This document shows, one piece after another, positions 1-33,387 of a DNA stretch of 33,387 bases. Below the pieces are notes generated by a model. It was not told the DNA's origin. It saw only the letters and a list, made by a program, of their open reading frames with translations, and made no database searches. Positions within the stretch are counted from its first letter, which is position 1. Each line of letters starts with the position of its first letter. Made by a program: the position numbers and the translations under genes. Source of the DNA: a bacterium (GTDB lineage: Bacteria; Auribacterota; UBA3054; JAPLST01); assembly GCA_026398485.1 (NCBI GenBank), contig JAPLST010000317.1, positions 1 through 33,387 of the forward strand, in the 5' to 3' direction.

Positions 1-224
1 TCATCGTCACCAGCGATGGTGACTTTCACTGTCTGGTGAAGTATCTCTATGAATCCGGGAAACTGCGCGCGGTGCTCAGCCCATGTCGCGACACGTGTTC
101 GGTGCTGCTGCGCAAGGCCGGTCGCGAGCGGATCCAGTATCTGAACGATCTGGCCGACAAATTGGCCTATAAAGGAGGAGGCACCGCTAAGGACGAAACC
201 TTTCGCAGTGCCTCTTCATCGTAA
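1..224 (+). CDS. C-terminal fragment of a NYN/LabA-like domain protein (5' end outside the window)
   Basis: The frame is open from the window edge and reads IVTSDGDFHCLVKYLYESGKL... The SDGDF-type motif fits NYN/LabA domains. Stop TAA at 222-224. Confidence 0.45.
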   Translation, partial: IVTSDGDFHCLVKYLYESGKLRAVLSPCRDTCSVLLRKAGRERIQYLNDLADKLAYKGGGTAKDETFRSASSS

Positions 225-543
225 TCCTGACATGATTATAGCACACCCCGGCGCGAATGTCAATACCAAGCGACTGGTCATCCCCGGTTTTTTGCATACG
301 GAGGGCAAACGGGTATGGACTGGGGTGCCGCAATAGTCTTAACAAGTTGATTTGCTGAGGGAGATGGCGCGGGTGTCATCGTCCGCGACGACCTGCGCGG
401 CCACAACGCGGCGGCACGCACAAAAAAATAATTTTTCACAATAACGACGTGGGCCTGCACGCCCCGCAGCAGACCACGCCTGACTATGACGGGCTCATTT
501 GGTGTAGCGAGCAGGCGATCGGCGCAACCGTCACGTCCCCGGC

Positions 544-696
544 CTATTTTTTGAGGTCTCGATCCTGTTGAAGGAATTTCCGGGCAGCACGACGTTTATC
601 ATCCTCACCGCGTTGATCTTTGACCAAGATGAAGACCAACATTACCACGAGCACGAGAGCAAGAGCAATTATTATGAAGATGTTCACAGGTGGCAT
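544..696 (-). CDS. small single-pass membrane protein (50 aa)
   Basis: ATG at 696 is preceded by GAAGGA. The product MPPVNIFIIIALALVLVVMLVFILV is followed by a charged tail. Low-GC region outside the prophage. Confidence 0.45.
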   Translation of the reverse strand: MPPVNIFIIIALALVLVVMLVFILVKDQRGEDDKRRAARKFLQQDRDLKK

Positions 697-1319
697 TCCT
701 TCACATTGGTTAGTGCCTACTGTCCAAGCCAACTATGTAATTATGTGACTGGGCCTTTGTATATCACACATATTATACACAAAAAGCCGCAGTATGTCAT
801 TTTTCGAATTGCGGCACGCCGGCTATCGGGCGGGATGTGGCGGGATTTTTCATTTCGGATACGCTCTTTGGTTACGCTGCATATAGAATAGCATTATCAA
901 CGAATGTTGCAATGGGGATGTGCCAATGGTTCCGGACCAGCCGTTCGTGCCGACGCATTTCAACGAGCATTAGTGAAAATCCGGCGCAAAATCCGCTTTT
1001 CTTGTTGATCTCCCGTGCGGGATGCAGCACCAATCCATGCCGGGATCAGATTTGAACCGACGACAAGCGTTTTACGAGGTCGCGAAGGCACGGAAGTATG
1101 CGGGCGCGGCGATTAAGTGTACGGGAAATGGACGAAGTTGCTGACGGATTGCCAATATAAACAGGTAATGCGATACTAAATTGGTACACGCCGGGTACTC
1201 GTCTCTATGTGGTTTTGGGTCATTTTATGGCACTTGGGGCGGTTTGGCGGTATTGGGCTGGAATGCCCACCAATAGCCCTATTTCACTGGGTTTTTGCGG
1301 ATATTTTTGGGTAAAAAAG

Positions 1320-1361
1320 TGGCGACCCCAAGGGGATTTGAACCCCTTGGGTTTGCGTCGC
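1320..1361 (-). other. tRNA 3'-terminal fragment (T-arm, acceptor 3' strand, CCA); probable prophage att core
   Basis: The minus strand reads ...CCCAAGGGGTTCAAATCCCCTTGGGGTCGCCA. This gives T-stem AGGGG/CCCCT, T-loop TTCAAAT, acceptor TGGGGTC, discriminator G and CCA. No matching 5' acceptor strand (GACCCCA) lies upstream, so it is a fragment. Confidence 0.7.
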
Positions 1362-1418
1362 AACTAGCACGGTTGCAATAGCCTGAAAATTTCTTGGAAA
1401 ATCTGCTCTAGTCCTGCT

Positions 1419-1610
1419 CTAGTTCACTTCGCGATCGTCGGCTGTAATCGCGATCCCGCACCGCGGGCATTGCTGCGGCTTGAGCACAATTTGATCGCAG
1501 TTGTAGCACATCAGCCGGATCGGCTGTTTCTTGGCCGGGCAGCCCACGGCGCCGGCACTGATGTTGCCGCCAATCTCTTGCGCGGGCAACGCTGATCTCC
1601 GTTTGCTCAC
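1419..1610 (-). CDS. small zinc-ribbon protein (63 aa)
   Basis: CYNC...CPRC pair of CxxC motifs. ATGA start/stop overlap with the upstream gene at 1607-1610. Confidence 0.55.
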   Translation of the reverse strand: MSKRRSALPAQEIGGNISAGAVGCPAKKQPIRLMCYNCDQIVLKPQQCPRCGIAITADDREVN

Positions 1611-1747
1611 ACCGTCACCACGAACGAAACGATGGCCGCACAGATAATCAGCCAGAAAATGACCTTGGCACTGCGGCAGATCATGCGCTCAAACTGCCGC
1701 TCTTCCTCTTCGCTGATGTGATTCATGGTTTTTCGTTCATTGTTCAT
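1607..1747 (-). CDS. small C-terminally membrane-anchored protein (46 aa)
   Basis: An internal ATG at 1747 forms an ATGA overlap with the DUF1353 stop. Hydrophobic C-terminus VIFWLIICAAIVSFVVTV. Confidence 0.45.
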   Translation of the reverse strand: MNNERKTMNHISEEEERQFERMICRSAKVIFWLIICAAIVSFVVTV

Positions 1748-2223
1748 CGTTCGGCGTTCATGCGCCGCCTGTTCCACACTATCCAGCCGCCCACCCTCAC
1801 GGCGCGATAGATCAGCGTCCTGGTCAGCCATCCGCAGCCAAGGGCCTTCATCGCCTCCAGAAACACGGCGTCGGCCTCAGCCCTGTAGATAACATGCGGG
1901 CCGATCTTGCGCGTCTCGTAGAGCCAGTCATGCACCACGGCGGCATCATTGTACAGCCCCGATCGAGGGAAGACTCGGCGGAACAGCCACGGCACGCTGG
2001 CCAAGTCGTGGTCAAAGCCTTTCGGCACGGTGATTATCTCGCCGCACACGCGCCGATAGACCAAGGGCTCATGCAAAATAAAGGTCGTGCCGTCCACATT
2101 CTGCATGATCAGCGGCGTGAGGAATTGCCCGGTCATCGGCTCTCCAGCGTCCTGCGGGTCAAACGCGGCGGGTTCATCATAATCTTCTGGCGGCAGGTCT
2201 TCATCGTCGTCATCGTCGGCCAT
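1744..2223 (-). CDS. DUF1353-like phage protein with an acidic N-terminus
   Basis: GFDHDLASVPWLFRRVFPRSGLYNDAAVVHDWLY matches the remembered DUF1353 pattern (F.tD.aS.P ... Y..Aa..HD.LY). ATG at 2223 is preceded by AAAGGTGAG. Confidence 0.6.
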   Translation of the reverse strand: MADDDDDEDLPPEDYDEPAAFDPQDAGEPMTGQFLTPLIMQNVDGTTFILHEPLVYRRVCGEIITVPKGFDHDLASVPWLFRRVFPRSGLYNDAAVVHDWLYETRKIGPHVIYRAEADAVFLEAMKALGCGWLTRTLIYRAVRVGGWIVWNRRRMNAER

Positions 2224-2243
2224 GCGGTGAACAGGCTCACCTT

Positions 2244-3155
2244 TCACCGCAGGAACAGGGAGTTGCGGAAGTAATCGGACACCGGGCCGTACTCGCCAAA
2301 GTAGGGGACTTGGCCGCTGCCTTTCATGGCCGCCTTGATCTTGGGCGGGTAGCTCTTCCATGTGCCGGCCGGATCACTGGCATCGACAATCGCGGTCGTG
2401 AACGTGCCGCCGCTGCCGGTCGATTGGGACGTCTCGCCATCGGCGCAGCCGCCCCAATGGATCACCTGCACCGTGCCCTCGTCCGTGCGCGGGACAAAGC
2501 CGCGCAAGACCAGCTTGGGCCGCTGCGCCGGCGGCAGGTTGCGGTAATTCGATCCGCTGTTGCAGGTGTCGGTACAGAACCACAGGCGCAGGTGCGCCGG
2601 CATCTGGCGGAGAAGCATGCCAAAGCGGTTGTCAACGTACTGGCCGTCGTACAGGCAGAGCGTCTCGGACATGCCGTCCTCTTCGCTGGGGTCAAGCGGA
2701 TCGGCAACCTGGCCGCCATGGCCACTGAAGAACACGGCCAGCAGATCGTTGCTGCCCAGCACGGCGCAGGCGTCTTTTATGGCGCGCTCGAAGTTGGCGG
2801 CCGTGGCATCTTGGTTGGTCAACACGACAATCTCGCCCGGAGCAAAGCCCGCGTCGCGGCACATCTGGGCGACCGTCTCGCCATCCACGTCCGTGTCGGG
2901 CAGGTCGCCAGGCCAGCCGCCGTAAGCGTCCGGATCCACCGATCGGCAGTAGCCGATGACGGCGCGCCGCGCGGTGCCCGTGGTCTTGATCGCGTCAATG
3001 TTGTTGGTGATCAGCCCGATCACGTCATCAACATAATTGGTGGCGTTCGCGCCAAACCAATTGCTGATGGTCGAGCATCCCGTCAGCAGGATCATCAACT
3101 GCATAGCCACCGACATTACCAATCCCATCACTACCAGTTTGCCTGTCGCTTTCAT
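2244..3155 (-). CDS. caspase-fold (peptidase C14-like) lipoprotein
   Basis: N-terminus MKATGKLVVMGLVMSVAMQLMILLTGC carries a lipobox. His motif FFSGHGG and Cys motif FCTDTCNSGS have typical C14 spacing. The internal start at 3155 was chosen for its signal peptide and SD (AGGGG). Confidence 0.7.
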   Translation of the reverse strand: MKATGKLVVMGLVMSVAMQLMILLTGCSTISNWFGANATNYVDDVIGLITNNIDAIKTTGTARRAVIGYCRSVDPDAYGGWPGDLPDTDVDGETVAQMCRDAGFAPGEIVVLTNQDATAANFERAIKDACAVLGSNDLLAVFFSGHGGQVADPLDPSEEDGMSETLCLYDGQYVDNRFGMLLRQMPAHLRLWFCTDTCNSGSNYRNLPPAQRPKLVLRGFVPRTDEGTVQVIHWGGCADGETSQSTGSGGTFTTAIVDASDPAGTWKSYPPKIKAAMKGSGQVPYFGEYGPVSDYFRNSLFLR

Positions 3156-3168
3156 ACTGCCCCTGTTT

Positions 3169-3588
3169 TTAGAAGAATGATTTGGCGCCACTTGCCATAG
3201 TGGCCAGCCAACTAAACAATCCCTGCCCAAGACTGACCGGGATACCACACATGCTGTTGATCCAGCCGCTGTTCTTGGTGTCGAGCGTGAAGCTGAATGT
3301 CTTGTTGATCCCATCGTAATTGACGGTGCGGGTCACGTCGCCAAAGCCGGAGTTGCGCACGTCGGCCATGGCGCACTCGGTCACGAGCTGCTGCATGAAG
3401 TCGCCGCCGACCAGCGCGCGCTCGCGCAGCATGATTTTGACCGGATCATTCGTGATGCTGCCCGAATTGAGCCATTGCTCGTTGGCCGTGATCCCGTGCA
3501 AACCAGAGCAGCCCGGCAGCAAAGCGAACAAGCCGATTGCCACGAAGGAGCGAATAAGCGGCAGCGCCATCTTTGGTTTGTGCATCAT
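3169..3588 (-). CDS. lipoprotein of unknown function (139 aa)
   Basis: Lipobox in FALLPGCSG. ATGA overlap with the upstream gene at 3585-3588. Confidence 0.6.
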   Translation of the reverse strand: MMHKPKMALPLIRSFVAIGLFALLPGCSGLHGITANEQWLNSGSITNDPVKIMLRERALVGGDFMQQLVTECAMADVRNSGFGDVTRTVNYDGINKTFSFTLDTKNSGWINSMCGIPVSLGQGLFSWLATMASGAKSFF

Positions 3589-3875
3589 TTTGCGCGGGAT
3601 TCAATCAGTGACCATACGCTTTGGACTACCAAGCCAATCAGCGCCGTGCTTGTGACGCACACCGCCCAGATAATAGCAGTCAGCTTTTGTTCCACAACCT
3701 GCAGGCGCGTCTGGTGGCAGGCCACGCCATTGTCAACGAACATGCGGGCATGGATGTCGTTCAACACCGACTTCATATTGTTCTGCGCGTGCTGGATGGC
3801 TTTCAGCTCCGCGCGGATTTCAACCCACAGTTCCGGGTGAAGGCATTCAACTTCGTGTTCGTCTTTCGGCGGCAT
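3585..3875 (-). CDS. tail-anchored membrane protein (96 aa) with a helical N-terminal part
   Basis: C-terminal hydrophobic helix AIIWAVCVTSTALIGLVVQSVW. The gene starts 3 nt after the upstream stop. Confidence 0.55.
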   Translation of the reverse strand: MPPKDEHEVECLHPELWVEIRAELKAIQHAQNNMKSVLNDIHARMFVDNGVACHQTRLQVVEQKLTAIIWAVCVTSTALIGLVVQSVWSLIESRAK

Positions 3876-3878
3876 AGG

Positions 3879-4697
3879 TCACGCGATTAGAATATTATCC
3901 GGCACGCCCTTGCCCTTGCGCAGCATGACGTTCGGGACGGGCCACTTCACGCCAGGTTCGATTGTCAGCCAGCCGGCGTGCTTTGCAAAGCTCTTGAGGC
4001 TGTTCTCGCAGCGCCACTGCGTCGAGATATTTATTTCGTTCAGCGACCGGCCCGGTGCGTAGTCGCACGCCATGACGGCCGACCAGAAGCATTGCGTGAA
4101 CAGCGACCGGCCGCAGGTATTCAGCGGGTGATATGGCTCGGTCAGGCCACCATCAAAATAGCCGTACGAATACTGCCGGGCGCTGCACGCGGCAACCGCC
4201 ACATCTCCCGCGTCTATCGGCTTGTAGTGCTCGTTGATTGCGGGCTCTTGCGCGCCGGCCGTCAACAGCGCGCATTTCACGCGTTGCTTGTACGTGCCAG
4301 GTGTTGCGCCAAGGGCGCGCCCGCCAAGGGTGCCGCCCGAGTAGCACGCATCATCGATCCGGATCAGATATTTGGTCGTGGCGCGCAACGGCACAAGCAC
4401 GTTGGCCATCAGCCATGCGTGCGAGATGCACGTCCCGGAGTAAAGGCCCGTCTCGATCCTGCCGTCAACCTTGCCCGCATAGCCGTGGCCGGAATAGTAG
4501 ATCAGCGCCTTGTCCGCGCCGGACAGCTTGTCCCGGACGTCCAGCCAGCCGGCCTTGCCAAACAATGGCTCTGTGTTGCAGCCGACCACAGTCCAGCCGA
4601 GTTGCTCAAGCCGCTGCTTTGACACGAGCGCGTCGGCAACCGCCTCATGCAGCCCCAAAGCCGGGCAGCCAATGATGTAGGCGCGGGCGGTCATCAC
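3879..4697 (-). CDS. caspase-fold (peptidase C14-like) protein, no signal peptide
   Basis: ALIYYSGHGYAG (His) and LIRIDDACYSGG (Cys) have typical C14 spacing. ATGA overlap with the tail-fibre stop at 4694-4697. Confidence 0.7.
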   Translation of the reverse strand: MMTARAYIIGCPALGLHEAVADALVSKQRLEQLGWTVVGCNTEPLFGKAGWLDVRDKLSGADKALIYYSGHGYAGKVDGRIETGLYSGTCISHAWLMANVLVPLRATTKYLIRIDDACYSGGTLGGRALGATPGTYKQRVKCALLTAGAQEPAINEHYKPIDAGDVAVAACSARQYSYGYFDGGLTEPYHPLNTCGRSLFTQCFWSAVMACDYAPGRSLNEINISTQWRCENSLKSFAKHAGWLTIEPGVKWPVPNVMLRKGKGVPDNILIA

Positions 4698-6043
4698 ATA
4701 CCAGGAATAATATTGAAATGATAAATGATTCTTGATAATTCAACTTTATCGTCTTGCTTTACTGCATATGTACAAGTCCACACTTGAGAATTTCCCACTG
4801 AATAAGTTGAAGGACTTAAAAATTGATTAAAGCAATTCAACTGATATGGTGTTGAGCCGTCTAATGCAAGCACATATCCATATGAATAATATTGGCTACT
4901 ATAATCAACACCATATTTTGTTGTAAGTGTATCCATTATTGCATTCCATCTATAACCACTCTGACCATCATATATAGGAGCGTTGTAACTTATATACATA
5001 TACCCATGTGCGGAGTTGTAGAAAACTTGAAAATCCACAATATTAATGTTGTATGGATATTTTGTTGATTTAACATATATATCAACAGAAGGAAGTGTAG
5101 GAGATGCATTTTGCTCTATATTGATAGGATTACACGTAACGTCAATATCTCTTACCGGAATGCCATTGCTGAGAAAATATATGTATGCTGCAGCATCAAC
5201 ATATGATTTTGTCACTGCATCGTTATTGTCGACAGGCGCGGCGACGTTCTTAATATTCACAGAGCTGGCGTCGATGTAGGCATTGCTTGTTACTCCGCTG
5301 GCGTGTGGATATAGTTTTATAACGGCAAGCTGAGCGCCAGACCCCCCGGATTCAGCTTCGATGAGATTAGTTACACCAACACCTGCTGCGGCATTGTTAA
5401 ACACCTTTCGCAACACGAAGTTGTTGCTGACGATTGCGCCAGTGATGAACTTGGCCGAGGCGACAGCGCCGGTCACAACCGCGTCGGCATAGCCCTTGGT
5501 CGCCGCGTTTTCTTTGTCCGCAGGAGTTCCAACGCTGATTGGCACATATCCGCCAGATGACCAGTTTGTCAAGTAAAACTCAGAATGGCCTGGATACTCT
5601 GCATACATTCCAATTGTGTTACCAGCAGCGGTTTTGAACATATTAGCAGCAGGTAGTATTAAACTGCCCGTCATCGTGTCGCCCGACTTCAGCACGAACT
5701 GGTTGCTGACGGTGGACAAGTCAGTTGCATTACTGGCATTGGCGGCTGTGGCAGCCCATGTGGCCGCCTGCGCATTGCTCGCGGTCGCGCTGACGTTCGC
5801 CCAGTTGGCGTTGGTTGCGCGTGCAGCCACGCTCGCCCAGCCTGCGTTGGTCGCGTAAGCAGTAGACGCAACACCAATATTTGTCGCGCTGGCCACCAGT
5901 TGGAAGTTGGTGTTGACCTGCGCCCACATGCGCAGCACGCTGGTGGTCGTGCCCCACTCAAACGGGTTGGGATTCCACACGCCGGCCGCGGCGGCGCTGC
6001 CAATAGCACACGCCGCCACGATGATCAATGCTGTCCGTTTCAT
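4694..6043 (-). CDS. tail fibre protein with a low-GC C-terminal (receptor-binding?) domain
   Basis: Fibre-type motifs LKSGDTMTGSLIL, ENAATKGYADA and NDAVTKSYVDAA. Ala/Asn/Thr-rich repeats. The Y/N-rich C-terminus is encoded by AT-rich DNA (4694-5230). The start at 6043 overlaps the upstream stop (TAATG). Confidence 0.7.
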   Translation of the reverse strand: MKRTALIIVAACAIGSAAAAGVWNPNPFEWGTTTSVLRMWAQVNTNFQLVASATNIGVASTAYATNAGWASVAARATNANWANVSATASNAQAATWAATAANASNATDLSTVSNQFVLKSGDTMTGSLILPAANMFKTAAGNTIGMYAEYPGHSEFYLTNWSSGGYVPISVGTPADKENAATKGYADAVVTGAVASAKFITGAIVSNNFVLRKVFNNAAAGVGVTNLIEAESGGSGAQLAVIKLYPHASGVTSNAYIDASSVNIKNVAAPVDNNDAVTKSYVDAAAYIYFLSNGIPVRDIDVTCNPINIEQNASPTLPSVDIYVKSTKYPYNINIVDFQVFYNSAHGYMYISYNAPIYDGQSGYRWNAIMDTLTTKYGVDYSSQYYSYGYVLALDGSTPYQLNCFNQFLSPSTYSVGNSQVWTCTYAVKQDDKVELSRIIYHFNIIPGM

Positions 6044-7215
6044 TATGCCGTCTTCTGGTAGATGGTGAGCAGCCAGGGGTGAATGCGATTCGTGCCGATG
6101 TCGCCCGTGGATTGCAGCGGCAGAACGCACAGGCCGGTCAGCCCGACCCGCATGATGTTGCCATCCTTGCTCAGCGCCGGCGGCTCGGTGATCTGCAGCA
6201 GACCCGAAATGCGGATGCCGGTCGTGAACGAGCCGGGCAGCGTGAACTTGTAGCGCAGGATGTCGTACTGTTTGAAGTGCGTGACATACGGCAGGTCGCT
6301 GTGCGTGCGCGGCATTTCGATGTTGAGCGTGACCTTCTGCCCGCTCAGGTCGTTGGCCACGTATAGGCCGGCCACGCCGTAGGGGCTGCCGCCATCGTCG
6401 CGCGTTTCGACCGTGTTGCCGAAGTCGAACGTATAGCCGGCCAGCGCGCTGTAGTCGGCGGCATCAAGAGGCTCGGGGTCGCCCAACTTCCAGACCTTCG
6501 GGATGCAGCGCTCGAAGCGCGGCAGGATGCCGCACAGGTTGTCCGCCGGCGGATCAAGCACGGCGACCTTGTGAGTCCCGTCCAAGGTCTTCACGCCATT
6601 GTTCAGAGTGGTGTAGCCGTCGGTGTAATAGGGATTCTTGTCCGACTCCATGCCGCTGAAGCTGAACTCCCAGTACAGCGGGTTGCTGACGCTGAAGTTC
6701 AGCTTGACGTTGCAGAACGCGCCGAGCAGCTTCATCGTCTGCGCCACTTCCTGAAAGTACAACGTGGCGGACGTGTAGCTCGTCCACGCCTCGTCCAGAT
6801 GGAAGACGATGCATTTCTCGCTGGTGTCCACCCATTCGTAGGCGATGCAGCCGGCGGCGCCCAGCATCACTTTCAACTGGGTGGCCAGTGCGGCGATCTC
6901 CAGCGACCAGTGACCCACGGTGAATGCCACCGGTGACGCCGGCGTGCCAGCGCAAGTAGCACCAACGCCCGTGGTGGGCACGAAGAACGGCACCTTGAAG
7001 TCAAGCGAGTTGAAAATACGGTTGACCGCCTGCGGTCCCAGATAGCGCGAGTCGCGCATCATGTTGTAAGCCAGGGCGCTGCCGTTCTGCTTGAAGACCG
7101 GCTCGCTGACGGGAATGCACGCGGCGCTGGTCAAGCCGGGGTCGGTGCCATAGGTGCTCTCGGCGCCCACGGCGACGCGCTTGTACGATGCCGGCATGAA
7201 ATTGCGAATTGCCAT
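6043..7215 (-). CDS. putative major tail (tube) protein (390 aa)
   Basis: A large, clean ORF located after the connector-type genes and before the fibre. The call rests on position and composition only. Confidence 0.4.
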   Translation of the reverse strand: MAIRNFMPASYKRVAVGAESTYGTDPGLTSAACIPVSEPVFKQNGSALAYNMMRDSRYLGPQAVNRIFNSLDFKVPFFVPTTGVGATCAGTPASPVAFTVGHWSLEIAALATQLKVMLGAAGCIAYEWVDTSEKCIVFHLDEAWTSYTSATLYFQEVAQTMKLLGAFCNVKLNFSVSNPLYWEFSFSGMESDKNPYYTDGYTTLNNGVKTLDGTHKVAVLDPPADNLCGILPRFERCIPKVWKLGDPEPLDAADYSALAGYTFDFGNTVETRDDGGSPYGVAGLYVANDLSGQKVTLNIEMPRTHSDLPYVTHFKQYDILRYKFTLPGSFTTGIRISGLLQITEPPALSKDGNIMRVGLTGLCVLPLQSTGDIGTNRIHPWLLTIYQKTA

Positions 7216-7217
7216 AA

Positions 7218-7406
7218 CTACTCCTTATCTGCTGGTTCTGTGAATGCGGGTTTGCCGCGTTTGGTCTTCGCCGGCGCCTCTGCCGGCACACTGCCTTCAA
7301 TCGAAACGGCCACGCCTTCCTTGGAAGAAATGCGCGCGGCGATATAGTCGGCGTCCTCGTTGCGCACGTCGCGCGTGCGGCCGTCCGGGTATACAATGGT
7401 CTTCAT
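7218..7406 (-). CDS. small virion-module protein (62 aa)
   Basis: ATGA overlap at 7403-7406. The N-terminus MKTIVYPDGRTRDV... resembles the 51-aa product at 10806-10961. Confidence 0.5.
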   Translation of the reverse strand: MKTIVYPDGRTRDVRNEDADYIAARISSKEGVAVSIEGSVPAEAPAKTKRGKPAFTEPADKE

Positions 7407-7825
7407 GTGCGTTGGTGCCTGTAAATGATGGTTAAATCGAACTCCTCATGCAGGCGGCCGTCCGCCTCGTGGCTGGTCTTGGAATCGCCCACAGTGACCG
7501 CGCTGATCTGCTGGGCCGCCAGCGTGTCGATGCTGATCTCCTCGAAGGCGACCATGATCGCCTCGGTCTGCGCGCCGGTGGCGTCGTCATTGTCGTCATA
7601 GGCGCTCGGCTCGTAGGCCGTGCTGATATGCACGGTGAGGACCAGCTTCATTTGGCTGACGCGCTCGGCCAGGCGCGTTTCAACGGCCAGCGCCTTGCGC
7701 ACCAGGGCATAGCCGGCGTCCTGCACGTAAGCGCCTTCCTGGGTAATGTCGAAGTTGTCCGAGCGGTGCAGGCCCTGCGCCACCAGGACGGCCTCGATCA
7801 CGCCTTTGATCGTGCTGTAGGTCAT
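7403..7825 (-). CDS. head-tail joining / tail completion-type structural protein (140 aa)
   Basis: ATGA overlaps at both ends. The call is based on its position between the head and tail genes. Confidence 0.45.
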   Translation of the reverse strand: MTYSTIKGVIEAVLVAQGLHRSDNFDITQEGAYVQDAGYALVRKALAVETRLAERVSQMKLVLTVHISTAYEPSAYDDNDDATGAQTEAIMVAFEEISIDTLAAQQISAVTVGDSKTSHEADGRLHEEFDLTIIYRHQRT

Positions 7826-8532
7826 ACGCGCACCAAGGGCACAAAGGTCATGCGGGAGGTGTCCTGCACGTCGCTGAGAGTGCCGTCTTCAAGGAGTTGC
7901 CGGCAGAACGAAGTCACCGCGGCCGACAGGTGCGACAGATACCGGTCAAAGTTTTCGCCGGCCAGCTTTGCCCAACGCTCGCCGCCCTGAACGGACTGGT
8001 CGTAAAAGAACTGGTACATGCAGCACCAGCGGTGCGCCTCGTCAAACAGGTGCGAGTCGTCCGGCACCAAGGCATGAAAGTCGGGATCCGCAGCGGCGGT
8101 CGTGCCGTACTTGCCGGCGAGCTCGCGCAGGCCCACGATCAGTGGCTTGAGTTTGTCATCAACAATGACCGAGTAGCCGGTCAGCATGTGTACCTTCATC
8201 AGCTCGAAGGCGTCGCGCTCCTGGGCTGCGCCGGCGCCAACCACAAAGGTCAAGGCAGTGCCATCGCCAACAGCGGTGTCCAGCGTGGCGCTGTGCGCGT
8301 GCGTGGCCGGTGCGACGAGCGTTACCTCTGAGATAGTCGCATAGCCCTTGCCAACGACCACCAGCGACTGCCCGACGTGCGCCGCGGTGAACTCCGTGGC
8401 CGCGCTGGTCAGCGTCGTGCCGACAATGGCTGCATCGGTGGCGCGCAGGTAGGTCGCCGCGTCCTGCGAGTAATCGATGTACTTGGTATAGCGCCGGGCA
8501 AGATCGTAGGAGGTAATGTTCGGGCGGATCAT
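7822..8532 (-). CDS. structural-module protein (236 aa)
   Basis: The internal ATG at 8532 forms an ATGA overlap with the upstream stop at 8529. The N-terminal extension in the ORF track is R-rich and overlaps the upstream gene. Confidence 0.5.
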   Translation of the reverse strand: MIRPNITSYDLARRYTKYIDYSQDAATYLRATDAAIVGTTLTSAATEFTAAHVGQSLVVVGKGYATISEVTLVAPATHAHSATLDTAVGDGTALTFVVGAGAAQERDAFELMKVHMLTGYSVIVDDKLKPLIVGLRELAGKYGTTAAADPDFHALVPDDSHLFDEAHRWCCMYQFFYDQSVQGGERWAKLAGENFDRYLSHLSAAVTSFCRQLLEDGTLSDVQDTSRMTFVPLVRV

Positions 8533-9188
8533 CGGCGGGCTCCCGTCATCTGTGACATCAACGCTTTGACGACATCCCAGACCGTGTTGCGCATGACGCC
8601 TTGAATCTCGCGCCATTTGTTGCGGGCCGTGTCGGTCAGGAAGCCGCAGCGATCGTTGCGCGGAATGTCCACCGAGCGCTTGAGCAGGTAATGCACGACC
8701 ACTTCTTTGCCGGCGGCGCGATCGCGCAAGTCTTGTTTTGACCACGCACCCACTGGGCGGCTCTTCGCACCATTAACCATCCAGCCACGCAATCCGCGTT
8801 GTTCGGCATCCTGCGCATGCAGCTTGTGCTTGTTGGCCAGGGCGTGGATCGGCACGAACATGAACGATCCGCCCGATCGGTTGGTCAGGCCGTTGTAGCC
8901 GTGGCGGTTTTCGTGTACGGCGGCCGCGTGCGGCACGCCGCTGGCGCTGGTGTCCAGATAGACCAGTGACCGCATGGTTTGCGCCGTGGCGGACTCGACC
9001 TTGATGGATTGCCACAGGCGCTTGCCTTCGCGGTGCGCCCCCTTCTTTGTTTCGGCGGCCTTGACCGAAAGGTTGCGCAGGTGCCACGCGCCATCGTTCA
9101 ACGCGCGCACCGACGCCGCTTTCAGCGTCCGGTTAATCCGCGCGGAGATCGCCTCGGCTTGCGCCGTTATGCTCAGTCCTTGTGCCAT
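8529..9188 (-). CDS. structural-module protein, possibly a head-closure/HK97 gp10-like adaptor
   Basis: 219-aa ORF that follows the MuF gene after a 130-nt gap. Only loose pattern similarity to gp10-type proteins. Confidence 0.35.
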   Translation of the reverse strand: MAQGLSITAQAEAISARINRTLKAASVRALNDGAWHLRNLSVKAAETKKGAHREGKRLWQSIKVESATAQTMRSLVYLDTSASGVPHAAAVHENRHGYNGLTNRSGGSFMFVPIHALANKHKLHAQDAEQRGLRGWMVNGAKSRPVGAWSKQDLRDRAAGKEVVVHYLLKRSVDIPRNDRCGFLTDTARNKWREIQGVMRNTVWDVVKALMSQMTGARR

Positions 9189-9318
9189 TGACTTCCGTTT
9201 TCCATTGTGGTATACTGTGTTAGCGCTTTGGTGCGTTCTTCAGTTAATCCCTGCCGGGAGCTTCCTCGCTTTATGCCGGGCAGGCCGCTTGGGATGGCGG
9301 CAGCACACCAAGGCGCTT

Positions 9319-10773
9319 TCAAATTGGTTCATAACGGCTTTCCTTTATTTCTTTTGCCTTTCTCTTTAAATAAGTTACAATTTGCCCGCGGGAGAAGGCC
9401 ATCAGATATACATGTTTCTGACTCGCCGGGCTGATTGCCACAATCGTGCCACGCAATTTGTCACGATACAATCTACCTGAAATTGCTGTTGCAGAAAGGT
9501 TGTTGAGACTGTTGATGCTCACCTCATCGTGTGAGGCGATGTGCCCCAACACGTCCGGCATGGCAAACAAATCACTACCGGCAACCCCAAGCTGTTTCGC
9601 ACGGTCCTGATTAAGACGTCCAACATACACCCGCGCAGCATACTTTTCCAATTCCTTTTTCATGTTAGAATATGTTTCTGACAATGGCTCCTCAGCCATT
9701 GCCGTACTAAAATCACGATGCGGTTTGCTCATTGCAGTTAAGACTGGTTTAAGCATCGATCCGGCCACTTCACTACCACCGGCAATCCGTTCCAGTTCTT
9801 CCACTGACACAATGTTGGCGTTCATCCACGGCGGCGTCTGCTCGCGATACGTCTTGATCTTCTGGCGCATCTTCTCGGTCGCCTCGGTCGCGCGATACTT
9901 GCGCTCCTCATCCGTCCGCGCGCTGCCGATCACCGGCAGCAGCATGTGACTGCAGCGCGGGTGAAACGGAGGGCCGCCATCAATCCCGCTTCCGGGACAG
10001 GTTGAAAGAGCCGGGTAATTGGGATCCGTGCCGCTCTTGCTCCAGATCGTGCCCTCGAACGGCTTGCACACTTCCGCCGTCGTGTTGTGGTCATCCACCT
10101 GGAACAGATCGTAGCCGTCCTGGGCGGCCTGATTTACCACCGCCGCGTTGCCCAACTGCGTCACCCGGTGCTGGGCAACCAGGTCGCTGTACGATGCCAG
10201 GTTGTAGTTGCGGCCGTTGATCTGGATCAGCTTGCCGGTCACCGCGTTGGCCCACGGCGCCGCGGGGTCGAATCCGCCTGTCTGGTTCAGCCCGTCGAAT
10301 ATCTCGCGCGCGAGGTCATCGGTCGAGCCGCCACGCAGCGTGTAGCGCGTGTAGGCCTTCTCCAGCACCAGCCGCTGCTCGCGGCCGAGATTCATAGAGC
10401 CAACGACTCGTTTGGCCGTCTTGCCGGCCCGCTCAAAGCCCGCCGTCAACTCGCTTTCCAGCACAATCTGCTGCTGCTGGATCGTCAGGATGTCCAACTC
10501 GCCCGGCACGTTGCGCGCCATGCCCGAAAACTGCGTGGCTTTCGCCAGGGCGTCGTCATACGCCGCCGGCATCACTGCCTGAACACGTTTGTACACGTCC
10601 GGGTAGTACTTTTGCAGCGTCGCGTCAACACGCTGGAAGTGTTGCTCCAGGTGCCGCAGCCGATAGGGAGCCTCGGTGATGTATGCTTCAGCATGCACTA
10701 CTTCCGCCGCCAACTCGCGCGTCAGATCAACGAAGATCTGCGTCAGCGCTTCCTTGGCGGCATCCGCGCGCAT
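9319..10773 (-). CDS. MuF/SPP1 gp7-family minor head protein with a ~190-aa C-terminal extension
   Basis: MuF signature ...AEVCKPFEGTIWSKSG...GGPPFHPRCSHMLLPV. The C-terminal extension is encoded by lower-GC DNA (9319-9900) and contains LGHIASHDEVSINSLNNL.... Confidence 0.8.
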   Translation of the reverse strand: MRADAAKEALTQIFVDLTRELAAEVVHAEAYITEAPYRLRHLEQHFQRVDATLQKYYPDVYKRVQAVMPAAYDDALAKATQFSGMARNVPGELDILTIQQQQIVLESELTAGFERAGKTAKRVVGSMNLGREQRLVLEKAYTRYTLRGGSTDDLAREIFDGLNQTGGFDPAAPWANAVTGKLIQINGRNYNLASYSDLVAQHRVTQLGNAAVVNQAAQDGYDLFQVDDHNTTAEVCKPFEGTIWSKSGTDPNYPALSTCPGSGIDGGPPFHPRCSHMLLPVIGSARTDEERKYRATEATEKMRQKIKTYREQTPPWMNANIVSVEELERIAGGSEVAGSMLKPVLTAMSKPHRDFSTAMAEEPLSETYSNMKKELEKYAARVYVGRLNQDRAKQLGVAGSDLFAMPDVLGHIASHDEVSINSLNNLSATAISGRLYRDKLRGTIVAISPASQKHVYLMAFSRGQIVTYLKRKAKEIKESRYEPI

Positions 10774-10805
10774 TATTTCAAAAGAGCCATGCGCCGCACG
10801 GCGCG

Positions 10806-10961
10806 TTACTTGCCGGCCTTCGGCCCGGCCTTCGGTTCAACGATCTCAGGAACTACCTTGCCCTCGCTGACCTTGATCGCGGACTCGCGCAAGCGCGCGG
10901 CGTCAGCAGCCTTGACCGGCACCTCAACGCCGTTCGGATATTTCAGGTATGCAATCGCCAT
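10806..10961 (-). CDS. small protein downstream of the capsid gene (51 aa)
   Basis: My translation gives MAIAYLKYPNGVEVPVKAADAARLRESAIKVSEGKVV.... GGAG lies 6 nt upstream of the ATG at 10961. Too short for the ORF track. Confidence 0.4.
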   Translation of the reverse strand: MAIAYLKYPNGVEVPVKAADAARLRESAIKVSEGKVVPEIVEPKAGPKAGK

Positions 10962-11026
10962 GACTGGCTCCTATGCTGTGAAAGCGGGGCTGGTTGCCCA
11001 GCCCTGCTGATTATTCTCTCAAATGC

Positions 11027-11902
11027 TTAGCACTGAATCGCAACGCAGAGCTGCTCTTCCTGCACTTCCACGTCATACTGCACGTCGATCAGGAACTCTT
11101 GACCGAGGCCGTCGGCGGTTGCATGCTGCACGATGCGGAAGGTGATCTTCGTTTCGGGGTCGTAATACGCTTTGACAAACCGGCCAGCGCCGGCTTCAAC
11201 GCCGCTCAGATCGCCGAAGGCAATGCCGCACCACTCGCGCTGAAACGCCAGGCACACATATTGCCCGGCAAGCGGCTGGTAGATCTGGTTGCTACGGCCA
11301 ACGGCCTCGAACTCCAGAGCGTTCGGCACGAACGAGCCGATTTGCGCTTGACCGCCCTGCCAATACTGGAACAGCTTCTGGATTTCATCGTCCATCTTCA
11401 TCGCGCGTTTCACGCTCGGATGTACCACCAGCGTTTGCGCGATAGCGTTTTGCAGTTCCAGCTTCTCGATGGCTTGCGTCAACAACAACCGCGAAATGCC
11501 ACCACCCAGTGCGCCAATGCGATAGGTCAGCACTTCGCTCTGCTTTTCAGCAACCGCCGACTCGATGTCGTTCACCAACGCCACCAGCTTGGTGGGGATG
11601 CGCTGCTCTGCCATCGTGCGCACACTGGTGACGCTCATCTCGCCGTCTTCCTGATAGAAGCGCGCGACTTTGTGCGTCGCCGGCGTCAGCGTCACTTTCT
11701 GCGACGTGCTGTCAGTCAGGCCAACAAGCTGCGTTCCTTCAGTCTTGGTCTCGGCGCTGCCAACAACATCGCGCGTCCAGCGCGCGCTGCCTTTCACCGA
11801 GCCGTGATTGTAGATGCGCGCCGCCAACGCAAACTTGTTGCGCAGCACGGGCATGTGCCCACTCAGCACTTCCAACACATACGGGGTATAATCGTTCGCC
11901 AT
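11027..11902 (-). CDS. major capsid protein (HK97-fold type, 291 aa)
   Basis: Size and position directly after the scaffold-like genes. Clean high-GC3 ORF. Confidence 0.65.
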   Translation of the reverse strand: MANDYTPYVLEVLSGHMPVLRNKFALAARIYNHGSVKGSARWTRDVVGSAETKTEGTQLVGLTDSTSQKVTLTPATHKVARFYQEDGEMSVTSVRTMAEQRIPTKLVALVNDIESAVAEKQSEVLTYRIGALGGGISRLLLTQAIEKLELQNAIAQTLVVHPSVKRAMKMDDEIQKLFQYWQGGQAQIGSFVPNALEFEAVGRSNQIYQPLAGQYVCLAFQREWCGIAFGDLSGVEAGAGRFVKAYYDPETKITFRIVQHATADGLGQEFLIDVQYDVEVQEEQLCVAIQC

Positions 11903-11923
11903 GTCAGTCTCCTTTGTCCAAGG

Positions 11924-12244
11924 TTAAGATTTCCACGGATCAAACGTCCGCGGGCTGTTATCCGCCTTGGTGGTTACATGCTGCTGCCCTGCGGCCGGCA
12001 CGACCACGGTGTTTCCGTCGCCGCCCGCCTTCGGTGTCAACAGCCCTAATGCTTCGTACTCGTCCAACTTGGCAAGATTGGCCTCCATGTCGGCCAGGCT
12101 AAGCTCCTTGCCGTCGCCGGCGTTCTTGAACTGCGCCTTCACCTTGTCATCACACTGATCGACAAGTTTGATGCGCCGCTCATGGGCGGTTTTGACGCGG
12201 GTCGTATAGCGGTCCTGATAGGGCTTCAACTTCCCTTGGGGCAT
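11924..12244 (-). CDS. scaffold-like protein, distal part (frame-separated from 12180-12605)
   Basis: MPQGKLKPYQDRYTTRVKTAHERRIKLVDQ... is charged and helical. It repeats the peptide KPYQ(E/D)RYTTR found at the end of the upstream ORF. Confidence 0.5.
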   Translation of the reverse strand: MPQGKLKPYQDRYTTRVKTAHERRIKLVDQCDDKVKAQFKNAGDGKELSLADMEANLAKLDEYEALGLLTPKAGGDGNTVVVPAAGQQHVTTKADNSPRTFDPWKS

Positions 12245-12605
12245 GACCAAAACGGGTCGTATAGCGCTCCTGATAGGGCTTCACGGCGGCCAACTCGGCG
12301 TCGCGTTCCTGCAGAAGCTTCTCGTGTTCACCGCGTTTTTTTGCTTCTTCATCGTCGGCCTTCTTTTTCTCATCTGTGCGGCGTCGCTCTCCGTCCTCAA
12401 GCTGGCCAATACGCCCCGTCAGGCGTTCGTAGTCCTTCTTGGAGACCATGATGGTTTCGGCGTCGCCAGACTTATCGCCGGCAGCAGGTTCGGACGGCGT
12501 CTTCGCGGCGCCGCTCGCCCCACCGTCTTGGCTCCCGCTTGCCGCGCCACCGCCATCGGCGAAGCACAGCATCCACGGAAACATCAAGCGCATCAGGCTG
12601 TTCAT
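12180..12605 (-). CDS. scaffold-like protein, proximal part
   Basis: Highly charged coiled-coil-like sequence (DEKKKADDEEAKKRGEHEKLLQERDAELAA). The last 22 codons read out of frame through the second copy of a 55-bp duplication. Confidence 0.5.
   Translation of the reverse strand: MNSLMRLMFPWMLCFADGGGAASGSQDGGASGAAKTPSEPAAGDKSGDAETIMVSKKDYERLTGRIGQLEDGERRRTDEKKKADDEEAKKRGEHEKLLQERDAELAAVKPYQERYTTRFGHAPREVEALSGPLYDPRQNRP
12198..12283. repeat. 55-bp-offset direct duplication (31-nt cores 12198-12228 and 12253-12283, 30/31 identical)
   Basis: cgggtcgtatagcg[g/c]tcctgatagggcttca occurs twice, 55 nt apart (not a multiple of 3). Confidence 0.85.
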
Positions 12606-12634
12606 CTCACTTCTCGGTTGTGCCCTCGCGGGCG

Positions 12635-13027
12635 TTATTCAAACGTCAACGTCGCCAAGTTGTTGGCGGTGTTCGTGGTCTTGATCGTCAAAATACCACT
12701 GGTCGGATAGGCCATCTTCAGGATGTTGGTCGCAGCCGCGCCGGTCAAGCGCGTCCACAAATCGCCCGTGACGTTGGTCACGCTGCCGAAGTTGACCGAC
12801 GGTGTTTTTGGTGACTTGACGAAGAACTCCCCGGACAAACACCAGATGTACACGTAGGTGCAACTCACCGGCTGCGACAGGTACACGTCGCGCGTTGCCC
12901 AGTTGCTCACCGGCAAAGCGGTGAAGCTGGTCGCGCTCAGGGTGTTGGTCACCCACGAACCGGCGCCATATACGGCGGGCGCCATCAGCGCCATCAGCAA
13001 GGCAAACACTACAATCAAGGTCTTCAT
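12635..13027 (-). CDS. secreted small protein (130 aa) inside the head module
   Basis: Signal peptide MKTLIVVFALLMALMAPAVYGA followed by a T/S/N-rich sequence. It is preceded by a 105-nt intergenic region, unlike the coupled neighbouring genes. Confidence 0.6.
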   Translation of the reverse strand: MKTLIVVFALLMALMAPAVYGAGSWVTNTLSATSFTALPVSNWATRDVYLSQPVSCTYVYIWCLSGEFFVKSPKTPSVNFGSVTNVTGDLWTRLTGAAATNILKMAYPTSGILTIKTTNTANNLATLTFE

Positions 13028-13132
13028 GTCGTTACCCTTTGGGTTGTTACGTTACCGGCCCGCCGCCTGGCACGCCGGATGATCGTGGCCACAATCATAG
13101 CCAGTAGCTTTAACCTGTTTTAGCCATACAGG

Positions 13133-13375
13133 TTAAAATTGCTCTTTGCGGCGAATTGCGTATACATGCTTGACCGTGCACCCCAGATGGTGCGCGATCC
13201 GCTTCACATCGTAGCCGGCCCGCAGATAGCCCACAATGCGCACTGAAATCGGCAGCCCCAGTCGTTTGTGCGGGAACCACACCCGGTCGCCGCACAGCCG
13301 CGCGCAGATGCGCCGAAACGCCTCCGCGCCAGCCTCCTCCAGGATCACCGCCAACGCGTCCGAGTTTTCACTCAT
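13133..13375 (-). CDS. Mor/C-family-like transcriptional activator (80 aa)
   Basis: ICARLCGDRVWFPHKRLG...RIVGYLRAGYDVKRIAHHLGCTVKHVYAIRRK follows the remembered Mu Mor pattern (IC..LGG..VYIP...G...A...G.....VY.IRR). ATGA overlap with the portal stop. Confidence 0.55.
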   Translation of the reverse strand: MSENSDALAVILEEAGAEAFRRICARLCGDRVWFPHKRLGLPISVRIVGYLRAGYDVKRIAHHLGCTVKHVYAIRRKEQF

Positions 13376-14853
13376 GCAGGCGCGGCGGCCCCCGCTTTCG
13401 GCCACGACTGCAGGCCCAGCCCGCTGGCTTCTTCCTGCCCGGCCTTGGCCGCGATCTCGGCGGCGTCGCCGGCAATGCCCAGCGCTTTGATCGCCTCGCC
13501 CGTGTAGGTCTCACGATCCAACCCGCCAGCATTCTTGACCCCCGTCAGCGTCGTCACAATCTCGGCCACGTCTTCCGGCAGCACGTCGTCACATTCAATC
13601 GACAGCGTGCTCATGTCCGCGTCCAGCATGCGCTCCTTGTAGCCCGCCGCATCATTCGCGCGCCACACGTCCGCCACAAGCCCCAGCACGCGCTGCCAGT
13701 ATTGCATCCGCTCCTCGCGCCGATTCAGAACCTTGGTGCGGCCCGGCTGGTACATCAGGCGCACCTCACGGTCGCGCCGGTTGCTCACATCGCCCACGTC
13801 GCCCAACATGGCCTTGCACAGCCCGATCGTGCGCAGAATGTCGCCCCAGACGGCCTGCTGCTCATCGTGAGTCGCCTTCAACATGTTCGAGAAGTCAGGT
13901 ATGGTCATGCCGCCAGTGGCGCCGACATAATAGATGCTGTTAGGCGCATACTTGATCGAAGGCCGATTCTGCTTGTCCAAGGGCGGGCCGTCGCCCCACG
14001 TCACCATTGGCGGCTGCAAGAAGCGCGCGCCCTTGCGCCGGTCGGTCATCAGCTCATTGAACATGTCCACCAATCCCAGCGCTTGCCAAAAATCGCTCGT
14101 GCCCCAGCCGTCCATGTCGGTCTCGCCATTGGGAATATGCACCAACGGCAGCCGATCTATGCCCAGCGGCGAGAACACGCCTGGCGAAAGGCGATCCTGC
14201 AACTCGCGTTCATTGCCCGCCGCGGTGCGCTCGTTCAGATCAACCCAGCCGCTGCGCACGCCGGCCATTGTCCGGCCCGTCACGCGCACCTTGTTTTCTT
14301 CGATGACTTTGCCCTCGCTGCCCACGGTGTAATGCTCGACAAACAGCTTGTTGCGCCACTTGGCTTCCGGACGTCCCCAGAACAGTAGTGCGCTGGCGTC
14401 GCCCAGCGGCAGGTACATGCCCGGCAGGTAGGCTTCCACTTGCGGCTCGCGCCGCAGCGCGTTCCAGCGCACCAGCACAACCGCGTCGCCCGTCGCATTG
14501 CATGTCCGCTCGGCCTGGCGTAGCGAGACCAGCGTCTTGGAGCGCAGTAGCCAAGTCTGCACCGTCTTGGCCATGTCCTCATCCTCGCCGGACAAGCGGA
14601 AGCCGAGCAGCGTCAAGCCGGCCAGCGCATCTGCCAGCATGTACACCGGCGCCGTGTCCACCCAGTTTTCTTCAAGGCTTTCGGTCATGTGTTCCGGCTG
14701 GTAACACTCAAAGGACGCGCCGGCCATGTATTTGCACAGCACGTCGGCGCACTGCATCCGCCGCTTGTGCTCTTCCGGGATGTACCCGGCCACAGTCGGC
14801 ACTGTCCGCTCGTCCATCACCGCGCCGCGCCAGTCAGCATAGGTCTGCATCAT
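13372..14853 (-). CDS. portal protein
   Basis: 493-aa ORF immediately after TerL, with AGGAG upstream of the ATG at 14853. The call rests on position and size. Confidence 0.75.
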   Translation of the reverse strand: MMQTYADWRGAVMDERTVPTVAGYIPEEHKRRMQCADVLCKYMAGASFECYQPEHMTESLEENWVDTAPVYMLADALAGLTLLGFRLSGEDEDMAKTVQTWLLRSKTLVSLRQAERTCNATGDAVVLVRWNALRREPQVEAYLPGMYLPLGDASALLFWGRPEAKWRNKLFVEHYTVGSEGKVIEENKVRVTGRTMAGVRSGWVDLNERTAAGNERELQDRLSPGVFSPLGIDRLPLVHIPNGETDMDGWGTSDFWQALGLVDMFNELMTDRRKGARFLQPPMVTWGDGPPLDKQNRPSIKYAPNSIYYVGATGGMTIPDFSNMLKATHDEQQAVWGDILRTIGLCKAMLGDVGDVSNRRDREVRLMYQPGRTKVLNRREERMQYWQRVLGLVADVWRANDAAGYKERMLDADMSTLSIECDDVLPEDVAEIVTTLTGVKNAGGLDRETYTGEAIKALGIAGDAAEIAAKAGQEEASGLGLQSWPKAGAAAPA

Positions 14854-14854
14854 G

Positions 14855-16138
14855 TCACCATCTCCTGTTGTTGAAACTGTCAACGTCCATCACGGCATAC
14901 CGCGTTGTGTCCATGCCGTGATCGTCCACTTTAATCGGTTCCTCTTTCGCCGCCCGGCCGTCTTTTGGCGGCTGCCACTGGTAACTGTCAAATTCTTCTT
15001 CGGTGCAGGTCGGCTTCTTGTCCTCGCGCAGGCGCGGATCAACTTCGGCCCGGGCGTCCGCCACGAAGAAGATGCGCGGCTTGCCGTCGCCCGCCTTCCG
15101 CAAACGCAATGTCACCGCGTCTATGCCAGGCCGCACATCCTTGCGCGCGCGCCGCGTGTAGATCCCAATGTGCGGCTTGGCCAGCGTCGCCCGATCTTCC
15201 GCGTCATGGTCAGCAACCCATTCGCTGATGCGATACTCAGCCTCCCACTTCTTCAACTGCCTGGCGTGATCCTCAACCGTCCGGCAGGTGTAATATATCT
15301 CCCGCATGCGGTACATCCGCCCATCGTGGTCAACGCCCCACAACTGCGCCACGAATGGATTGGTGTAGCCAAAGTCGATCGCGCCAAAATGGAAGCCGCA
15401 CGAGGGCACCTGGGCGCGTGGGATGACATGCACGGCAATGTCGAACTCAGGATACACCAACCCTTCGGCGCTGGCCCATACGCCCTTGGCCAGGCGCAAC
15501 AGGCGATGGCCTGAAAGCCGGTTCAACTTCTCGATGTACTGTGCGCCAATCTCAGTAAACAGGCCCCGATCGCTGTCGTACAGCAGGGGATTGTCTTCGT
15601 GCCGCGACGGGAAGCGCGTCATGCTTCCCTTGTTGGCTCGCTCGATGATCCAATGCCGCGGCCCGGACGGGTTGCAGTCAAGGATGATCTGCTGATACGG
15701 CATCATGTGGTTGCGCAGGCGCGTCGTCAGCGTCTCGCAATCATTCTCGCTGATTTCGGTCGCCTCAAAGCAGATGATCAGATCGTAGTCGGTGGACATG
15801 ATCCGATCCACGTTGTCAAGGCCGCCCAATACCAACGTGCTGCCATTCGGATGGCGATAGCTCGCCCGATTGTCCCGCTTCACGTTCCCGATCAGCGGAT
15901 GGCCCGCACCAAGGATCTTGTCTTCCAGCGTCACCAGCACCGATTGGGTCATGCTCGCCCGCGTCTTGCGCACCAACAGTATGCGCGCGCCGGGATACTT
16001 CTCCATCACCGCCAGCGCCTTCAGCAGCATCGCCGTCGTCTTGCCCGTGCCGGCCGGCCCGTCAATCAGGATTTCGTCATCCTTGCAGTGCCAGGCCTTC
16101 TCAGCCGCACCCCGTATTTCGCCCCAGACCGTCTTCAT
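14855..16138 (-). CDS. terL: terminase large subunit
   Basis: Walker A DGPAGTGKT and Walker B-like YDLIICFEATE, with a C-terminal nuclease-sized region. ATGA overlap with TerS. Confidence 0.9.
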   Translation of the reverse strand: MKTVWGEIRGAAEKAWHCKDDEILIDGPAGTGKTTAMLLKALAVMEKYPGARILLVRKTRASMTQSVLVTLEDKILGAGHPLIGNVKRDNRASYRHPNGSTLVLGGLDNVDRIMSTDYDLIICFEATEISENDCETLTTRLRNHMMPYQQIILDCNPSGPRHWIIERANKGSMTRFPSRHEDNPLLYDSDRGLFTEIGAQYIEKLNRLSGHRLLRLAKGVWASAEGLVYPEFDIAVHVIPRAQVPSCGFHFGAIDFGYTNPFVAQLWGVDHDGRMYRMREIYYTCRTVEDHARQLKKWEAEYRISEWVADHDAEDRATLAKPHIGIYTRRARKDVRPGIDAVTLRLRKAGDGKPRIFFVADARAEVDPRLREDKKPTCTEEEFDSYQWQPPKDGRAAKEEPIKVDDHGMDTTRYAVMDVDSFNNRRW

Positions 16139-16788
16139 ACTCCGGCCAGATTGTCCGCCGTAAACAGTTTGCTGCGGTTGCCACCCGCTTCCCCACGCTC
16201 CTTGTCCAGCAGCCCGGCCAACTTGGCCCGCATCTCCAACGCGCCCAGCCGATCCCGCAACTCGATCTCGCGCACCACGTACTGCACCCCTTCCTCGCCG
16301 CGGCCTTCTACCTCTGTCCGCGTCTTGATCTTCTTGATCAGGCTCGTGTCAACCCCGAGCTCGCGCAACTCAGCCAGCGTCTTGCCGCGGTGCAGCAGGT
16401 CAAAGTCCGCCAGGTCTACCCGGAACGCCATGCGCGCCACCTCTTGCATGATCCGCTCGCGGCTGATGCCGCTCTCGTCCATCAACTCGCGCACCGCCGC
16501 CGCAATGTCAGGTTTTGTCAGGTTTTCGTTGCCAATGCTTCTGGCCGTTTTTGCCGAGTAACCCGCGGCGATCGCGGCCCGCGTCGCATTGAAATCCCGC
16601 AGGTATTCCCGCACAAACGCCTGCTGCCGCACATGCAGCAGGTCAAACGCACGCGCGTTTACGATCGGCGTGGCCACCGCCGCCACAGATGCCAGCTTCT
16701 TTCGCTTGCGGCACGCCTTCTTTTCCGGACGCGCCCCACTGACGCACCGCTTGCCGGCGCACTTAGCCACTTTCTTGCTCGTCTTCAT
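16135..16788 (-). CDS. terS: terminase small subunit (Terminase_2-like)
   Basis: QQAFVREYLRDFNATRAAIAAGYSAKTARSIGNENLTKPDIAAAV is the typical small-terminase HTH signature. The internal ATG at 16788 gives an ATGA overlap with the upstream stop. Confidence 0.85.
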   Translation of the reverse strand: MKTSKKVAKCAGKRCVSGARPEKKACRKRKKLASVAAVATPIVNARAFDLLHVRQQAFVREYLRDFNATRAAIAAGYSAKTARSIGNENLTKPDIAAAVRELMDESGISRERIMQEVARMAFRVDLADFDLLHRGKTLAELRELGVDTSLIKKIKTRTEVEGRGEEGVQYVVREIELRDRLGALEMRAKLAGLLDKERGEAGGNRSKLFTADNLAGV

Positions 16789-18380
16789 CGCAGCACCCGC
16801 GCCCTTGACCGCATTGCGTTGCGGGCCCCGGCCCGCGCGCTGTTGACTTCCTTGTCGCGCAGGCCAAGGCGCTGCCGCAACTTCAGCTCGGCCAGCGGAT
16901 TGTACTTGGCGTCGCCCAACGTGTACTGCCGCAGCCCCGTGTTCGAGTCCCAGGTCACCTGCGATGGCAGACACGTGATGTCGCCGTACACCGGCACACC
17001 CTTGATCTTCAACCGCTGCAGCGGATTGATGAACGGATCCCCTTCAACGTGCATTGCGCCGCCCCAGCGCACGTCCGACAGCATCTTGTGCAGCTCGGTC
17101 GCGTACAGGTACCCCGCGTCTTTGCGATCCTCGAACAGCGGCGCCGTCCCATCATCGTTCATGCCCTTGAACACCAATATGCCAACTTCATTATCAACCA
17201 GCGTCAGCGTGCGCTCGACGCCATGCTCGTCATAGGCGCCACCACTGTGCATTGTGCTGGCGTCCGGCGCGCCGGCACCATCACATGACCGCCAGCGCAC
17301 GTCCTTGATGTAATATGCGGTGCTTGCTGGCGGCGTCGGCAAACCGCTACCTCCAGGAAGAGGCCACTGACGATAACTTACCATTCCGGTGGCTTTTAAT
17401 GTTTCACTGTCACACGCGCTGTATTCTGTCGTGGTCTCTTTCAACCAGCCTTTCGGGTCTTCAGAATAGACAATGGCAGTGCCGCCATGAAACCCATCCT
17501 GCTGCGCAAGGAATCCTGCCAGGTACGTGGCCAAATTCTGCTTGCTGCTGTTCTGCCCCTCGATGATCACCCGGCTGTAGCACATGTCCGTCAGCGGCAC
17601 CAGTTCGCGCAGGCATAGGCCGTTGCGCCCGACGCGCAGTTCTGCCGGGTCTTCGTCATACGTCGCATATGGCGCAATCAGCAGCGTTTGCGGATCAATC
17701 CACCAGTTGCGCGCCGGATAGTACGAACACAGGATTTCGGTCAGCACGTCGGCCACCTTGGCCCCGTCGTACTCATGCCCGTTCGGATGCAGCGTCAGGC
17801 CGGCCCACAGGCTTGTGCTGGTGGCCGTGGGCACGAACGTCGCCGCCCATAAGCGCAACTGCGCCAGCGTGGCGTCATCCCAAGTGCCATACGCACTGTC
17901 GCGCCACAAAGCATACACCACGGCCGGGATCACTTCCGCCAGCGTCGGCAGTCCCTGGCTGCCAAAGTCAGTGCCGGCATTATTGAGCACGTCCTGAAGG
18001 ATGCTGCCCACCGTCCAATAGACGTTGTAGCCCGCCGCACTTAGATCGCTGGGGCAGTAGCCGTACTTGACGTGGGCGTGGCGCTTGGCCAAGTCGTTTG
18101 TCTGCGCGCTGCGCCCGTAATATGTCACTTCGCCCAGCAGGCCCCGGCAATCAACGCACTGCACCTGGCGCACGCCCGTGGCAAGATTTACCGGCGCGTG
18201 GCGGATGCGCCCGGCAAACGCGCGCCGGCTGCCATAGAACACTTCCACCCATGCCCGCGGCGTGAACGTGTCGGTCGCGTCCAGCACAAAGGCGCAGCCA
18301 ATCCCATCCGCGCTGAACGACAACTGCACGCCGCCCTTGACCGCAACCACACGGCCGTCTATTTCAACCCGCGTGCTCAT
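16785..18380 (-). CDS. tail tip/hub protein (Tal-like by position, 531 aa)
   Basis: Third gene after the tape measure, with an ATGA overlap. The call is by position. Confidence 0.45.
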   Translation of the reverse strand: MSTRVEIDGRVVAVKGGVQLSFSADGIGCAFVLDATDTFTPRAWVEVFYGSRRAFAGRIRHAPVNLATGVRQVQCVDCRGLLGEVTYYGRSAQTNDLAKRHAHVKYGYCPSDLSAAGYNVYWTVGSILQDVLNNAGTDFGSQGLPTLAEVIPAVVYALWRDSAYGTWDDATLAQLRLWAATFVPTATSTSLWAGLTLHPNGHEYDGAKVADVLTEILCSYYPARNWWIDPQTLLIAPYATYDEDPAELRVGRNGLCLRELVPLTDMCYSRVIIEGQNSSKQNLATYLAGFLAQQDGFHGGTAIVYSEDPKGWLKETTTEYSACDSETLKATGMVSYRQWPLPGGSGLPTPPASTAYYIKDVRWRSCDGAGAPDASTMHSGGAYDEHGVERTLTLVDNEVGILVFKGMNDDGTAPLFEDRKDAGYLYATELHKMLSDVRWGGAMHVEGDPFINPLQRLKIKGVPVYGDITCLPSQVTWDSNTGLRQYTLGDAKYNPLAELKLRQRLGLRDKEVNSARAGARNAMRSRARVLR

Positions 18381-19549
18381 GCGGCCTTGGTCACTCCATG
18401 CGCGGCCGCGCTCAGCTCAGACGCACCACTGGCAACATAGGCAGCCGCCCATGCGGACAGTCCATCGCCAGGAACCAGCTTGTCATTGATGTAGCCGTAT
18501 GCTGATTTTATGGCGCCATCAACAATGCCAAGTGCTTTAAGAAATTCTGACCCGAATATCCAATCGGCCCCCGCAATCTCCATCAACAGACCGCCCACGC
18601 TATGCACGGTCGCCATATTGGCCGCTTTCCATACGCCATTGGTTAGCGTCTGCTGCTCAGACAGCGCCGGCGCCGTGGCCGTCGGCGTCACGTACACCTG
18701 ATACCGCGCCGCATACGCCACATCTTCCCACGTCACAACAATCGCGTCGGTATACGTCCTGTCGCTTGCTTCAACCGTCATGGCGTCCTCGTCTTCTTCG
18801 TTGTAATCGCTGATGCTCAGCGTCAATTTCCACACCAGCCCCGCCGATGCAATCACCGGCTCCTTGGGCCGCGCCGCTTTCACCAAGGCCGTCCACGTGT
18901 CTTCAATGGTGGTTTGCGTGATCGTGCCGGCATCGGCGTCGCGGTTGCCCTTCACGATCCGCAGCGTGCCGCGCCAGCCGTTCTCTACCAGCGGCGCCAT
19001 GCGCTCGTTCATCCACCACATCACCCAGCCGGACGTGTACTCATACTCGTAGTAGGAAATGCCGATCTCGGCGCCGTTGTACATGTCAATGGCGCGATCC
19101 ACTTCGACATACCAAAACCACGTGCCGGTATAGTCCGCCATGCCATCCCGCGTCTGCGCCGGCGCCGCTGCAACCACGCGCGTTTCGCGCAGGCCCTTGA
19201 ACCGGATCAGCTTGCCCGTCAGCGCCACCATCACACTCGCCGGCTCATACGTTTCGACCAGCATCACGGTCGTGCTGCCAATGTTCACCAGCGTGCCCGT
19301 GATGTCGCCGATCTCGCTCGGCGGCAGGCACAGCTCGAAGTCCATGCCAACCTTCACGCCGGCCCCCTGGACAAAGTGCTGGTAGTTGCTGCCCGTCACC
19401 GGCATGCCATCGCCGGGAAACTCGTAAGCCGCATTCCAGCGCGCCGTGTCCTGCTGCGCGCAGACGTGCCCCAAGTAATACTCGACGCTGCTGCCCCGCG
19501 GCGTGAACAGCACGTGCGTGCCAAACAATGGATTGGGAAAGTTGCTCAT
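18377..19549 (-). CDS. distal tail protein-like (390 aa), possibly with an FN3-like insert
   Basis: Immediately follows the tape measure (TGATG overlap). The segment VEASDRTYTDAIVVTWEDVAYAARYQVYV looks FN3-like. Confidence 0.4.
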   Translation of the reverse strand: MSNFPNPLFGTHVLFTPRGSSVEYYLGHVCAQQDTARWNAAYEFPGDGMPVTGSNYQHFVQGAGVKVGMDFELCLPPSEIGDITGTLVNIGSTTVMLVETYEPASVMVALTGKLIRFKGLRETRVVAAAPAQTRDGMADYTGTWFWYVEVDRAIDMYNGAEIGISYYEYEYTSGWVMWWMNERMAPLVENGWRGTLRIVKGNRDADAGTITQTTIEDTWTALVKAARPKEPVIASAGLVWKLTLSISDYNEEDEDAMTVEASDRTYTDAIVVTWEDVAYAARYQVYVTPTATAPALSEQQTLTNGVWKAANMATVHSVGGLLMEIAGADWIFGSEFLKALGIVDGAIKSAYGYINDKLVPGDGLSAWAAAYVASGASELSAAAHGVTKAA

Positions 19550-21747
19550 CAGCCTCCTATCGCCGCAATGGCCGCGCTCATTTCCGTGAAACGTTGCGTG
19601 AGATCCCGGCCCAAGTCTTGCAGGGCCTTCACCACGTCCTTTGCTGCATCATTCACCTGGTCCGCCACTTTCGACAGGTCAGCGCCGCCATCCTTGCCTT
19701 TCTTGCTCTTCGGCTTCAGCCGCGAGTCTTTCTGCCCGCCCGACGTCTCGCCTACGATTTCACTATCATCACCGAAGACGGAATCAATCTTCGATTCTGT
19801 CTCCATTGAGATAATCTCCCTGGCAGTTGATCCCACGTCTTTGGCTTGATTTGTCACGCGGTTTACCTGCGCGTCTTCGTAGGGATCAAGCGCATTGCCT
19901 GGTTTCTGGCGCGCCCCGTACTTGGCCGCCTGACTGCCGTACTCGTCGGCTTTTTTCTGCAAAGAGTCCGCTTTCTCAAAGTCGCCACTGTCCCGCGCTT
20001 GTTGCACTTGTTCGAGCAGATTGCCCTGCTGTCGCAGTGCGCCCTGCTCTCGTTTTGCATCCCTATCGCGCGTCCGCTGCTCGGCTTTGGTGCCAGGTTC
20101 GTTCATGGCATCCCTGATTGGATCAATAAAACTCTTGATCCGGGCCAGCGCGGCCTCGTACACTTCCTTTATCTTCTTGGCCGATTCCTCCCACGCCGTC
20201 GCACCCTCCTTTTGAATGCTCAGTATTTCCTCCGCCAGCGCCTTCTTGCGCTTCTCTTCCTCCTCCCGCTTCTTCGCCGCGTCGGCCGCCTTCGCCTGGG
20301 CAGTCAGATCATCGCCCCCCTTGGGCGCCGTCGGCCCGGCGTTGCTGCCGTCCTTTATGCCAACGGCCTTGCGAAGAGCAAAACTATCATTTGTCATCCC
20401 TTCCAACTGATCCTTTGCATATTGCATCGCCGTCCCAAACTCGTCGCTGAAAGCATTGCCGAAGGCCCCTCCCGCTTCCTTTGTTCCATCCATCACCTTT
20501 TGCATTGCGGCCAAACCGGCTTTGCCAGACGCAACCATATCCTCTTTGGTCTTCTCTGTGTCAAATTTCAACTCAAGCGGAGCATCTCCAAACCACGCCC
20601 GTACCGTGTTCACTTTGTCGATTACCCACTGTAGCGCGGATTGTATGCCGAACTTCACCCCTTGAAACGCAAGAAGAAGTGCTGAGCCGATAAAATCCGC
20701 CGTGCCAGCCACCACCTTCTTTAGACCGGCAAACGAGTCCATAATTCCACGCACCATGGCCATGTCACCGGCAACAATAAAACCGATAACAGTAGATACC
20801 GTCGCCCAGATTGTTTTCACGCCAAGGGTGATGGTCTCAAACAGTACCAGCGCCCACTTCAGCACAAAACCAATTTCCCGGCCCACACCTTTCAACAGTT
20901 CCCCGATGCTGTTGATGCCCGAGTCGCCACCGCTGAATTGTTCGAGAAATCCGGCACCAAAGCTGTCCTTGGACTCGCCCCAGGCAACCATCATCTTGCG
21001 CAGGCTGCCACTGGCACTATTGGCGCTGTCCTCGGCCACCTGCGCCATGCTGGCAAAACGCTTCTTGATTGCTTCAAGGACCTCGGCCTTGGTCGCGCCG
21101 TCCTCCAGTTCTATGCCGAACTGTTTCAACCCTTTGGTTGATCCTTGCAACGCCAGCGCAATGGCCGATGCCACCTGCTCCATTTGCTTGCCTTCCGCCT
21201 TGAACCCCGCAATCGCCGGCAGCATGCGCAGGATACCGGCCGCGCTGATGTCGCCTGTCCGCGCCAGCGTCAGCGCCGTTGTCCGCATTTCATCGTCCGC
21301 CACGCCCAGGTGCGCGGATAACTCATCGATGTATTTGAACGCCGCACTCATGTCCACCGGCTGGCCAAGGCGCTGCAATGCATTGGTCAGCGCCAACACC
21401 TGCTGCTCTTCTTGCATCGCCCCGCGAATGCCGTCGATCATAATCAGTTTGAGAGCAACCACCGCAGCGCCTACCCCCAAATAGCCCTTGACCGTCGCAA
21501 GCATTCCATTCGTCAAACCAAGGAATGATCCTGTGCTCTTCTTGACCGCCTCATCTGCGGGCTTGACCGCCTCGGCTGTCTTGATTAGTTTGCCCGTGAT
21601 CACGTCATATCTTTGGCCAACCCTATTCAATTCAGCCTGCAAAGCTTGCAGAGGCTGTTGCGCACTCGTCGCCAACCGGGTGAACTCTTGCAGCGGCGCT
21701 GAGAAAGCATCACGCAGCAACAGTTCCTGTTCTATGCGTCCATCCAT
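19549..21747 (-). CDS. tail tape measure protein (732 aa)
   Basis: Long helical Ala/Lys/Glu-rich protein with a central hydrophobic block (GFVLKWALVLFETITLGVKTIWATVSTVIGFIVAG). It sits directly downstream of a G/GT chaperone pair. Confidence 0.8.
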   Translation of the reverse strand: MDGRIEQELLLRDAFSAPLQEFTRLATSAQQPLQALQAELNRVGQRYDVITGKLIKTAEAVKPADEAVKKSTGSFLGLTNGMLATVKGYLGVGAAVVALKLIMIDGIRGAMQEEQQVLALTNALQRLGQPVDMSAAFKYIDELSAHLGVADDEMRTTALTLARTGDISAAGILRMLPAIAGFKAEGKQMEQVASAIALALQGSTKGLKQFGIELEDGATKAEVLEAIKKRFASMAQVAEDSANSASGSLRKMMVAWGESKDSFGAGFLEQFSGGDSGINSIGELLKGVGREIGFVLKWALVLFETITLGVKTIWATVSTVIGFIVAGDMAMVRGIMDSFAGLKKVVAGTADFIGSALLLAFQGVKFGIQSALQWVIDKVNTVRAWFGDAPLELKFDTEKTKEDMVASGKAGLAAMQKVMDGTKEAGGAFGNAFSDEFGTAMQYAKDQLEGMTNDSFALRKAVGIKDGSNAGPTAPKGGDDLTAQAKAADAAKKREEEEKRKKALAEEILSIQKEGATAWEESAKKIKEVYEAALARIKSFIDPIRDAMNEPGTKAEQRTRDRDAKREQGALRQQGNLLEQVQQARDSGDFEKADSLQKKADEYGSQAAKYGARQKPGNALDPYEDAQVNRVTNQAKDVGSTAREIISMETESKIDSVFGDDSEIVGETSGGQKDSRLKPKSKKGKDGGADLSKVADQVNDAAKDVVKALQDLGRDLTQRFTEMSAAIAAIGG

Positions 21748-21775
21748 TGACTTTACCCGTGTGGAATGTTACACT
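21747..21775 (+). promoter_or_regulatory. sigma70-type promoter for the antisense membrane-protein gene
   Basis: TTGACT (21747-21752), a 17-nt spacer, then TACACT (21770-21775). The ATG at 21781 lies 6 nt after the -10, which implies a leaderless or nearly leaderless mRNA. Confidence 0.45.
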
Positions 21776-21780
21776 GGTAC

Positions 21781-21963
21781 ATGCGCAATCTCCGAGCTAT
21801 CGCGGTCTTGATGTGCTTGACTTGCACAGCCGCACTCATCATCGCAATTTGCAACCCGCAAAGTGCCGGGCGCGATGCCTTGACCTTGGCTCTTGCGCCA
21901 ATCAACGCATTGCTGTTCGCGACCGTTGCCATCTACGCCCACCAGCGCCTGCGCCTCAGGTAG
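21781..21963 (+). CDS. two-helix small membrane protein (60 aa), antisense to the late operon
   Basis: MRNLRAIAVLMCLTCTAALIIAICNP...LTLALAPINALLFATVAIYA. High GC3. It fills the 208-nt gap between the GT stop (21956) and the tape measure start (21747), where no credible minus-strand gene exists. Confidence 0.5.
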   Translation: MRNLRAIAVLMCLTCTAALIIAICNPQSAGRDALTLALAPINALLFATVAIYAHQRLRLR

Positions 21964-22617
21964 AGCACTCGCCCTGGTGACGCGCCTGCCACACCTGCTC
22001 AACGCATTCGACAAACACCGCCGATTGATCGTAGTACCCGCCGGCGTTGGGCAGCAAGCCTTGCTCTTCCACCCGCCGCGCCCACTGCAACGCATCCACC
22101 ACCCACGCAGCGTCCAGTAACAGCGCCAGAGGACACCGGTATAGGTGCGTGCCGTCAACGTCCGTGTAGCGCAGCTTCCCGTCACTTACGCAGCCTCTGA
22201 ACTCGGGTTCGCCTTTGGCGCGGCAGTCGGCGCAGTCAAGTTTGGCGATGAGGGCTCTGAACCAGACGGCGCGGCGGATGCTTTTTTTTCGTCTTCCCCA
22301 AGTACCAGCACCCGCGCCGCCAACTGCACCAGGTCGCTGATCACCCGCAACGGCAAATGCTCGGACGCCCACGGCCCCGCCACGCACAAGCCAAACTCGC
22401 CTTGCTTCTGGTCATAGGCCACGCCATCAATGTGTACCACCACCATTTCCCACAGCCGCAGCAGTTGTTCGTGATCCGCCTTCTCGTCCTGCAGCTCCAT
22501 CATGCGCCGCATCTGCGAGTAGGACAGGTTGCGGATCTGCACTGCGTTCTCACAGCCCGCGTCAAACTTCGAGTACACCGTCAAGGTGCGATTCCGGTCA
22601 ATCGTCGGCAATGCCAT
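21956..22617 (-). CDS. tail assembly chaperone frameshift product (gpGT-like, -1 shift at 22282-22288)
   Basis: In frame 0 the sequence reads GAA AAA AAA GCA, giving the slippery heptamer A AAA AAA. The -1 frame stays open for 108 more codons (SIRRAVWFRALIAKLDC...) and its sequence looks protein-like. Confidence 0.6.
22186..22617 (-). CDS. tail assembly chaperone (gpG-like)
   Basis: ATG at 22617 has AGGGAG 6 nt upstream. It is located directly upstream of the tape measure and contains an A8 run at 22282-22289. Confidence 0.65.
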   Translation of the reverse strand: MALPTIDRNRTLTVYSKFDAGCENAVQIRNLSYSQMRRMMELQDEKADHEQLLRLWEMVVVHIDGVAYDQKQGEFGLCVAGPWASEHLPLRVISDLVQLAARVLVLGEDEKKASAAPSGSEPSSPNLTAPTAAPKANPSSEAA

Positions 22618-22629
22618 ACAAATCTCCCT

Positions 22630-22673
22630 AAAATAAATGACGCCCAATCCTGCCCTACGTAGGATCGGGCGTC
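22630..22673 (-). terminator. intrinsic terminator between the late promoter and the first late gene
   Basis: The minus strand reads GACGCCCGAUCCU-ACGUAGGGC-AGGAUUGGGCGUC (13-bp stem including one G-U pair) followed by AUUUAUUUU. The SD and ATG of the chaperone gene follow immediately. Confidence 0.8.
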
Positions 22674-22708
22674 AACATTACTGCGCGGATGGCCATCCAC
22701 GCGCTTAT

Positions 22709-22770
22709 ACTTTACACTGCCACGCCGGCAGTGTCAATACCTGTTTTTCCCTACTTTTCCCCGCTTTTCC
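22709..22770 (-). promoter_or_regulatory. strong sigma70-type promoter with phased upstream A-tracts and an operator-like palindrome
   Basis: On the minus strand: GGAAAAGCGG GGAAAAGTAG GGAAAAACAG GTA TTGACA CTGCCGGCGTGGCAGTG TAAAGT. The -35 is at 22732-22737, the spacer is 17 nt and the -10 is at 22709-22714. The palindrome ACACTGCC-N5-GGCAGTGT spans 22714-22734. Confidence 0.7.
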
Positions 22771-22934
22771 TATTCCCGCAAGAACTGCATATTGCCACGC
22801 TCGAACACGAGCGCGACGCGACCCCATTGCACGACGCGCTGGTTACCGCGGTAGTACGTGCTAGTCGTCACGCGCCGCCATGTCCAGCAGTTGCCGTGTC
22901 TGTGCCAGTCTATCCGCGCCAGTTTCCACTTCAT
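22770..22934 (-). CDS. small basic protein (54 aa)
   Basis: My translation gives MKWKLARIDWHRHGNCWTWRRVTTSTYYRGNQRVVQWGRVALVFERGNMQFLRE. ATGA overlap with the upstream stop at 22931-22934. It is the last gene before the late promoter. Confidence 0.4.
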   Translation of the reverse strand: MKWKLARIDWHRHGNCWTWRRVTTSTYYRGNQRVVQWGRVALVFERGNMQFLRE

Positions 22935-23146
22935 CGACCGACCTCCTGAGTTTTATTGGGCATAAGTTTGTTTACTTCTTGAACAAGATGGTTTAATTCG
23001 TGCCATAACCGGCATGCGACTGTTCCTGATCCGCACACTCCAGCAGTAACATTTAGGGTATCCTGAGCATATGGCAACACACGGCGCTCGATAAAGCTCA
23101 GCCGCTCTGCTGCGTTTTCTTCGTGTCTTCGTGTCTTGGTGGCCAT
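22931..23146 (-). CDS. hypothetical protein (71 aa), lower GC
   Basis: AAGGAG lies 8 nt upstream of the ATG at 23146. Confidence 0.5.
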   Translation of the reverse strand: MATKTRRHEENAAERLSFIERRVLPYAQDTLNVTAGVCGSGTVACRLWHELNHLVQEVNKLMPNKTQEVGR

Positions 23147-23156
23147 ACTATCTCCT

Positions 23157-23342
23157 TCACCGCCGGCCCAGATTCGCCAGCCAACGCTTGATCTCGTCTT
23201 CGCAGTAGAGCACCTTGTGCCCGCGCCCCTTCCCGGTCGCGTAGCGCGCGTGCATCTTGACCCGCCGCTCCCAGTTGCGGATCGTCCGCGGCGTCACGCC
23301 CAATCGCACCGCCACCTCTTTCTGCGACAGCATCTTGCTCAT
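23157..23342 (-). CDS. small HTH DNA-binding protein (excisionase/AlpA/MerR-type HTH)
   Basis: LSQKEVAVRLGVTPRTIRNWERR...LYCEDEIKRWL. ATGA overlap at 23339-23342. Confidence 0.6.
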   Translation of the reverse strand: MSKMLSQKEVAVRLGVTPRTIRNWERRVKMHARYATGKGRGHKVLYCEDEIKRWLANLGRR

Positions 23343-23590
23343 GCCACTCCCTTCTGCGTTTTACCAACAACCTTGCCTGCTGCGATTTCTTCGTGTCTTG
23401 GCTGGCGTCCGCCAGTCCCGCCCTGTGGCGTGGATGCCTTGGTGGTTAATCTTTCCAGCTTGCGCCGCATCGTCGCCACATACTCCGGCCGCGGATTGAA
23501 CTTCTCCTGCGCCGCCAACTGCGCCGCCAGCACCACCGGATCGTCCGCCACATGAATCGGCAGGATCCCCGACAAGCGCCGCTCAGTCAT
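23339..23590 (-). CDS. hypothetical protein (83 aa)
   Basis: The internal ATG at 23590 overlaps the upstream stop by 8 nt. Confidence 0.45.
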   Translation of the reverse strand: MTERRLSGILPIHVADDPVVLAAQLAAQEKFNPRPEYVATMRRKLERLTTKASTPQGGTGGRQPRHEEIAAGKVVGKTQKGVA

Positions 23591-23900
23591 GGGGCACACA
23601 CGCGCTGCACAGGTCATTGGCTACCCAACTGCACGGGCTTCCCGTGCGTTCAATGCAGCTGCTGCAGTTGGCATCCGTGCATCCGCATACCCGGCACGTG
23701 CGCACTTTTACCTCTCGCATTTCCCTTTGTATTTTGCGCAATTCAAAAATGACAATGGCACAAGACGCATGTATACCATTCACGAAGCTGTTCGGGATAT
23801 TGTCGCCTTTCTTGAAAAGTTTCTTTTGCCCATCACACACCACCTTGATGCGCCGTAATACTGTCTTCGTTTCAGCGTTCATATAAGATTCTCGTTTCAT
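23583..23900 (-). CDS. Cys-rich (zinc-binding?) phage protein (105 aa)
   Basis: C-terminus CRVCGCTDANCSSCIERTGSPCSWVANDLCSAC, a recurring phage motif as I remember it. The N-terminal half is encoded by low-GC DNA. Confidence 0.55.
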   Translation of the reverse strand: MKRESYMNAETKTVLRRIKVVCDGQKKLFKKGDNIPNSFVNGIHASCAIVIFELRKIQREMREVKVRTCRVCGCTDANCSSCIERTGSPCSWVANDLCSACVPHD

Positions 23901-24145
23901 AGTTTAATCCTGCATGGGCAACCACGCCGTTCGTTTGCGCTCGGCCAGCGACGTCCGGCGCCGTAGTATTCAGACACGAAAAACAAGGCCGTCCGATATT
24001 TCCACGACGCAGTTGAGATTCCCCAATGCGCCATGAAAAACCAGCGTTGCGTCAGCTTGCACGGCAACCAGCACAGCTTGCTCTCGATCAGATACAGCCA
24101 TTGCCGCACTCCGCGCCGGCATAGTTCACATCTTCGTTTATTCAC
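23897..24145 (-). CDS. hypothetical Cys/Trp-rich protein (82 aa, GTG start)
   Basis: Fills the gap between coupled genes. AAGG lies upstream of the GTG. The composition is odd, so this call is weak. Confidence 0.3.
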   Translation of the reverse strand: MNKRRCELCRRGVRQWLYLIESKLCWLPCKLTQRWFFMAHWGISTASWKYRTALFFVSEYYGAGRRWPSANERRGCPCRIKL

Positions 24146-24170
24146 CTAAAACCTTAAACATTTCAACGTT

Positions 24171-24458
24171 TCAACCCTGCAACCGCATCTCCAGTTGCAG
24201 CGGCTGCAGCCTGCAAATCCGCACGCGCTTGCCGCTCACCACGTCCGGACGCTTGCCGCACTCAATCAGCCGTTTGTTCTTGACCAGCTCGGTGATCCGC
24301 GGCCGCACCTTGTTCGGGTCGTGGTGCCGCAGGCGCACCATCACCTCCCGATCCGTCAGCGGGCCGCATTCCGCATACGCCTGCAGCACCTGCGCCTGCC
24401 GCGTCTTCACGTCCAGCGCGTCCCACGCCTCCAGGCTGTTCTCGTGCATCACCCTCAT
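24171..24458 (-). CDS. winged-helix DNA-binding protein (95 aa)
   Basis: VLQAYAECGPLTDREVMVRL...RPRITELVKNKRLIE. ATGA overlap with the replication-gene stop at 24455-24458. Confidence 0.5.
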   Translation of the reverse strand: MRVMHENSLEAWDALDVKTRQAQVLQAYAECGPLTDREVMVRLRHHDPNKVRPRITELVKNKRLIECGKRPDVVSGKRVRICRLQPLQLEMRLQG

Positions 24459-25360
24459 GCCGCCCCCTTGTTCCTGCATGCATCCATCTCGCGCTTGCAG
24501 TCGGCGCACACCGGCTCGTACTTTTCCCCATCGACAATCAGGCCGTGGCCTGGCTTGCCGCACACACCGCACGGCCCGCTGTACCACTCGTTGCCCGCCT
24601 CTGCGCCGGCGCCCGCCGCATACTTCACCCCGTCGCCGCTGTTCTCCCATGTCCGCACCGCCGCCCGCCAGTCCTTCATCGGCGTGTTCGCCTTGCCAAT
24701 CCGCCAGCCCCGGGCCGCGTAGTGGTCGGTGAACTTCGCCGCCATGCGCGCCGGGTCATCCCAGCCGCGTTCGCTCATGTAGCCCGTCAGCTCTGCCAGC
24801 GATGGTTGAACAAACCGTTGGGATCGTGGGCCCCCCCTGGGGGTACCTGCGCTAGCAGGTGGGGGATTCTCGATTCCGACTACGCAATCGGATACGAATA
24901 CGGATACGGGGCAAATGTTTGCATCTGCTTGCACATGCTTGCAGATGTTTGCATCTGCTTGCAGATGTTTGCAAACGTCAACCCCGGTGTGCTCGCGCCC
25001 GTACACACTCAGGCCACTGATCGTCTCGCGCCAGCACTCAACCCCCGATGGCGGCTGCGGAAACTTGGACGCCTTCGCCCGCGGCTGGTCTACCTTCGGC
25101 ACCACCATGTATCGCTTGCCGTGCTGTTCGTAACGGCGAACTGCGCCGGCCTTTTCGCACTCGGCGAGCAGACGGGCGACATCGGCATCACGTATGTCAC
25201 GGCAGGGGAATACTTCGGCTTTCAGCGCCTTGGTATACTCTTTGCGGCCAAAATCATCCAGCTTCAACAGCAAATGCACATAGAAGGTCTCCGCCGGCAG
25301 CGTCAACCCTTGAATCACATCACTGGTCAGCAGCCCGTCACGCAGCACTCTGTTCGGCAT
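24455..25360 (-). CDS. replication initiator / replisome organiser-like protein with an internal iteron array
   Basis: ATG at 25360 has GGGAGGGGG upstream. The C-terminal part PSLAELTGYMSERGWDDPARMAAKFTDHYAARGWRIGKANTPMKDWRAAVRTWEN matches a common phage replication-protein motif. The linker is encoded by tandem 10-bp repeats. Confidence 0.6.
   Translation of the reverse strand: MPNRVLRDGLLTSDVIQGLTLPAETFYVHLLLKLDDFGRKEYTKALKAEVFPCRDIRDADVARLLAECEKAGAVRRYEQHGKRYMVVPKVDQPRAKASKFPQPPSGVECWRETISGLSVYGREHTGVDVCKHLQADANICKHVQADANICPVSVFVSDCVVGIENPPPASAGTPRGGPRSQRFVQPSLAELTGYMSERGWDDPARMAAKFTDHYAARGWRIGKANTPMKDWRAAVRTWENSGDGVKYAAGAGAEAGNEWYSGPCGVCGKPGHGLIVDGEKYEPVCADCKREMDACRNKGAA
24911..24976. 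repeat. iteron-like array, six to seven tandem 10-bp units (GCAnnTGnTT); candidate replication origin
   Basis: gcaaatgttt gcatctgctt gcacatgctt gcagatgttt gcatctgctt gcagatgttt gcaaac. The 10-bp period places TTGCA on one face of the helix. Confidence 0.65.
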
Positions 25361-25880
25361 GGCCCCCTCCCAGCGCGTCAAACCACGCGGCCGTATGCCG
25401 CTCGTACTCGTCCGCATGATCCACCGTCGCGCGCTGCCGCGCACGCCAGATCTTCTCCTGCACCAACGCAGACGGCGGCGCCGCCACCTCAAAGCACAAC
25501 GTCACAAACCGCTGGCAGGCCTTAAGTACCCGCCACAGTTCCTGCGACGCCTTCGTGCGCTCGGCGCAGCCGCATTCCGCCAACTGCTGGCCCTCACCCC
25601 GGTCTTCGTTGTGCGCATCGTGGATCCGCCAGCACAACGTGCAGACCACCAGCGTGTGGCCACCCTGCGGCTTCTTGCTGCCAGCCAGCCTGGCGTCCGC
25701 CCGCCGCTTGCCTGTCGCCACATACGAGTCGCACATGCTCTGCCACGTCTTGCTGAACTTCCAGAACACCCGCTCGCCAAAGACAAAGAACTCCTCGGCC
25801 GTCTGGCGCCAGTCGCCGGCGATCTTCTTCAGCCGCCACTGCTCCTGCACATACGCATCAACTTCCGGTTTCGTCGTCAT
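25338..25880 (-). CDS. hypothetical early protein (180 aa)
   Basis: Clean ORF. TAATG overlap with the upstream gene at 25880. Confidence 0.55.
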   Translation of the reverse strand: MTTKPEVDAYVQEQWRLKKIAGDWRQTAEEFFVFGERVFWKFSKTWQSMCDSYVATGKRRADARLAGSKKPQGGHTLVVCTLCWRIHDAHNEDRGEGQQLAECGCAERTKASQELWRVLKACQRFVTLCFEVAAPPSALVQEKIWRARQRATVDHADEYERHTAAWFDALGGGHAEQSAA

Positions 25881-26347
25881 TATCGCACCGTTGGATACAG
25901 TTCGATACCAAGAGGATTAAGAAGCGCGCCAAGTTCGCGCACATGCCGGATGATCTGCACCATGTCGTCGGCGCTGAGACTCACCATCTTGGTCATTTCA
26001 ACCGGCATTTGGTACTCGTAGGTTGGGTTCACAACCTTACGTGTTCTCTTTGGCGCCGGCACCGGCCGCGCAGCGCCATGCCGCTGCCCCGCCGACATCA
26101 CCTCGGCCAGCGTGCCCTCGTCACGCAAGCCGATCAGCCTGGACATCTCCGCCGGCGAAACCAGCAGCTTGCCACCCTCCTTCTTGCAGCCCACGATCAG
26201 CTTGCGGTAGATCCAGCCATACACGCGCTTGTCCGGCACGCCCAGCACCTTCGCCGCATCCACCGCGGCCGTCCAGCCAGGCTCCAGCGTGCGCACCTCT
26301 CCCACCAGCGCACTCCCTTGCAGCAGCCCTTTCATCTCTTCATCCAT
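25880..26347 (-). CDS. early protein with an N-terminal excisionase-type HTH (155 aa)
   Basis: WTAAVDAAKVLGVPDKRVYGWIYRKLIVG...LLVSPAEMSRL. AAGGAG lies 6 nt upstream of the ATG. Confidence 0.5.
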   Translation of the reverse strand: MDEEMKGLLQGSALVGEVRTLEPGWTAAVDAAKVLGVPDKRVYGWIYRKLIVGCKKEGGKLLVSPAEMSRLIGLRDEGTLAEVMSAGQRHGAARPVPAPKRTRKVVNPTYEYQMPVEMTKMVSLSADDMVQIIRHVRELGALLNPLGIELYPTVR

Positions 26348-26357
26348 CTCATGCTCC

Positions 26358-26392
26358 TTACCGATTACTGATTACCGATCACCGATTACCGA
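26358..26392 (-). repeat. five tandem heptamers in the 5' leader (plus strand TTACCGA TTACTGA TTACCGA TCACCGA TTACCGA)
   Basis: Read directly from the sequence. The array lies immediately upstream of the SD/ATG of 25880-26347. Confidence 0.9.
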
Positions 26393-26463
26393 AGTAGCGC
26401 GGCAGGCAGAACGCGCCGCGCCGTTGCTCAGCCAATGGTCGTATTGTTTGCCATACTTGTCTT

Positions 26464-26703
26464 TCACTTCTCACCATCGGTCTGCGTCTCATTCAGATTC
26501 AAGCCGCTGAGAACCGGCGCCGCCACCACGCCGGCACCCAGCGTCTTGTACGGCGTCACGGCGATGTGATCCAGCACCTGGCATAGCACCATGCGGTTCA
26601 GCGCGTCAAGGTACTCTGGCGTGCAGCGCCGGCCCGCGCCGTGCACCACCCGCCGCACCCCCGCACAACTCATCAGCCGTGGCGCCTTGCGTGGCTTCTT
26701 CAT
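26464..26703 (-). CDS. hypothetical protein (79 aa)
   Basis: The internal ATG at 26703 gives an ATGA overlap with the upstream stop at 26700. Confidence 0.45.
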   Translation of the reverse strand: MKKPRKAPRLMSCAGVRRVVHGAGRRCTPEYLDALNRMVLCQVLDHIAVTPYKTLGAGVVAAPVLSGLNLNETQTDGEK

Positions 26704-27376
26704 ACCTCGATGATCACCAGCAGGTTGCCAATTGCCTCTAATTCCTCGGAAATAAGCTCCTCGCGCAACACGCGTTGCTTCTCCGTCAAGTCCGGAGCCA
26801 GCAGCGTGCATTCCAGCGTATCAGGATTGATTGCAATCTCGACATGCACGTCAATGGGATTCTGGCCGCGCACGATCGGCAGCGAAAGGTCGAATCCTTC
26901 CGGGATCGTGCTTTCAATCGCCTGGCGGCGTATCTGTGCAAAGTTGCCGCGGTCGTCCTTGGCGCGCTCGAAATACCCATCGATCTTCGTCTTGGCCGAA
27001 CGCAGATCACTCACCAGCTTCAGCGCCGCATCGCGCGTAGAAAACAGATACCGATGCATCTTGATCAGGTCACTCAGCGCCAATGGCGTCAGCGCCTTGC
27101 CCGTGTTGATCGGCAGCACCGCCAGTTCCGGCGCGTCCGTGATTTGACCTGTCACTTTCGTTGCATACGCACTGCTCTCGTTGAGCACCAAGCTGATCGT
27201 GCCGCGCTCGCGGTCAACCAGCACATGGCTGCATTCAGGATTGATCGTGTCCACGCGCTTGCTAATCCATTCAGCCGGTGCGCTGCCACCGGCTCTTTCA
27301 GCAGCAGCGCGCTACCCTCACGGATCACCAGTTCTTTGGTGTCACCCGTAACTTTGACCTCGATGTTCTTGCTCAT
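26700..27376 (-). pseudogene. early gene split between two frames (start 27376; frame change near 27255-27300)
   Basis: A well-supported start (AGGAG, ATG at 27376) gives MSKNIEVKVTGDTKELVIREGSALLLKEPVAA. The sequence then turns to junk in that frame, while the -1 frame reads APAEWISKRVDTINPECSHVLVDRERG... through to 26700. Confidence 0.5.
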
Positions 27377-27377
27377 G

Positions 27378-27809
27378 TCACGCTCCTTTGGCTTGCGCCG
27401 GCATCTTAATGACGCCCGGCAGGTTCTCCTGGCGTTCACTCACATCCAGCGGACGCTCAAATACGATTTCACCCTCGTCATTCACATACTGCGCCATGCC
27501 GGTCGCATGATCCGCCAGAACATAGCACTGCTCGTTCACCGAGCGGGCCTTGTCACGCAGCCCCTGGCACAGCTCGACAATCTCCTGCACCACCGGCTTA
27601 AGGCGCCCCTTGTGCTGCTCACGCACCGCCGCGTATTCAGCCTCAATCGCCGCACGGTGCAGCACCTGTTCGGTCAACTGATCACGCATCTCCGCCAGTT
27701 CTTCATGCGTGAAAGAGCGCATGTAACTGTGCTGTTTGATACTGACGCAGTTGTCCTTCAGCATGCGTGTCCGGTCGCCAACCAGCACGTCCTCAAACAA
27801 TCGCTTCAT
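27378..27809 (-). CDS. hypothetical early protein (143 aa)
   Basis: ATGA overlap at 27806-27809. Clean ORF. Confidence 0.55.
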   Translation of the reverse strand: MKRLFEDVLVGDRTRMLKDNCVSIKQHSYMRSFTHEELAEMRDQLTEQVLHRAAIEAEYAAVREQHKGRLKPVVQEIVELCQGLRDKARSVNEQCYVLADHATGMAQYVNDEGEIVFERPLDVSERQENLPGVIKMPAQAKGA

Positions 27810-28252
27810 AACCGCTCCTCATTGTTTTTGATTAACCACTCAACATGCCGCGCATTGCGGCAGATATGCACTGGCCAGCCCAGCGCCGCCAGCGCGTCAA
27901 ACGTCTTTTTCTGTCGATCACTCACCACCCCGCGCGCCGTCTTCAACTCGATCAGCAGTACCCGCTGCCCGGGCCCGAACGCGATCAAGTCCGGCCATCC
28001 GCACGGATTCCCGATCGCCGCATGGCCCGGCATGTGGAAGAACTGCCAGCCGCTGCAGCGCAGCACCAGTTCGCACGCCGCCTGCAGCACCTTCTCCTTG
28101 CCCGGCCACGGCGCCTCCAACGCATCAAGCATTTGCTGATGGTTCGATTCTTGTCGATGACTATTGACCAATAATAGCTTCTGCTCAATCTGCCGGCGAA
28201 CATCAGCCGGCAACTTTGCTAGATCCTCCATTGTCCAACGGTCGCCGCTCAT
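27806..28252 (-). CDS. VRR-NUC domain nuclease
   Basis: GWPDLIAFGPGQRVLLIELKTARGVVSDRQKKTFDALAALGWPV is a PD-(D/E)xK / VRR-NUC signature. The internal ATG at 28252 gives an ATGA overlap. Confidence 0.7.
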   Translation of the reverse strand: MSGDRWTMEDLAKLPADVRRQIEQKLLLVNSHRQESNHQQMLDALEAPWPGKEKVLQAACELVLRCSGWQFFHMPGHAAIGNPCGWPDLIAFGPGQRVLLIELKTARGVVSDRQKKTFDALAALGWPVHICRNARHVEWLIKNNEERL

Positions 28253-28644
28253 CGCAGCTCCTCCAGCCATTTCGCCGCCTCGGTCAAGCCCAGCAGGATC
28301 AGTCCGCCCACGTCATGCACCGTCATGGCCATTATCGAGCGCTTGTCCACCCCGTCATACAGCCGCATCAGCCTCACCAGCGCGTGCATCATCTGCGCGC
28401 GCAGCGTCGCCAGCGTCTGCGGCTTCGTGTCATAGGCCGCGTGCAGCCGATCTTCGTGCAGCTTCAGCAGCCGGTGCAATTCCTCGCGATACTGCCCGCG
28501 CAGCGACAGGTAGAACCCGACCTGCTTCTCGCTCAGGCCGTCCAGTGCGCCCATCGGCAGGTTCTCGCGCCCCGCCTCGATGTAGCTCACGCGCTTTTCG
28601 TCCCATGACGGCCGCTTCTTCTTCTGTTGCGTTTCATTCTTCAT
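28249..28644 (-). CDS. hypothetical early protein (131 aa)
   Basis: Clean ORF. The ATG at 28644 directly abuts a heptamer repeat array and has no SD. Confidence 0.5.
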   Translation of the reverse strand: MKNETQQKKKRPSWDEKRVSYIEAGRENLPMGALDGLSEKQVGFYLSLRGQYREELHRLLKLHEDRLHAAYDTKPQTLATLRAQMMHALVRLMRLYDGVDKRSIMAMTVHDVGGLILLGLTEAAKWLEELR

Positions 28645-28672
28645 ACTGAAAACCGTAAACTGAAAACTGAAA
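28645..28672 (-). repeat. four tandem heptamers in the 5' leader (plus strand ACTGAAA ACCGTAA ACTGAAA ACTGAAA)
   Basis: Read directly from the sequence. The array abuts the ATG of 28249-28644. Confidence 0.9.
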
Positions 28673-28680
28673 ACAACGCC

Positions 28681-29090
28681 TCACTTCGCGCGGGGATGCA
28701 TGCGCTCGATCGCGCGCCTGATCCCGCGCCCATACGCAACCCGCTCGCCGGCCAACTCCGGACTGCAGCCGCCGTGGTACACCAGCGCCGCATGCAACCA
28801 GGTCGCGTCCGGGCCGTACACCTTCTCATCCCGCGCCCGCTCCAGGCACACGTCCAGGTACAGGCCCGCCACTTCGCGCTGGCGCGCCTCGGACACGTCC
28901 GCGCCGGCAACTGCCTGCACCCGCTCATGCTGCAATACCGGTGCGGGTACAACTCCGTCCCATACATGTCCGCCTTGCTCTCCACCCAGCGGATCGCATC
29001 GAGGACCGTCTCGCGCGCTGGATTAGCGCACGGATCACAATACGCACTCGCCGTCATCAGCACCACTCCTGCTATGATTAGAGTTTTCAT
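28681..29090 (-). pseudogene. secreted lysozyme/transglycosylase-like gene, frame-disrupted near 28925-28945
   Basis: The start is coupled by ATGA at 29087-29090. The signal peptide MKTLIIAGVVLMTASA and the LDAIRWVES motif are in frame A. The rest of frame A is R/C/W-rich junk. The -1 frame reads VLQHERVQAVAGADVSEARQREVAGLYLDVCLERA...RAIERMHPRAK with high GC3 and ends at 28681. Confidence 0.45.
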
Positions 29091-29383
29091 AATGTCATTC
29101 TTTTTCTTCTACGCTGCTTATACTCTCCACAAACGTCAGAACACCACGTCACTGGACGCATCCAATTTGTAGTATCGTAATATGCGCCTTGATCATCTCT
29201 GAGCTTTTCGTCTGGTACTGACTTTACTGGTGGATAACGGTTACAGTGACCTCTATCAACATCATAAGTAATATCTCTCTCTAAGTCTCTGAAGTTGTTC
29301 CAATATACACACGTTTCACAACATCCACCAATTTCTTTTTGTGGGCTGTGTTTTGGTTTTATAATATTTGTAATTGCACTCAT
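29087..29383 (-). CDS. Cys-rich hypothetical protein (98 aa), low GC
   Basis: ATGA overlaps at both ends. CCETC...HC...C..VC. Confidence 0.5.
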   Translation of the reverse strand: MSAITNIIKPKHSPQKEIGGCCETCVYWNNFRDLERDITYDVDRGHCNRYPPVKSVPDEKLRDDQGAYYDTTNWMRPVTWCSDVCGEYKQRRRKRMTL

Positions 29384-29613
29384 GACACTATTCTCACACG
29401 CGAAAATTCATCTTCGCACCGATCCATCGCCGCGCACAGGCGTTTCCACCAGCGATTGACCGCATCCGCGCTGTGCCGGGCGGCCATCCTCTCGATCACC
29501 ACCCGGTCGGCCGTGATCCGGCAGTTGTTCTGCCGATGCTGCCGCCACACGCTGCACAGCCCGCTCTGCGACCGGAACGGCCGCCCTGTCAGTTGTTTCG
29601 TTTGCTTCTCCAT
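29380..29613 (-). CDS. hypothetical protein (77 aa)
   Basis: GAGGAGAGGAG lies directly upstream of the ATG at 29613. Confidence 0.5.
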   Translation of the reverse strand: MEKQTKQLTGRPFRSQSGLCSVWRQHRQNNCRITADRVVIERMAARHSADAVNRWWKRLCAAMDRCEDEFSRVRIVS

Positions 29614-29633
29614 CTCCTCTCCTCAGTTCTGAT

Positions 29634-29668
29634 TACCGTATACCGTATACCGCTCACCGTATACCTTC
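29634..29668 (-). repeat. five tandem heptamers in the 5' leader (plus strand TACCGTA TACCGTA TACCGCT CACCGTA TACCTTC)
   Basis: Read directly from the sequence. Positions 29640-29668 are identical over 29 nt to 30111-30139. Confidence 0.9.
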
Positions 29669-29896
29669 TCACCGCTTCCCGTCCAGCGTCACATACTGCA
29701 CCGGCAGTGGCCCTTTGCCACCGCTGCCCTGTATCGTGCCGACTTCACAGTCAACGATCACCCGTTCGCCCTGCACCGCCGCCACCACCAGCAGCGCGTT
29801 CAACCGCCGGCACAGCGACATGATGTCCATGCCCAGGTCAAACAGTTCCTCCTTGGTCATCTTCCCATGCTCCTTCTTTTCTGCCTTCTCTTTCAT
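29669..29896 (-). CDS. hypothetical protein (75 aa)
   Basis: ATGA overlap at 29893-29896. Confidence 0.5.
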   Translation of the reverse strand: MKEKAEKKEHGKMTKEELFDLGMDIMSLCRRLNALLVVAAVQGERVIVDCEVGTIQGSGGKGPLPVQYVTLDGKR

Positions 29897-30105
29897 AACG
29901 TCCCGTTTTCAACCAGCGCTTCAACCTGCCAGCGCGGTATAAGTGTCATTCGGCGATCGCGCCCCAGGGCATCCACGCTCGTGGGCCCCATCTTCGCCGG
30001 CGTCAGGTGCCCCGTCCGGATCAACCGGCGGATGTAGCCGGCCGTCACGCCATACTGGCTGACAATCCACCGCACCGTCACCGTCTGTTCCTTCTTCTTC
30101 TTCAT
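29893..30105 (-). CDS. small HTH DNA-binding protein (70 aa, excisionase-type HTH)
   Basis: The internal ATG at 30105 (MKKKKEQTVTVRWIVSQYGVTAGYIRRLIRTGHL...) directly abuts a heptamer array. The longer ORF-track start would read through the repeat. Confidence 0.5.
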   Translation of the reverse strand: MKKKKEQTVTVRWIVSQYGVTAGYIRRLIRTGHLTPAKMGPTSVDALGRDRRMTLIPRWQVEALVENGTL

Positions 30106-30111
30106 ACTGAA

Positions 30112-30139
30112 TACCGTATACCGCTCACCGTATACCTTC
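30112..30139 (-). repeat. four tandem heptamers (plus strand TACCGTA TACCGCT CACCGTA TACCTTC) overlapping the CII-like stop
   Basis: Read directly from the sequence. It is a 29-nt identical copy of 29640-29668. Confidence 0.9.
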
Positions 30140-30625
30140 ATGCCGCTCGCACACCGCCAGTATCGCCACCAGCGCCGCCAGCGCCTCGCGGCATTCGCAC
30201 GCGATTAAGACCCGCTCCCGCGCCGTCAACACCCCGTCCTCGATGCAGCGCACCCACATGTCCACCGCCTCGCTCACTTCCTTCAGCGCCATCGCGCCGG
30301 CGTGCAGCCCCTGCGCCGTGCCCGGCAGCGGCAGCCGCACCGCCACCCGCCCCACCTGCGCCTCGATCCAGTCCAGCATGCGCGTGTCGCCGCTTTGCTT
30401 CACCACCAGGTGAAACTTGTCCATCGGGAAGTGGCGCATGTCCGGGCCTTCCACCGCGTCATAGTACCGATAGGTGTAGTTCAGCCGGTGGCCGCACACC
30501 TCGGCGATGATCTTCGCCATGCCGCAGTCCGACTCCTTGACCCACAGCGACAGCGCCTCAAGGTAATCCACCTGCGGGGAAATCAGCGCACCCCGTTCCA
30601 CTTTCATGTCGTTCGCATTCGTCAT
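30125..30625 (-). CDS. first early gene; possibly a CII/CP76-like regulatory protein (166 aa)
   Basis: The pattern HFPMDKFHLVVKQSGDTRMLDWIEAQVGRVAVRLP...EVSEAV...DGVLTARE loosely follows my memory of phage 186 CII-type proteins. The functional call is weak. Confidence 0.35.
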   Translation of the reverse strand: MTNANDMKVERGALISPQVDYLEALSLWVKESDCGMAKIIAEVCGHRLNYTYRYYDAVEGPDMRHFPMDKFHLVVKQSGDTRMLDWIEAQVGRVAVRLPLPGTAQGLHAGAMALKEVSEAVDMWVRCIEDGVLTARERVLIACECREALAALVAILAVCERHEGIR

Positions 30626-30759
30626 ATCATGTTCTCATGCGATCATCACGGTTACAAGAAGAGCGGCGCGCGGGGTTCGGTTGTGTATGGTTCCCGTTGG
30701 GAGCACTGAGGAGGGTACTTGCTGTCCCGCGCGCCGCAGAAGAAGTGCCCCCGCCACTT

Positions 30760-30768
30760 TGGTATAAT
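30760..30768 (+). promoter_or_regulatory. extended -10 promoter element TGgTATAAT
   Basis: Perfect TATAAT at 30763-30768 with TG at 30760-30761, 45 nt upstream of the ATG at 30814. Confidence 0.5.
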
Positions 30769-30813
30769 GGACGGCATCCAGCGATCCATTTAACCCCAGC
30801 AGCGGGAGCGCAC

Positions 30814-31251
30814 ATGTCAGGTGAATTTATTACAGCAACCATCATCAGCAGCATCATCGCCGCAGCCAACACGGCCATCGCATACTTCGCTCTTGTTTCA
30901 ATCAAGAGCGTCATCCGCATTGGCGAAGCCAACCTGGCCGTCCTAAACCGCGAAGCCATGTCCATCACAATCAACCCGACTGCGGCGTCTACCATACAGG
31001 CCATCTTCTCAATCAAACAACCTGGTGTTGATTTCCACATTGAATCTATCTCAGTGTCCAAGTATAAGCGGCAGGGCGACGGGTGCCACATAAGGGACAC
31101 CGTGCACGCAATCCCGTTTTCCCGCACCATCGTCAAGGGAGCGCAGAACTACTTCGACCTGCCCAGTCAGATTGATCCCCGCCAAGGCGACATCATTACC
31201 TTTGCCGGCAAACTCAATGGTGTACCGTTCTCCATCTCCGCCGCCTTGTGA
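30814..31251 (+). CDS. N-terminally anchored membrane protein (145 aa)
   Basis: GGGAG lies 5 nt upstream of the ATG at 30814. MSGEFITATIISSIIAAANTAIAYFALV is followed by a beta-rich domain. GC3 is high in this frame. The ORF-track N-terminal extension is R/P-rich. Confidence 0.6.
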   Translation: MSGEFITATIISSIIAAANTAIAYFALVSIKSVIRIGEANLAVLNREAMSITINPTAASTIQAIFSIKQPGVDFHIESISVSKYKRQGDGCHIRDTVHAIPFSRTIVKGAQNYFDLPSQIDPRQGDIITFAGKLNGVPFSISAAL

Positions 31252-31444
31252 AATTAGATGCCATCCAAGCCATCCAACTACTAAAAAAAGCATGATTGAA
31301 CTCAACAGCAACACCAGCATTCCCATGAACACACCTATGTTTTCTGCAACTTCATTCCATCTTCGATTCATAGCTTTTAATTGTTGCCCGGCTGTTCGTG
31401 TTTTACGAACATGCCAAATGAAAAAAAGATGGCCGGGGACGCTT

Positions 31445-31458
31445 TCACTGGCAAGTGA
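31445..31458. promoter_or_regulatory. operator-like palindrome TCACT-GGCA-AGTGA (site 1)
   Basis: Perfect 5+5 inverted repeat upstream of the XRE gene. It shares the flank CTTTCACT with site 2. Confidence 0.45.
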
Positions 31459-31519
31459 GATCGGTGAGACCAATCGCGCCGCGCCGGCCATCCTGTGTTG
31501 CTATGTACTATTTCTTCTT

Positions 31520-31533
31520 TCACTTGCCAGTGT
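31520..31533. promoter_or_regulatory. operator-like palindrome TCACT-TGCC-AGTGT (site 2)
   Basis: 9/10 inverted repeat, 75 bp centre-to-centre from site 1. Confidence 0.4.
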
Positions 31534-31659
31534 CACAGATCGGGTTAATCTGAACCGCCCTGCTTTCGGGCGTCTGCGAACAGTATAACATATTTACGAA
31601 CAAAAGTCAAGCCCCCCGCCTTTTGACCTTTCAAGTGCTACAATTATGCTGTGAGACCA

Positions 31660-31998
31660 ATGCTCGGTACAATTCTGAAAGCGGCACGCGAGCACAAGGG
31701 CTGGACACAACAGGAACTCGCCGGCCACATGCGCGTGAAACACCCAATGATTGTCCGTTGGGAACTCGGCAAGAGTGGCAAACAGCAGTACCTGCCGTCG
31801 CCGGCGCGGCTGACGCGGCTGTGTGAGCTGCTGGGCATCGACGAGCGGCACGCGCAACTGCTGTGGGCGCAGGACATGCTGATCCGCAAGTTCGGCCAGG
31901 CGGCCTTCGACGATCTGGTCGCGCAACTGCACCTGGCCGATCTCCTGCCCCGCCTGCTCAAGCAATACCAACCCCCGCCGATCACACACACCAGGTGA
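31660..31998 (+). CDS. XRE-family HTH regulator (repressor-like, 112 aa)
   Basis: MLGTILKAAREHKGWTQQELAGHMRVKHPMIVRWELGK is a classical XRE/Cro-CI HTH. An alternative GTG start lies at 31651. Confidence 0.8.
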   Translation: MLGTILKAAREHKGWTQQELAGHMRVKHPMIVRWELGKSGKQQYLPSPARLTRLCELLGIDERHAQLLWAQDMLIRKFGQAAFDDLVAQLHLADLLPRLLKQYQPPPITHTR

Positions 31999-32001
31999 CT
32001 T

Positions 32002-33210
32002 ATGTTCAAACGCTTTTTGTTTTTGGTTTTACTCATCATAGTGTCCATCATAGTCATTAACTTGACGGACAGCCAGTTGGTCTGCTGGGCAGTTATTGTG
32101 ACTGACGTCATAATCGCGATACGGTGCGCATTTCCATCAAAACCAGCCAAGCTTGTTGCGCGTTCAACTGCCATTGCAGAACCATGTGATGTTGTTGTGA
32201 AATCCAGCAGCATTTGCACGGAGCCAAAACCAGATAACACTGATTTGCTTTCATCCACCACTATTATATTGGGCAAAGAAACCCGCTTACCGCTAACCTT
32301 GATAGCGGACAATATAGGTACCCGCCAAGTGATCGAGGAATTATTCGCGGGAAGTGGTCGCAATGATTCCAAACGCGGCCTCATAGAATCATTGGTATTG
32401 AGCGGTAGATTGACTTGTCCTGAACTTGATCGCTATGTGAAGAAGTATGCCTCTGCCTACGAAAAAAACATTGCGAAATTGAAACAGGCGCTTGGCAATG
32501 ATCATAGTATAGATGATGACATCATTGAACAAGCCTGCTCGACATGGCCATTTTCACAGCGCGACATATCTCTCATATACAAGAATAGCGACGCCTTTGC
32601 ATCACGTAACATAGAGCTTTTAATGGAATTTGGATTCAGTGCTCTTCAAACCTATTTGTTCAACGCGGGCAAGGTGATAAACGCAAAATACTGCGAAAAA
32701 ACAGTCATCGAAACACTGACCGACAAGGGGCTTGTAGCACCAATAAGTGAAGCGCCAATGTCGGACATATTATGTGCTCTTTCGGTTGATCAAATAAGGT
32801 TGTTGTGTGACAAGACAGGTGCTCCAAGAAGAAGAAGCAAGGCAGAGATGGCAGACGAAATAGTAAAAATAGCGGGCAACGAAAATGTTCTCCAGGATGC
32901 TGTGCGAGATTTGCCGCTGCTTTTGCTGCGTGATGAAAAAAGGATCACATCGGCATCATCACATAGCGTGAATGCTGACTCATGCATGTACAGTGCAACC
33001 TATAGCGACATTCTAATTGAAACACACGACGCTGCAGTGCGGGCGGTCGGCGATTATAAAGATTCAAGAGAATATACAGACCACTGGTCTATATTTAGTT
33101 GTGGATGTCCGTGCTGCAAAAAATATGAAACAATGAAGTGGAGCAAGAAGTCGCCGCCAAAAATTCCGTTTCACATTGGCTGCACATGCTTATTACAGCC
33201 CAATGGTTGA
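32002..33210 (+). CDS. low-GC membrane protein (402 aa) with a SAP-like motif and a MuF-like C-terminal Cys/His motif
   Basis: Starts 3 nt after the XRE stop. Two N-terminal hydrophobic helices. LSVDQIRLLCDKTGAPRRRSKAEMADEIVK is SAP-like. The C-terminus is CGCPCCKKYETMKWSKKSPPKIPFHIGCTCLLQP. Confidence 0.7.
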   Translation: MFKRFLFLVLLIIVSIIVINLTDSQLVCWAVIVTDVIIAIRCAFPSKPAKLVARSTAIAEPCDVVVKSSSICTEPKPDNTDLLSSTTIILGKETRLPLTLIADNIGTRQVIEELFAGSGRNDSKRGLIESLVLSGRLTCPELDRYVKKYASAYEKNIAKLKQALGNDHSIDDDIIEQACSTWPFSQRDISLIYKNSDAFASRNIELLMEFGFSALQTYLFNAGKVINAKYCEKTVIETLTDKGLVAPISEAPMSDILCALSVDQIRLLCDKTGAPRRRSKAEMADEIVKIAGNENVLQDAVRDLPLLLLRDEKRITSASSHSVNADSCMYSATYSDILIETHDAAVRAVGDYKDSREYTDHWSIFSCGCPCCKKYETMKWSKKSPPKIPFHIGCTCLLQPNG

Positions 33211-33264
33211 CGCCGGCGCTGCAGTCTGCTATACTGATCCTGTAACCCCGTGACCACAACGACC

Positions 33265-33387
33265 ATGAGCGCCACCTTCACCGCCGTCATCCACCGCGAA
33301 GGCAAATTATATGTCGCCTACTGCCCGGAAGTCGGCACAGCCAGCCAGGGCACGACCATTCCCGCCGCCGTCGCCAACCTGCGCGAG
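33265..33387 (+). CDS. HicB-family antitoxin-like protein (N-terminal fragment; continues past the window)
   Basis: MSATFTAVIHREGKLYVAYCPEVGTASQGTTIPAAVANLRE fits the HicB/UPF0150 N-terminal pattern. Confidence 0.65.
   Translation, partial: MSATFTAVIHREGKLYVAYCPEVGTASQGTTIPAAVANLRE

Follow-up and report, generated by a model that had tools for sequence, protein, structure and literature searches.

What is the function of seven genes that directly follow a phage tail fibre gene and include two encoding caspase-fold proteins? The stretch in which they lie, a bacterial contig of 33,387 nucleotides considered here over its full length (the window), carries them as a cassette at positions 1419–4697, on the minus strand, in one orientation and with most of the genes overlapping. 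An earlier note, made from the sequence alone, had left open a non-canonical lysis or envelope-remodelling function, a lysogenic-conversion or exclusion module, and fibre maturation.

Borders of the cassette and lysis genes in the window

The seven open reading frames that the earlier note had placed on the minus strand are all present, and each carries a coding signal (GC3 of 0.65–0.79). Immediately upstream lies the fibre gene (4694–6043, minus strand), which has weak Phage_T7_tail and PHROG tail matches and a GC3 of 0.47, below that of its neighbours. The proposed start/stop chaining from the fibre gene onward also holds. The fibre stop overlaps the start of the first cassette gene, cytC14, at 4694–4697 (GTGA, with an ATG next at 4694–4692); the genes for TA96 and lipo139 share an ATGA at 3585–3588, and further overlaps join DUF1353 to TM46 (1744–1747) and TM46 to ZnR (1607–1610). 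The other gaps measure 3, 13 and 20 nt. We found no terminator between the fibre gene and cytC14, and a promoter scan returned no strong promoter, its two 9/12 matches both lying inside the fibre gene. About 50 nt beyond the cassette end is a sequence resembling the 3′ half of a tRNA (T arm and acceptor end, read from the sequence; 1320–1368, minus strand), at which ARAGORN found no whole tRNA. This element is probably what remains of an att site and would mark the prophage end. The prophage runs on past the right end of the window, and the cassette is most likely its terminal part, read late.

The absence of a holin, endolysin or spanin from the window, also part of the earlier description, was borne out by Pfam searches of the 46 other open reading frames, by PHROG among the best 25 of 34 families and by searches of most of these 46 against PDB sequences. 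Neither TA96 nor TM46 matches a holin family. A disrupted gene at 28641–29090 had been considered muralytic-looking; its frame switch is real, and no profile or PDB match supports a muralytic function. No peptidoglycan hydrolase turned up in the window, which leaves any lysis pathway drawn from it incomplete.

Two caspase-fold proteins, a phospholipase and small partners

The fourth gene (2244–3155, minus strand) encodes lipoC14, a protein of 303 residues that is, as judged by profile and model, a metacaspase-type C14 protease with a caspase fold. It matches Pfam PF00656 (Peptidase_C14) with 46.6 bits against a gathering threshold of 21.4, and carries the motifs SGHGGQ (H146) and DTCNSG (C198) as well as the cysteine of GGCADG (C237), which is at least 90% conserved. 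H146, C198, D91 and D196 are invariant across 87 sequences, and an Arg/Lys preference is expected because two acidic S1 positions are conserved. The AlphaFold (AF2) model (pLDDT 82.6) has GSU0716 (PDB 3BIJ) as its best Foldseek match (2.4e-19), followed by AtMC9, Yca1 and TbMCA2, and the family profile finds 3BIJ at 8.6e-95 and yeast Yca1 at 3.8e-28. Its signal, MKATGKLVVMGLVMSVAMQLMILLTG followed directly by Cys, ends in a textbook lipobox (LLTG, then C-S), and a lipobox is present in most family members. The earlier proposal of a second C14-like protein that is itself a lipoprotein is thus upheld by profile, fold and lipobox. We predict lipoC14 to be exported, anchored in the outer membrane and facing the periplasm. 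No match to lipoC14 was present in 50,697 GenBank phage records, and we found neither a metacaspase lipoprotein encoded by a phage nor the pairing of such a C14 protease with a phospholipase described in the literature.

The product of cytC14 (3879–4697, minus strand; 272 residues), described earlier as a cytoplasmic C14-like protein, has no signal and is predicted to be cytoplasmic. It matches PF00656 with 26.7 bits, above the same threshold, contains YYSGHG (H71) and DDACYSG (C118), and gives an AF2 model (pLDDT 77.4, pTM 0.81) closest by Foldseek to MALT1 (1.7e-9), then to caspases and metacaspase-9. All 16 homologues keep H71, G72, D116, C118 and S198. Pfam, modelling and Foldseek uphold the fold in both C14 proteins, each with an invariant His/Cys dyad. 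The family is very rare (3 matches in 5.8 billion proteins; 26 in 1.84 billion representatives), and in all its few relatives the gene follows a fibre gene. We regard it as accessory, perhaps with a separate role.

The cassette also encodes, by sequence, a member of a characterized phospholipase A2 (PLA2) family with the catalytic residues kept (DUF1353; 1744–2223, minus strand). The family assignment of the earlier note stands (PF07087, 92.5 bits on the frame 1744–2361), and its start at 2361 gives way to the ATG at 2223 as the most likely one, yielding 159 residues that begin with an acidic tail (MADDDDDEDL...) and include no signal peptide. PHROG 1158, labelled 'tail assembly chaperone', matches at 1.5e-36. 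Among 40 sequences D73, H98 and D99 never vary, and 39 of them have D118; the catalytic-type residues are H98-D99 and D118. The founding member of the family, TtaP, is a proven phospholipase A2, as established by assay, lipid data and a D85A mutant, and its expression is not overtly harmful to S. Typhi (PMC11525133).

Four small proteins complete the cassette. TA96 (3585–3875, minus strand; 96 residues) has a helical N-terminal part, a single C-terminal transmembrane domain (TMD; about residues 64–90) supported by hydropathy, and a short basic tail; it has no Pfam or PHROG match, its topology is wrong for an i-spanin, and its candidate roles are those of a holin, an anchor or a regulator. The predicted lipoprotein lipo139 (3169–3588, minus strand; 139 residues) ends its signal in LLPG before Cys, with Ser at +2. 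The unusual Pro at −2 is kept in a homologue 35% identical to it (FLPGC, in L123), and the two lipoproteins of the earlier note both read as such; Pfam, PHROG and NCBIfam gave no match for lipo139. TM46 (1607–1747, minus strand), a 46-residue peptide with a C-terminal TMD by hydropathy, had no match in Pfam, PHROG, PADLOC or NCBIfam, and ZnR (1419–1610, minus strand), a 63-residue CxxC...CxxC zinc ribbon (CYNC...CPRC), had sub-threshold zinc-ribbon matches only. Both are peripheral and probably accessory rather than core, because neither follows DUF1353 in the relative L130.

Gene neighbourhoods in relatives and cultured phages

In roughly nine independent phage lineages, a C14 gene and a phospholipase gene are no more than about 2 kb apart, and all 17 phospholipase matches in the ±10 kb C14 loci fall within that distance; the combination recurs in many uncultured phages. 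The adjacent partners are of three unrelated types: DUF1353 (L001, L002, L004–8, L010, L014, L037, L114 and L130), a Phospholip_A2_3-like protein recognized by a sub-threshold match and a CLRHDFDW motif (L034–36 and L038), and patatin (L003, 3e-27; L020, 6e-25). The usual companions are a tail-anchored membrane protein and a small lipoprotein. TA96 homologues lie directly 3′ of lipoC14 in L034, L035, L036 and L038, analogous tail-anchored proteins flank C14 in L001, L002, L011 and L114, and in L115 a transmembrane region is fused to C14; a different small lipoprotein occupies the equivalent position in L001, L002, L114 and L003. The set of components stays the same although single members are exchanged: lipo139 and DUF1353 of L130 are 82% and 79% identical to the window proteins and C14 only 45%, and the pattern in L129 is the converse (lipo139, 57%). 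The recurring core is C14, tail-anchored protein, lipoprotein and phospholipase. The chaining is real, but a seven-gene unit, as first described, overstates what recurs. The order fibre-cytC14-TA-lipoprotein recurs in L123 and L124.

The module lies just upstream of the terminase region in L115 and L020. Lambdoid phages carry their lysis genes just upstream of the terminase region. In Mu-like relatives (L003, the L004 group and L010) it sits moron-like among head and tail genes, with no recognisable lysis genes beside it among the families listed.

In seven of ten cultured-phage contexts, DUF1353 has a gene annotated as endolysin, holin or spanin no more than three genes away. The orders are endolysin-endolysin-holin-Rz-DUF1353 in Segz_1, lysin-holin-hypothetical-i/o-spanin-DUF1353 in IME207, endolysin-hypothetical-DUF1353-holin in phiRTG5, DUF1353-Peptidase M15 and DUF1353-amidase in prophages of H. 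pullorum and H. salomonis, respectively, DUF1353-hypothetical-amidase in Fnu1, and DUF1353-hypothetical-hypothetical-holin-lytic transglycosylase in an Aquificae virus. A large Campylobacter phage has the gene among replication genes, and 17 further viral contigs carry DUF1353 without C14.

Competing readings and comparison with known systems

With moderate confidence, we read the cassette as a late, lysis-associated, envelope-degrading module of unusual composition. Of the options left open earlier, it is the non-canonical lysis or envelope function that the PLA2 family, the lysis-cassette neighbours and the C14–phospholipase linkage favour. What follows on when and where the products act, on their substrates and on a part in lysis is our inference. 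Late in infection, transcription would run on from the fibre gene into the cassette; the protease and the lipoprotein would be exported and held in the periplasm while the PLA2 builds up in the cytoplasm. The inner membrane would then be breached, the only holin-like candidates being the tail-anchored TA96 and/or TM46, and the PLA2 would gain access to the membrane leaflets and hydrolyse phospholipids. The Arg/Lys-directed protease could cut envelope proteins (for example, outer-membrane tethers) or process a partner, and the joint weakening of the membranes would be an enzymatic counterpart of spanins or disruptins. Spanins are missing from about 15% of the phages that infect Gram-negative hosts (bioRxiv 10.1101/515445; PMC5707550).

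Exclusion or conversion is a possible but less likely reading: a superinfection-exclusion, receptor-masking or lysogenic-conversion module whose envelope remodelling blocks incoming phages or the sticking of progeny to debris. The last block before the att remnant, directly after the fibre gene, is a classic moron or exclusion position, and the cassette has two predicted lipoproteins; T5 Llp and phi80/N15 Cor are exclusion-type lipoproteins whose genes adjoin receptor-binding genes, but in PHROG none of the products resembles Llp, Cor or another exclusion family. The module resembles an insertion in the late operon of the Mu-like relatives, and a divergent C14 allele between neighbours about 80% identical is what diversifying selection on a host-interacting protein would produce. 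Yet coupling to the fibre stop, with no strong promoter and no intervening terminator, argues for late rather than lysogenic expression. A protease with a phospholipase makes a destructive pair, and the tie of DUF1353 to lysis genes extends to IME207 and Segz_1, phages isolated from sewage and seawater.

That cytC14 matures the fibre and DUF1353 acts as a tail assembly chaperone or a virion lipase for outer-membrane entry is improbable. The PHROG label would fit, but gene position alone may account for it; the founder of the family is an enzyme (PMC11525133), and in the seven cultured phages DUF1353 accompanies lysis genes, not fibre genes. The overlap of cytC14 with the fibre stop, shared by the window, L123 and L124, and the location of the module within or after the tail genes in L001 and L002 speak for a virion role, as does the capsid PLA2 of some viruses, parvovirus VP1u being one. 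However, lipoC14 and lipo139 carry lipoprotein signals and would leave the cytoplasm, where tails are assembled; fibre maturation is thus unlikely for the exported lipoproteins and possible for the cytoplasmic C14 only. We give very little credence to a defence, abortive-infection or toxin module akin to the caspase-like proteases of gasdermin, CHAT or Craspase systems. Clan CD proteases are common in bacterial defence and defence genes often sit at prophage ends, but many unrelated phages carry the module inside their late operons, and its translation is coupled to that of a structural gene. PADLOC returned one weak generic 'caspase' match (1.8e-5) and nothing for the other six proteins, and NCBIfam caspase_w_EACC1 scored 16–17 bits against a cutoff of 140. 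We found no gasdermin or CRISPR partner, in agreement with the earlier note, and no NLR or other one either. Bacterial operons that join a gasdermin to caspase-like or CHAT proteases do pair a clan CD protease with a membrane-active partner, with membrane damage as the outcome; here no gasdermin-fold gene is present, the partner is enzymatic (PLA2 or patatin) and not a pore-former, and the setting is among phage late genes instead of a defence island.

The envelope-degrading reading invites comparison at the level of single proteins and of whole cassettes. GSU0716 and the metacaspases Yca1 (fungal), AtMC4/9 (plant) and TbMCA2 (trypanosome) share with lipoC14 the fold, the motifs SGHGGQ..D..GDE.DG.DET and D-x-C-x-SG and the acidic S1 pair, whereas lipoC14 is a virus-encoded lipoprotein linked to a phospholipase and lacks both the p10 linker and the Ca-regulated insertions that type II metacaspases have. 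TtaP (STY1887/t1110), from the Salmonella typhoid-toxin islet, shares with the window DUF1353 protein the Pfam family, the H-D...D pattern, the lack of a signal peptide and a genomic tie to phage-derived envelope-breaching functions (PMC11525133), the islet also encoding the phage-type muramidase TtsA; it differs in being 125 residues long, chromosomal and toxin-associated, with neither the acidic tail nor a protease or lipoprotein partner. The holin-endolysin-Rz/Rz1 cassettes of the Salmonella phages Segz_1 and IME207 end with DUF1353, which they have in common with the window cassette. Canonical Gram-negative lysis cassettes are likewise compact sets of co-oriented, overlapping late genes for small membrane proteins, a lipoprotein and envelope-degrading enzymes, but the window cassette has no recognisable endolysin, holin or spanin, its TMDs are C-terminal rather than N-terminal, and it has two caspase-fold proteases, a feature of no described lysis cassette to our knowledge. 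In mycobacteriophage LysB, a mycolyl-arabinogalactan esterase, and the phiKT gp28 'disruptin', a lipid-directed enzyme or agent whose gene lies in the lysis region replaces membrane-fusing spanins, as we propose for the window cassette; LysB (cutinase-like) and gp28 (a cationic peptide) have unrelated folds and act with no protease component.

Position of the cassette in the prophage

The prophage genes in the window run on the minus strand, from regulatory and replication genes at 22-32 kb (a CII-like protein, HTH proteins, VRR-NUC and replication-initiator PHROGs) through head and packaging genes (TerS, TerL, portal, minor head and major head) to a late-region end that comprises a tail-tube-family match, a fibre gene (about 4694-6043) and the seven cassette genes (1419-4697). 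All seven ORFs and the four 4-nt overlaps quoted in the earlier note (4694-4697, 3585-3588, 1744-1747 and 1607-1610) are real when read from the sequence; the remaining cassette junctions are 3-20 nt, and GC3 is 0.65-0.79 in each of the seven chosen frames. We found no terminator-like site between the fibre gene and the cassette, and the only promoter-like sites upstream on the same strand are two weak ones (9/12 matches), both within the fibre gene. We regard the coupling of the cassette to the late operon as established.

About 50 nt past the last cassette stop, at 1320-1368 on the minus strand, lies a sequence resembling the 3' half of a tRNA (T arm and acceptor end), AAGGGGTTCAAATCCCCTT followed by GGGGTCGCCA. 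It is probably an att remnant that marks the prophage end, and on this reading the cassette is the prophage's last block. ARAGORN called no whole tRNA at this site or elsewhere in the window, and a search within the window for an att direct repeat found none. A second fragment, GGTTCAAATC-like, is located about 250 nt farther out (about 1040-1100). Beyond the prophage, the low-GC flank carries two sigma-70 promoters on the minus strand (235-263 and 772-800): one is a full 12/12 fit to the consensus and has an extended -10 TG, the other is an 11/12 fit. One of the two sits upstream of an ORF (544-732) for a 62-aa protein with a single transmembrane domain (TMD).

Several features elsewhere in the prophage deserve record. 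GC3 of the fibre gene (4694-6043) is 0.47, as against 0.65-0.86 in the genes on either side, which suggests that the fibre was recently acquired through recombination. In the scaffold/head region, ORFs 11924-12250 and 12180-12605 overlap, and a 31-nt direct repeat (97% identical; 12198-12228 and 12253-12283) extends across the overlap. KPYQxRYTTR is encoded in each of the two ORFs, and the repeat may have arisen by duplication or mark a site of recoding. The late-gene order is unusual in that a block upstream of the terminase genes (16785-21747), with a 732-aa ORF that is tape-measure-like by eye only and two large ORFs of 390 and 531 aa, stands apart from the tube and fibre genes; none of the three has a Pfam or PHROG match. 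Within ORF 24455-25492 the 10-nt unit GCAnATGyTT recurs periodically, about six times (24911-24970), and these copies resemble replication-origin iterons inside an initiator gene. ACCGTATACC-type repeat arrays between early genes (26352-26401, 28608-28660, 29627-29676 and 30098-30147) are probably operator or regulator binding sites.

Two caspase-fold proteases and a putative phospholipase A2

The earlier note had recognized two C14-like proteins by eye, and profile and structure searches bear out both. The lipoprotein lipoC14 (2244-3155) passes Pfam PF00656 (Peptidase_C14) with 46.6 bits against a gathering score of 21.4. Its AF2 model (pLDDT 82.6) has the caspase/hemoglobinase fold, with Geobacter GSU0716 (3BIJ) as the top Foldseek match (2.4e-19; TM 0.65-0.74), followed by Arabidopsis, yeast, Candida and Trypanosoma metacaspases. 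A profile of its family matches Yca1 at 3.8e-28, over the SGHGGQ..D..GDE.DG.DE and D-x-C-x-SG motifs, and TbMCA2 at 2.5e-18. The catalytic dyad, H146 (SGHGGQ) and C198 (DTCNSG), is invariant in 87 sequences, nearly all of them metagenomic and most starting with a lipoprotein signal (L-x-G-C). Because Pfam, fold, profile and motif matches agree, we assign lipoC14 as a putative metacaspase/orthocaspase-type enzyme. D91 and D196, likewise invariant in the 87 sequences, line up with the ND and DxC positions of metacaspases; they may be the counterparts of TbMCA2 Asp95 and Asp211, which form an acidic S1 pocket with Arg/Lys specificity. From the conservation of these acidic positions we infer a preference of lipoC14 for Arg/Lys. 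At least 90% of the 87 sequences keep C237, which is invariant in a 31-sequence alignment. In P0087, a distant homologue, the C14 domain is fused to two PG_binding_1 domains, a weak hint at a wall-associated role.

The signal-less protein cytC14 (3879-4697) also passes PF00656 (26.7 bits versus 21.4). Its model (pLDDT 77, pTM 0.81), in which loop 121-158 is of low confidence, matches MALT1 at 1.7e-9 and then caspases in Foldseek, as well as metacaspase-9 and legumains; H71 and C118, its His/Cys dyad, are invariant in 16 homologues. The family is very rare, with three matches in 5.8 billion proteins and 26 in 1.84 billion representatives; we found none in IMG/VR, and an exact protein look-up returned no record. 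Neither protease has a relative, near-identical or at the protein level, in 50,697 GenBank phage records, and in BFVD giant-virus caspases are essentially the sole matches to the protease fold.

The DUF1353 protein (1744-2223) passes Pfam PF07087 with 92.5 bits (gathering score 22.5), as the earlier note had proposed. The 125-aa Salmonella protein TtaP, which consists of DUF1353, is a phospholipase A2 (PLA2) with catalytic residues H70, D71 and D85, as a 2024 study of the typhoid-toxin islet demonstrated with an enzyme assay, an analysis of lipids and a D85A mutant; its authors proposed PLA2 activity for other DUF1353 proteins and noted that prophages encode TtaP-like proteins (PMC11525133). 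An alignment of 40 phage DUF1353 proteins shows D73, H98 and D99 without exception and D118 in 39 of them. Compared by residue pattern, the window protein thus keeps the His, the adjacent Asp and the downstream Asp of TtaP, with a catalytic spacing of 20 residues rather than 15. It lacks a signal peptide and has an acidic N-terminal tail that is conserved in a close relative of the cassette (L130). Its Pfam match and catalytic-type residues make it a putative TtaP-type PLA2.

The same protein is a member of PHROG 1158 (1.5e-36), labelled "tail assembly chaperone", and a tblastn search found DUF1353 in 211 phage records, usually under that label or as hypothetical. In 7 of 10 contexts inspected, however, DUF1353 lies at most three genes from an annotated lysis gene, which makes the label look positional. 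The gene order is endolysin-endolysin-holin-Rz-DUF1353 in Segz_1 (L117), lysin-holin-hypothetical-i/o-spanin-DUF1353 in IME207 (L125) and endolysin-hypothetical-DUF1353-holin in phiRTG5 (L118). DUF1353 precedes Peptidase M15 in a H. pullorum prophage, an amidase in a H. salomonis prophage, a hypothetical gene and an amidase in Fnu1, and two hypothetical genes, a holin and a lytic transglycosylase in an Aquificae virus. Its neighbours in GX15bay and CJIE4-3 are nearly all hypothetical and uninformative, and in Campylobacter NCTC12673 it sits amid replication genes. We consider the link of DUF1353 to lysis cassettes established. The chaperone label is probably wrong: it is not in itself functional evidence, and neither the lysis-cassette setting nor the fact that TtaP is a PLA2 agrees with it. 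For the phage DUF1353 genes of Segz_1, IME207, phiRTG5 and other GenBank records it is probably a propagated misannotation. In one DUF1353 protein, L014:8929-9564, the DxASxP and HD motifs are separated by a hydrophobic insert of about 55 aa with three predicted TMDs; this protein would be a membrane-embedded phospholipase variant.

Recurrence of the protease-phospholipase pair

We gathered comparison loci (L numbers; phages, prophages and metagenomic contigs) from IMG/VR, GTDB genomes, JGI metagenomes and exact-protein look-ups and searched their ORFs with jackhmmer. The source genome is not among 185,579 species representatives, where the best matches were MAG contigs at 41-44% identity. Among the comparison loci, the C14 gene adjoins a phospholipase of one of three unrelated types. 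DUF1353 lies beside C14 in L001, L002, L004-L008, L010, L014, L037, L114 and L130. In L034, L035, L036 and L038 its place is taken by 130-140-aa proteins with an invariant CLRHDFDW, whose matches to Pfam Phospholip_A2_3 (the SvPLA2 family) are sub-threshold (E 0.004-0.12) and always cover the catalytic segment; L003 (3e-27) and L020 (6e-25, itself a lipoprotein) have patatin-like proteins. All 17 phospholipase matches fall within about 2 kb of the C14 gene in loci of +/-10 kb, and they represent about nine independent lineages. We regard the repeated protease-lipase synteny as established. That non-orthologous lipases replace one another beside C14 is an argument for joint action of the two enzymes.

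Two further partners recur. One, helical in its N-terminal part, has a C-terminal TMD and is exemplified in homologues of the tail-anchored cassette protein TA96 (3585-3875) in L034-38, in 184-223-aa proteins of L001, L002 and L114, in a 96-aa protein of L011 and, fused to C14, in L115. The other is a small lipoprotein, either lipo139 (3169-3588) or a member of an unrelated family with VAEFDSR...LFDMIAKLKVR. Close relatives of the cassette are mosaics in which parts are swapped and the composition is kept: identity to the window is 82% for lipo139, 79% for DUF1353 and 45% for C14 in L130, and 57% for lipo139, 72% for TA96 and 93% for C14 in L129. The seven-gene unit of the earlier note holds as a set of real genes and less well as a unit, as the 46-aa TMD peptide TM46 (1607-1747) and the zinc ribbon ZnR (1419-1610) are absent from L130; we treat both as peripheral. 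The position beside a fibre gene is also shared only in part. The module follows tail or fibre genes in the window, L002 and L123, but lies inside the tail genes in L001, just upstream of the terminase region in L115 and L020, and between head and tail genes in Mu-like phages (L003 and the L004 group).

In some loci a thioredoxin-like domain is part of the C14 protein or is encoded beside it. In one phage lineage (L004-L008 and L037) it is a CxxC domain that separates the lipobox from the C14 domain; in another it forms a gene of its own just upstream of C14 (L114:8431-8910). The cysteine-rich periplasmic protease may therefore be under redox control. L011:6166-6945, which immediately precedes the gene of a signal-less C14 protein, encodes a 259-aa protein with papain/CHAP-like Cys and His motifs (GYCWTW...WWGHAL) and no Pfam match, which may be a cysteine peptidase partner. 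Protease and phospholipase are predicted in opposite compartments in the window, L001-L003, L020, L034-38 and L114. We dropped the rule that they always are, as in a zymogen/activator separation, since neither has a signal peptide in L010 and L014, even if the phospholipase of L014 has its three-TMD insert.

Lysis genes and candidate roles of the cassette

In agreement with the earlier note, Pfam, PHROGs and PDB-sequence searches of limited sensitivity revealed no recognizable holin, endolysin or spanin in the window, past whose right end the prophage runs. None of the 46 other ORFs of the window matched a Pfam family of lysozymes, amidases, peptidases, SLTs, holins or spanins at E <= 0.01, and Pfam and PHROGs found no lysozyme, amidase, peptidase or SLT family among the seven cassette proteins. 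No PHROGs lysis family was among the best 25 of 34 families in the window, and no endolysin family among the best 25 of 31 families for 118 same-strand C14 neighbours from 12 related loci. Comparison of concatenated ORFs with PDB sequences gave no hidden endolysin in most of the 46 other ORFs, and jackhmmer searches with 14 lysis proteins of cultured phages, including the Segz_1 and IME207 spanins, found nothing in all loci and the window; both searches have limited sensitivity.

The one ORF that the earlier note had called muralytic-looking (28641-29090) does switch frame near 28935. Its proposed role did not survive: neither the pieces nor the re-joined product has a Pfam match, and the re-joined product has no NCBIfam or PDB match. 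It has a signal-like N-terminus and an IRWVES motif and is either a pseudogene or an assembly error.

A canonical phage lysis cassette has a holin, which is a small TMD protein that triggers membrane permeabilization, and an endolysin, together with either an i-spanin with an N-terminal TMD and a small o-spanin lipoprotein or a u-spanin; no endolysin or spanin is recognizable in our cassette. TA96 and TM46 are small single-TMD proteins with no holin-family match in Pfam or PHROGs. The TMD of TA96 is C-terminal and lipo139 is a lipoprotein with no Rz1-family match in PHROGs; topology rules the two out as a two-component spanin.

Enzyme families, catalytic residues and export signals are established, and several roles could be built on them. 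The most likely, to which we give about an even chance, is a late, lysis-associated envelope-attack cassette. TA96 or TM46 would supply a membrane lesion, permeabilization of the inner membrane would let the PLA2 reach the membranes, and the outer-membrane-tethered protease would cut envelope proteins or a partner. Exclusion or lysogenic conversion is an unlikely role, and a function as virion or fibre factors, conceivable mainly for cytC14, is less likely still. Least probable is a defence module: PADLOC gave a weak generic caspase match, but nothing for the cassette partners, and the absence of a gasdermin partner reported in the earlier note is upheld by Pfam. As neither a gasdermin-fold pore-former nor other PADLOC components were found beside the proteases, we reject membership of a defence system.

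A bolder form of the envelope-attack reading is that the membrane-tethered metacaspase and the phospholipase, with the tail-anchored protein and the lipoprotein, constitute a new enzymatic class of phage lysis effector, which we advance only tentatively. The pair would disrupt the outer membrane in place of spanins, and might stand in for the endolysin as well, with envelope tethers or stem peptides proteolysed and membrane lipids hydrolysed. As an alternative, mixing of the compartments might let the protease switch on the lipase or a holin-like partner. Literature searches turned up no earlier description of a metacaspase lipoprotein from a phage, of a module that pairs a protease with a phospholipase or of DUF1353 genes as part of lysis cassettes, and none of phage lysis genes for metacaspases, orthocaspases or phospholipases. 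A spanin is unidentifiable in about one in seven phages of Gram-negative hosts, where outer-membrane opening is largely unexplained (bioRxiv 10.1101/515445; PMC5707550). Because accessory lysis factors keep being added, recently disruptin, Lcc6 and LysZ, a new enzymatic variant would fit this open question, and the recurrent protease-phospholipase module at late/lysis positions is a concrete, testable candidate for it. A caspase-family protease would thereby enter phage-induced cell death, and enzymes active on Gram-negative envelopes from within or without would be of possible interest as lytic agents. The module also places DUF1353, and with it the so far unexplained TtaP gene of Salmonella, in a biological setting: in the typhoid-toxin islet, TtaP and TtsA, a phage-type muramidase, share one islet, which is the enzyme pairing of phage DUF1353 lysis cassettes.

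Follow-up and report, generated by a model that had tools for sequence, protein, structure and literature searches.

Heptamer arrays of the early operon

The early operon of this phage carries four arrays of tandem 7-nt repeats within the window, that is, the whole 33,387-nt stretch of DNA that was analysed. Their number, period, CRGU core and placement are as the original prediction had described them, and were re-derived from the sequence together with the period-7 rows of Tandem Repeats Finder. Array 1 (26358-26392, minus strand) reads TCGGTAA TCGGTGA TCGGTAA TCAGTAA TCGGTAA, followed by GGAGC..ATG, and is placed between a conserved stem-loop and the Shine-Dalgarno sequence of a 155-aa HTH_17 gene. 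Array 2 (28645-28672, minus strand) consists of TTTTCAG TTTTCAG TTTACGG TTTTCAG, after which a single T precedes the ATG at 28644 of a 131-aa gene. Array 3 (29634-29668, minus strand) begins directly 3' of the stop codon of a 75-aa gene and is composed of (A)GGTATAC GGTGAGC GGTATAC GGTATAC GGTAATC. Array 4 (30106-30139, minus strand), with (A)GGTATAC GGTGAGC GGTATAC GGTATTC AGT, runs into the ATG at 30105 of a small HTH_17 gene.

On the gene strand, all four arrays share a (C)RGT that recurs at 7-nt intervals. The CRGT core is kept in strict 7-nt phase in each of them, as well as in a replacement array of strain X6, and the other three positions are variable; this has the look of a recognition motif with a spacer, which runs counter to the explanation preferred below. 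RGT in a 7-nt register over at least four successive units occurs at exactly four places in the window, which are the four arrays, all on the minus strand, where block shuffling gives an expectation of 0.015 loci per strand; the same scan returned zero loci on the plus strand and zero at the other periods from 4 to 12. A motif-free self-similarity scan of the window found four-unit tandem arrays at period 7 only, corresponding to arrays 1 and 2. Many units consist of a 6-bp palindrome (GTATAC, TGATCA) plus one base, and array 1 reads GATTACC/GATCACC on the plus strand.

The identity between arrays 3 and 4 that had been reported earlier is exact: positions 29640-29668 and 30111-30139 (minus strand) are the same over 29 nt, and this 29-mer is the sole exact repeat of at least 20 nt in the window. 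From its sequence, the block can be read as a putative conversion or duplication tract between the two arrays.

Gene junctions, translation starts and leader structure

The early operon is tightly packed. Between the CII-like gene and ~24.2 kb there are 14 junctions, of which ten overlap or abut and only four are non-overlapping, with gaps of 19, 55, 36 and 116 nt, and all four are filled by arrays. The claim that every sizeable gap carries an array thus holds for these 14 junctions, but fails for the ~1 kb that separates the CII-like gene from the early promoter (~31600); this stretch is without one. The gaps consist almost entirely of array sequence. Because each array spans from the preceding stop codon (or hairpin) to the next ribosome-binding region, it makes up the whole intercistronic leader.

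The arrays fall into two pairs with regard to translation starts, as had been noted. Array 1 is followed by the Shine-Dalgarno sequence AAGGAG (26354-26359, minus strand), which overlaps its last unit and lies six nt 5' of the ATG at 26347, and after array 3 come the Shine-Dalgarno sequence GAGGAGAGGAG and the start codon ATG (29613). In arrays 2 and 4 no Shine-Dalgarno sequence intervenes, and the repeat runs straight into the start codon (TTCAGT ATG AAG). Numerous genes of this phage have no Shine-Dalgarno sequence in any case, so that the idea that the array replaces it is not specifically supported. The region upstream of two conserved genes holds only an array, which abuts the start, so that the array must at least be compatible with initiation. 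All three frames of array 1 have stop codons, and the CII-like gene ends within array 4, with its TGA at 30125-30127. If translation began at an in-frame ATG at 30141, array 4 would be coding: it would supply the N-terminus of the small HTH gene, which would then overlap the end of the CII-like gene.

A conserved stem-loop, GCGCGGC-GCGTTCTGCCT-GCCGCGC (26397-26432, minus strand), with a GCTGAGCAACG box before the stem, is located directly 5' of array 1 and marks its start. In the syntenic relative L001 the orthologous element retains loop and box unchanged, and its stem covaries; the stem-loop is also found in the relative L247. No significant structure was detected in the array leaders themselves when their folding was compared with shuffles (z between -1.4 and +1.6), and an Rfam search of the arrays gave no family match. 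No promoter-like site was found adjoining any array, the only strong one being at 31582-31610. Ten early-operon proteins were scanned against Pfam and PHROGs, and three of the small ones were used for PDB sequence searches; neither approach revealed a TRAP, HutP or ribbon-helix-helix protein. A VRR-NUC nuclease is encoded in the operon.

Variation among strains and distribution of the repeats

The arrays differ between closely related strains in copy number, unit type and surroundings. Array 1 has five units in the window compared to seven in the X6 strain and seven in L247. At the position of array 3, strains X6 and X9 carry TTACCGA TTACTGA TCACTGA TTACCGA TCACAGA (plus strand), which are units of the array-1 type, so that the unit type at this junction has been swapped between strains that are ~97% identical. 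In X7 and X9, 79 nt around array 2 are replaced by 65 other nucleotides ending in another heptamer-like run. The X10 strain shows many indels at array 4, and in its contigs arrays 1 and 3 are joined to each other. A low-GC gene next to arrays is present or absent among strains.

Array positions are conserved over larger distances. L001, whose anchor protein has 59% amino-acid identity, has arrays of heptamers at three of the four junctions that are occupied in the window, built from the unit CTTGAAA/CTGGAAA and without the CRGU core. The persistence of arrays at the same junctions through complete unit turnover suggests selection for the array as such. Orientation relative to transcription is uniform within each phage (4/4 arrays in the window and 4/4 in L001), and in both of them the two HTH_17 genes come after arrays. 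In L001 and in Mu-like viral contigs, an ACTGAAA-type (array-2-type) unit has the reverse orientation with respect to the genes; the Mu-like contigs have heptamer arrays in a paired inverted arrangement. In metagenomes of the source lake, sequence words of arrays 1 and 2 reach 10-50 times the depth of the flanking ones. Array-type words are present in metatranscriptome contigs, that is, in community RNA, and transcription of the phage was not detectable in the available metatranscriptomes.

Outside this phage group, arrays of the array-1-type unit TCRGTRA were found at no fewer than 120 genome loci in many phyla, against a chance expectation that we estimate at ~0.03 loci. They lie beside unrelated genes of ordinary housekeeping function, among which no family is enriched. 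The TC end of the array is at most 21 nt from a same-sense stop codon in 44 of 62 cases, while the opposite end is not anchored, the next gene being a median of 70-90 nt away. TCRGTRA arrays also occur at 97 viral loci, compared to 19 and 3 for two scrambled controls, and their frequency in viral contigs is 5-30 times that of composition-matched scrambles. This excess indicates that the unit is not arbitrary, and slippage alone does not account for it.

Known heptamer repeats and possible roles of the arrays

Although the motif had been called unrecognised, intergenic heptanucleotide repeats are a known class, of which it is a member (PMC4679880, PMC4692102, PMC2700814). TAACTGA direct repeats of marine Beggiatoaceae, found also in Cyanobacteria and Bacteroidetes, are tandem in 2-6 copies, sometimes interrupted by related heptamers, and nearly all intergenic; they end a few nucleotides, most often 1 nt, from the start codon, most lack a ribosome-binding site, some overlap the end of the upstream ORF, and no function is common to the downstream genes (MacGregor 2015, PMC4679880). 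S1, Csp and CsrA have been raised as candidates for these repeats (PMC4679880). The window arrays are likewise tandem, intergenic and end at or near starts, and AAACTGA/AAACTTG of L001 are one-base variants in the same orientation. However, the window units are TCGGTAA, TTTTCAG and GGTATAC, the forms resembling TAACTGA (AAACTGA, TTACTGA) lie on the strand opposite to the gene, and the set belongs to a phage operon rather than being chromosome-wide.

GGGAATC / GGGGAYT heptamers of Xanthomonas and Nostoc (Rehm 2015, PMC4692102), with the cyanobacterial STRR heptamers (Mazel 1990, as cited in PMC4692102), are a second relative. The GGGAATC-type repeats separate ORFs of the same orientation and are found on the sense strand, overlapping the stop codon or up to 50 bp 3' of it, typically with about four units and sometimes as inverted pairs, and related genomes and species share loci with varying length and sequence (PMC4692102). 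The window unit GGTAATC is one base away, but the window units have no G-tracts and hence no quadruplex potential, and the arrays also extend to the next start codon. In Geobacter metallireducens, five tandem MTYCTGA heptamers in inverted pairs are annotated as putative global-regulator sites (PMC2700814). They resemble our arrays in having five units and a CTGA/TCAG core, and their pairing recalls the Mu-like viral contigs, whereas the window arrays are single and unpaired.

The arrays belong to a widespread, fast-changing class of 7-base simple repeats found at gene boundaries in numerous bacteria and phages, rather than forming a motif private to the phage. Of the outcomes that the original prediction named as counting against it, loss of the arrays from relatives is not seen, their positions being conserved, whereas occurrence elsewhere in the manner of generic simple repeats largely is. 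The explanation we favour, tentatively, is that they are microsatellites driven by slippage and conversion which serve as spacers between translationally coupled gene blocks, with no dedicated ligand needed. Replication slippage would create and alter arrays, leaving whole 7-nt units gained or lost, and conversion or recombination between arrays would leave the 29-nt identical tract and the unit-type swap between strains. The arrays would persist at the only non-coding places of the packed operon, the four boundaries between coupled (overlapping) gene blocks. Any function there is probably cis-acting at the mRNA level, with the arrays as spacers of little structure that would set initiation of the first gene in each block, possibly by de novo initiation at the downstream Shine-Dalgarno sequence (arrays 1 and 3) and by Shine-Dalgarno-less initiation or re-initiation (arrays 2 and 4). 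A cis-acting, Shine-Dalgarno-independent leader was one of three readings offered earlier and stays plausible as a hypothesis, whereas a dedicated ring-shaped, TRAP-like ligand is disfavoured.

The strongest competitor, which we consider rather unlikely, is that the arrays are functionless slippage-prone repeats, tolerated where nothing is encoded, whose expansion itself made the gaps. The gaps being nearly all array, the fast turnover of copy number and unit type between near-identical strains and the same units beside unrelated housekeeping genes in many phyla are consistent with it. Heptamers are reported to be the most abundant class of long simple sequence repeats, possibly via polymerase slippage (Mrazek 2007, as cited in PMC4679880). 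Neutrality is difficult to reconcile with a different unit at three of the same four junctions in L001, the strong non-random unit preference, the anchoring to gene ends and the two conserved genes that begin directly at an array.

A further alternative is that the arrays, shared within and between genomes and located at module boundaries, are recombination linkers: phages would swap gene blocks through the homology they offer, and pairing out of register would change the copy number. Their location exactly between translationally coupled blocks, the 29-nt identity, the array-1-type units at array 3 in X6, the X10 joins, the mosaic replacement across array 2, the low-GC gene that comes and goes, the orientation not conserved between relatives and the VRR-NUC nuclease could all be accommodated. 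This is nonetheless improbable, because arrays are common beside chromosomal housekeeping genes, where module exchange is unexpected, the joins come from short-read unitig assemblies and may be graph artefacts, and an imperfect repeat of 28-35 bp offers marginal homology.

Specific binding proteins appear less probable still. The RNA site of HutP is UAG-N4 with period 7, TRAP RNA operators consist of GAG/UAG triplets, and cold-shock domains cover 6-7 nt. An oligomeric host or phage protein, HutP- or TRAP-like or made of chained cold-shock or S1 OB folds, might similarly bind CRGU every 7 nt and repress or activate translation of the next gene. In favour of such an operator are the in-phase core with variable spacer positions, kept even in the X6 replacement array, the location of all arrays on the transcribed strand, ending at or next to the ribosome-binding region, and the array-type sequences in community RNA. 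As in TRAP and HutP leaders, a short core recurs at a fixed short period, but the core differs, there are only 4-5 sites per array, fewer than TRAP needs, and no terminator/antiterminator or other alternative structure to switch is seen, in line with leaders that fold no better than shuffles. The core is missing from L001, units differ among arrays and between ~97% identical strains, array-2-type ACTGAAA lies on the opposite strand in L001 and Mu-like contigs, the operon scans gave no TRAP or HutP domain or other candidate, and the spread across phyla argues against a phage-specific factor.

The omega protein of pSM19035 binds contiguous heptads, WATCACW. Equally doubtful is that a dimeric protein, which could be of the ribbon-helix-helix type like omega or one of the two HTH_17 proteins whose genes come directly after arrays 4 and 1, polymerises on the contiguous heptads of 7 bp within the operon, with the effect of blocking or modulating transcription: GATTACC/GATCACC in array 1, the palindromic units, the orientation flips between relatives, which double-stranded recognition would tolerate, and the HTH_17 genes 3' of arrays here and in L001 fit it, but the lack of a promoter-like site at any array, which also speaks against a promoter-operator reading, the absence of a ribbon-helix-helix protein from the early-operon scans, the unit variation among arrays and strains and the same arrays beside housekeeping genes do not. 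TTTTGAT heptads are also found at the ctxAB promoter on CTXphi (bioRxiv 10.1101/2021.05.14.444153). Both systems have contiguous 7-bp units on a mobile element, there bound by several protein copies, but these are promoter-located with an identified binding protein, whereas no promoter or such protein was found for the window arrays.

If the arrays are spacers between coupled gene blocks, as we prefer, copy number and unit type would tune expression. Slippage that changes copy number and sets expression is proven for phase-variable heptanucleotide repeats, namely ATCTTTC of hmw1A/hmw2A in Haemophilus (PMC8262952, PMC12721329) and AAGACTC of neuO on prophage CUS-3 (PMC3046976). Those arrays are long and perfect, compared to the 4-7 imperfect units here; they too are 7-nt repeats in the 5' leader or at the 5' end of the gene, and the neuO repeat is prophage-borne.

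Heptamer arrays in the gaps of the early operon

The window belongs to a phage or prophage from freshwater lake metagenomes, with genes for a large terminase and a minor capsid protein. Its minus-strand early operon is driven by a strong sigma-70-like promoter at 31582-31610, which is divergent from an ORF (31651-31998) resembling an XRE-type repressor by sequence. The operon begins with the CII-like, small HTH_17, 75-, 77-, and 98-aa genes and a split transglycosylase-like gene, an identity taken from the sequence and not from a Pfam scan. These are followed by the 131-aa gene, a VRR-NUC nuclease, the 143-aa gene, a split gene of ~229 aa, and the 80-aa gene, and the operon ends with the 155-aa HTH_17, 180-aa, and replication-like genes. 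Ten of its 14 junctions overlap or abut, and the remaining four, with gaps of 19, 55, 36, and 116 nt, are those of the arrays, each of which takes up nearly the whole gap. Since gaps are found only at the arrays, the arrays divide translationally coupled gene blocks.

The four arrays lie where they were originally predicted, and Tandem Repeats Finder assigns a period of 7 to each of them. Read on the minus strand (the coding strand here), array 1 (26358-26392) consists of TCGGTAA, TCGGTGA, TCGGTAA, TCAGTAA, and TCGGTAA, followed by GGAGC and, further on, the ATG. Array 2 (28645-28672) consists of two TTTTCAG units, TTTACGG, and TTTTCAG, with a single T before the ATG. Array 3 (29634-29668) consists of GGTATAC, GGTGAGC, two GGTATAC units, and GGTAATC, beyond which GAGGAGAGGAG directly precedes the ATG, and array 4 (30106-30139) consists of GGTATAC, GGTGAGC, GGTATAC, GGTATTC, and a terminal AGT abutting the ATG. 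The 29-mer reported to be common to arrays 3 and 4 was confirmed without a mismatch, and no other exact repeat in the window reaches 20 nt. On both strands of the 33-kb window, RGT in 7-nt phase over at least four units occurs in arrays 1-4 only, compared to a shuffle expectation of 0.015 loci per strand, and no phased RGT was found at the other periods from 4 to 12. A motif-free scan of the window also gave four-unit tandem arrays at period 7 only. The arrays are thus composed of head-to-tail units of exactly 7 nt, in at least three copies and above chance.

All four arrays are non-coding and located at gene boundaries between co-oriented ORFs, near or overlapping the upstream stop. Each begins at the stop of the preceding gene and extends as far as the ribosome-binding region of the next one, except that array 1 starts at a conserved hairpin instead. 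Arrays 2 and 4 end within a few nucleotides of a start codon that has no ribosome-binding site, and a Shine-Dalgarno sequence is present for arrays 1 and 3. Stop codons in all frames are found in array 1 only.

Several features of the neighbouring genes were also observed. The split early genes (26700-27439 and 28641-29090) are pseudogenes or assembly errors: the window orthologue of a 229-aa gene in the syntenic relative contig L001 has a frameshift near 27255-27300, and the transglycosylase-like gene lacks ~76 nt near 28924-28928 that are present in an X1 contig. The 98-aa gene (29087-29383), low in GC and Cys-rich, lies between the 77-aa and transglycosylase-like genes and is absent from the metagenomic strain X6, which skips 29081-29413, a behaviour resembling that of a moron or accessory gene. 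Between the early promoter and the CII-like gene, ~1 kb (30626-31580) contains small putative ORFs for membrane proteins, on both strands, and no gene resembling Cro. Beside the repressor-like ORF lies a low-GC 402-aa gene (32002-33210), and a caspase-domain protein is encoded at 2244-3314. The 402-aa gene, the small membrane-protein ORFs, and the caspase-domain protein may be exclusion or defence cargo.

Unit turnover in relatives and spread beyond the phage

The phage lineage is rare and has few relatives. A nearest-phage search gave no DNA match for the window among sequenced phages, and scans of viral, metagenome, and genome collections anchored on the 143-aa and 131-aa proteins found no relatives. 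Three homologue searches returned only one or two clusters apiece, and a hairpin-based DNA pattern gave two chance matches in metagenome contigs, both within coding sequence. Two of the relative contigs, L222 and L223, end before reaching the arrays. The sole syntenic contig is L001, with 59% identity in the 143-aa protein, and it carries heptamer arrays at three shared junctions (CII-like and HTH_17, transglycosylase and 131-aa, 80-aa and HTH_17-155) plus one elsewhere. Its unit, CTTGAAA, CTGGAAA, or CTGAAAA, differs from that of the window, and its arrays reach ATG AAG AAG without a Shine-Dalgarno sequence. Because array 2 of the window reads ACTGAAA on the plus strand, an ACTGAAA-type unit occupies opposite strands at the same junction in the window and L001.

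Metagenomic strains that are ~97% identical to the window diverge at the arrays. Array 1 has two extra units in X6 and a total of seven in the relative contig L247, compared to five in the window, a copy-number polymorphism in a 5′ leader, which is a feature shared with phase-variable repeats of the hmw and neuO type. Array 3 of X6 and X9, rebuilt from the listed differences to the window, comprises TTACCGA, TTACTGA, TCACTGA, TTACCGA, and TCACAGA, which are array-1-type units. Array 4 is heavily altered in X10, and in X7 and X9, 79 nt around array 2 are swapped for 65 other nt ending in a heptamer-like run. The position and period of the arrays persist, and their unit sequence and copy number vary, so that relatives have the same locus occupied by different numbers and types of unit, as in the intergenic heptanucleotide repeat class. 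The 29-nt identity of arrays 3 and 4, together with the unit swap in X6, points to conversion between arrays. As a separate observation, short-read contigs of X10 join array 1 to array 3 (26358/29634) in both directions, with ~3.28 kb skipped or retraced, through either a real deletion or duplication between the arrays or an assembly-graph artefact of the common heptamers.

The units also occur outside this phage. In the source metagenomes, arrays 1 and 2 have a word depth 10-50x that of the flanks, and many metagenome contigs match the array alone before continuing into unrelated flanks, showing dispersal over unrelated loci and genomes for these two arrays; arrays 3 and 4, of the GGTATAC type, show no excess word depth in the same metagenomes. 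Array-type words occur in metatranscriptome contigs, in which transcription of the phage itself was not detectable. The consensus of the array-1-type unit, TCRGTRA, was then scanned at 3.7 units with one genome per species, for which we estimate a chance expectation of ~0.03, and arrays of 4-38 units were found at no fewer than 120 genome loci. The matches listed include Cyanobacteria, Chloroflexota, Acidobacteriota, Verrucomicrobiota, Planctomycetota, Bacteroidota, Deltaproteobacteria, Streptomyces, Burkholderiales, and others. In viral contigs, TCRGTRA gave 97 loci, compared to 19 and 3 for two composition-matched scrambled heptamers. Heptamer arrays are common in general, and the TCRGTRA family is favoured over its scrambles. 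The neighbours of TCRGTRA arrays are ordinary genes, such as those for ABC transporters, transketolase, alanyl-tRNA synthetase, and topoisomerase, and no gene family is enriched beside the arrays in genomes; a signature of mobile elements or specific to phages was rejected on these grounds.

The gene-boundary rule was re-derived on 217 other loci using a simple ORF caller, and its statistics are approximate because such calls cannot be relied on where GC content is high, the early region being an example. With this limit, the 5′ (TC) end of the array is no more than 21 nt from a same-sense stop in 44 of 62 cases and from an opposite-sense start codon in 19 of 32. The opposite end is not anchored, the next gene being a median of 70-90 nt away. 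An inverted partner array is found on the 3′ side in 19 cases and on the 5′ side in none. Eight Mu-like IMG/VR contigs (L200, L194, L151, L142, L186, L184, L185, and L139), which have GemA and Gam domains and a GC content of ~0.6, show the arrangement stop-(TCAGTRA)n-AAGGCAAAA-(TYACTGA)n-ATG, with a short loop between the arms, in almost all intergenic gaps. The resulting hairpin of ~30 bp is near-perfect, and at its base the stop codon of a gene is joined to the start codon of its downstream neighbour. The hairpin may serve for coupling or as a site for RNase III.

Known heptamer repeats and the possible role of the arrays

The motif was not recognised in the original prediction, yet the behaviour of the arrays fits that of published intergenic heptanucleotide repeats. 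Such repeats (STRR) were reported decades ago in cyanobacteria (Mazel 1990, cited in PMC4692102), and the class was later recorded in Xanthomonas, Geobacter, and Beggiatoaceae (PMC4692102, PMC2700814, PMC4679880). In one Beggiatoaceae genome, MacGregor (2015; PMC4679880) described 169 sets of TAACTGA repeats, mostly intergenic, which point to a start codon, end most often 1 nt ahead of it, mostly lack a ribosome-binding site, and show no pattern in downstream function; they also occur in Cyanobacteria and Bacteroidetes, and S1, Csp, and CsrA were put forward as possible binders. Arrays 2 and 4 share the termination at a start codon without a ribosome-binding site, but the forward unit toward the start is not matched, as the window units differ and their ACTGA-like strand is antisense; L001, unlike the window, has an AAACTGA variant in the forward orientation. 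The GGGAATC and GGGGAYT heptamers of Xanthomonas and Nostoc separate co-oriented ORFs and are located on the sense strand, just past or overlapping the stop (Rehm 2015; PMC4692102). Two Xanthomonas species have them at the same loci with varying length and sequence, and convergent inverted pairs also occur. Five tandem MTYCTGA heptamers, in pairs, were found in Geobacter (Aklujkar 2009; PMC2700814), and a Nostoc preprint describes heptamers close to start codons that had modest effects on reporters and for which no binder was identified (10.1101/2022.06.06.494920). None of these four reports gives a mechanism or an established function for the intergenic class, and the 7-nt repeats of proven function are the phase-variable hmw and neuO loci (PMC8262952, PMC12721329, PMC3046976).

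Collectively, we can conclude with high confidence that the arrays are members of the intergenic heptanucleotide repeats, made and remodelled by slippage and inter-array conversion at the boundaries of coupled blocks. A role in cis is proposed with moderate to low confidence: the arrays would form an intercistronic leader that sets the initiation of the next gene and is tunable by copy number. The translation element independent of Shine-Dalgarno sequences that was originally suggested is partly retained in this form: the placement and the two starts lacking such a sequence fit, but the idea that the array replaces it is weakened because many genes of the phage lack one. A rival is that the arrays are pure junk. 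Slippage alone explains neither their persistence at the same junctions through complete unit turnover nor the cross-phyla preference for TCRGTRA and the one-ended anchoring to stops and starts, and these three features keep a more interesting reading alive. On that reading, which we consider rather improbable, heptamer arrays would serve in cis in a widespread system: anchored at stop and start codons, they would be recognised by a conserved component of the cell with a footprint of 7 nt. In such a system, the component might be chained OB-fold proteins (Csp, S1) or the ribosome itself, phages would copy host arrays and thereby punctuate their operons into separately initiated translation blocks, the Mu-like hairpin would couple a stop to the next start, and the window arrays would be its single-arm form. 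A further rival is that the arrays may be recombination linkers at module boundaries.

The remaining rival is that the arrays are sites for specific RNA or DNA ligands. The RNA operators of TRAP and HutP comprise 9-11 (G/U)AG triplets with 2-3 nt spacers, or UAG-N4 in two sets of three, and are not matched by the CRGU core of the window in its 4-5 copies. The phasing of this core is suggestive of an RNA ligand, and the core is retained in the replacement array of X6. The multi-site, TRAP-like ligand of the original prediction is nevertheless disfavoured by the absence of the core in L001 and the differences in unit between arrays. No TRAP or HutP domain or other candidate was found among the early-operon proteins scanned with Pfam and PHROGs, and the 75-, 77-, and 80-aa proteins have no sequence match to solved structures in the PDB. 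Folding of the leaders does not exceed that of shuffles (z from -1.4 to +1.6), and neither a terminator nor a competing terminator/antiterminator or sequestering structure was found at any array. Rfam gave no family match in the window, its sole hit (31783-31833) being irrelevant and sub-threshold, and both RNA structure and a known RNA family were dropped as explanations. As for DNA, the operators of omega-type (ribbon-helix-helix) proteins are contiguous WATCACW heptads at or near a promoter. The GATTACC and GATCACC units of array 1 bear a loose likeness to these, but only one window unit, GATCACC, has the ATCAC core. The small early proteins gave no ribbon-helix-helix match in Pfam, PHROG, or PDB sequence. 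No promoter-like site adjoins any array, so that the promoter-operator reading was abandoned, and a DNA-binding regulator is considered unlikely. A stop cassette was rejected as the common function because all-frame stops are present in array 1 and TCRGTRA generally, but not in arrays 2-4, and pairing of GGUGAUC with the 16S 3′ tail (GAUCACC) was set aside since only one unit per array fits and most have a central mismatch.

The window provides a compact phage example of the class: there are four arrays, and each occupies one of the boundaries that separate translationally coupled blocks. It also adds natural variants in copy number and unit type, and a relative in which the array positions are conserved and the sequence is not. 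Should the arrays have an effect on translation or coupling, phage operons as small as these would be the simplest reporters of it; if inert, they are still useful as hypervariable markers, and short-read assemblies are broken by them.

Other conserved elements in the region

A stem-loop lies directly 5′ of array 1 on the minus strand (26397-26432), with counterparts in L001 (~3445-3490) and L247 (1-26). Both its loop, GUUCUGCCU(G), and the box GCUGAGCAACG ahead of it are conserved, with covariation in the stem, where GCGCGGC/GCCGCGC in the window is replaced by GCCAGG/CCUGGC in L001. Candidate identities of the element are a nut-like site (boxA+boxB), a hairpin bound by a protein, and a terminator that lacks a U-run. 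Within the replication-like gene, nested 10/20/30-nt tandem repeats (GCAAATGTTTGCATCTGCTTGCACATGCTT) at 24889-24975 have comparable repeats at the same place in L222 and L001, and by analogy with lambda O are probably origin iterons. Three phased 10-nt repeats of GGAAAAGNNG (22745-22770, minus strand), kept in L222 (2408-2433), lie directly upstream of a promoter-like site, TTGACA..TAAAGT (~22700-22740). They look like activator sites of a late or middle promoter, with a helical period of 10, unlike the heptamers. Just past a gene end at 24157-24175, GTTGAAAC GTTGAAAT has a period of 8, is conserved in L222 (1953-1971), and has a unit similar to the CTTGAAA heptamer of L001. Finally, an imperfect direct repeat of ~25 nt with the core CCAAGACACGAAGA (23378-23402 and 23117-23141) surrounds a small ORF at ~23157-23339, and its second copy holds the period-8 triplet GACACGAA.

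Follow-up and report, generated by a model that had tools for sequence, protein, structure and literature searches.

MuF/gp7 proteins bind portal and DNA in tailed-phage capsids, and roughly one tailed phage in three has such a protein. Their conserved core has, to our knowledge, no assigned biochemical function, and we know of no MuF protein in which portal or DNA binding has been mapped to the stretch of 50–80 residues treated below. Lambda cI-rexA-rexB, SieB, HK97 gp15 and the mycobacteriophage prophage-mediated defences are generally known as exclusion genes that are expressed in the lysogen and stand beside a repressor or integrase. SPP1 gp7 has been described as a portal-binding and DNA-binding protein, and prophage packaging modules hold 96% of muf genes (PMC5576092). 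Literature searches linking MuF to defence or to zinc binding brought up only its known roles, as a head protein and in toxin delivery.

The window, that is, the whole 33,387-nt stretch of DNA analyzed here, encodes a 402-aa protein (P0001) whose C-terminus includes the core signature of the MuF superfamily (Mu gpF, SPP1 gp7; PF04233 Phage_Mu_F, PF06152 Phage_min_cap2; PHROGs 241 and 115): a helix followed by C-x2-C ... P-P-x-P-x-H-x-x-C-x-C/H, in which the putative metal ligands align. The N-terminal ~200 residues of MuF have no significant counterpart in the protein, which carries a membrane anchor at its N-terminus and a SAP-like/FAN1-like middle, and the genes of its family are found in the lysogeny module or outside phages, not in the packaging module downstream of the portal gene. 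With the lambda cI-rexA-rexB type the locus has in common a foreign membrane-protein gene downstream of, and co-oriented with, a repressor. It differs from Rex-type systems in consisting of a single gene without sequence relationship to them (PADLOC and PHROG scans negative), and in the architecture of the product, a predicted cytoplasmic MuF-core with a SAP-like region.

Position and composition of the repressor-linked gene

The 402-aa gene and the structural genes are located at opposite ends of the contig. The following features were identified, the last being included as a comparison partner only:

31582..31610, minus strand: divergent promoter-like site TTGACT-17-TATACT with TG extension (10/12 consensus matches)
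31623..31650, plus strand: putative promoter-like site TTGACC-16-TATGCT directly 5' of the XRE start (consensus match only)
31651..31998, plus strand: XRE/Cro-CI-type HTH repressor gene, 62.9% GC
32002..33210, plus strand: 402-aa gene, low-GC insert, 44.3% GC, GC3 45.7%
33207..33235, plus strand: promoter-like site TTGACG-17-TATACT right after the 402-aa gene (consensus match)
9319..10773, minus strand: the phage's own MuF-superfamily head protein (PF06152 / MuF2 type; phrog_4611)

The XRE reading frame starts either from GTG at 31651 (115 aa) or, more likely, from ATG at 31660 (112 aa), and in the family scan it matched HTH_31, HTH_3 and HTH_19 at E-values of 6e-10 to 4e-8. If the start is at 31660, the mRNA from the promoter-like site at 31623..31650 would be leaderless or nearly so. 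This site and the divergent one at 31582..31610 stand back-to-back. A Cro-like gene on the strand opposite to XRE was looked for in the window and none was recognised; XRE may be the master repressor of the phage.

The XRE stop codon (TGA, 31996–31998) is followed after a gap of 3 nt by the ATG of the 402-aa gene (32002), and the sequence scan found neither promoter-like nor terminator-like sites in between. Only with the stop codon of the 402-aa gene does another strong promoter-like site begin, from which the HicB-like ORF downstream (33267 to the contig end) would be expressed and which forms the putative 3' limit of an XRE–402 transcription unit. Because the 402-aa gene is inserted between the XRE stop and this promoter, it would be co-transcribed with the repressor in the lysogen. 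The cI-rexAB-like layout suggested by the sequence-only reading was upheld, as the genes are adjacent and co-oriented with no intervening site, and the arrangement recurs in five diverged loci.

The same reading had described a high-GC XRE gene followed after 3 nt by a 402-aa gene of about 40% GC; all of this stood except the last figure, as the GC content of the gene is 44.3%. The whole contig has 58.5% GC. The GC3 value of the 402-aa gene is 0.457 against 0.776 in XRE, 0.874 in the cII-like gene and 0.693 in the MuF gene, and the fall from 0.78 to 0.46 is abrupt and restricted to the 402-aa ORF. A horizontally acquired insert, bounded exactly by the XRE stop and its own stop, is supported, and because of its foreign composition the insert appears to be recent.

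Architecture of the 402-aa protein and its C-terminal module

The protein was divided into the following parts:

32005..32130, plus strand: two predicted TM helices, residues 2–19 and 23–43 (hydropathy and AlphaFold model)
32137..32238, plus strand: poorly conserved disordered linker, residues 46–79, pLDDT <50 (alignment and AlphaFold model)
32260..32973, plus strand: family-conserved soluble region, residues 87–324 (alignment and AlphaFold model; top Foldseek PDB match FAN1)
32758..32871, plus strand: SAP-like helix-extended-helix motif, residues 253–290 (conserved block, predicted helices, Foldseek)
32974..33207, plus strand: MuF-core-like C-terminal module, residues 325–402 (BLASTP, hhalign, PHROG, alignment)
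33106..33189, plus strand: codons of four putative metal ligands (family alignment)

The AF2 model was built with an alignment of 96 sequences (pLDDT 85.6, pTM 0.74); the model from the single sequence, with a pLDDT of 39, was unusable. The two N-terminal TM helices, already proposed from the sequence, were recovered by both hydropathy and the model (H2–19 and H23–43, pLDDT 75–93). As K/R residues flank both ends of the TM pair, the positive-inside rule would predict that both termini, and with them the soluble part, are cytoplasmic (N-in/C-in); more K/R are also present on the C-terminal side in 44 of the 54 single-TM homologues. An N-terminal TM anchor is present in 60 of the 96 family members, while about a third have no clear TM helix. 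Most members have one short helix, the sequence of which is not conserved.

In the soluble region a small beta/alpha unit precedes a helical domain. In the family alignment E141 is invariant and Y145, Y153, R233, E237 and K280 are nearly so. The SAP-like segment (residues about 253–290), 'LSVDQIRLLCDKTGAPRRRSKAEMADEIVKI', is spanned by the family-conserved block L.LK.LN...F.RK..AIE.L and includes the AlphaFold helices H253–259, H262–272 and H280–289. The SAP-like motif proposed earlier agrees with the conserved block, the predicted helices and the SAP-containing Foldseek matches (FAN1 and viral SAP-domain proteins, obtained with the whole model at low TM-scores), but a Pfam SAP (PF02037-type) match was found neither for P0001 or its fragments nor among the recurrent families listed for 50 members.

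The Foldseek comparison suggested in the sequence-only reading placed FAN1 in all the top PDB matches, and the top viral matches included head-morphogenesis, MuF-like and SAP-domain proteins. The best PDB match was to the N-terminal/SAP-TPR region of FAN1 (4rea_B, E 1.6e-3, prob 1.0), and a FAN1 fragment of 183 residues (9cg4_E) gave a TM-score of 0.47 normalised to the target. The match is consistent with a SAP-type DNA-binding module, and the FAN1-like/SAP-like fold suggests DNA binding by the family. Unlike FAN1, the 402-aa protein lacks a VRR-NUC nuclease domain and any sequence-level match; the global TM-score is 0.24 and the identity 13–16%.

The C-terminal module is formed by a long helix and a Cys/His knuckle, C369-P-C-C ... 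P386-P-K-I-P389-F-H391-I-G-C394-T-C396. The putative ligands C369 (codon 33106–33108), H391 (33172–33174), C394 (33181–33183) and C396 (33187–33189) do not vary among 50 sequences, are conserved to 90% or more among 96, and correspond in the alignment to C236, H271, C274 and H276 of the MuF family. The motif of the 402-aa family is C..K.Y.....P..P.H[IVL]GC.C, its core P..P.H[IVL]GC.C being present in 76 of the 96 sequences. The knuckle is probably a metal (zinc) site.

The resemblance of this C-terminus to the MuF signature, noted in the sequence-only reading together with a proposal for sensitive profile comparison, proved to be significant. In pairwise BLASTP the 402-aa protein matched the MuF protein of the window at E = 0.003. 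In hhalign the family profile matched the profile of this phage's MuF family at P = 3.1e-4, and the score of 40.1 exceeded those of all 200 column shuffles (13.0 ± 2.1, maximum 25.1). The head-morphogenesis or minor-head families phrog_241 and phrog_115 were each matched by 9 of the 50 members (best E 8.9e-9), and these matches were confined to the last ~50 residues. PF04233 was matched weakly by five of the 50 relatives (best E 0.0016); P0001 itself fell below the curated threshold of both PF04233 and PF06152, and its isolated C-terminus had no Pfam match even at E ≤ 10. MuF proteins located beside portal and capsid genes on viral contigs matched the C-terminus of the family HMM at E-values of 2e-13 to 4e-10. 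The sole plasmid match of the family was between its C-terminus and an annotated 'portal protein'. The homology spans only the last 50–80 residues of the 402-aa protein, and on these comparisons that stretch is homologous to the MuF head-protein core beyond chance.

The further claim, that the module mirrors this phage's own MuF, did not hold. The HMM of the window's MuF family found no member of the 402-aa family above reversed decoys, and copying from the resident MuF was rejected; the family is independent. Also the head-morphogenesis PHROGs resembled by its C-terminus are other than the best matches of the resident PF06152-type protein.

Family distribution and genomic neighbourhoods

An exhaustive search found 95 remote relatives at E ≤ 1e-3, 13 of them at E ≤ 1e-10. 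They are ~25% identical to the 402-aa protein, are aligned over residues 89–400, and come from about ten bacterial phyla and from methanogens. Judged by these alignments, the 402-aa protein is a member of a real, widespread and unnamed family. The family is patchy and low in abundance, with about 30 members confirmed among 185,579 species genomes when one motif variant was used. Among the repressor-linked members, the protein of the window diverges most, and it has an 8-residue deletion within a conserved block. One homologue with a cultivable host is that of Aquimarina latercula DSM 2041 (L024).

Models of Pfam, PHROGs, NCBIfam and PADLOC gave nothing significant for the 402-aa protein or three fragments of it, and when 50 members were scanned with PADLOC no family recurred. 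As none of these four sources gives a name, members are labelled 'hypothetical' wherever a source names them. The word-indexed homology search returned the query alone with the 402-aa protein and only two more proteins with the family profile, and against PDB sequences neither the 402-aa protein nor the profile gave more than chance-level matches. No relatives were found in GTDB genomes and IMG/VR with single proteins, and there was no match in 50,697 phage records with blastn/tblastn of the window DNA, P0001, P0027 and the L044 homologue.

The context survey included 38 independent family loci (L002–L045 and L056–L059). Six, namely the window and the following, have a prophage repressor immediately upstream of the family gene and in the same orientation:

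L007: HTH and Peptidase_S24 directly upstream, same strand
L023: HTH_3/Phage_CI_repr directly upstream, same strand
L040: HTH_26 and S24 upstream, same strand, 22-nt gap; Mu-like prophage of Bacteroidales
L044: S24 upstream, same strand, 17-nt gap; divergent Cro-like gene; Mu-like prophage of Bacteroidales
L056: repressor-like gene upstream of the family gene, integrase downstream of it

The family proteins of the repressor-linked loci have only 20–45% mutual identity. Peptidase_S24 is the commonest recurrent neighbour family. The co-occurrence with XRE genes, which the sequence-only reading had proposed to check, took the form of an upstream repressor gene in these loci and was not general: most members have no HTH neighbour, and where there is one, it is usually a full cI/LexA-type repressor with HTH and S24, divergent from a Cro-like gene. 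Four other loci have a defence or mobile context:

L002: SMODS and S_4TM, GmrSD, integrase (defence/mobile)
L011: Eco57I/BsuBI restriction-modification, ApeA HEPN (defence/mobile)
L029: HpaII endonuclease (defence/mobile)
L033: integrase and primase element (defence/mobile)

About half of the loci have housekeeping neighbours and no visible mobile element (L003, L005, L006, L009, L058, L059 and several of L012–L045), for example:

L009: adjoins uvrC/uvrB in a methanogen
L006: adjoins a 2-oxoacid dehydrogenase and the fts cluster
L003: after an ABC transporter

Neither a conserved partner gene nor portal or terminase neighbours were found in the 38 loci. In every locus checked, the GC content of the family gene is lower than that of the locus (by 0.7 to 10 points), and the gene in the window is likewise below its surroundings. 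One neighbour of the family genes has a CoiA-like nuclease domain. One member alone, P0035, has an extra N-terminal domain of ~90 residues in common with the PADLOC candidate PDC-S62 (E 2.3e-10), a hint that domains have been shuffled with a candidate defence protein. This domain lies outside the family core and is absent from the window's protein; the lead was dropped, and no literature on PDC-S62 was found.

Possible role in exclusion and competing explanations

Of the MuF domain only the core is present in the family, which combines it with a membrane anchor and a region resembling DNA-binding modules; the genes are placed in lysogeny modules and defence islands instead of the packaging module. 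Because of its recurrence behind prophage repressors and in defence islands, the 402-aa protein is a testable candidate for phage-versus-phage exclusion. The explanation that we favour, though only tentatively, is that it is a lysogen-expressed, membrane-tethered mimic of the MuF core, acting as decoy or tether in superinfection exclusion. The gene would be a 'moron' placed exactly between the XRE stop codon and the next promoter. The two N-terminal helices would anchor the product in the inner membrane, and the remainder, consisting of the flexible linker, the helical SAP-like/FAN1-like domain and the C-terminal Cys/His (probably zinc) knuckle, would face the cytoplasm. The tethered mimic may bind at the portal vertex of another infecting phage, at its DNA end or at both, these being the presumed targets of MuF cores; retained at the membrane, such a target would be blocked from productive genome entry, head assembly or packaging, and no enzymatic effector would be needed. 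Since the resident MuF is of a different subtype, it is plausible that the prophage could evade its own product. For the family as a whole we consider it rather doubtful, though conceivable, that it is an unrecognised single-gene anti-phage system, in which a captured MuF portal/DNA-binding core serves as membrane-tethered decoy or sensor. The family would then be a candidate new class of prophage-encoded exclusion or defence genes and, if true, a case in which about ten bacterial phyla and archaea use a domesticated virion-assembly domain for defence; it also offers a handle on the binding target of the MuF Cys/His core.

The repressor-linked and defence-island contexts would equally suit abortive infection through a sensor pore, in which the MuF-like module senses an infecting phage by its dodecameric portal (or its packaging complex), whereupon clustering of the TM helices leads to depolarisation and death before phage release. 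There are precedents for defence proteins that sense a portal or capsid protein (e.g. Avs4, CapRel), and abortive infection often uses TM effectors; the TM anchor in 60/96 members and a faint match of the P0001 TM region to the PADLOC '4TM effector' model (E 0.059) point the same way. However, this match is non-significant, the TM helix is mostly single, short and unconserved and is missing from about a third of the members, and no oligomerisation or pore-forming domain was detected; we regard such a pore as unlikely. It is likewise improbable that the family is a cellular membrane–DNA tether for nucleoid or plasmid anchoring, DNA uptake or repair, carried by prophages only by hitch-hiking. 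The many ordinary chromosomal neighbourhoods (L009, L006, L003 and others), the DNA binding suggested by the fold, the CoiA-like neighbour and the wide phyletic spread including archaea would be explained by such a tether, but the patchiness and low abundance, the low GC relative to every locus checked, the lack of a conserved neighbourhood and the recurrent location behind prophage repressors across phyla argue for a mobile accessory rather than a housekeeping gene.

A function in the prophage's own cycle, either tethering of the genome or procapsid at the membrane or modulation of the repressor by a membrane signal, would account for the position immediately behind the repressor in six loci, between repressor and integrase in L056, and for the domain in common with a virion assembly protein. 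Against it stand the foreign composition indicating a recent insert, the absence from all sequenced phages searched (50,697 records), the location of most homologues outside prophages and the resident phage's having a MuF of its own, which together make this function quite improbable. In a last reading the two genes would form a toxin–antitoxin or addiction pair, in which XRE would be the antitoxin and the 402-aa membrane protein the toxin. The tight coupling with the XRE gene first and a gap of 3 nt, weak matches of the XRE protein to HTH components of PADLOC systems and the HicB-like gene next door are in line with such a pair, to which we nevertheless give hardly any probability: no known toxin domain was found in the 402-aa protein by the family scans, and the pairing is not conserved. 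Both an obligate XRE partnership and the toxin–antitoxin interpretation were rejected from the neighbourhood survey, in which about 6 of the 38 loci have an adjacent HTH or S24 gene, and these adjacent genes encode phage cI-type repressors.

The repressor region and the gene behind it

The window comprises the complete contig (33,387 bp, 58.5% GC), with structural and early genes on the minus strand. The features relevant to the 402-aa gene are these:

9319-10773, minus: the resident MuF head protein, PF06152-type
30125-30625, minus: cII-like activator
31610-31582, opposite strand to the XRE gene: the stronger of two back-to-back promoter-like sites
31623-31650, plus: promoter-like site before the XRE gene
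31651/31660-31998, plus, right end of the window: XRE-type HTH gene (HTH_31, HTH_3 and HTH_19 at E 6e-10 to 4e-8)
32002-33210, plus: 402-codon ORF, starting three bases after the XRE stop codon (31996-31998)
33207-33235, plus: next good promoter-like site (TTGACG-17-TATACT, strong), beginning at the stop codon of the 402-aa gene

The XRE protein also matched PHROG repressor families. Its likely start codon, ATG 31660, lies about 10 nt past the -10 element TATGCT (31645-31650), so the repressor mRNA would be leaderless or nearly so, as is that of lambda cI when transcribed from PRM. The 402-aa gene is 44.3% GC, and its GC3 of 0.457 compares with 0.776 for XRE, 0.874 for cII and 0.693 for the resident MuF, and both ends of the ORF coincide with a compositional break. 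No promoter-like or terminator-like site was seen in the interval between XRE and the ORF. The layout described in the sequence-only reading, a low-GC ORF 3 nt behind XRE, was thus correct, but the GC content is 44% and not 40%.

A palindrome of 12-16 bp is present in two copies (CACTGGCAAGTG / CACTTGCCAGTG; 31446-31458 and 31520-31532, spacing 75 bp), and two short sequences are duplicated, TTTACGAACA at 31402 and 31593 and GTGAGACCAAT at 31464 and 31651. These repeats, within 31402-31661, are candidate operators or a candidate partial duplication of the XRE promoter region. No Cro-like HTH gene was recognised in the approximately 1 kb between the cII-like gene and XRE (30626-31580). The interval carries a lower-GC candidate ORF on the plus strand (30814-31251, 146 aa, N-terminal TM helix), overlapped by a minus-strand candidate (31371-31051, 106 aa, TM). 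Downstream of the 402-aa gene, an ORF leaving the contig end (33267-33387, plus, MSATFTAVIHREGKLYVAYCPEVGTASQGTTIPAAVANLRE) has 33207-33235 as its own promoter-like site and by eye resembles the N-terminal part of a HicB-type antitoxin.

The protein family and its C-terminal core

Scans of the 402-aa protein against Pfam, PHROGs, NCBIfam and PADLOC gave no name, and a word-indexed homology search returned only the query. When 1.84 billion cluster representatives were searched exhaustively with HMMER, 95 relatives came up at E <= 1e-3 (13 at <= 1e-10), and the protein is therefore no orphan. The relatives, mostly 340-500 aa long and about 25% identical, aligned to query residues ~89-400. The alignment shows an N-terminus that varies but usually has a single hydrophobic helix, a linker without conservation, a conserved region of ~310 residues and a nearly invariant C-terminal signature, C-x2-C/A ... 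K-x-Y-x5-P-x2-P-x-H-[IVL]-G-C-x-C. Residues C369, P389, H391, C394 and C396 did not vary in 50 sequences; across 96, their conservation was 90% or more.

One variant of the motif, written as a DNA pattern, picked out 34 loci in 185,579 species genomes, about 30 of them encoding proteins that matched the family HMM at 1e-30 to 1e-157. These came from Bacteroidota, Ignavibacteria, Planctomycetota, Nitrospirota, Nitrospinota, Deltaproteobacteria, Acidobacteriota, Gammaproteobacteria and Firmicutes; further members came from one methanogen and from another contig of archaeal appearance. A search of 50,697 sequenced phage records found no member of the family.

Resemblance of the C-terminus to MuF was supported by several comparisons. 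BLASTP aligned the 402-aa protein with the resident MuF over 92 columns (E = 0.003). A family profile compared with a profile of the resident MuF and 13 homologues gave a single match of 80 columns (family 325-402, MuF 187-283; P = 3.1e-4), and its hhalign score was 40.1, against at most 25.1 in 200 column-shuffled controls (mean 13.0, sd 2.1) and 16.4 in the reversed control. Independently, among 50 members nine matched phrog_241 ('head morphogenesis', best E 8.9e-9), nine phrog_115 ('minor head protein', best E 1.4e-6) and five, weakly, PF04233; other head-morphogenesis PHROGs were matched likewise, and scans of individual proteins put the PHROG head-protein matches in the last ~50 residues. 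Genuine MuF proteins of viral contigs, adjoining portal, scaffold and capsid genes, share the P-x2-P-x-HIGC-x-C variant and match the C-terminus of the family HMM at 2e-13 to 4e-10, an illustrative and not independent result as the contigs were chosen by the motif. The only plasmid match paired the family C-terminus with a gene annotated 'portal protein'.

The sequence-only reading had described this C-terminus as a copy of the MuF Cys/His motif, in parallel with the signature of the resident MuF. The resemblance is real, but copying was rejected: an HMM of the resident MuF family gave no match to family members above reversed decoys, and the groups matched by the family are not PF06152 / phrog_4611, where the resident protein falls. 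Taken together, these comparisons indicate that the gene bears a MuF-superfamily Cys/His core yet does not derive it from the resident phage gene.

Two members carry additional N-terminal modules. Residues 43-133 of P0035 matched the N-terminus of the PADLOC candidate defence protein PDC-S62 (E 2.3e-10), which suggests that domains have been shuffled between a candidate defence gene and the family. A small module of zinc ribbon plus TM (C-x2-C ... EI.LW.FF ... C-P-x-C) is fused at the N-terminus of P0051 and also stands alone as an 81-aa gene, 6 nt ahead of another family gene (L027:2569-2814), a fusion/fission pair that hints at a functional partner.

Predicted structure and genomic contexts

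AlphaFold2 with the 96-sequence alignment produced a confident model (pLDDT 85.6, pTM 0.74), compared with pLDDT 39 from the single sequence. The following parts were predicted:

Residues 2-19 and 23-43: TM helices
Residues 46-79: disordered linker
Residues 87-135: small beta/alpha unit
Residues 140-320: helical domain
Residues 325-358: long helix
Residues 361-401: beta-hairpin knuckle with the Cys/His residues, after the long helix

K/R residues lie at both predicted cytoplasmic ends of the two TM helices, and the C-terminal flank was the more basic side in 44 of the 54 single-TM homologues. The positive-inside rule thus predicts a soluble part that faces the cytoplasm, a side that also suits a putative Cys/His metal site. 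In Foldseek searches of the PDB, 14 of the 18 best matches, including the first 14, were FAN1, a nuclease containing a SAP domain (best match E 1.6e-3, prob 1.0, global TM 0.24; TM 0.47 on a 183-residue FAN1 fragment). Against viral models all matches were weak, the top ones including 'Head morphogenesis protein', 'MuF-like minor capsid protein', 'Minor capsid protein 2' and SAP-domain proteins. The SAP-like motif proposed earlier (residues ~253-290) falls in a family-conserved block, and its similarity to SAP is at fold level only (Foldseek).

Contexts were surveyed in 38 independent loci using precomputed Pfam annotations, our own ORF calls and two Pfam scans. No conserved partner gene was found across them; of 112 flanking proteins, three each belonged to Peptidase_S24 and transposase-type HTH, the neighbour families seen most often. 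A same-strand prophage repressor lies directly upstream of the family gene in the window and at five loci:

L007 (Ignavibacteriota): HTH, S24 peptidase and outer-membrane-like protein, in this order before the family gene; small early genes run divergently
L023 (Nitrospirota): HTH_3/Phage_CI_repr protein upstream
L040 (Bacteroidales): HTH + S24 repressor, 22-nt gap
L044 (Bacteroidales): HTH + S24 repressor, 17-nt gap; divergent Cro-like gene
L056: family gene followed by an integrase and preceded by a repressor-like HTH/coiled-coil protein, which is divergent from an RHH protein

Leaving L056 aside, the family proteins of the window and these loci are only 20-45% identical, so the linkage has been set up or kept many times. 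Placement behind a repressor recurs, but pairing with XRE is not conserved across the 38 loci.

Five other loci are defence islands or mobile elements: L002 (integrase/RteC element with SMODS + S_4TM, GmrSD), L011 (Eco57I/BsuBI restriction-modification, RNase_T, ApeA-HEPN), L029 (HpaII endonuclease), L033 (integrase + primase element) and L021 (transposase). About half of the 38 are ordinary-looking chromosomal sites. In every locus checked the family gene was lower in GC than its surroundings, by 0.7 to 10 points.

L040 (1020-4246) and L044 (118-4457) look like Mu-type transposable prophages: each has an S24 repressor, a Ner/Cro-like gene and an ORF of transposase size, together with what by eye is a MuB-like HTH-ATPase. 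In both, the family gene sits past the repressor at the extreme end. Adjoining the prophage end with the family gene, L007:9549-17161 carries type IV CRISPR-Cas (Csf1/Csf3/Cas6) accompanied by a PAPS-reductase-like gene, and also a restriction-modification enzyme of the MmeI type.

Possible functions

MuF/gp7 proteins are portal-bound, DNA-binding minor head proteins, their gene almost always beside that of the portal; the literature retrieved assigns them no further biochemical function (PMC5576092, PMC5512222). In comparison, the family retains only the conserved Cys/His core and adds a SAP-like/FAN1-like region and a membrane anchor; no recognisable enzymatic domain was found in it. The most economical reading, in which we infer co-transcription, topology, metal binding, partners and phenotype alike, is a lysogen-expressed exclusion protein: the gene would be co-expressed with the repressor, and its product would work from the inner face of the membrane against another phage, acting on the portal vertex and/or the DNA end and excluding that phage as a decoy or tether.

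The closest rival is abortive infection, with the 402-aa protein as a sensor-pore. Outside phage conflict, the main competitor is a purely cellular DNA tether, favoured by the many family loci in housekeeping contexts. The lack of a conserved pairing with XRE speaks against a toxin-antitoxin pair of XRE and the 402-aa protein. Both a moron behind a repressor and the MuF-core domain are already known; a membrane-anchored, SAP-like, MuF-core family outside packaging modules was described in no library or paper searched, and this combination is the new element. The family is a solid, testable candidate and no demonstrated system.

The window contains no tRNA gene. Near the distal end of the late region, a 356-aa ORF (2244-3314, minus) has a lipoprotein-like N-terminus and, by eye, a putative caspase-like His/Cys dyad (FFSGHGG ... 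DTCNSG). An ORF truncated at the left contig end (1-224, plus, IVTSDGDFHCLVKYLYESGKLRAVLSP...) resembles by eye an NYN/LabA-type domain and may be host DNA beside a prophage.
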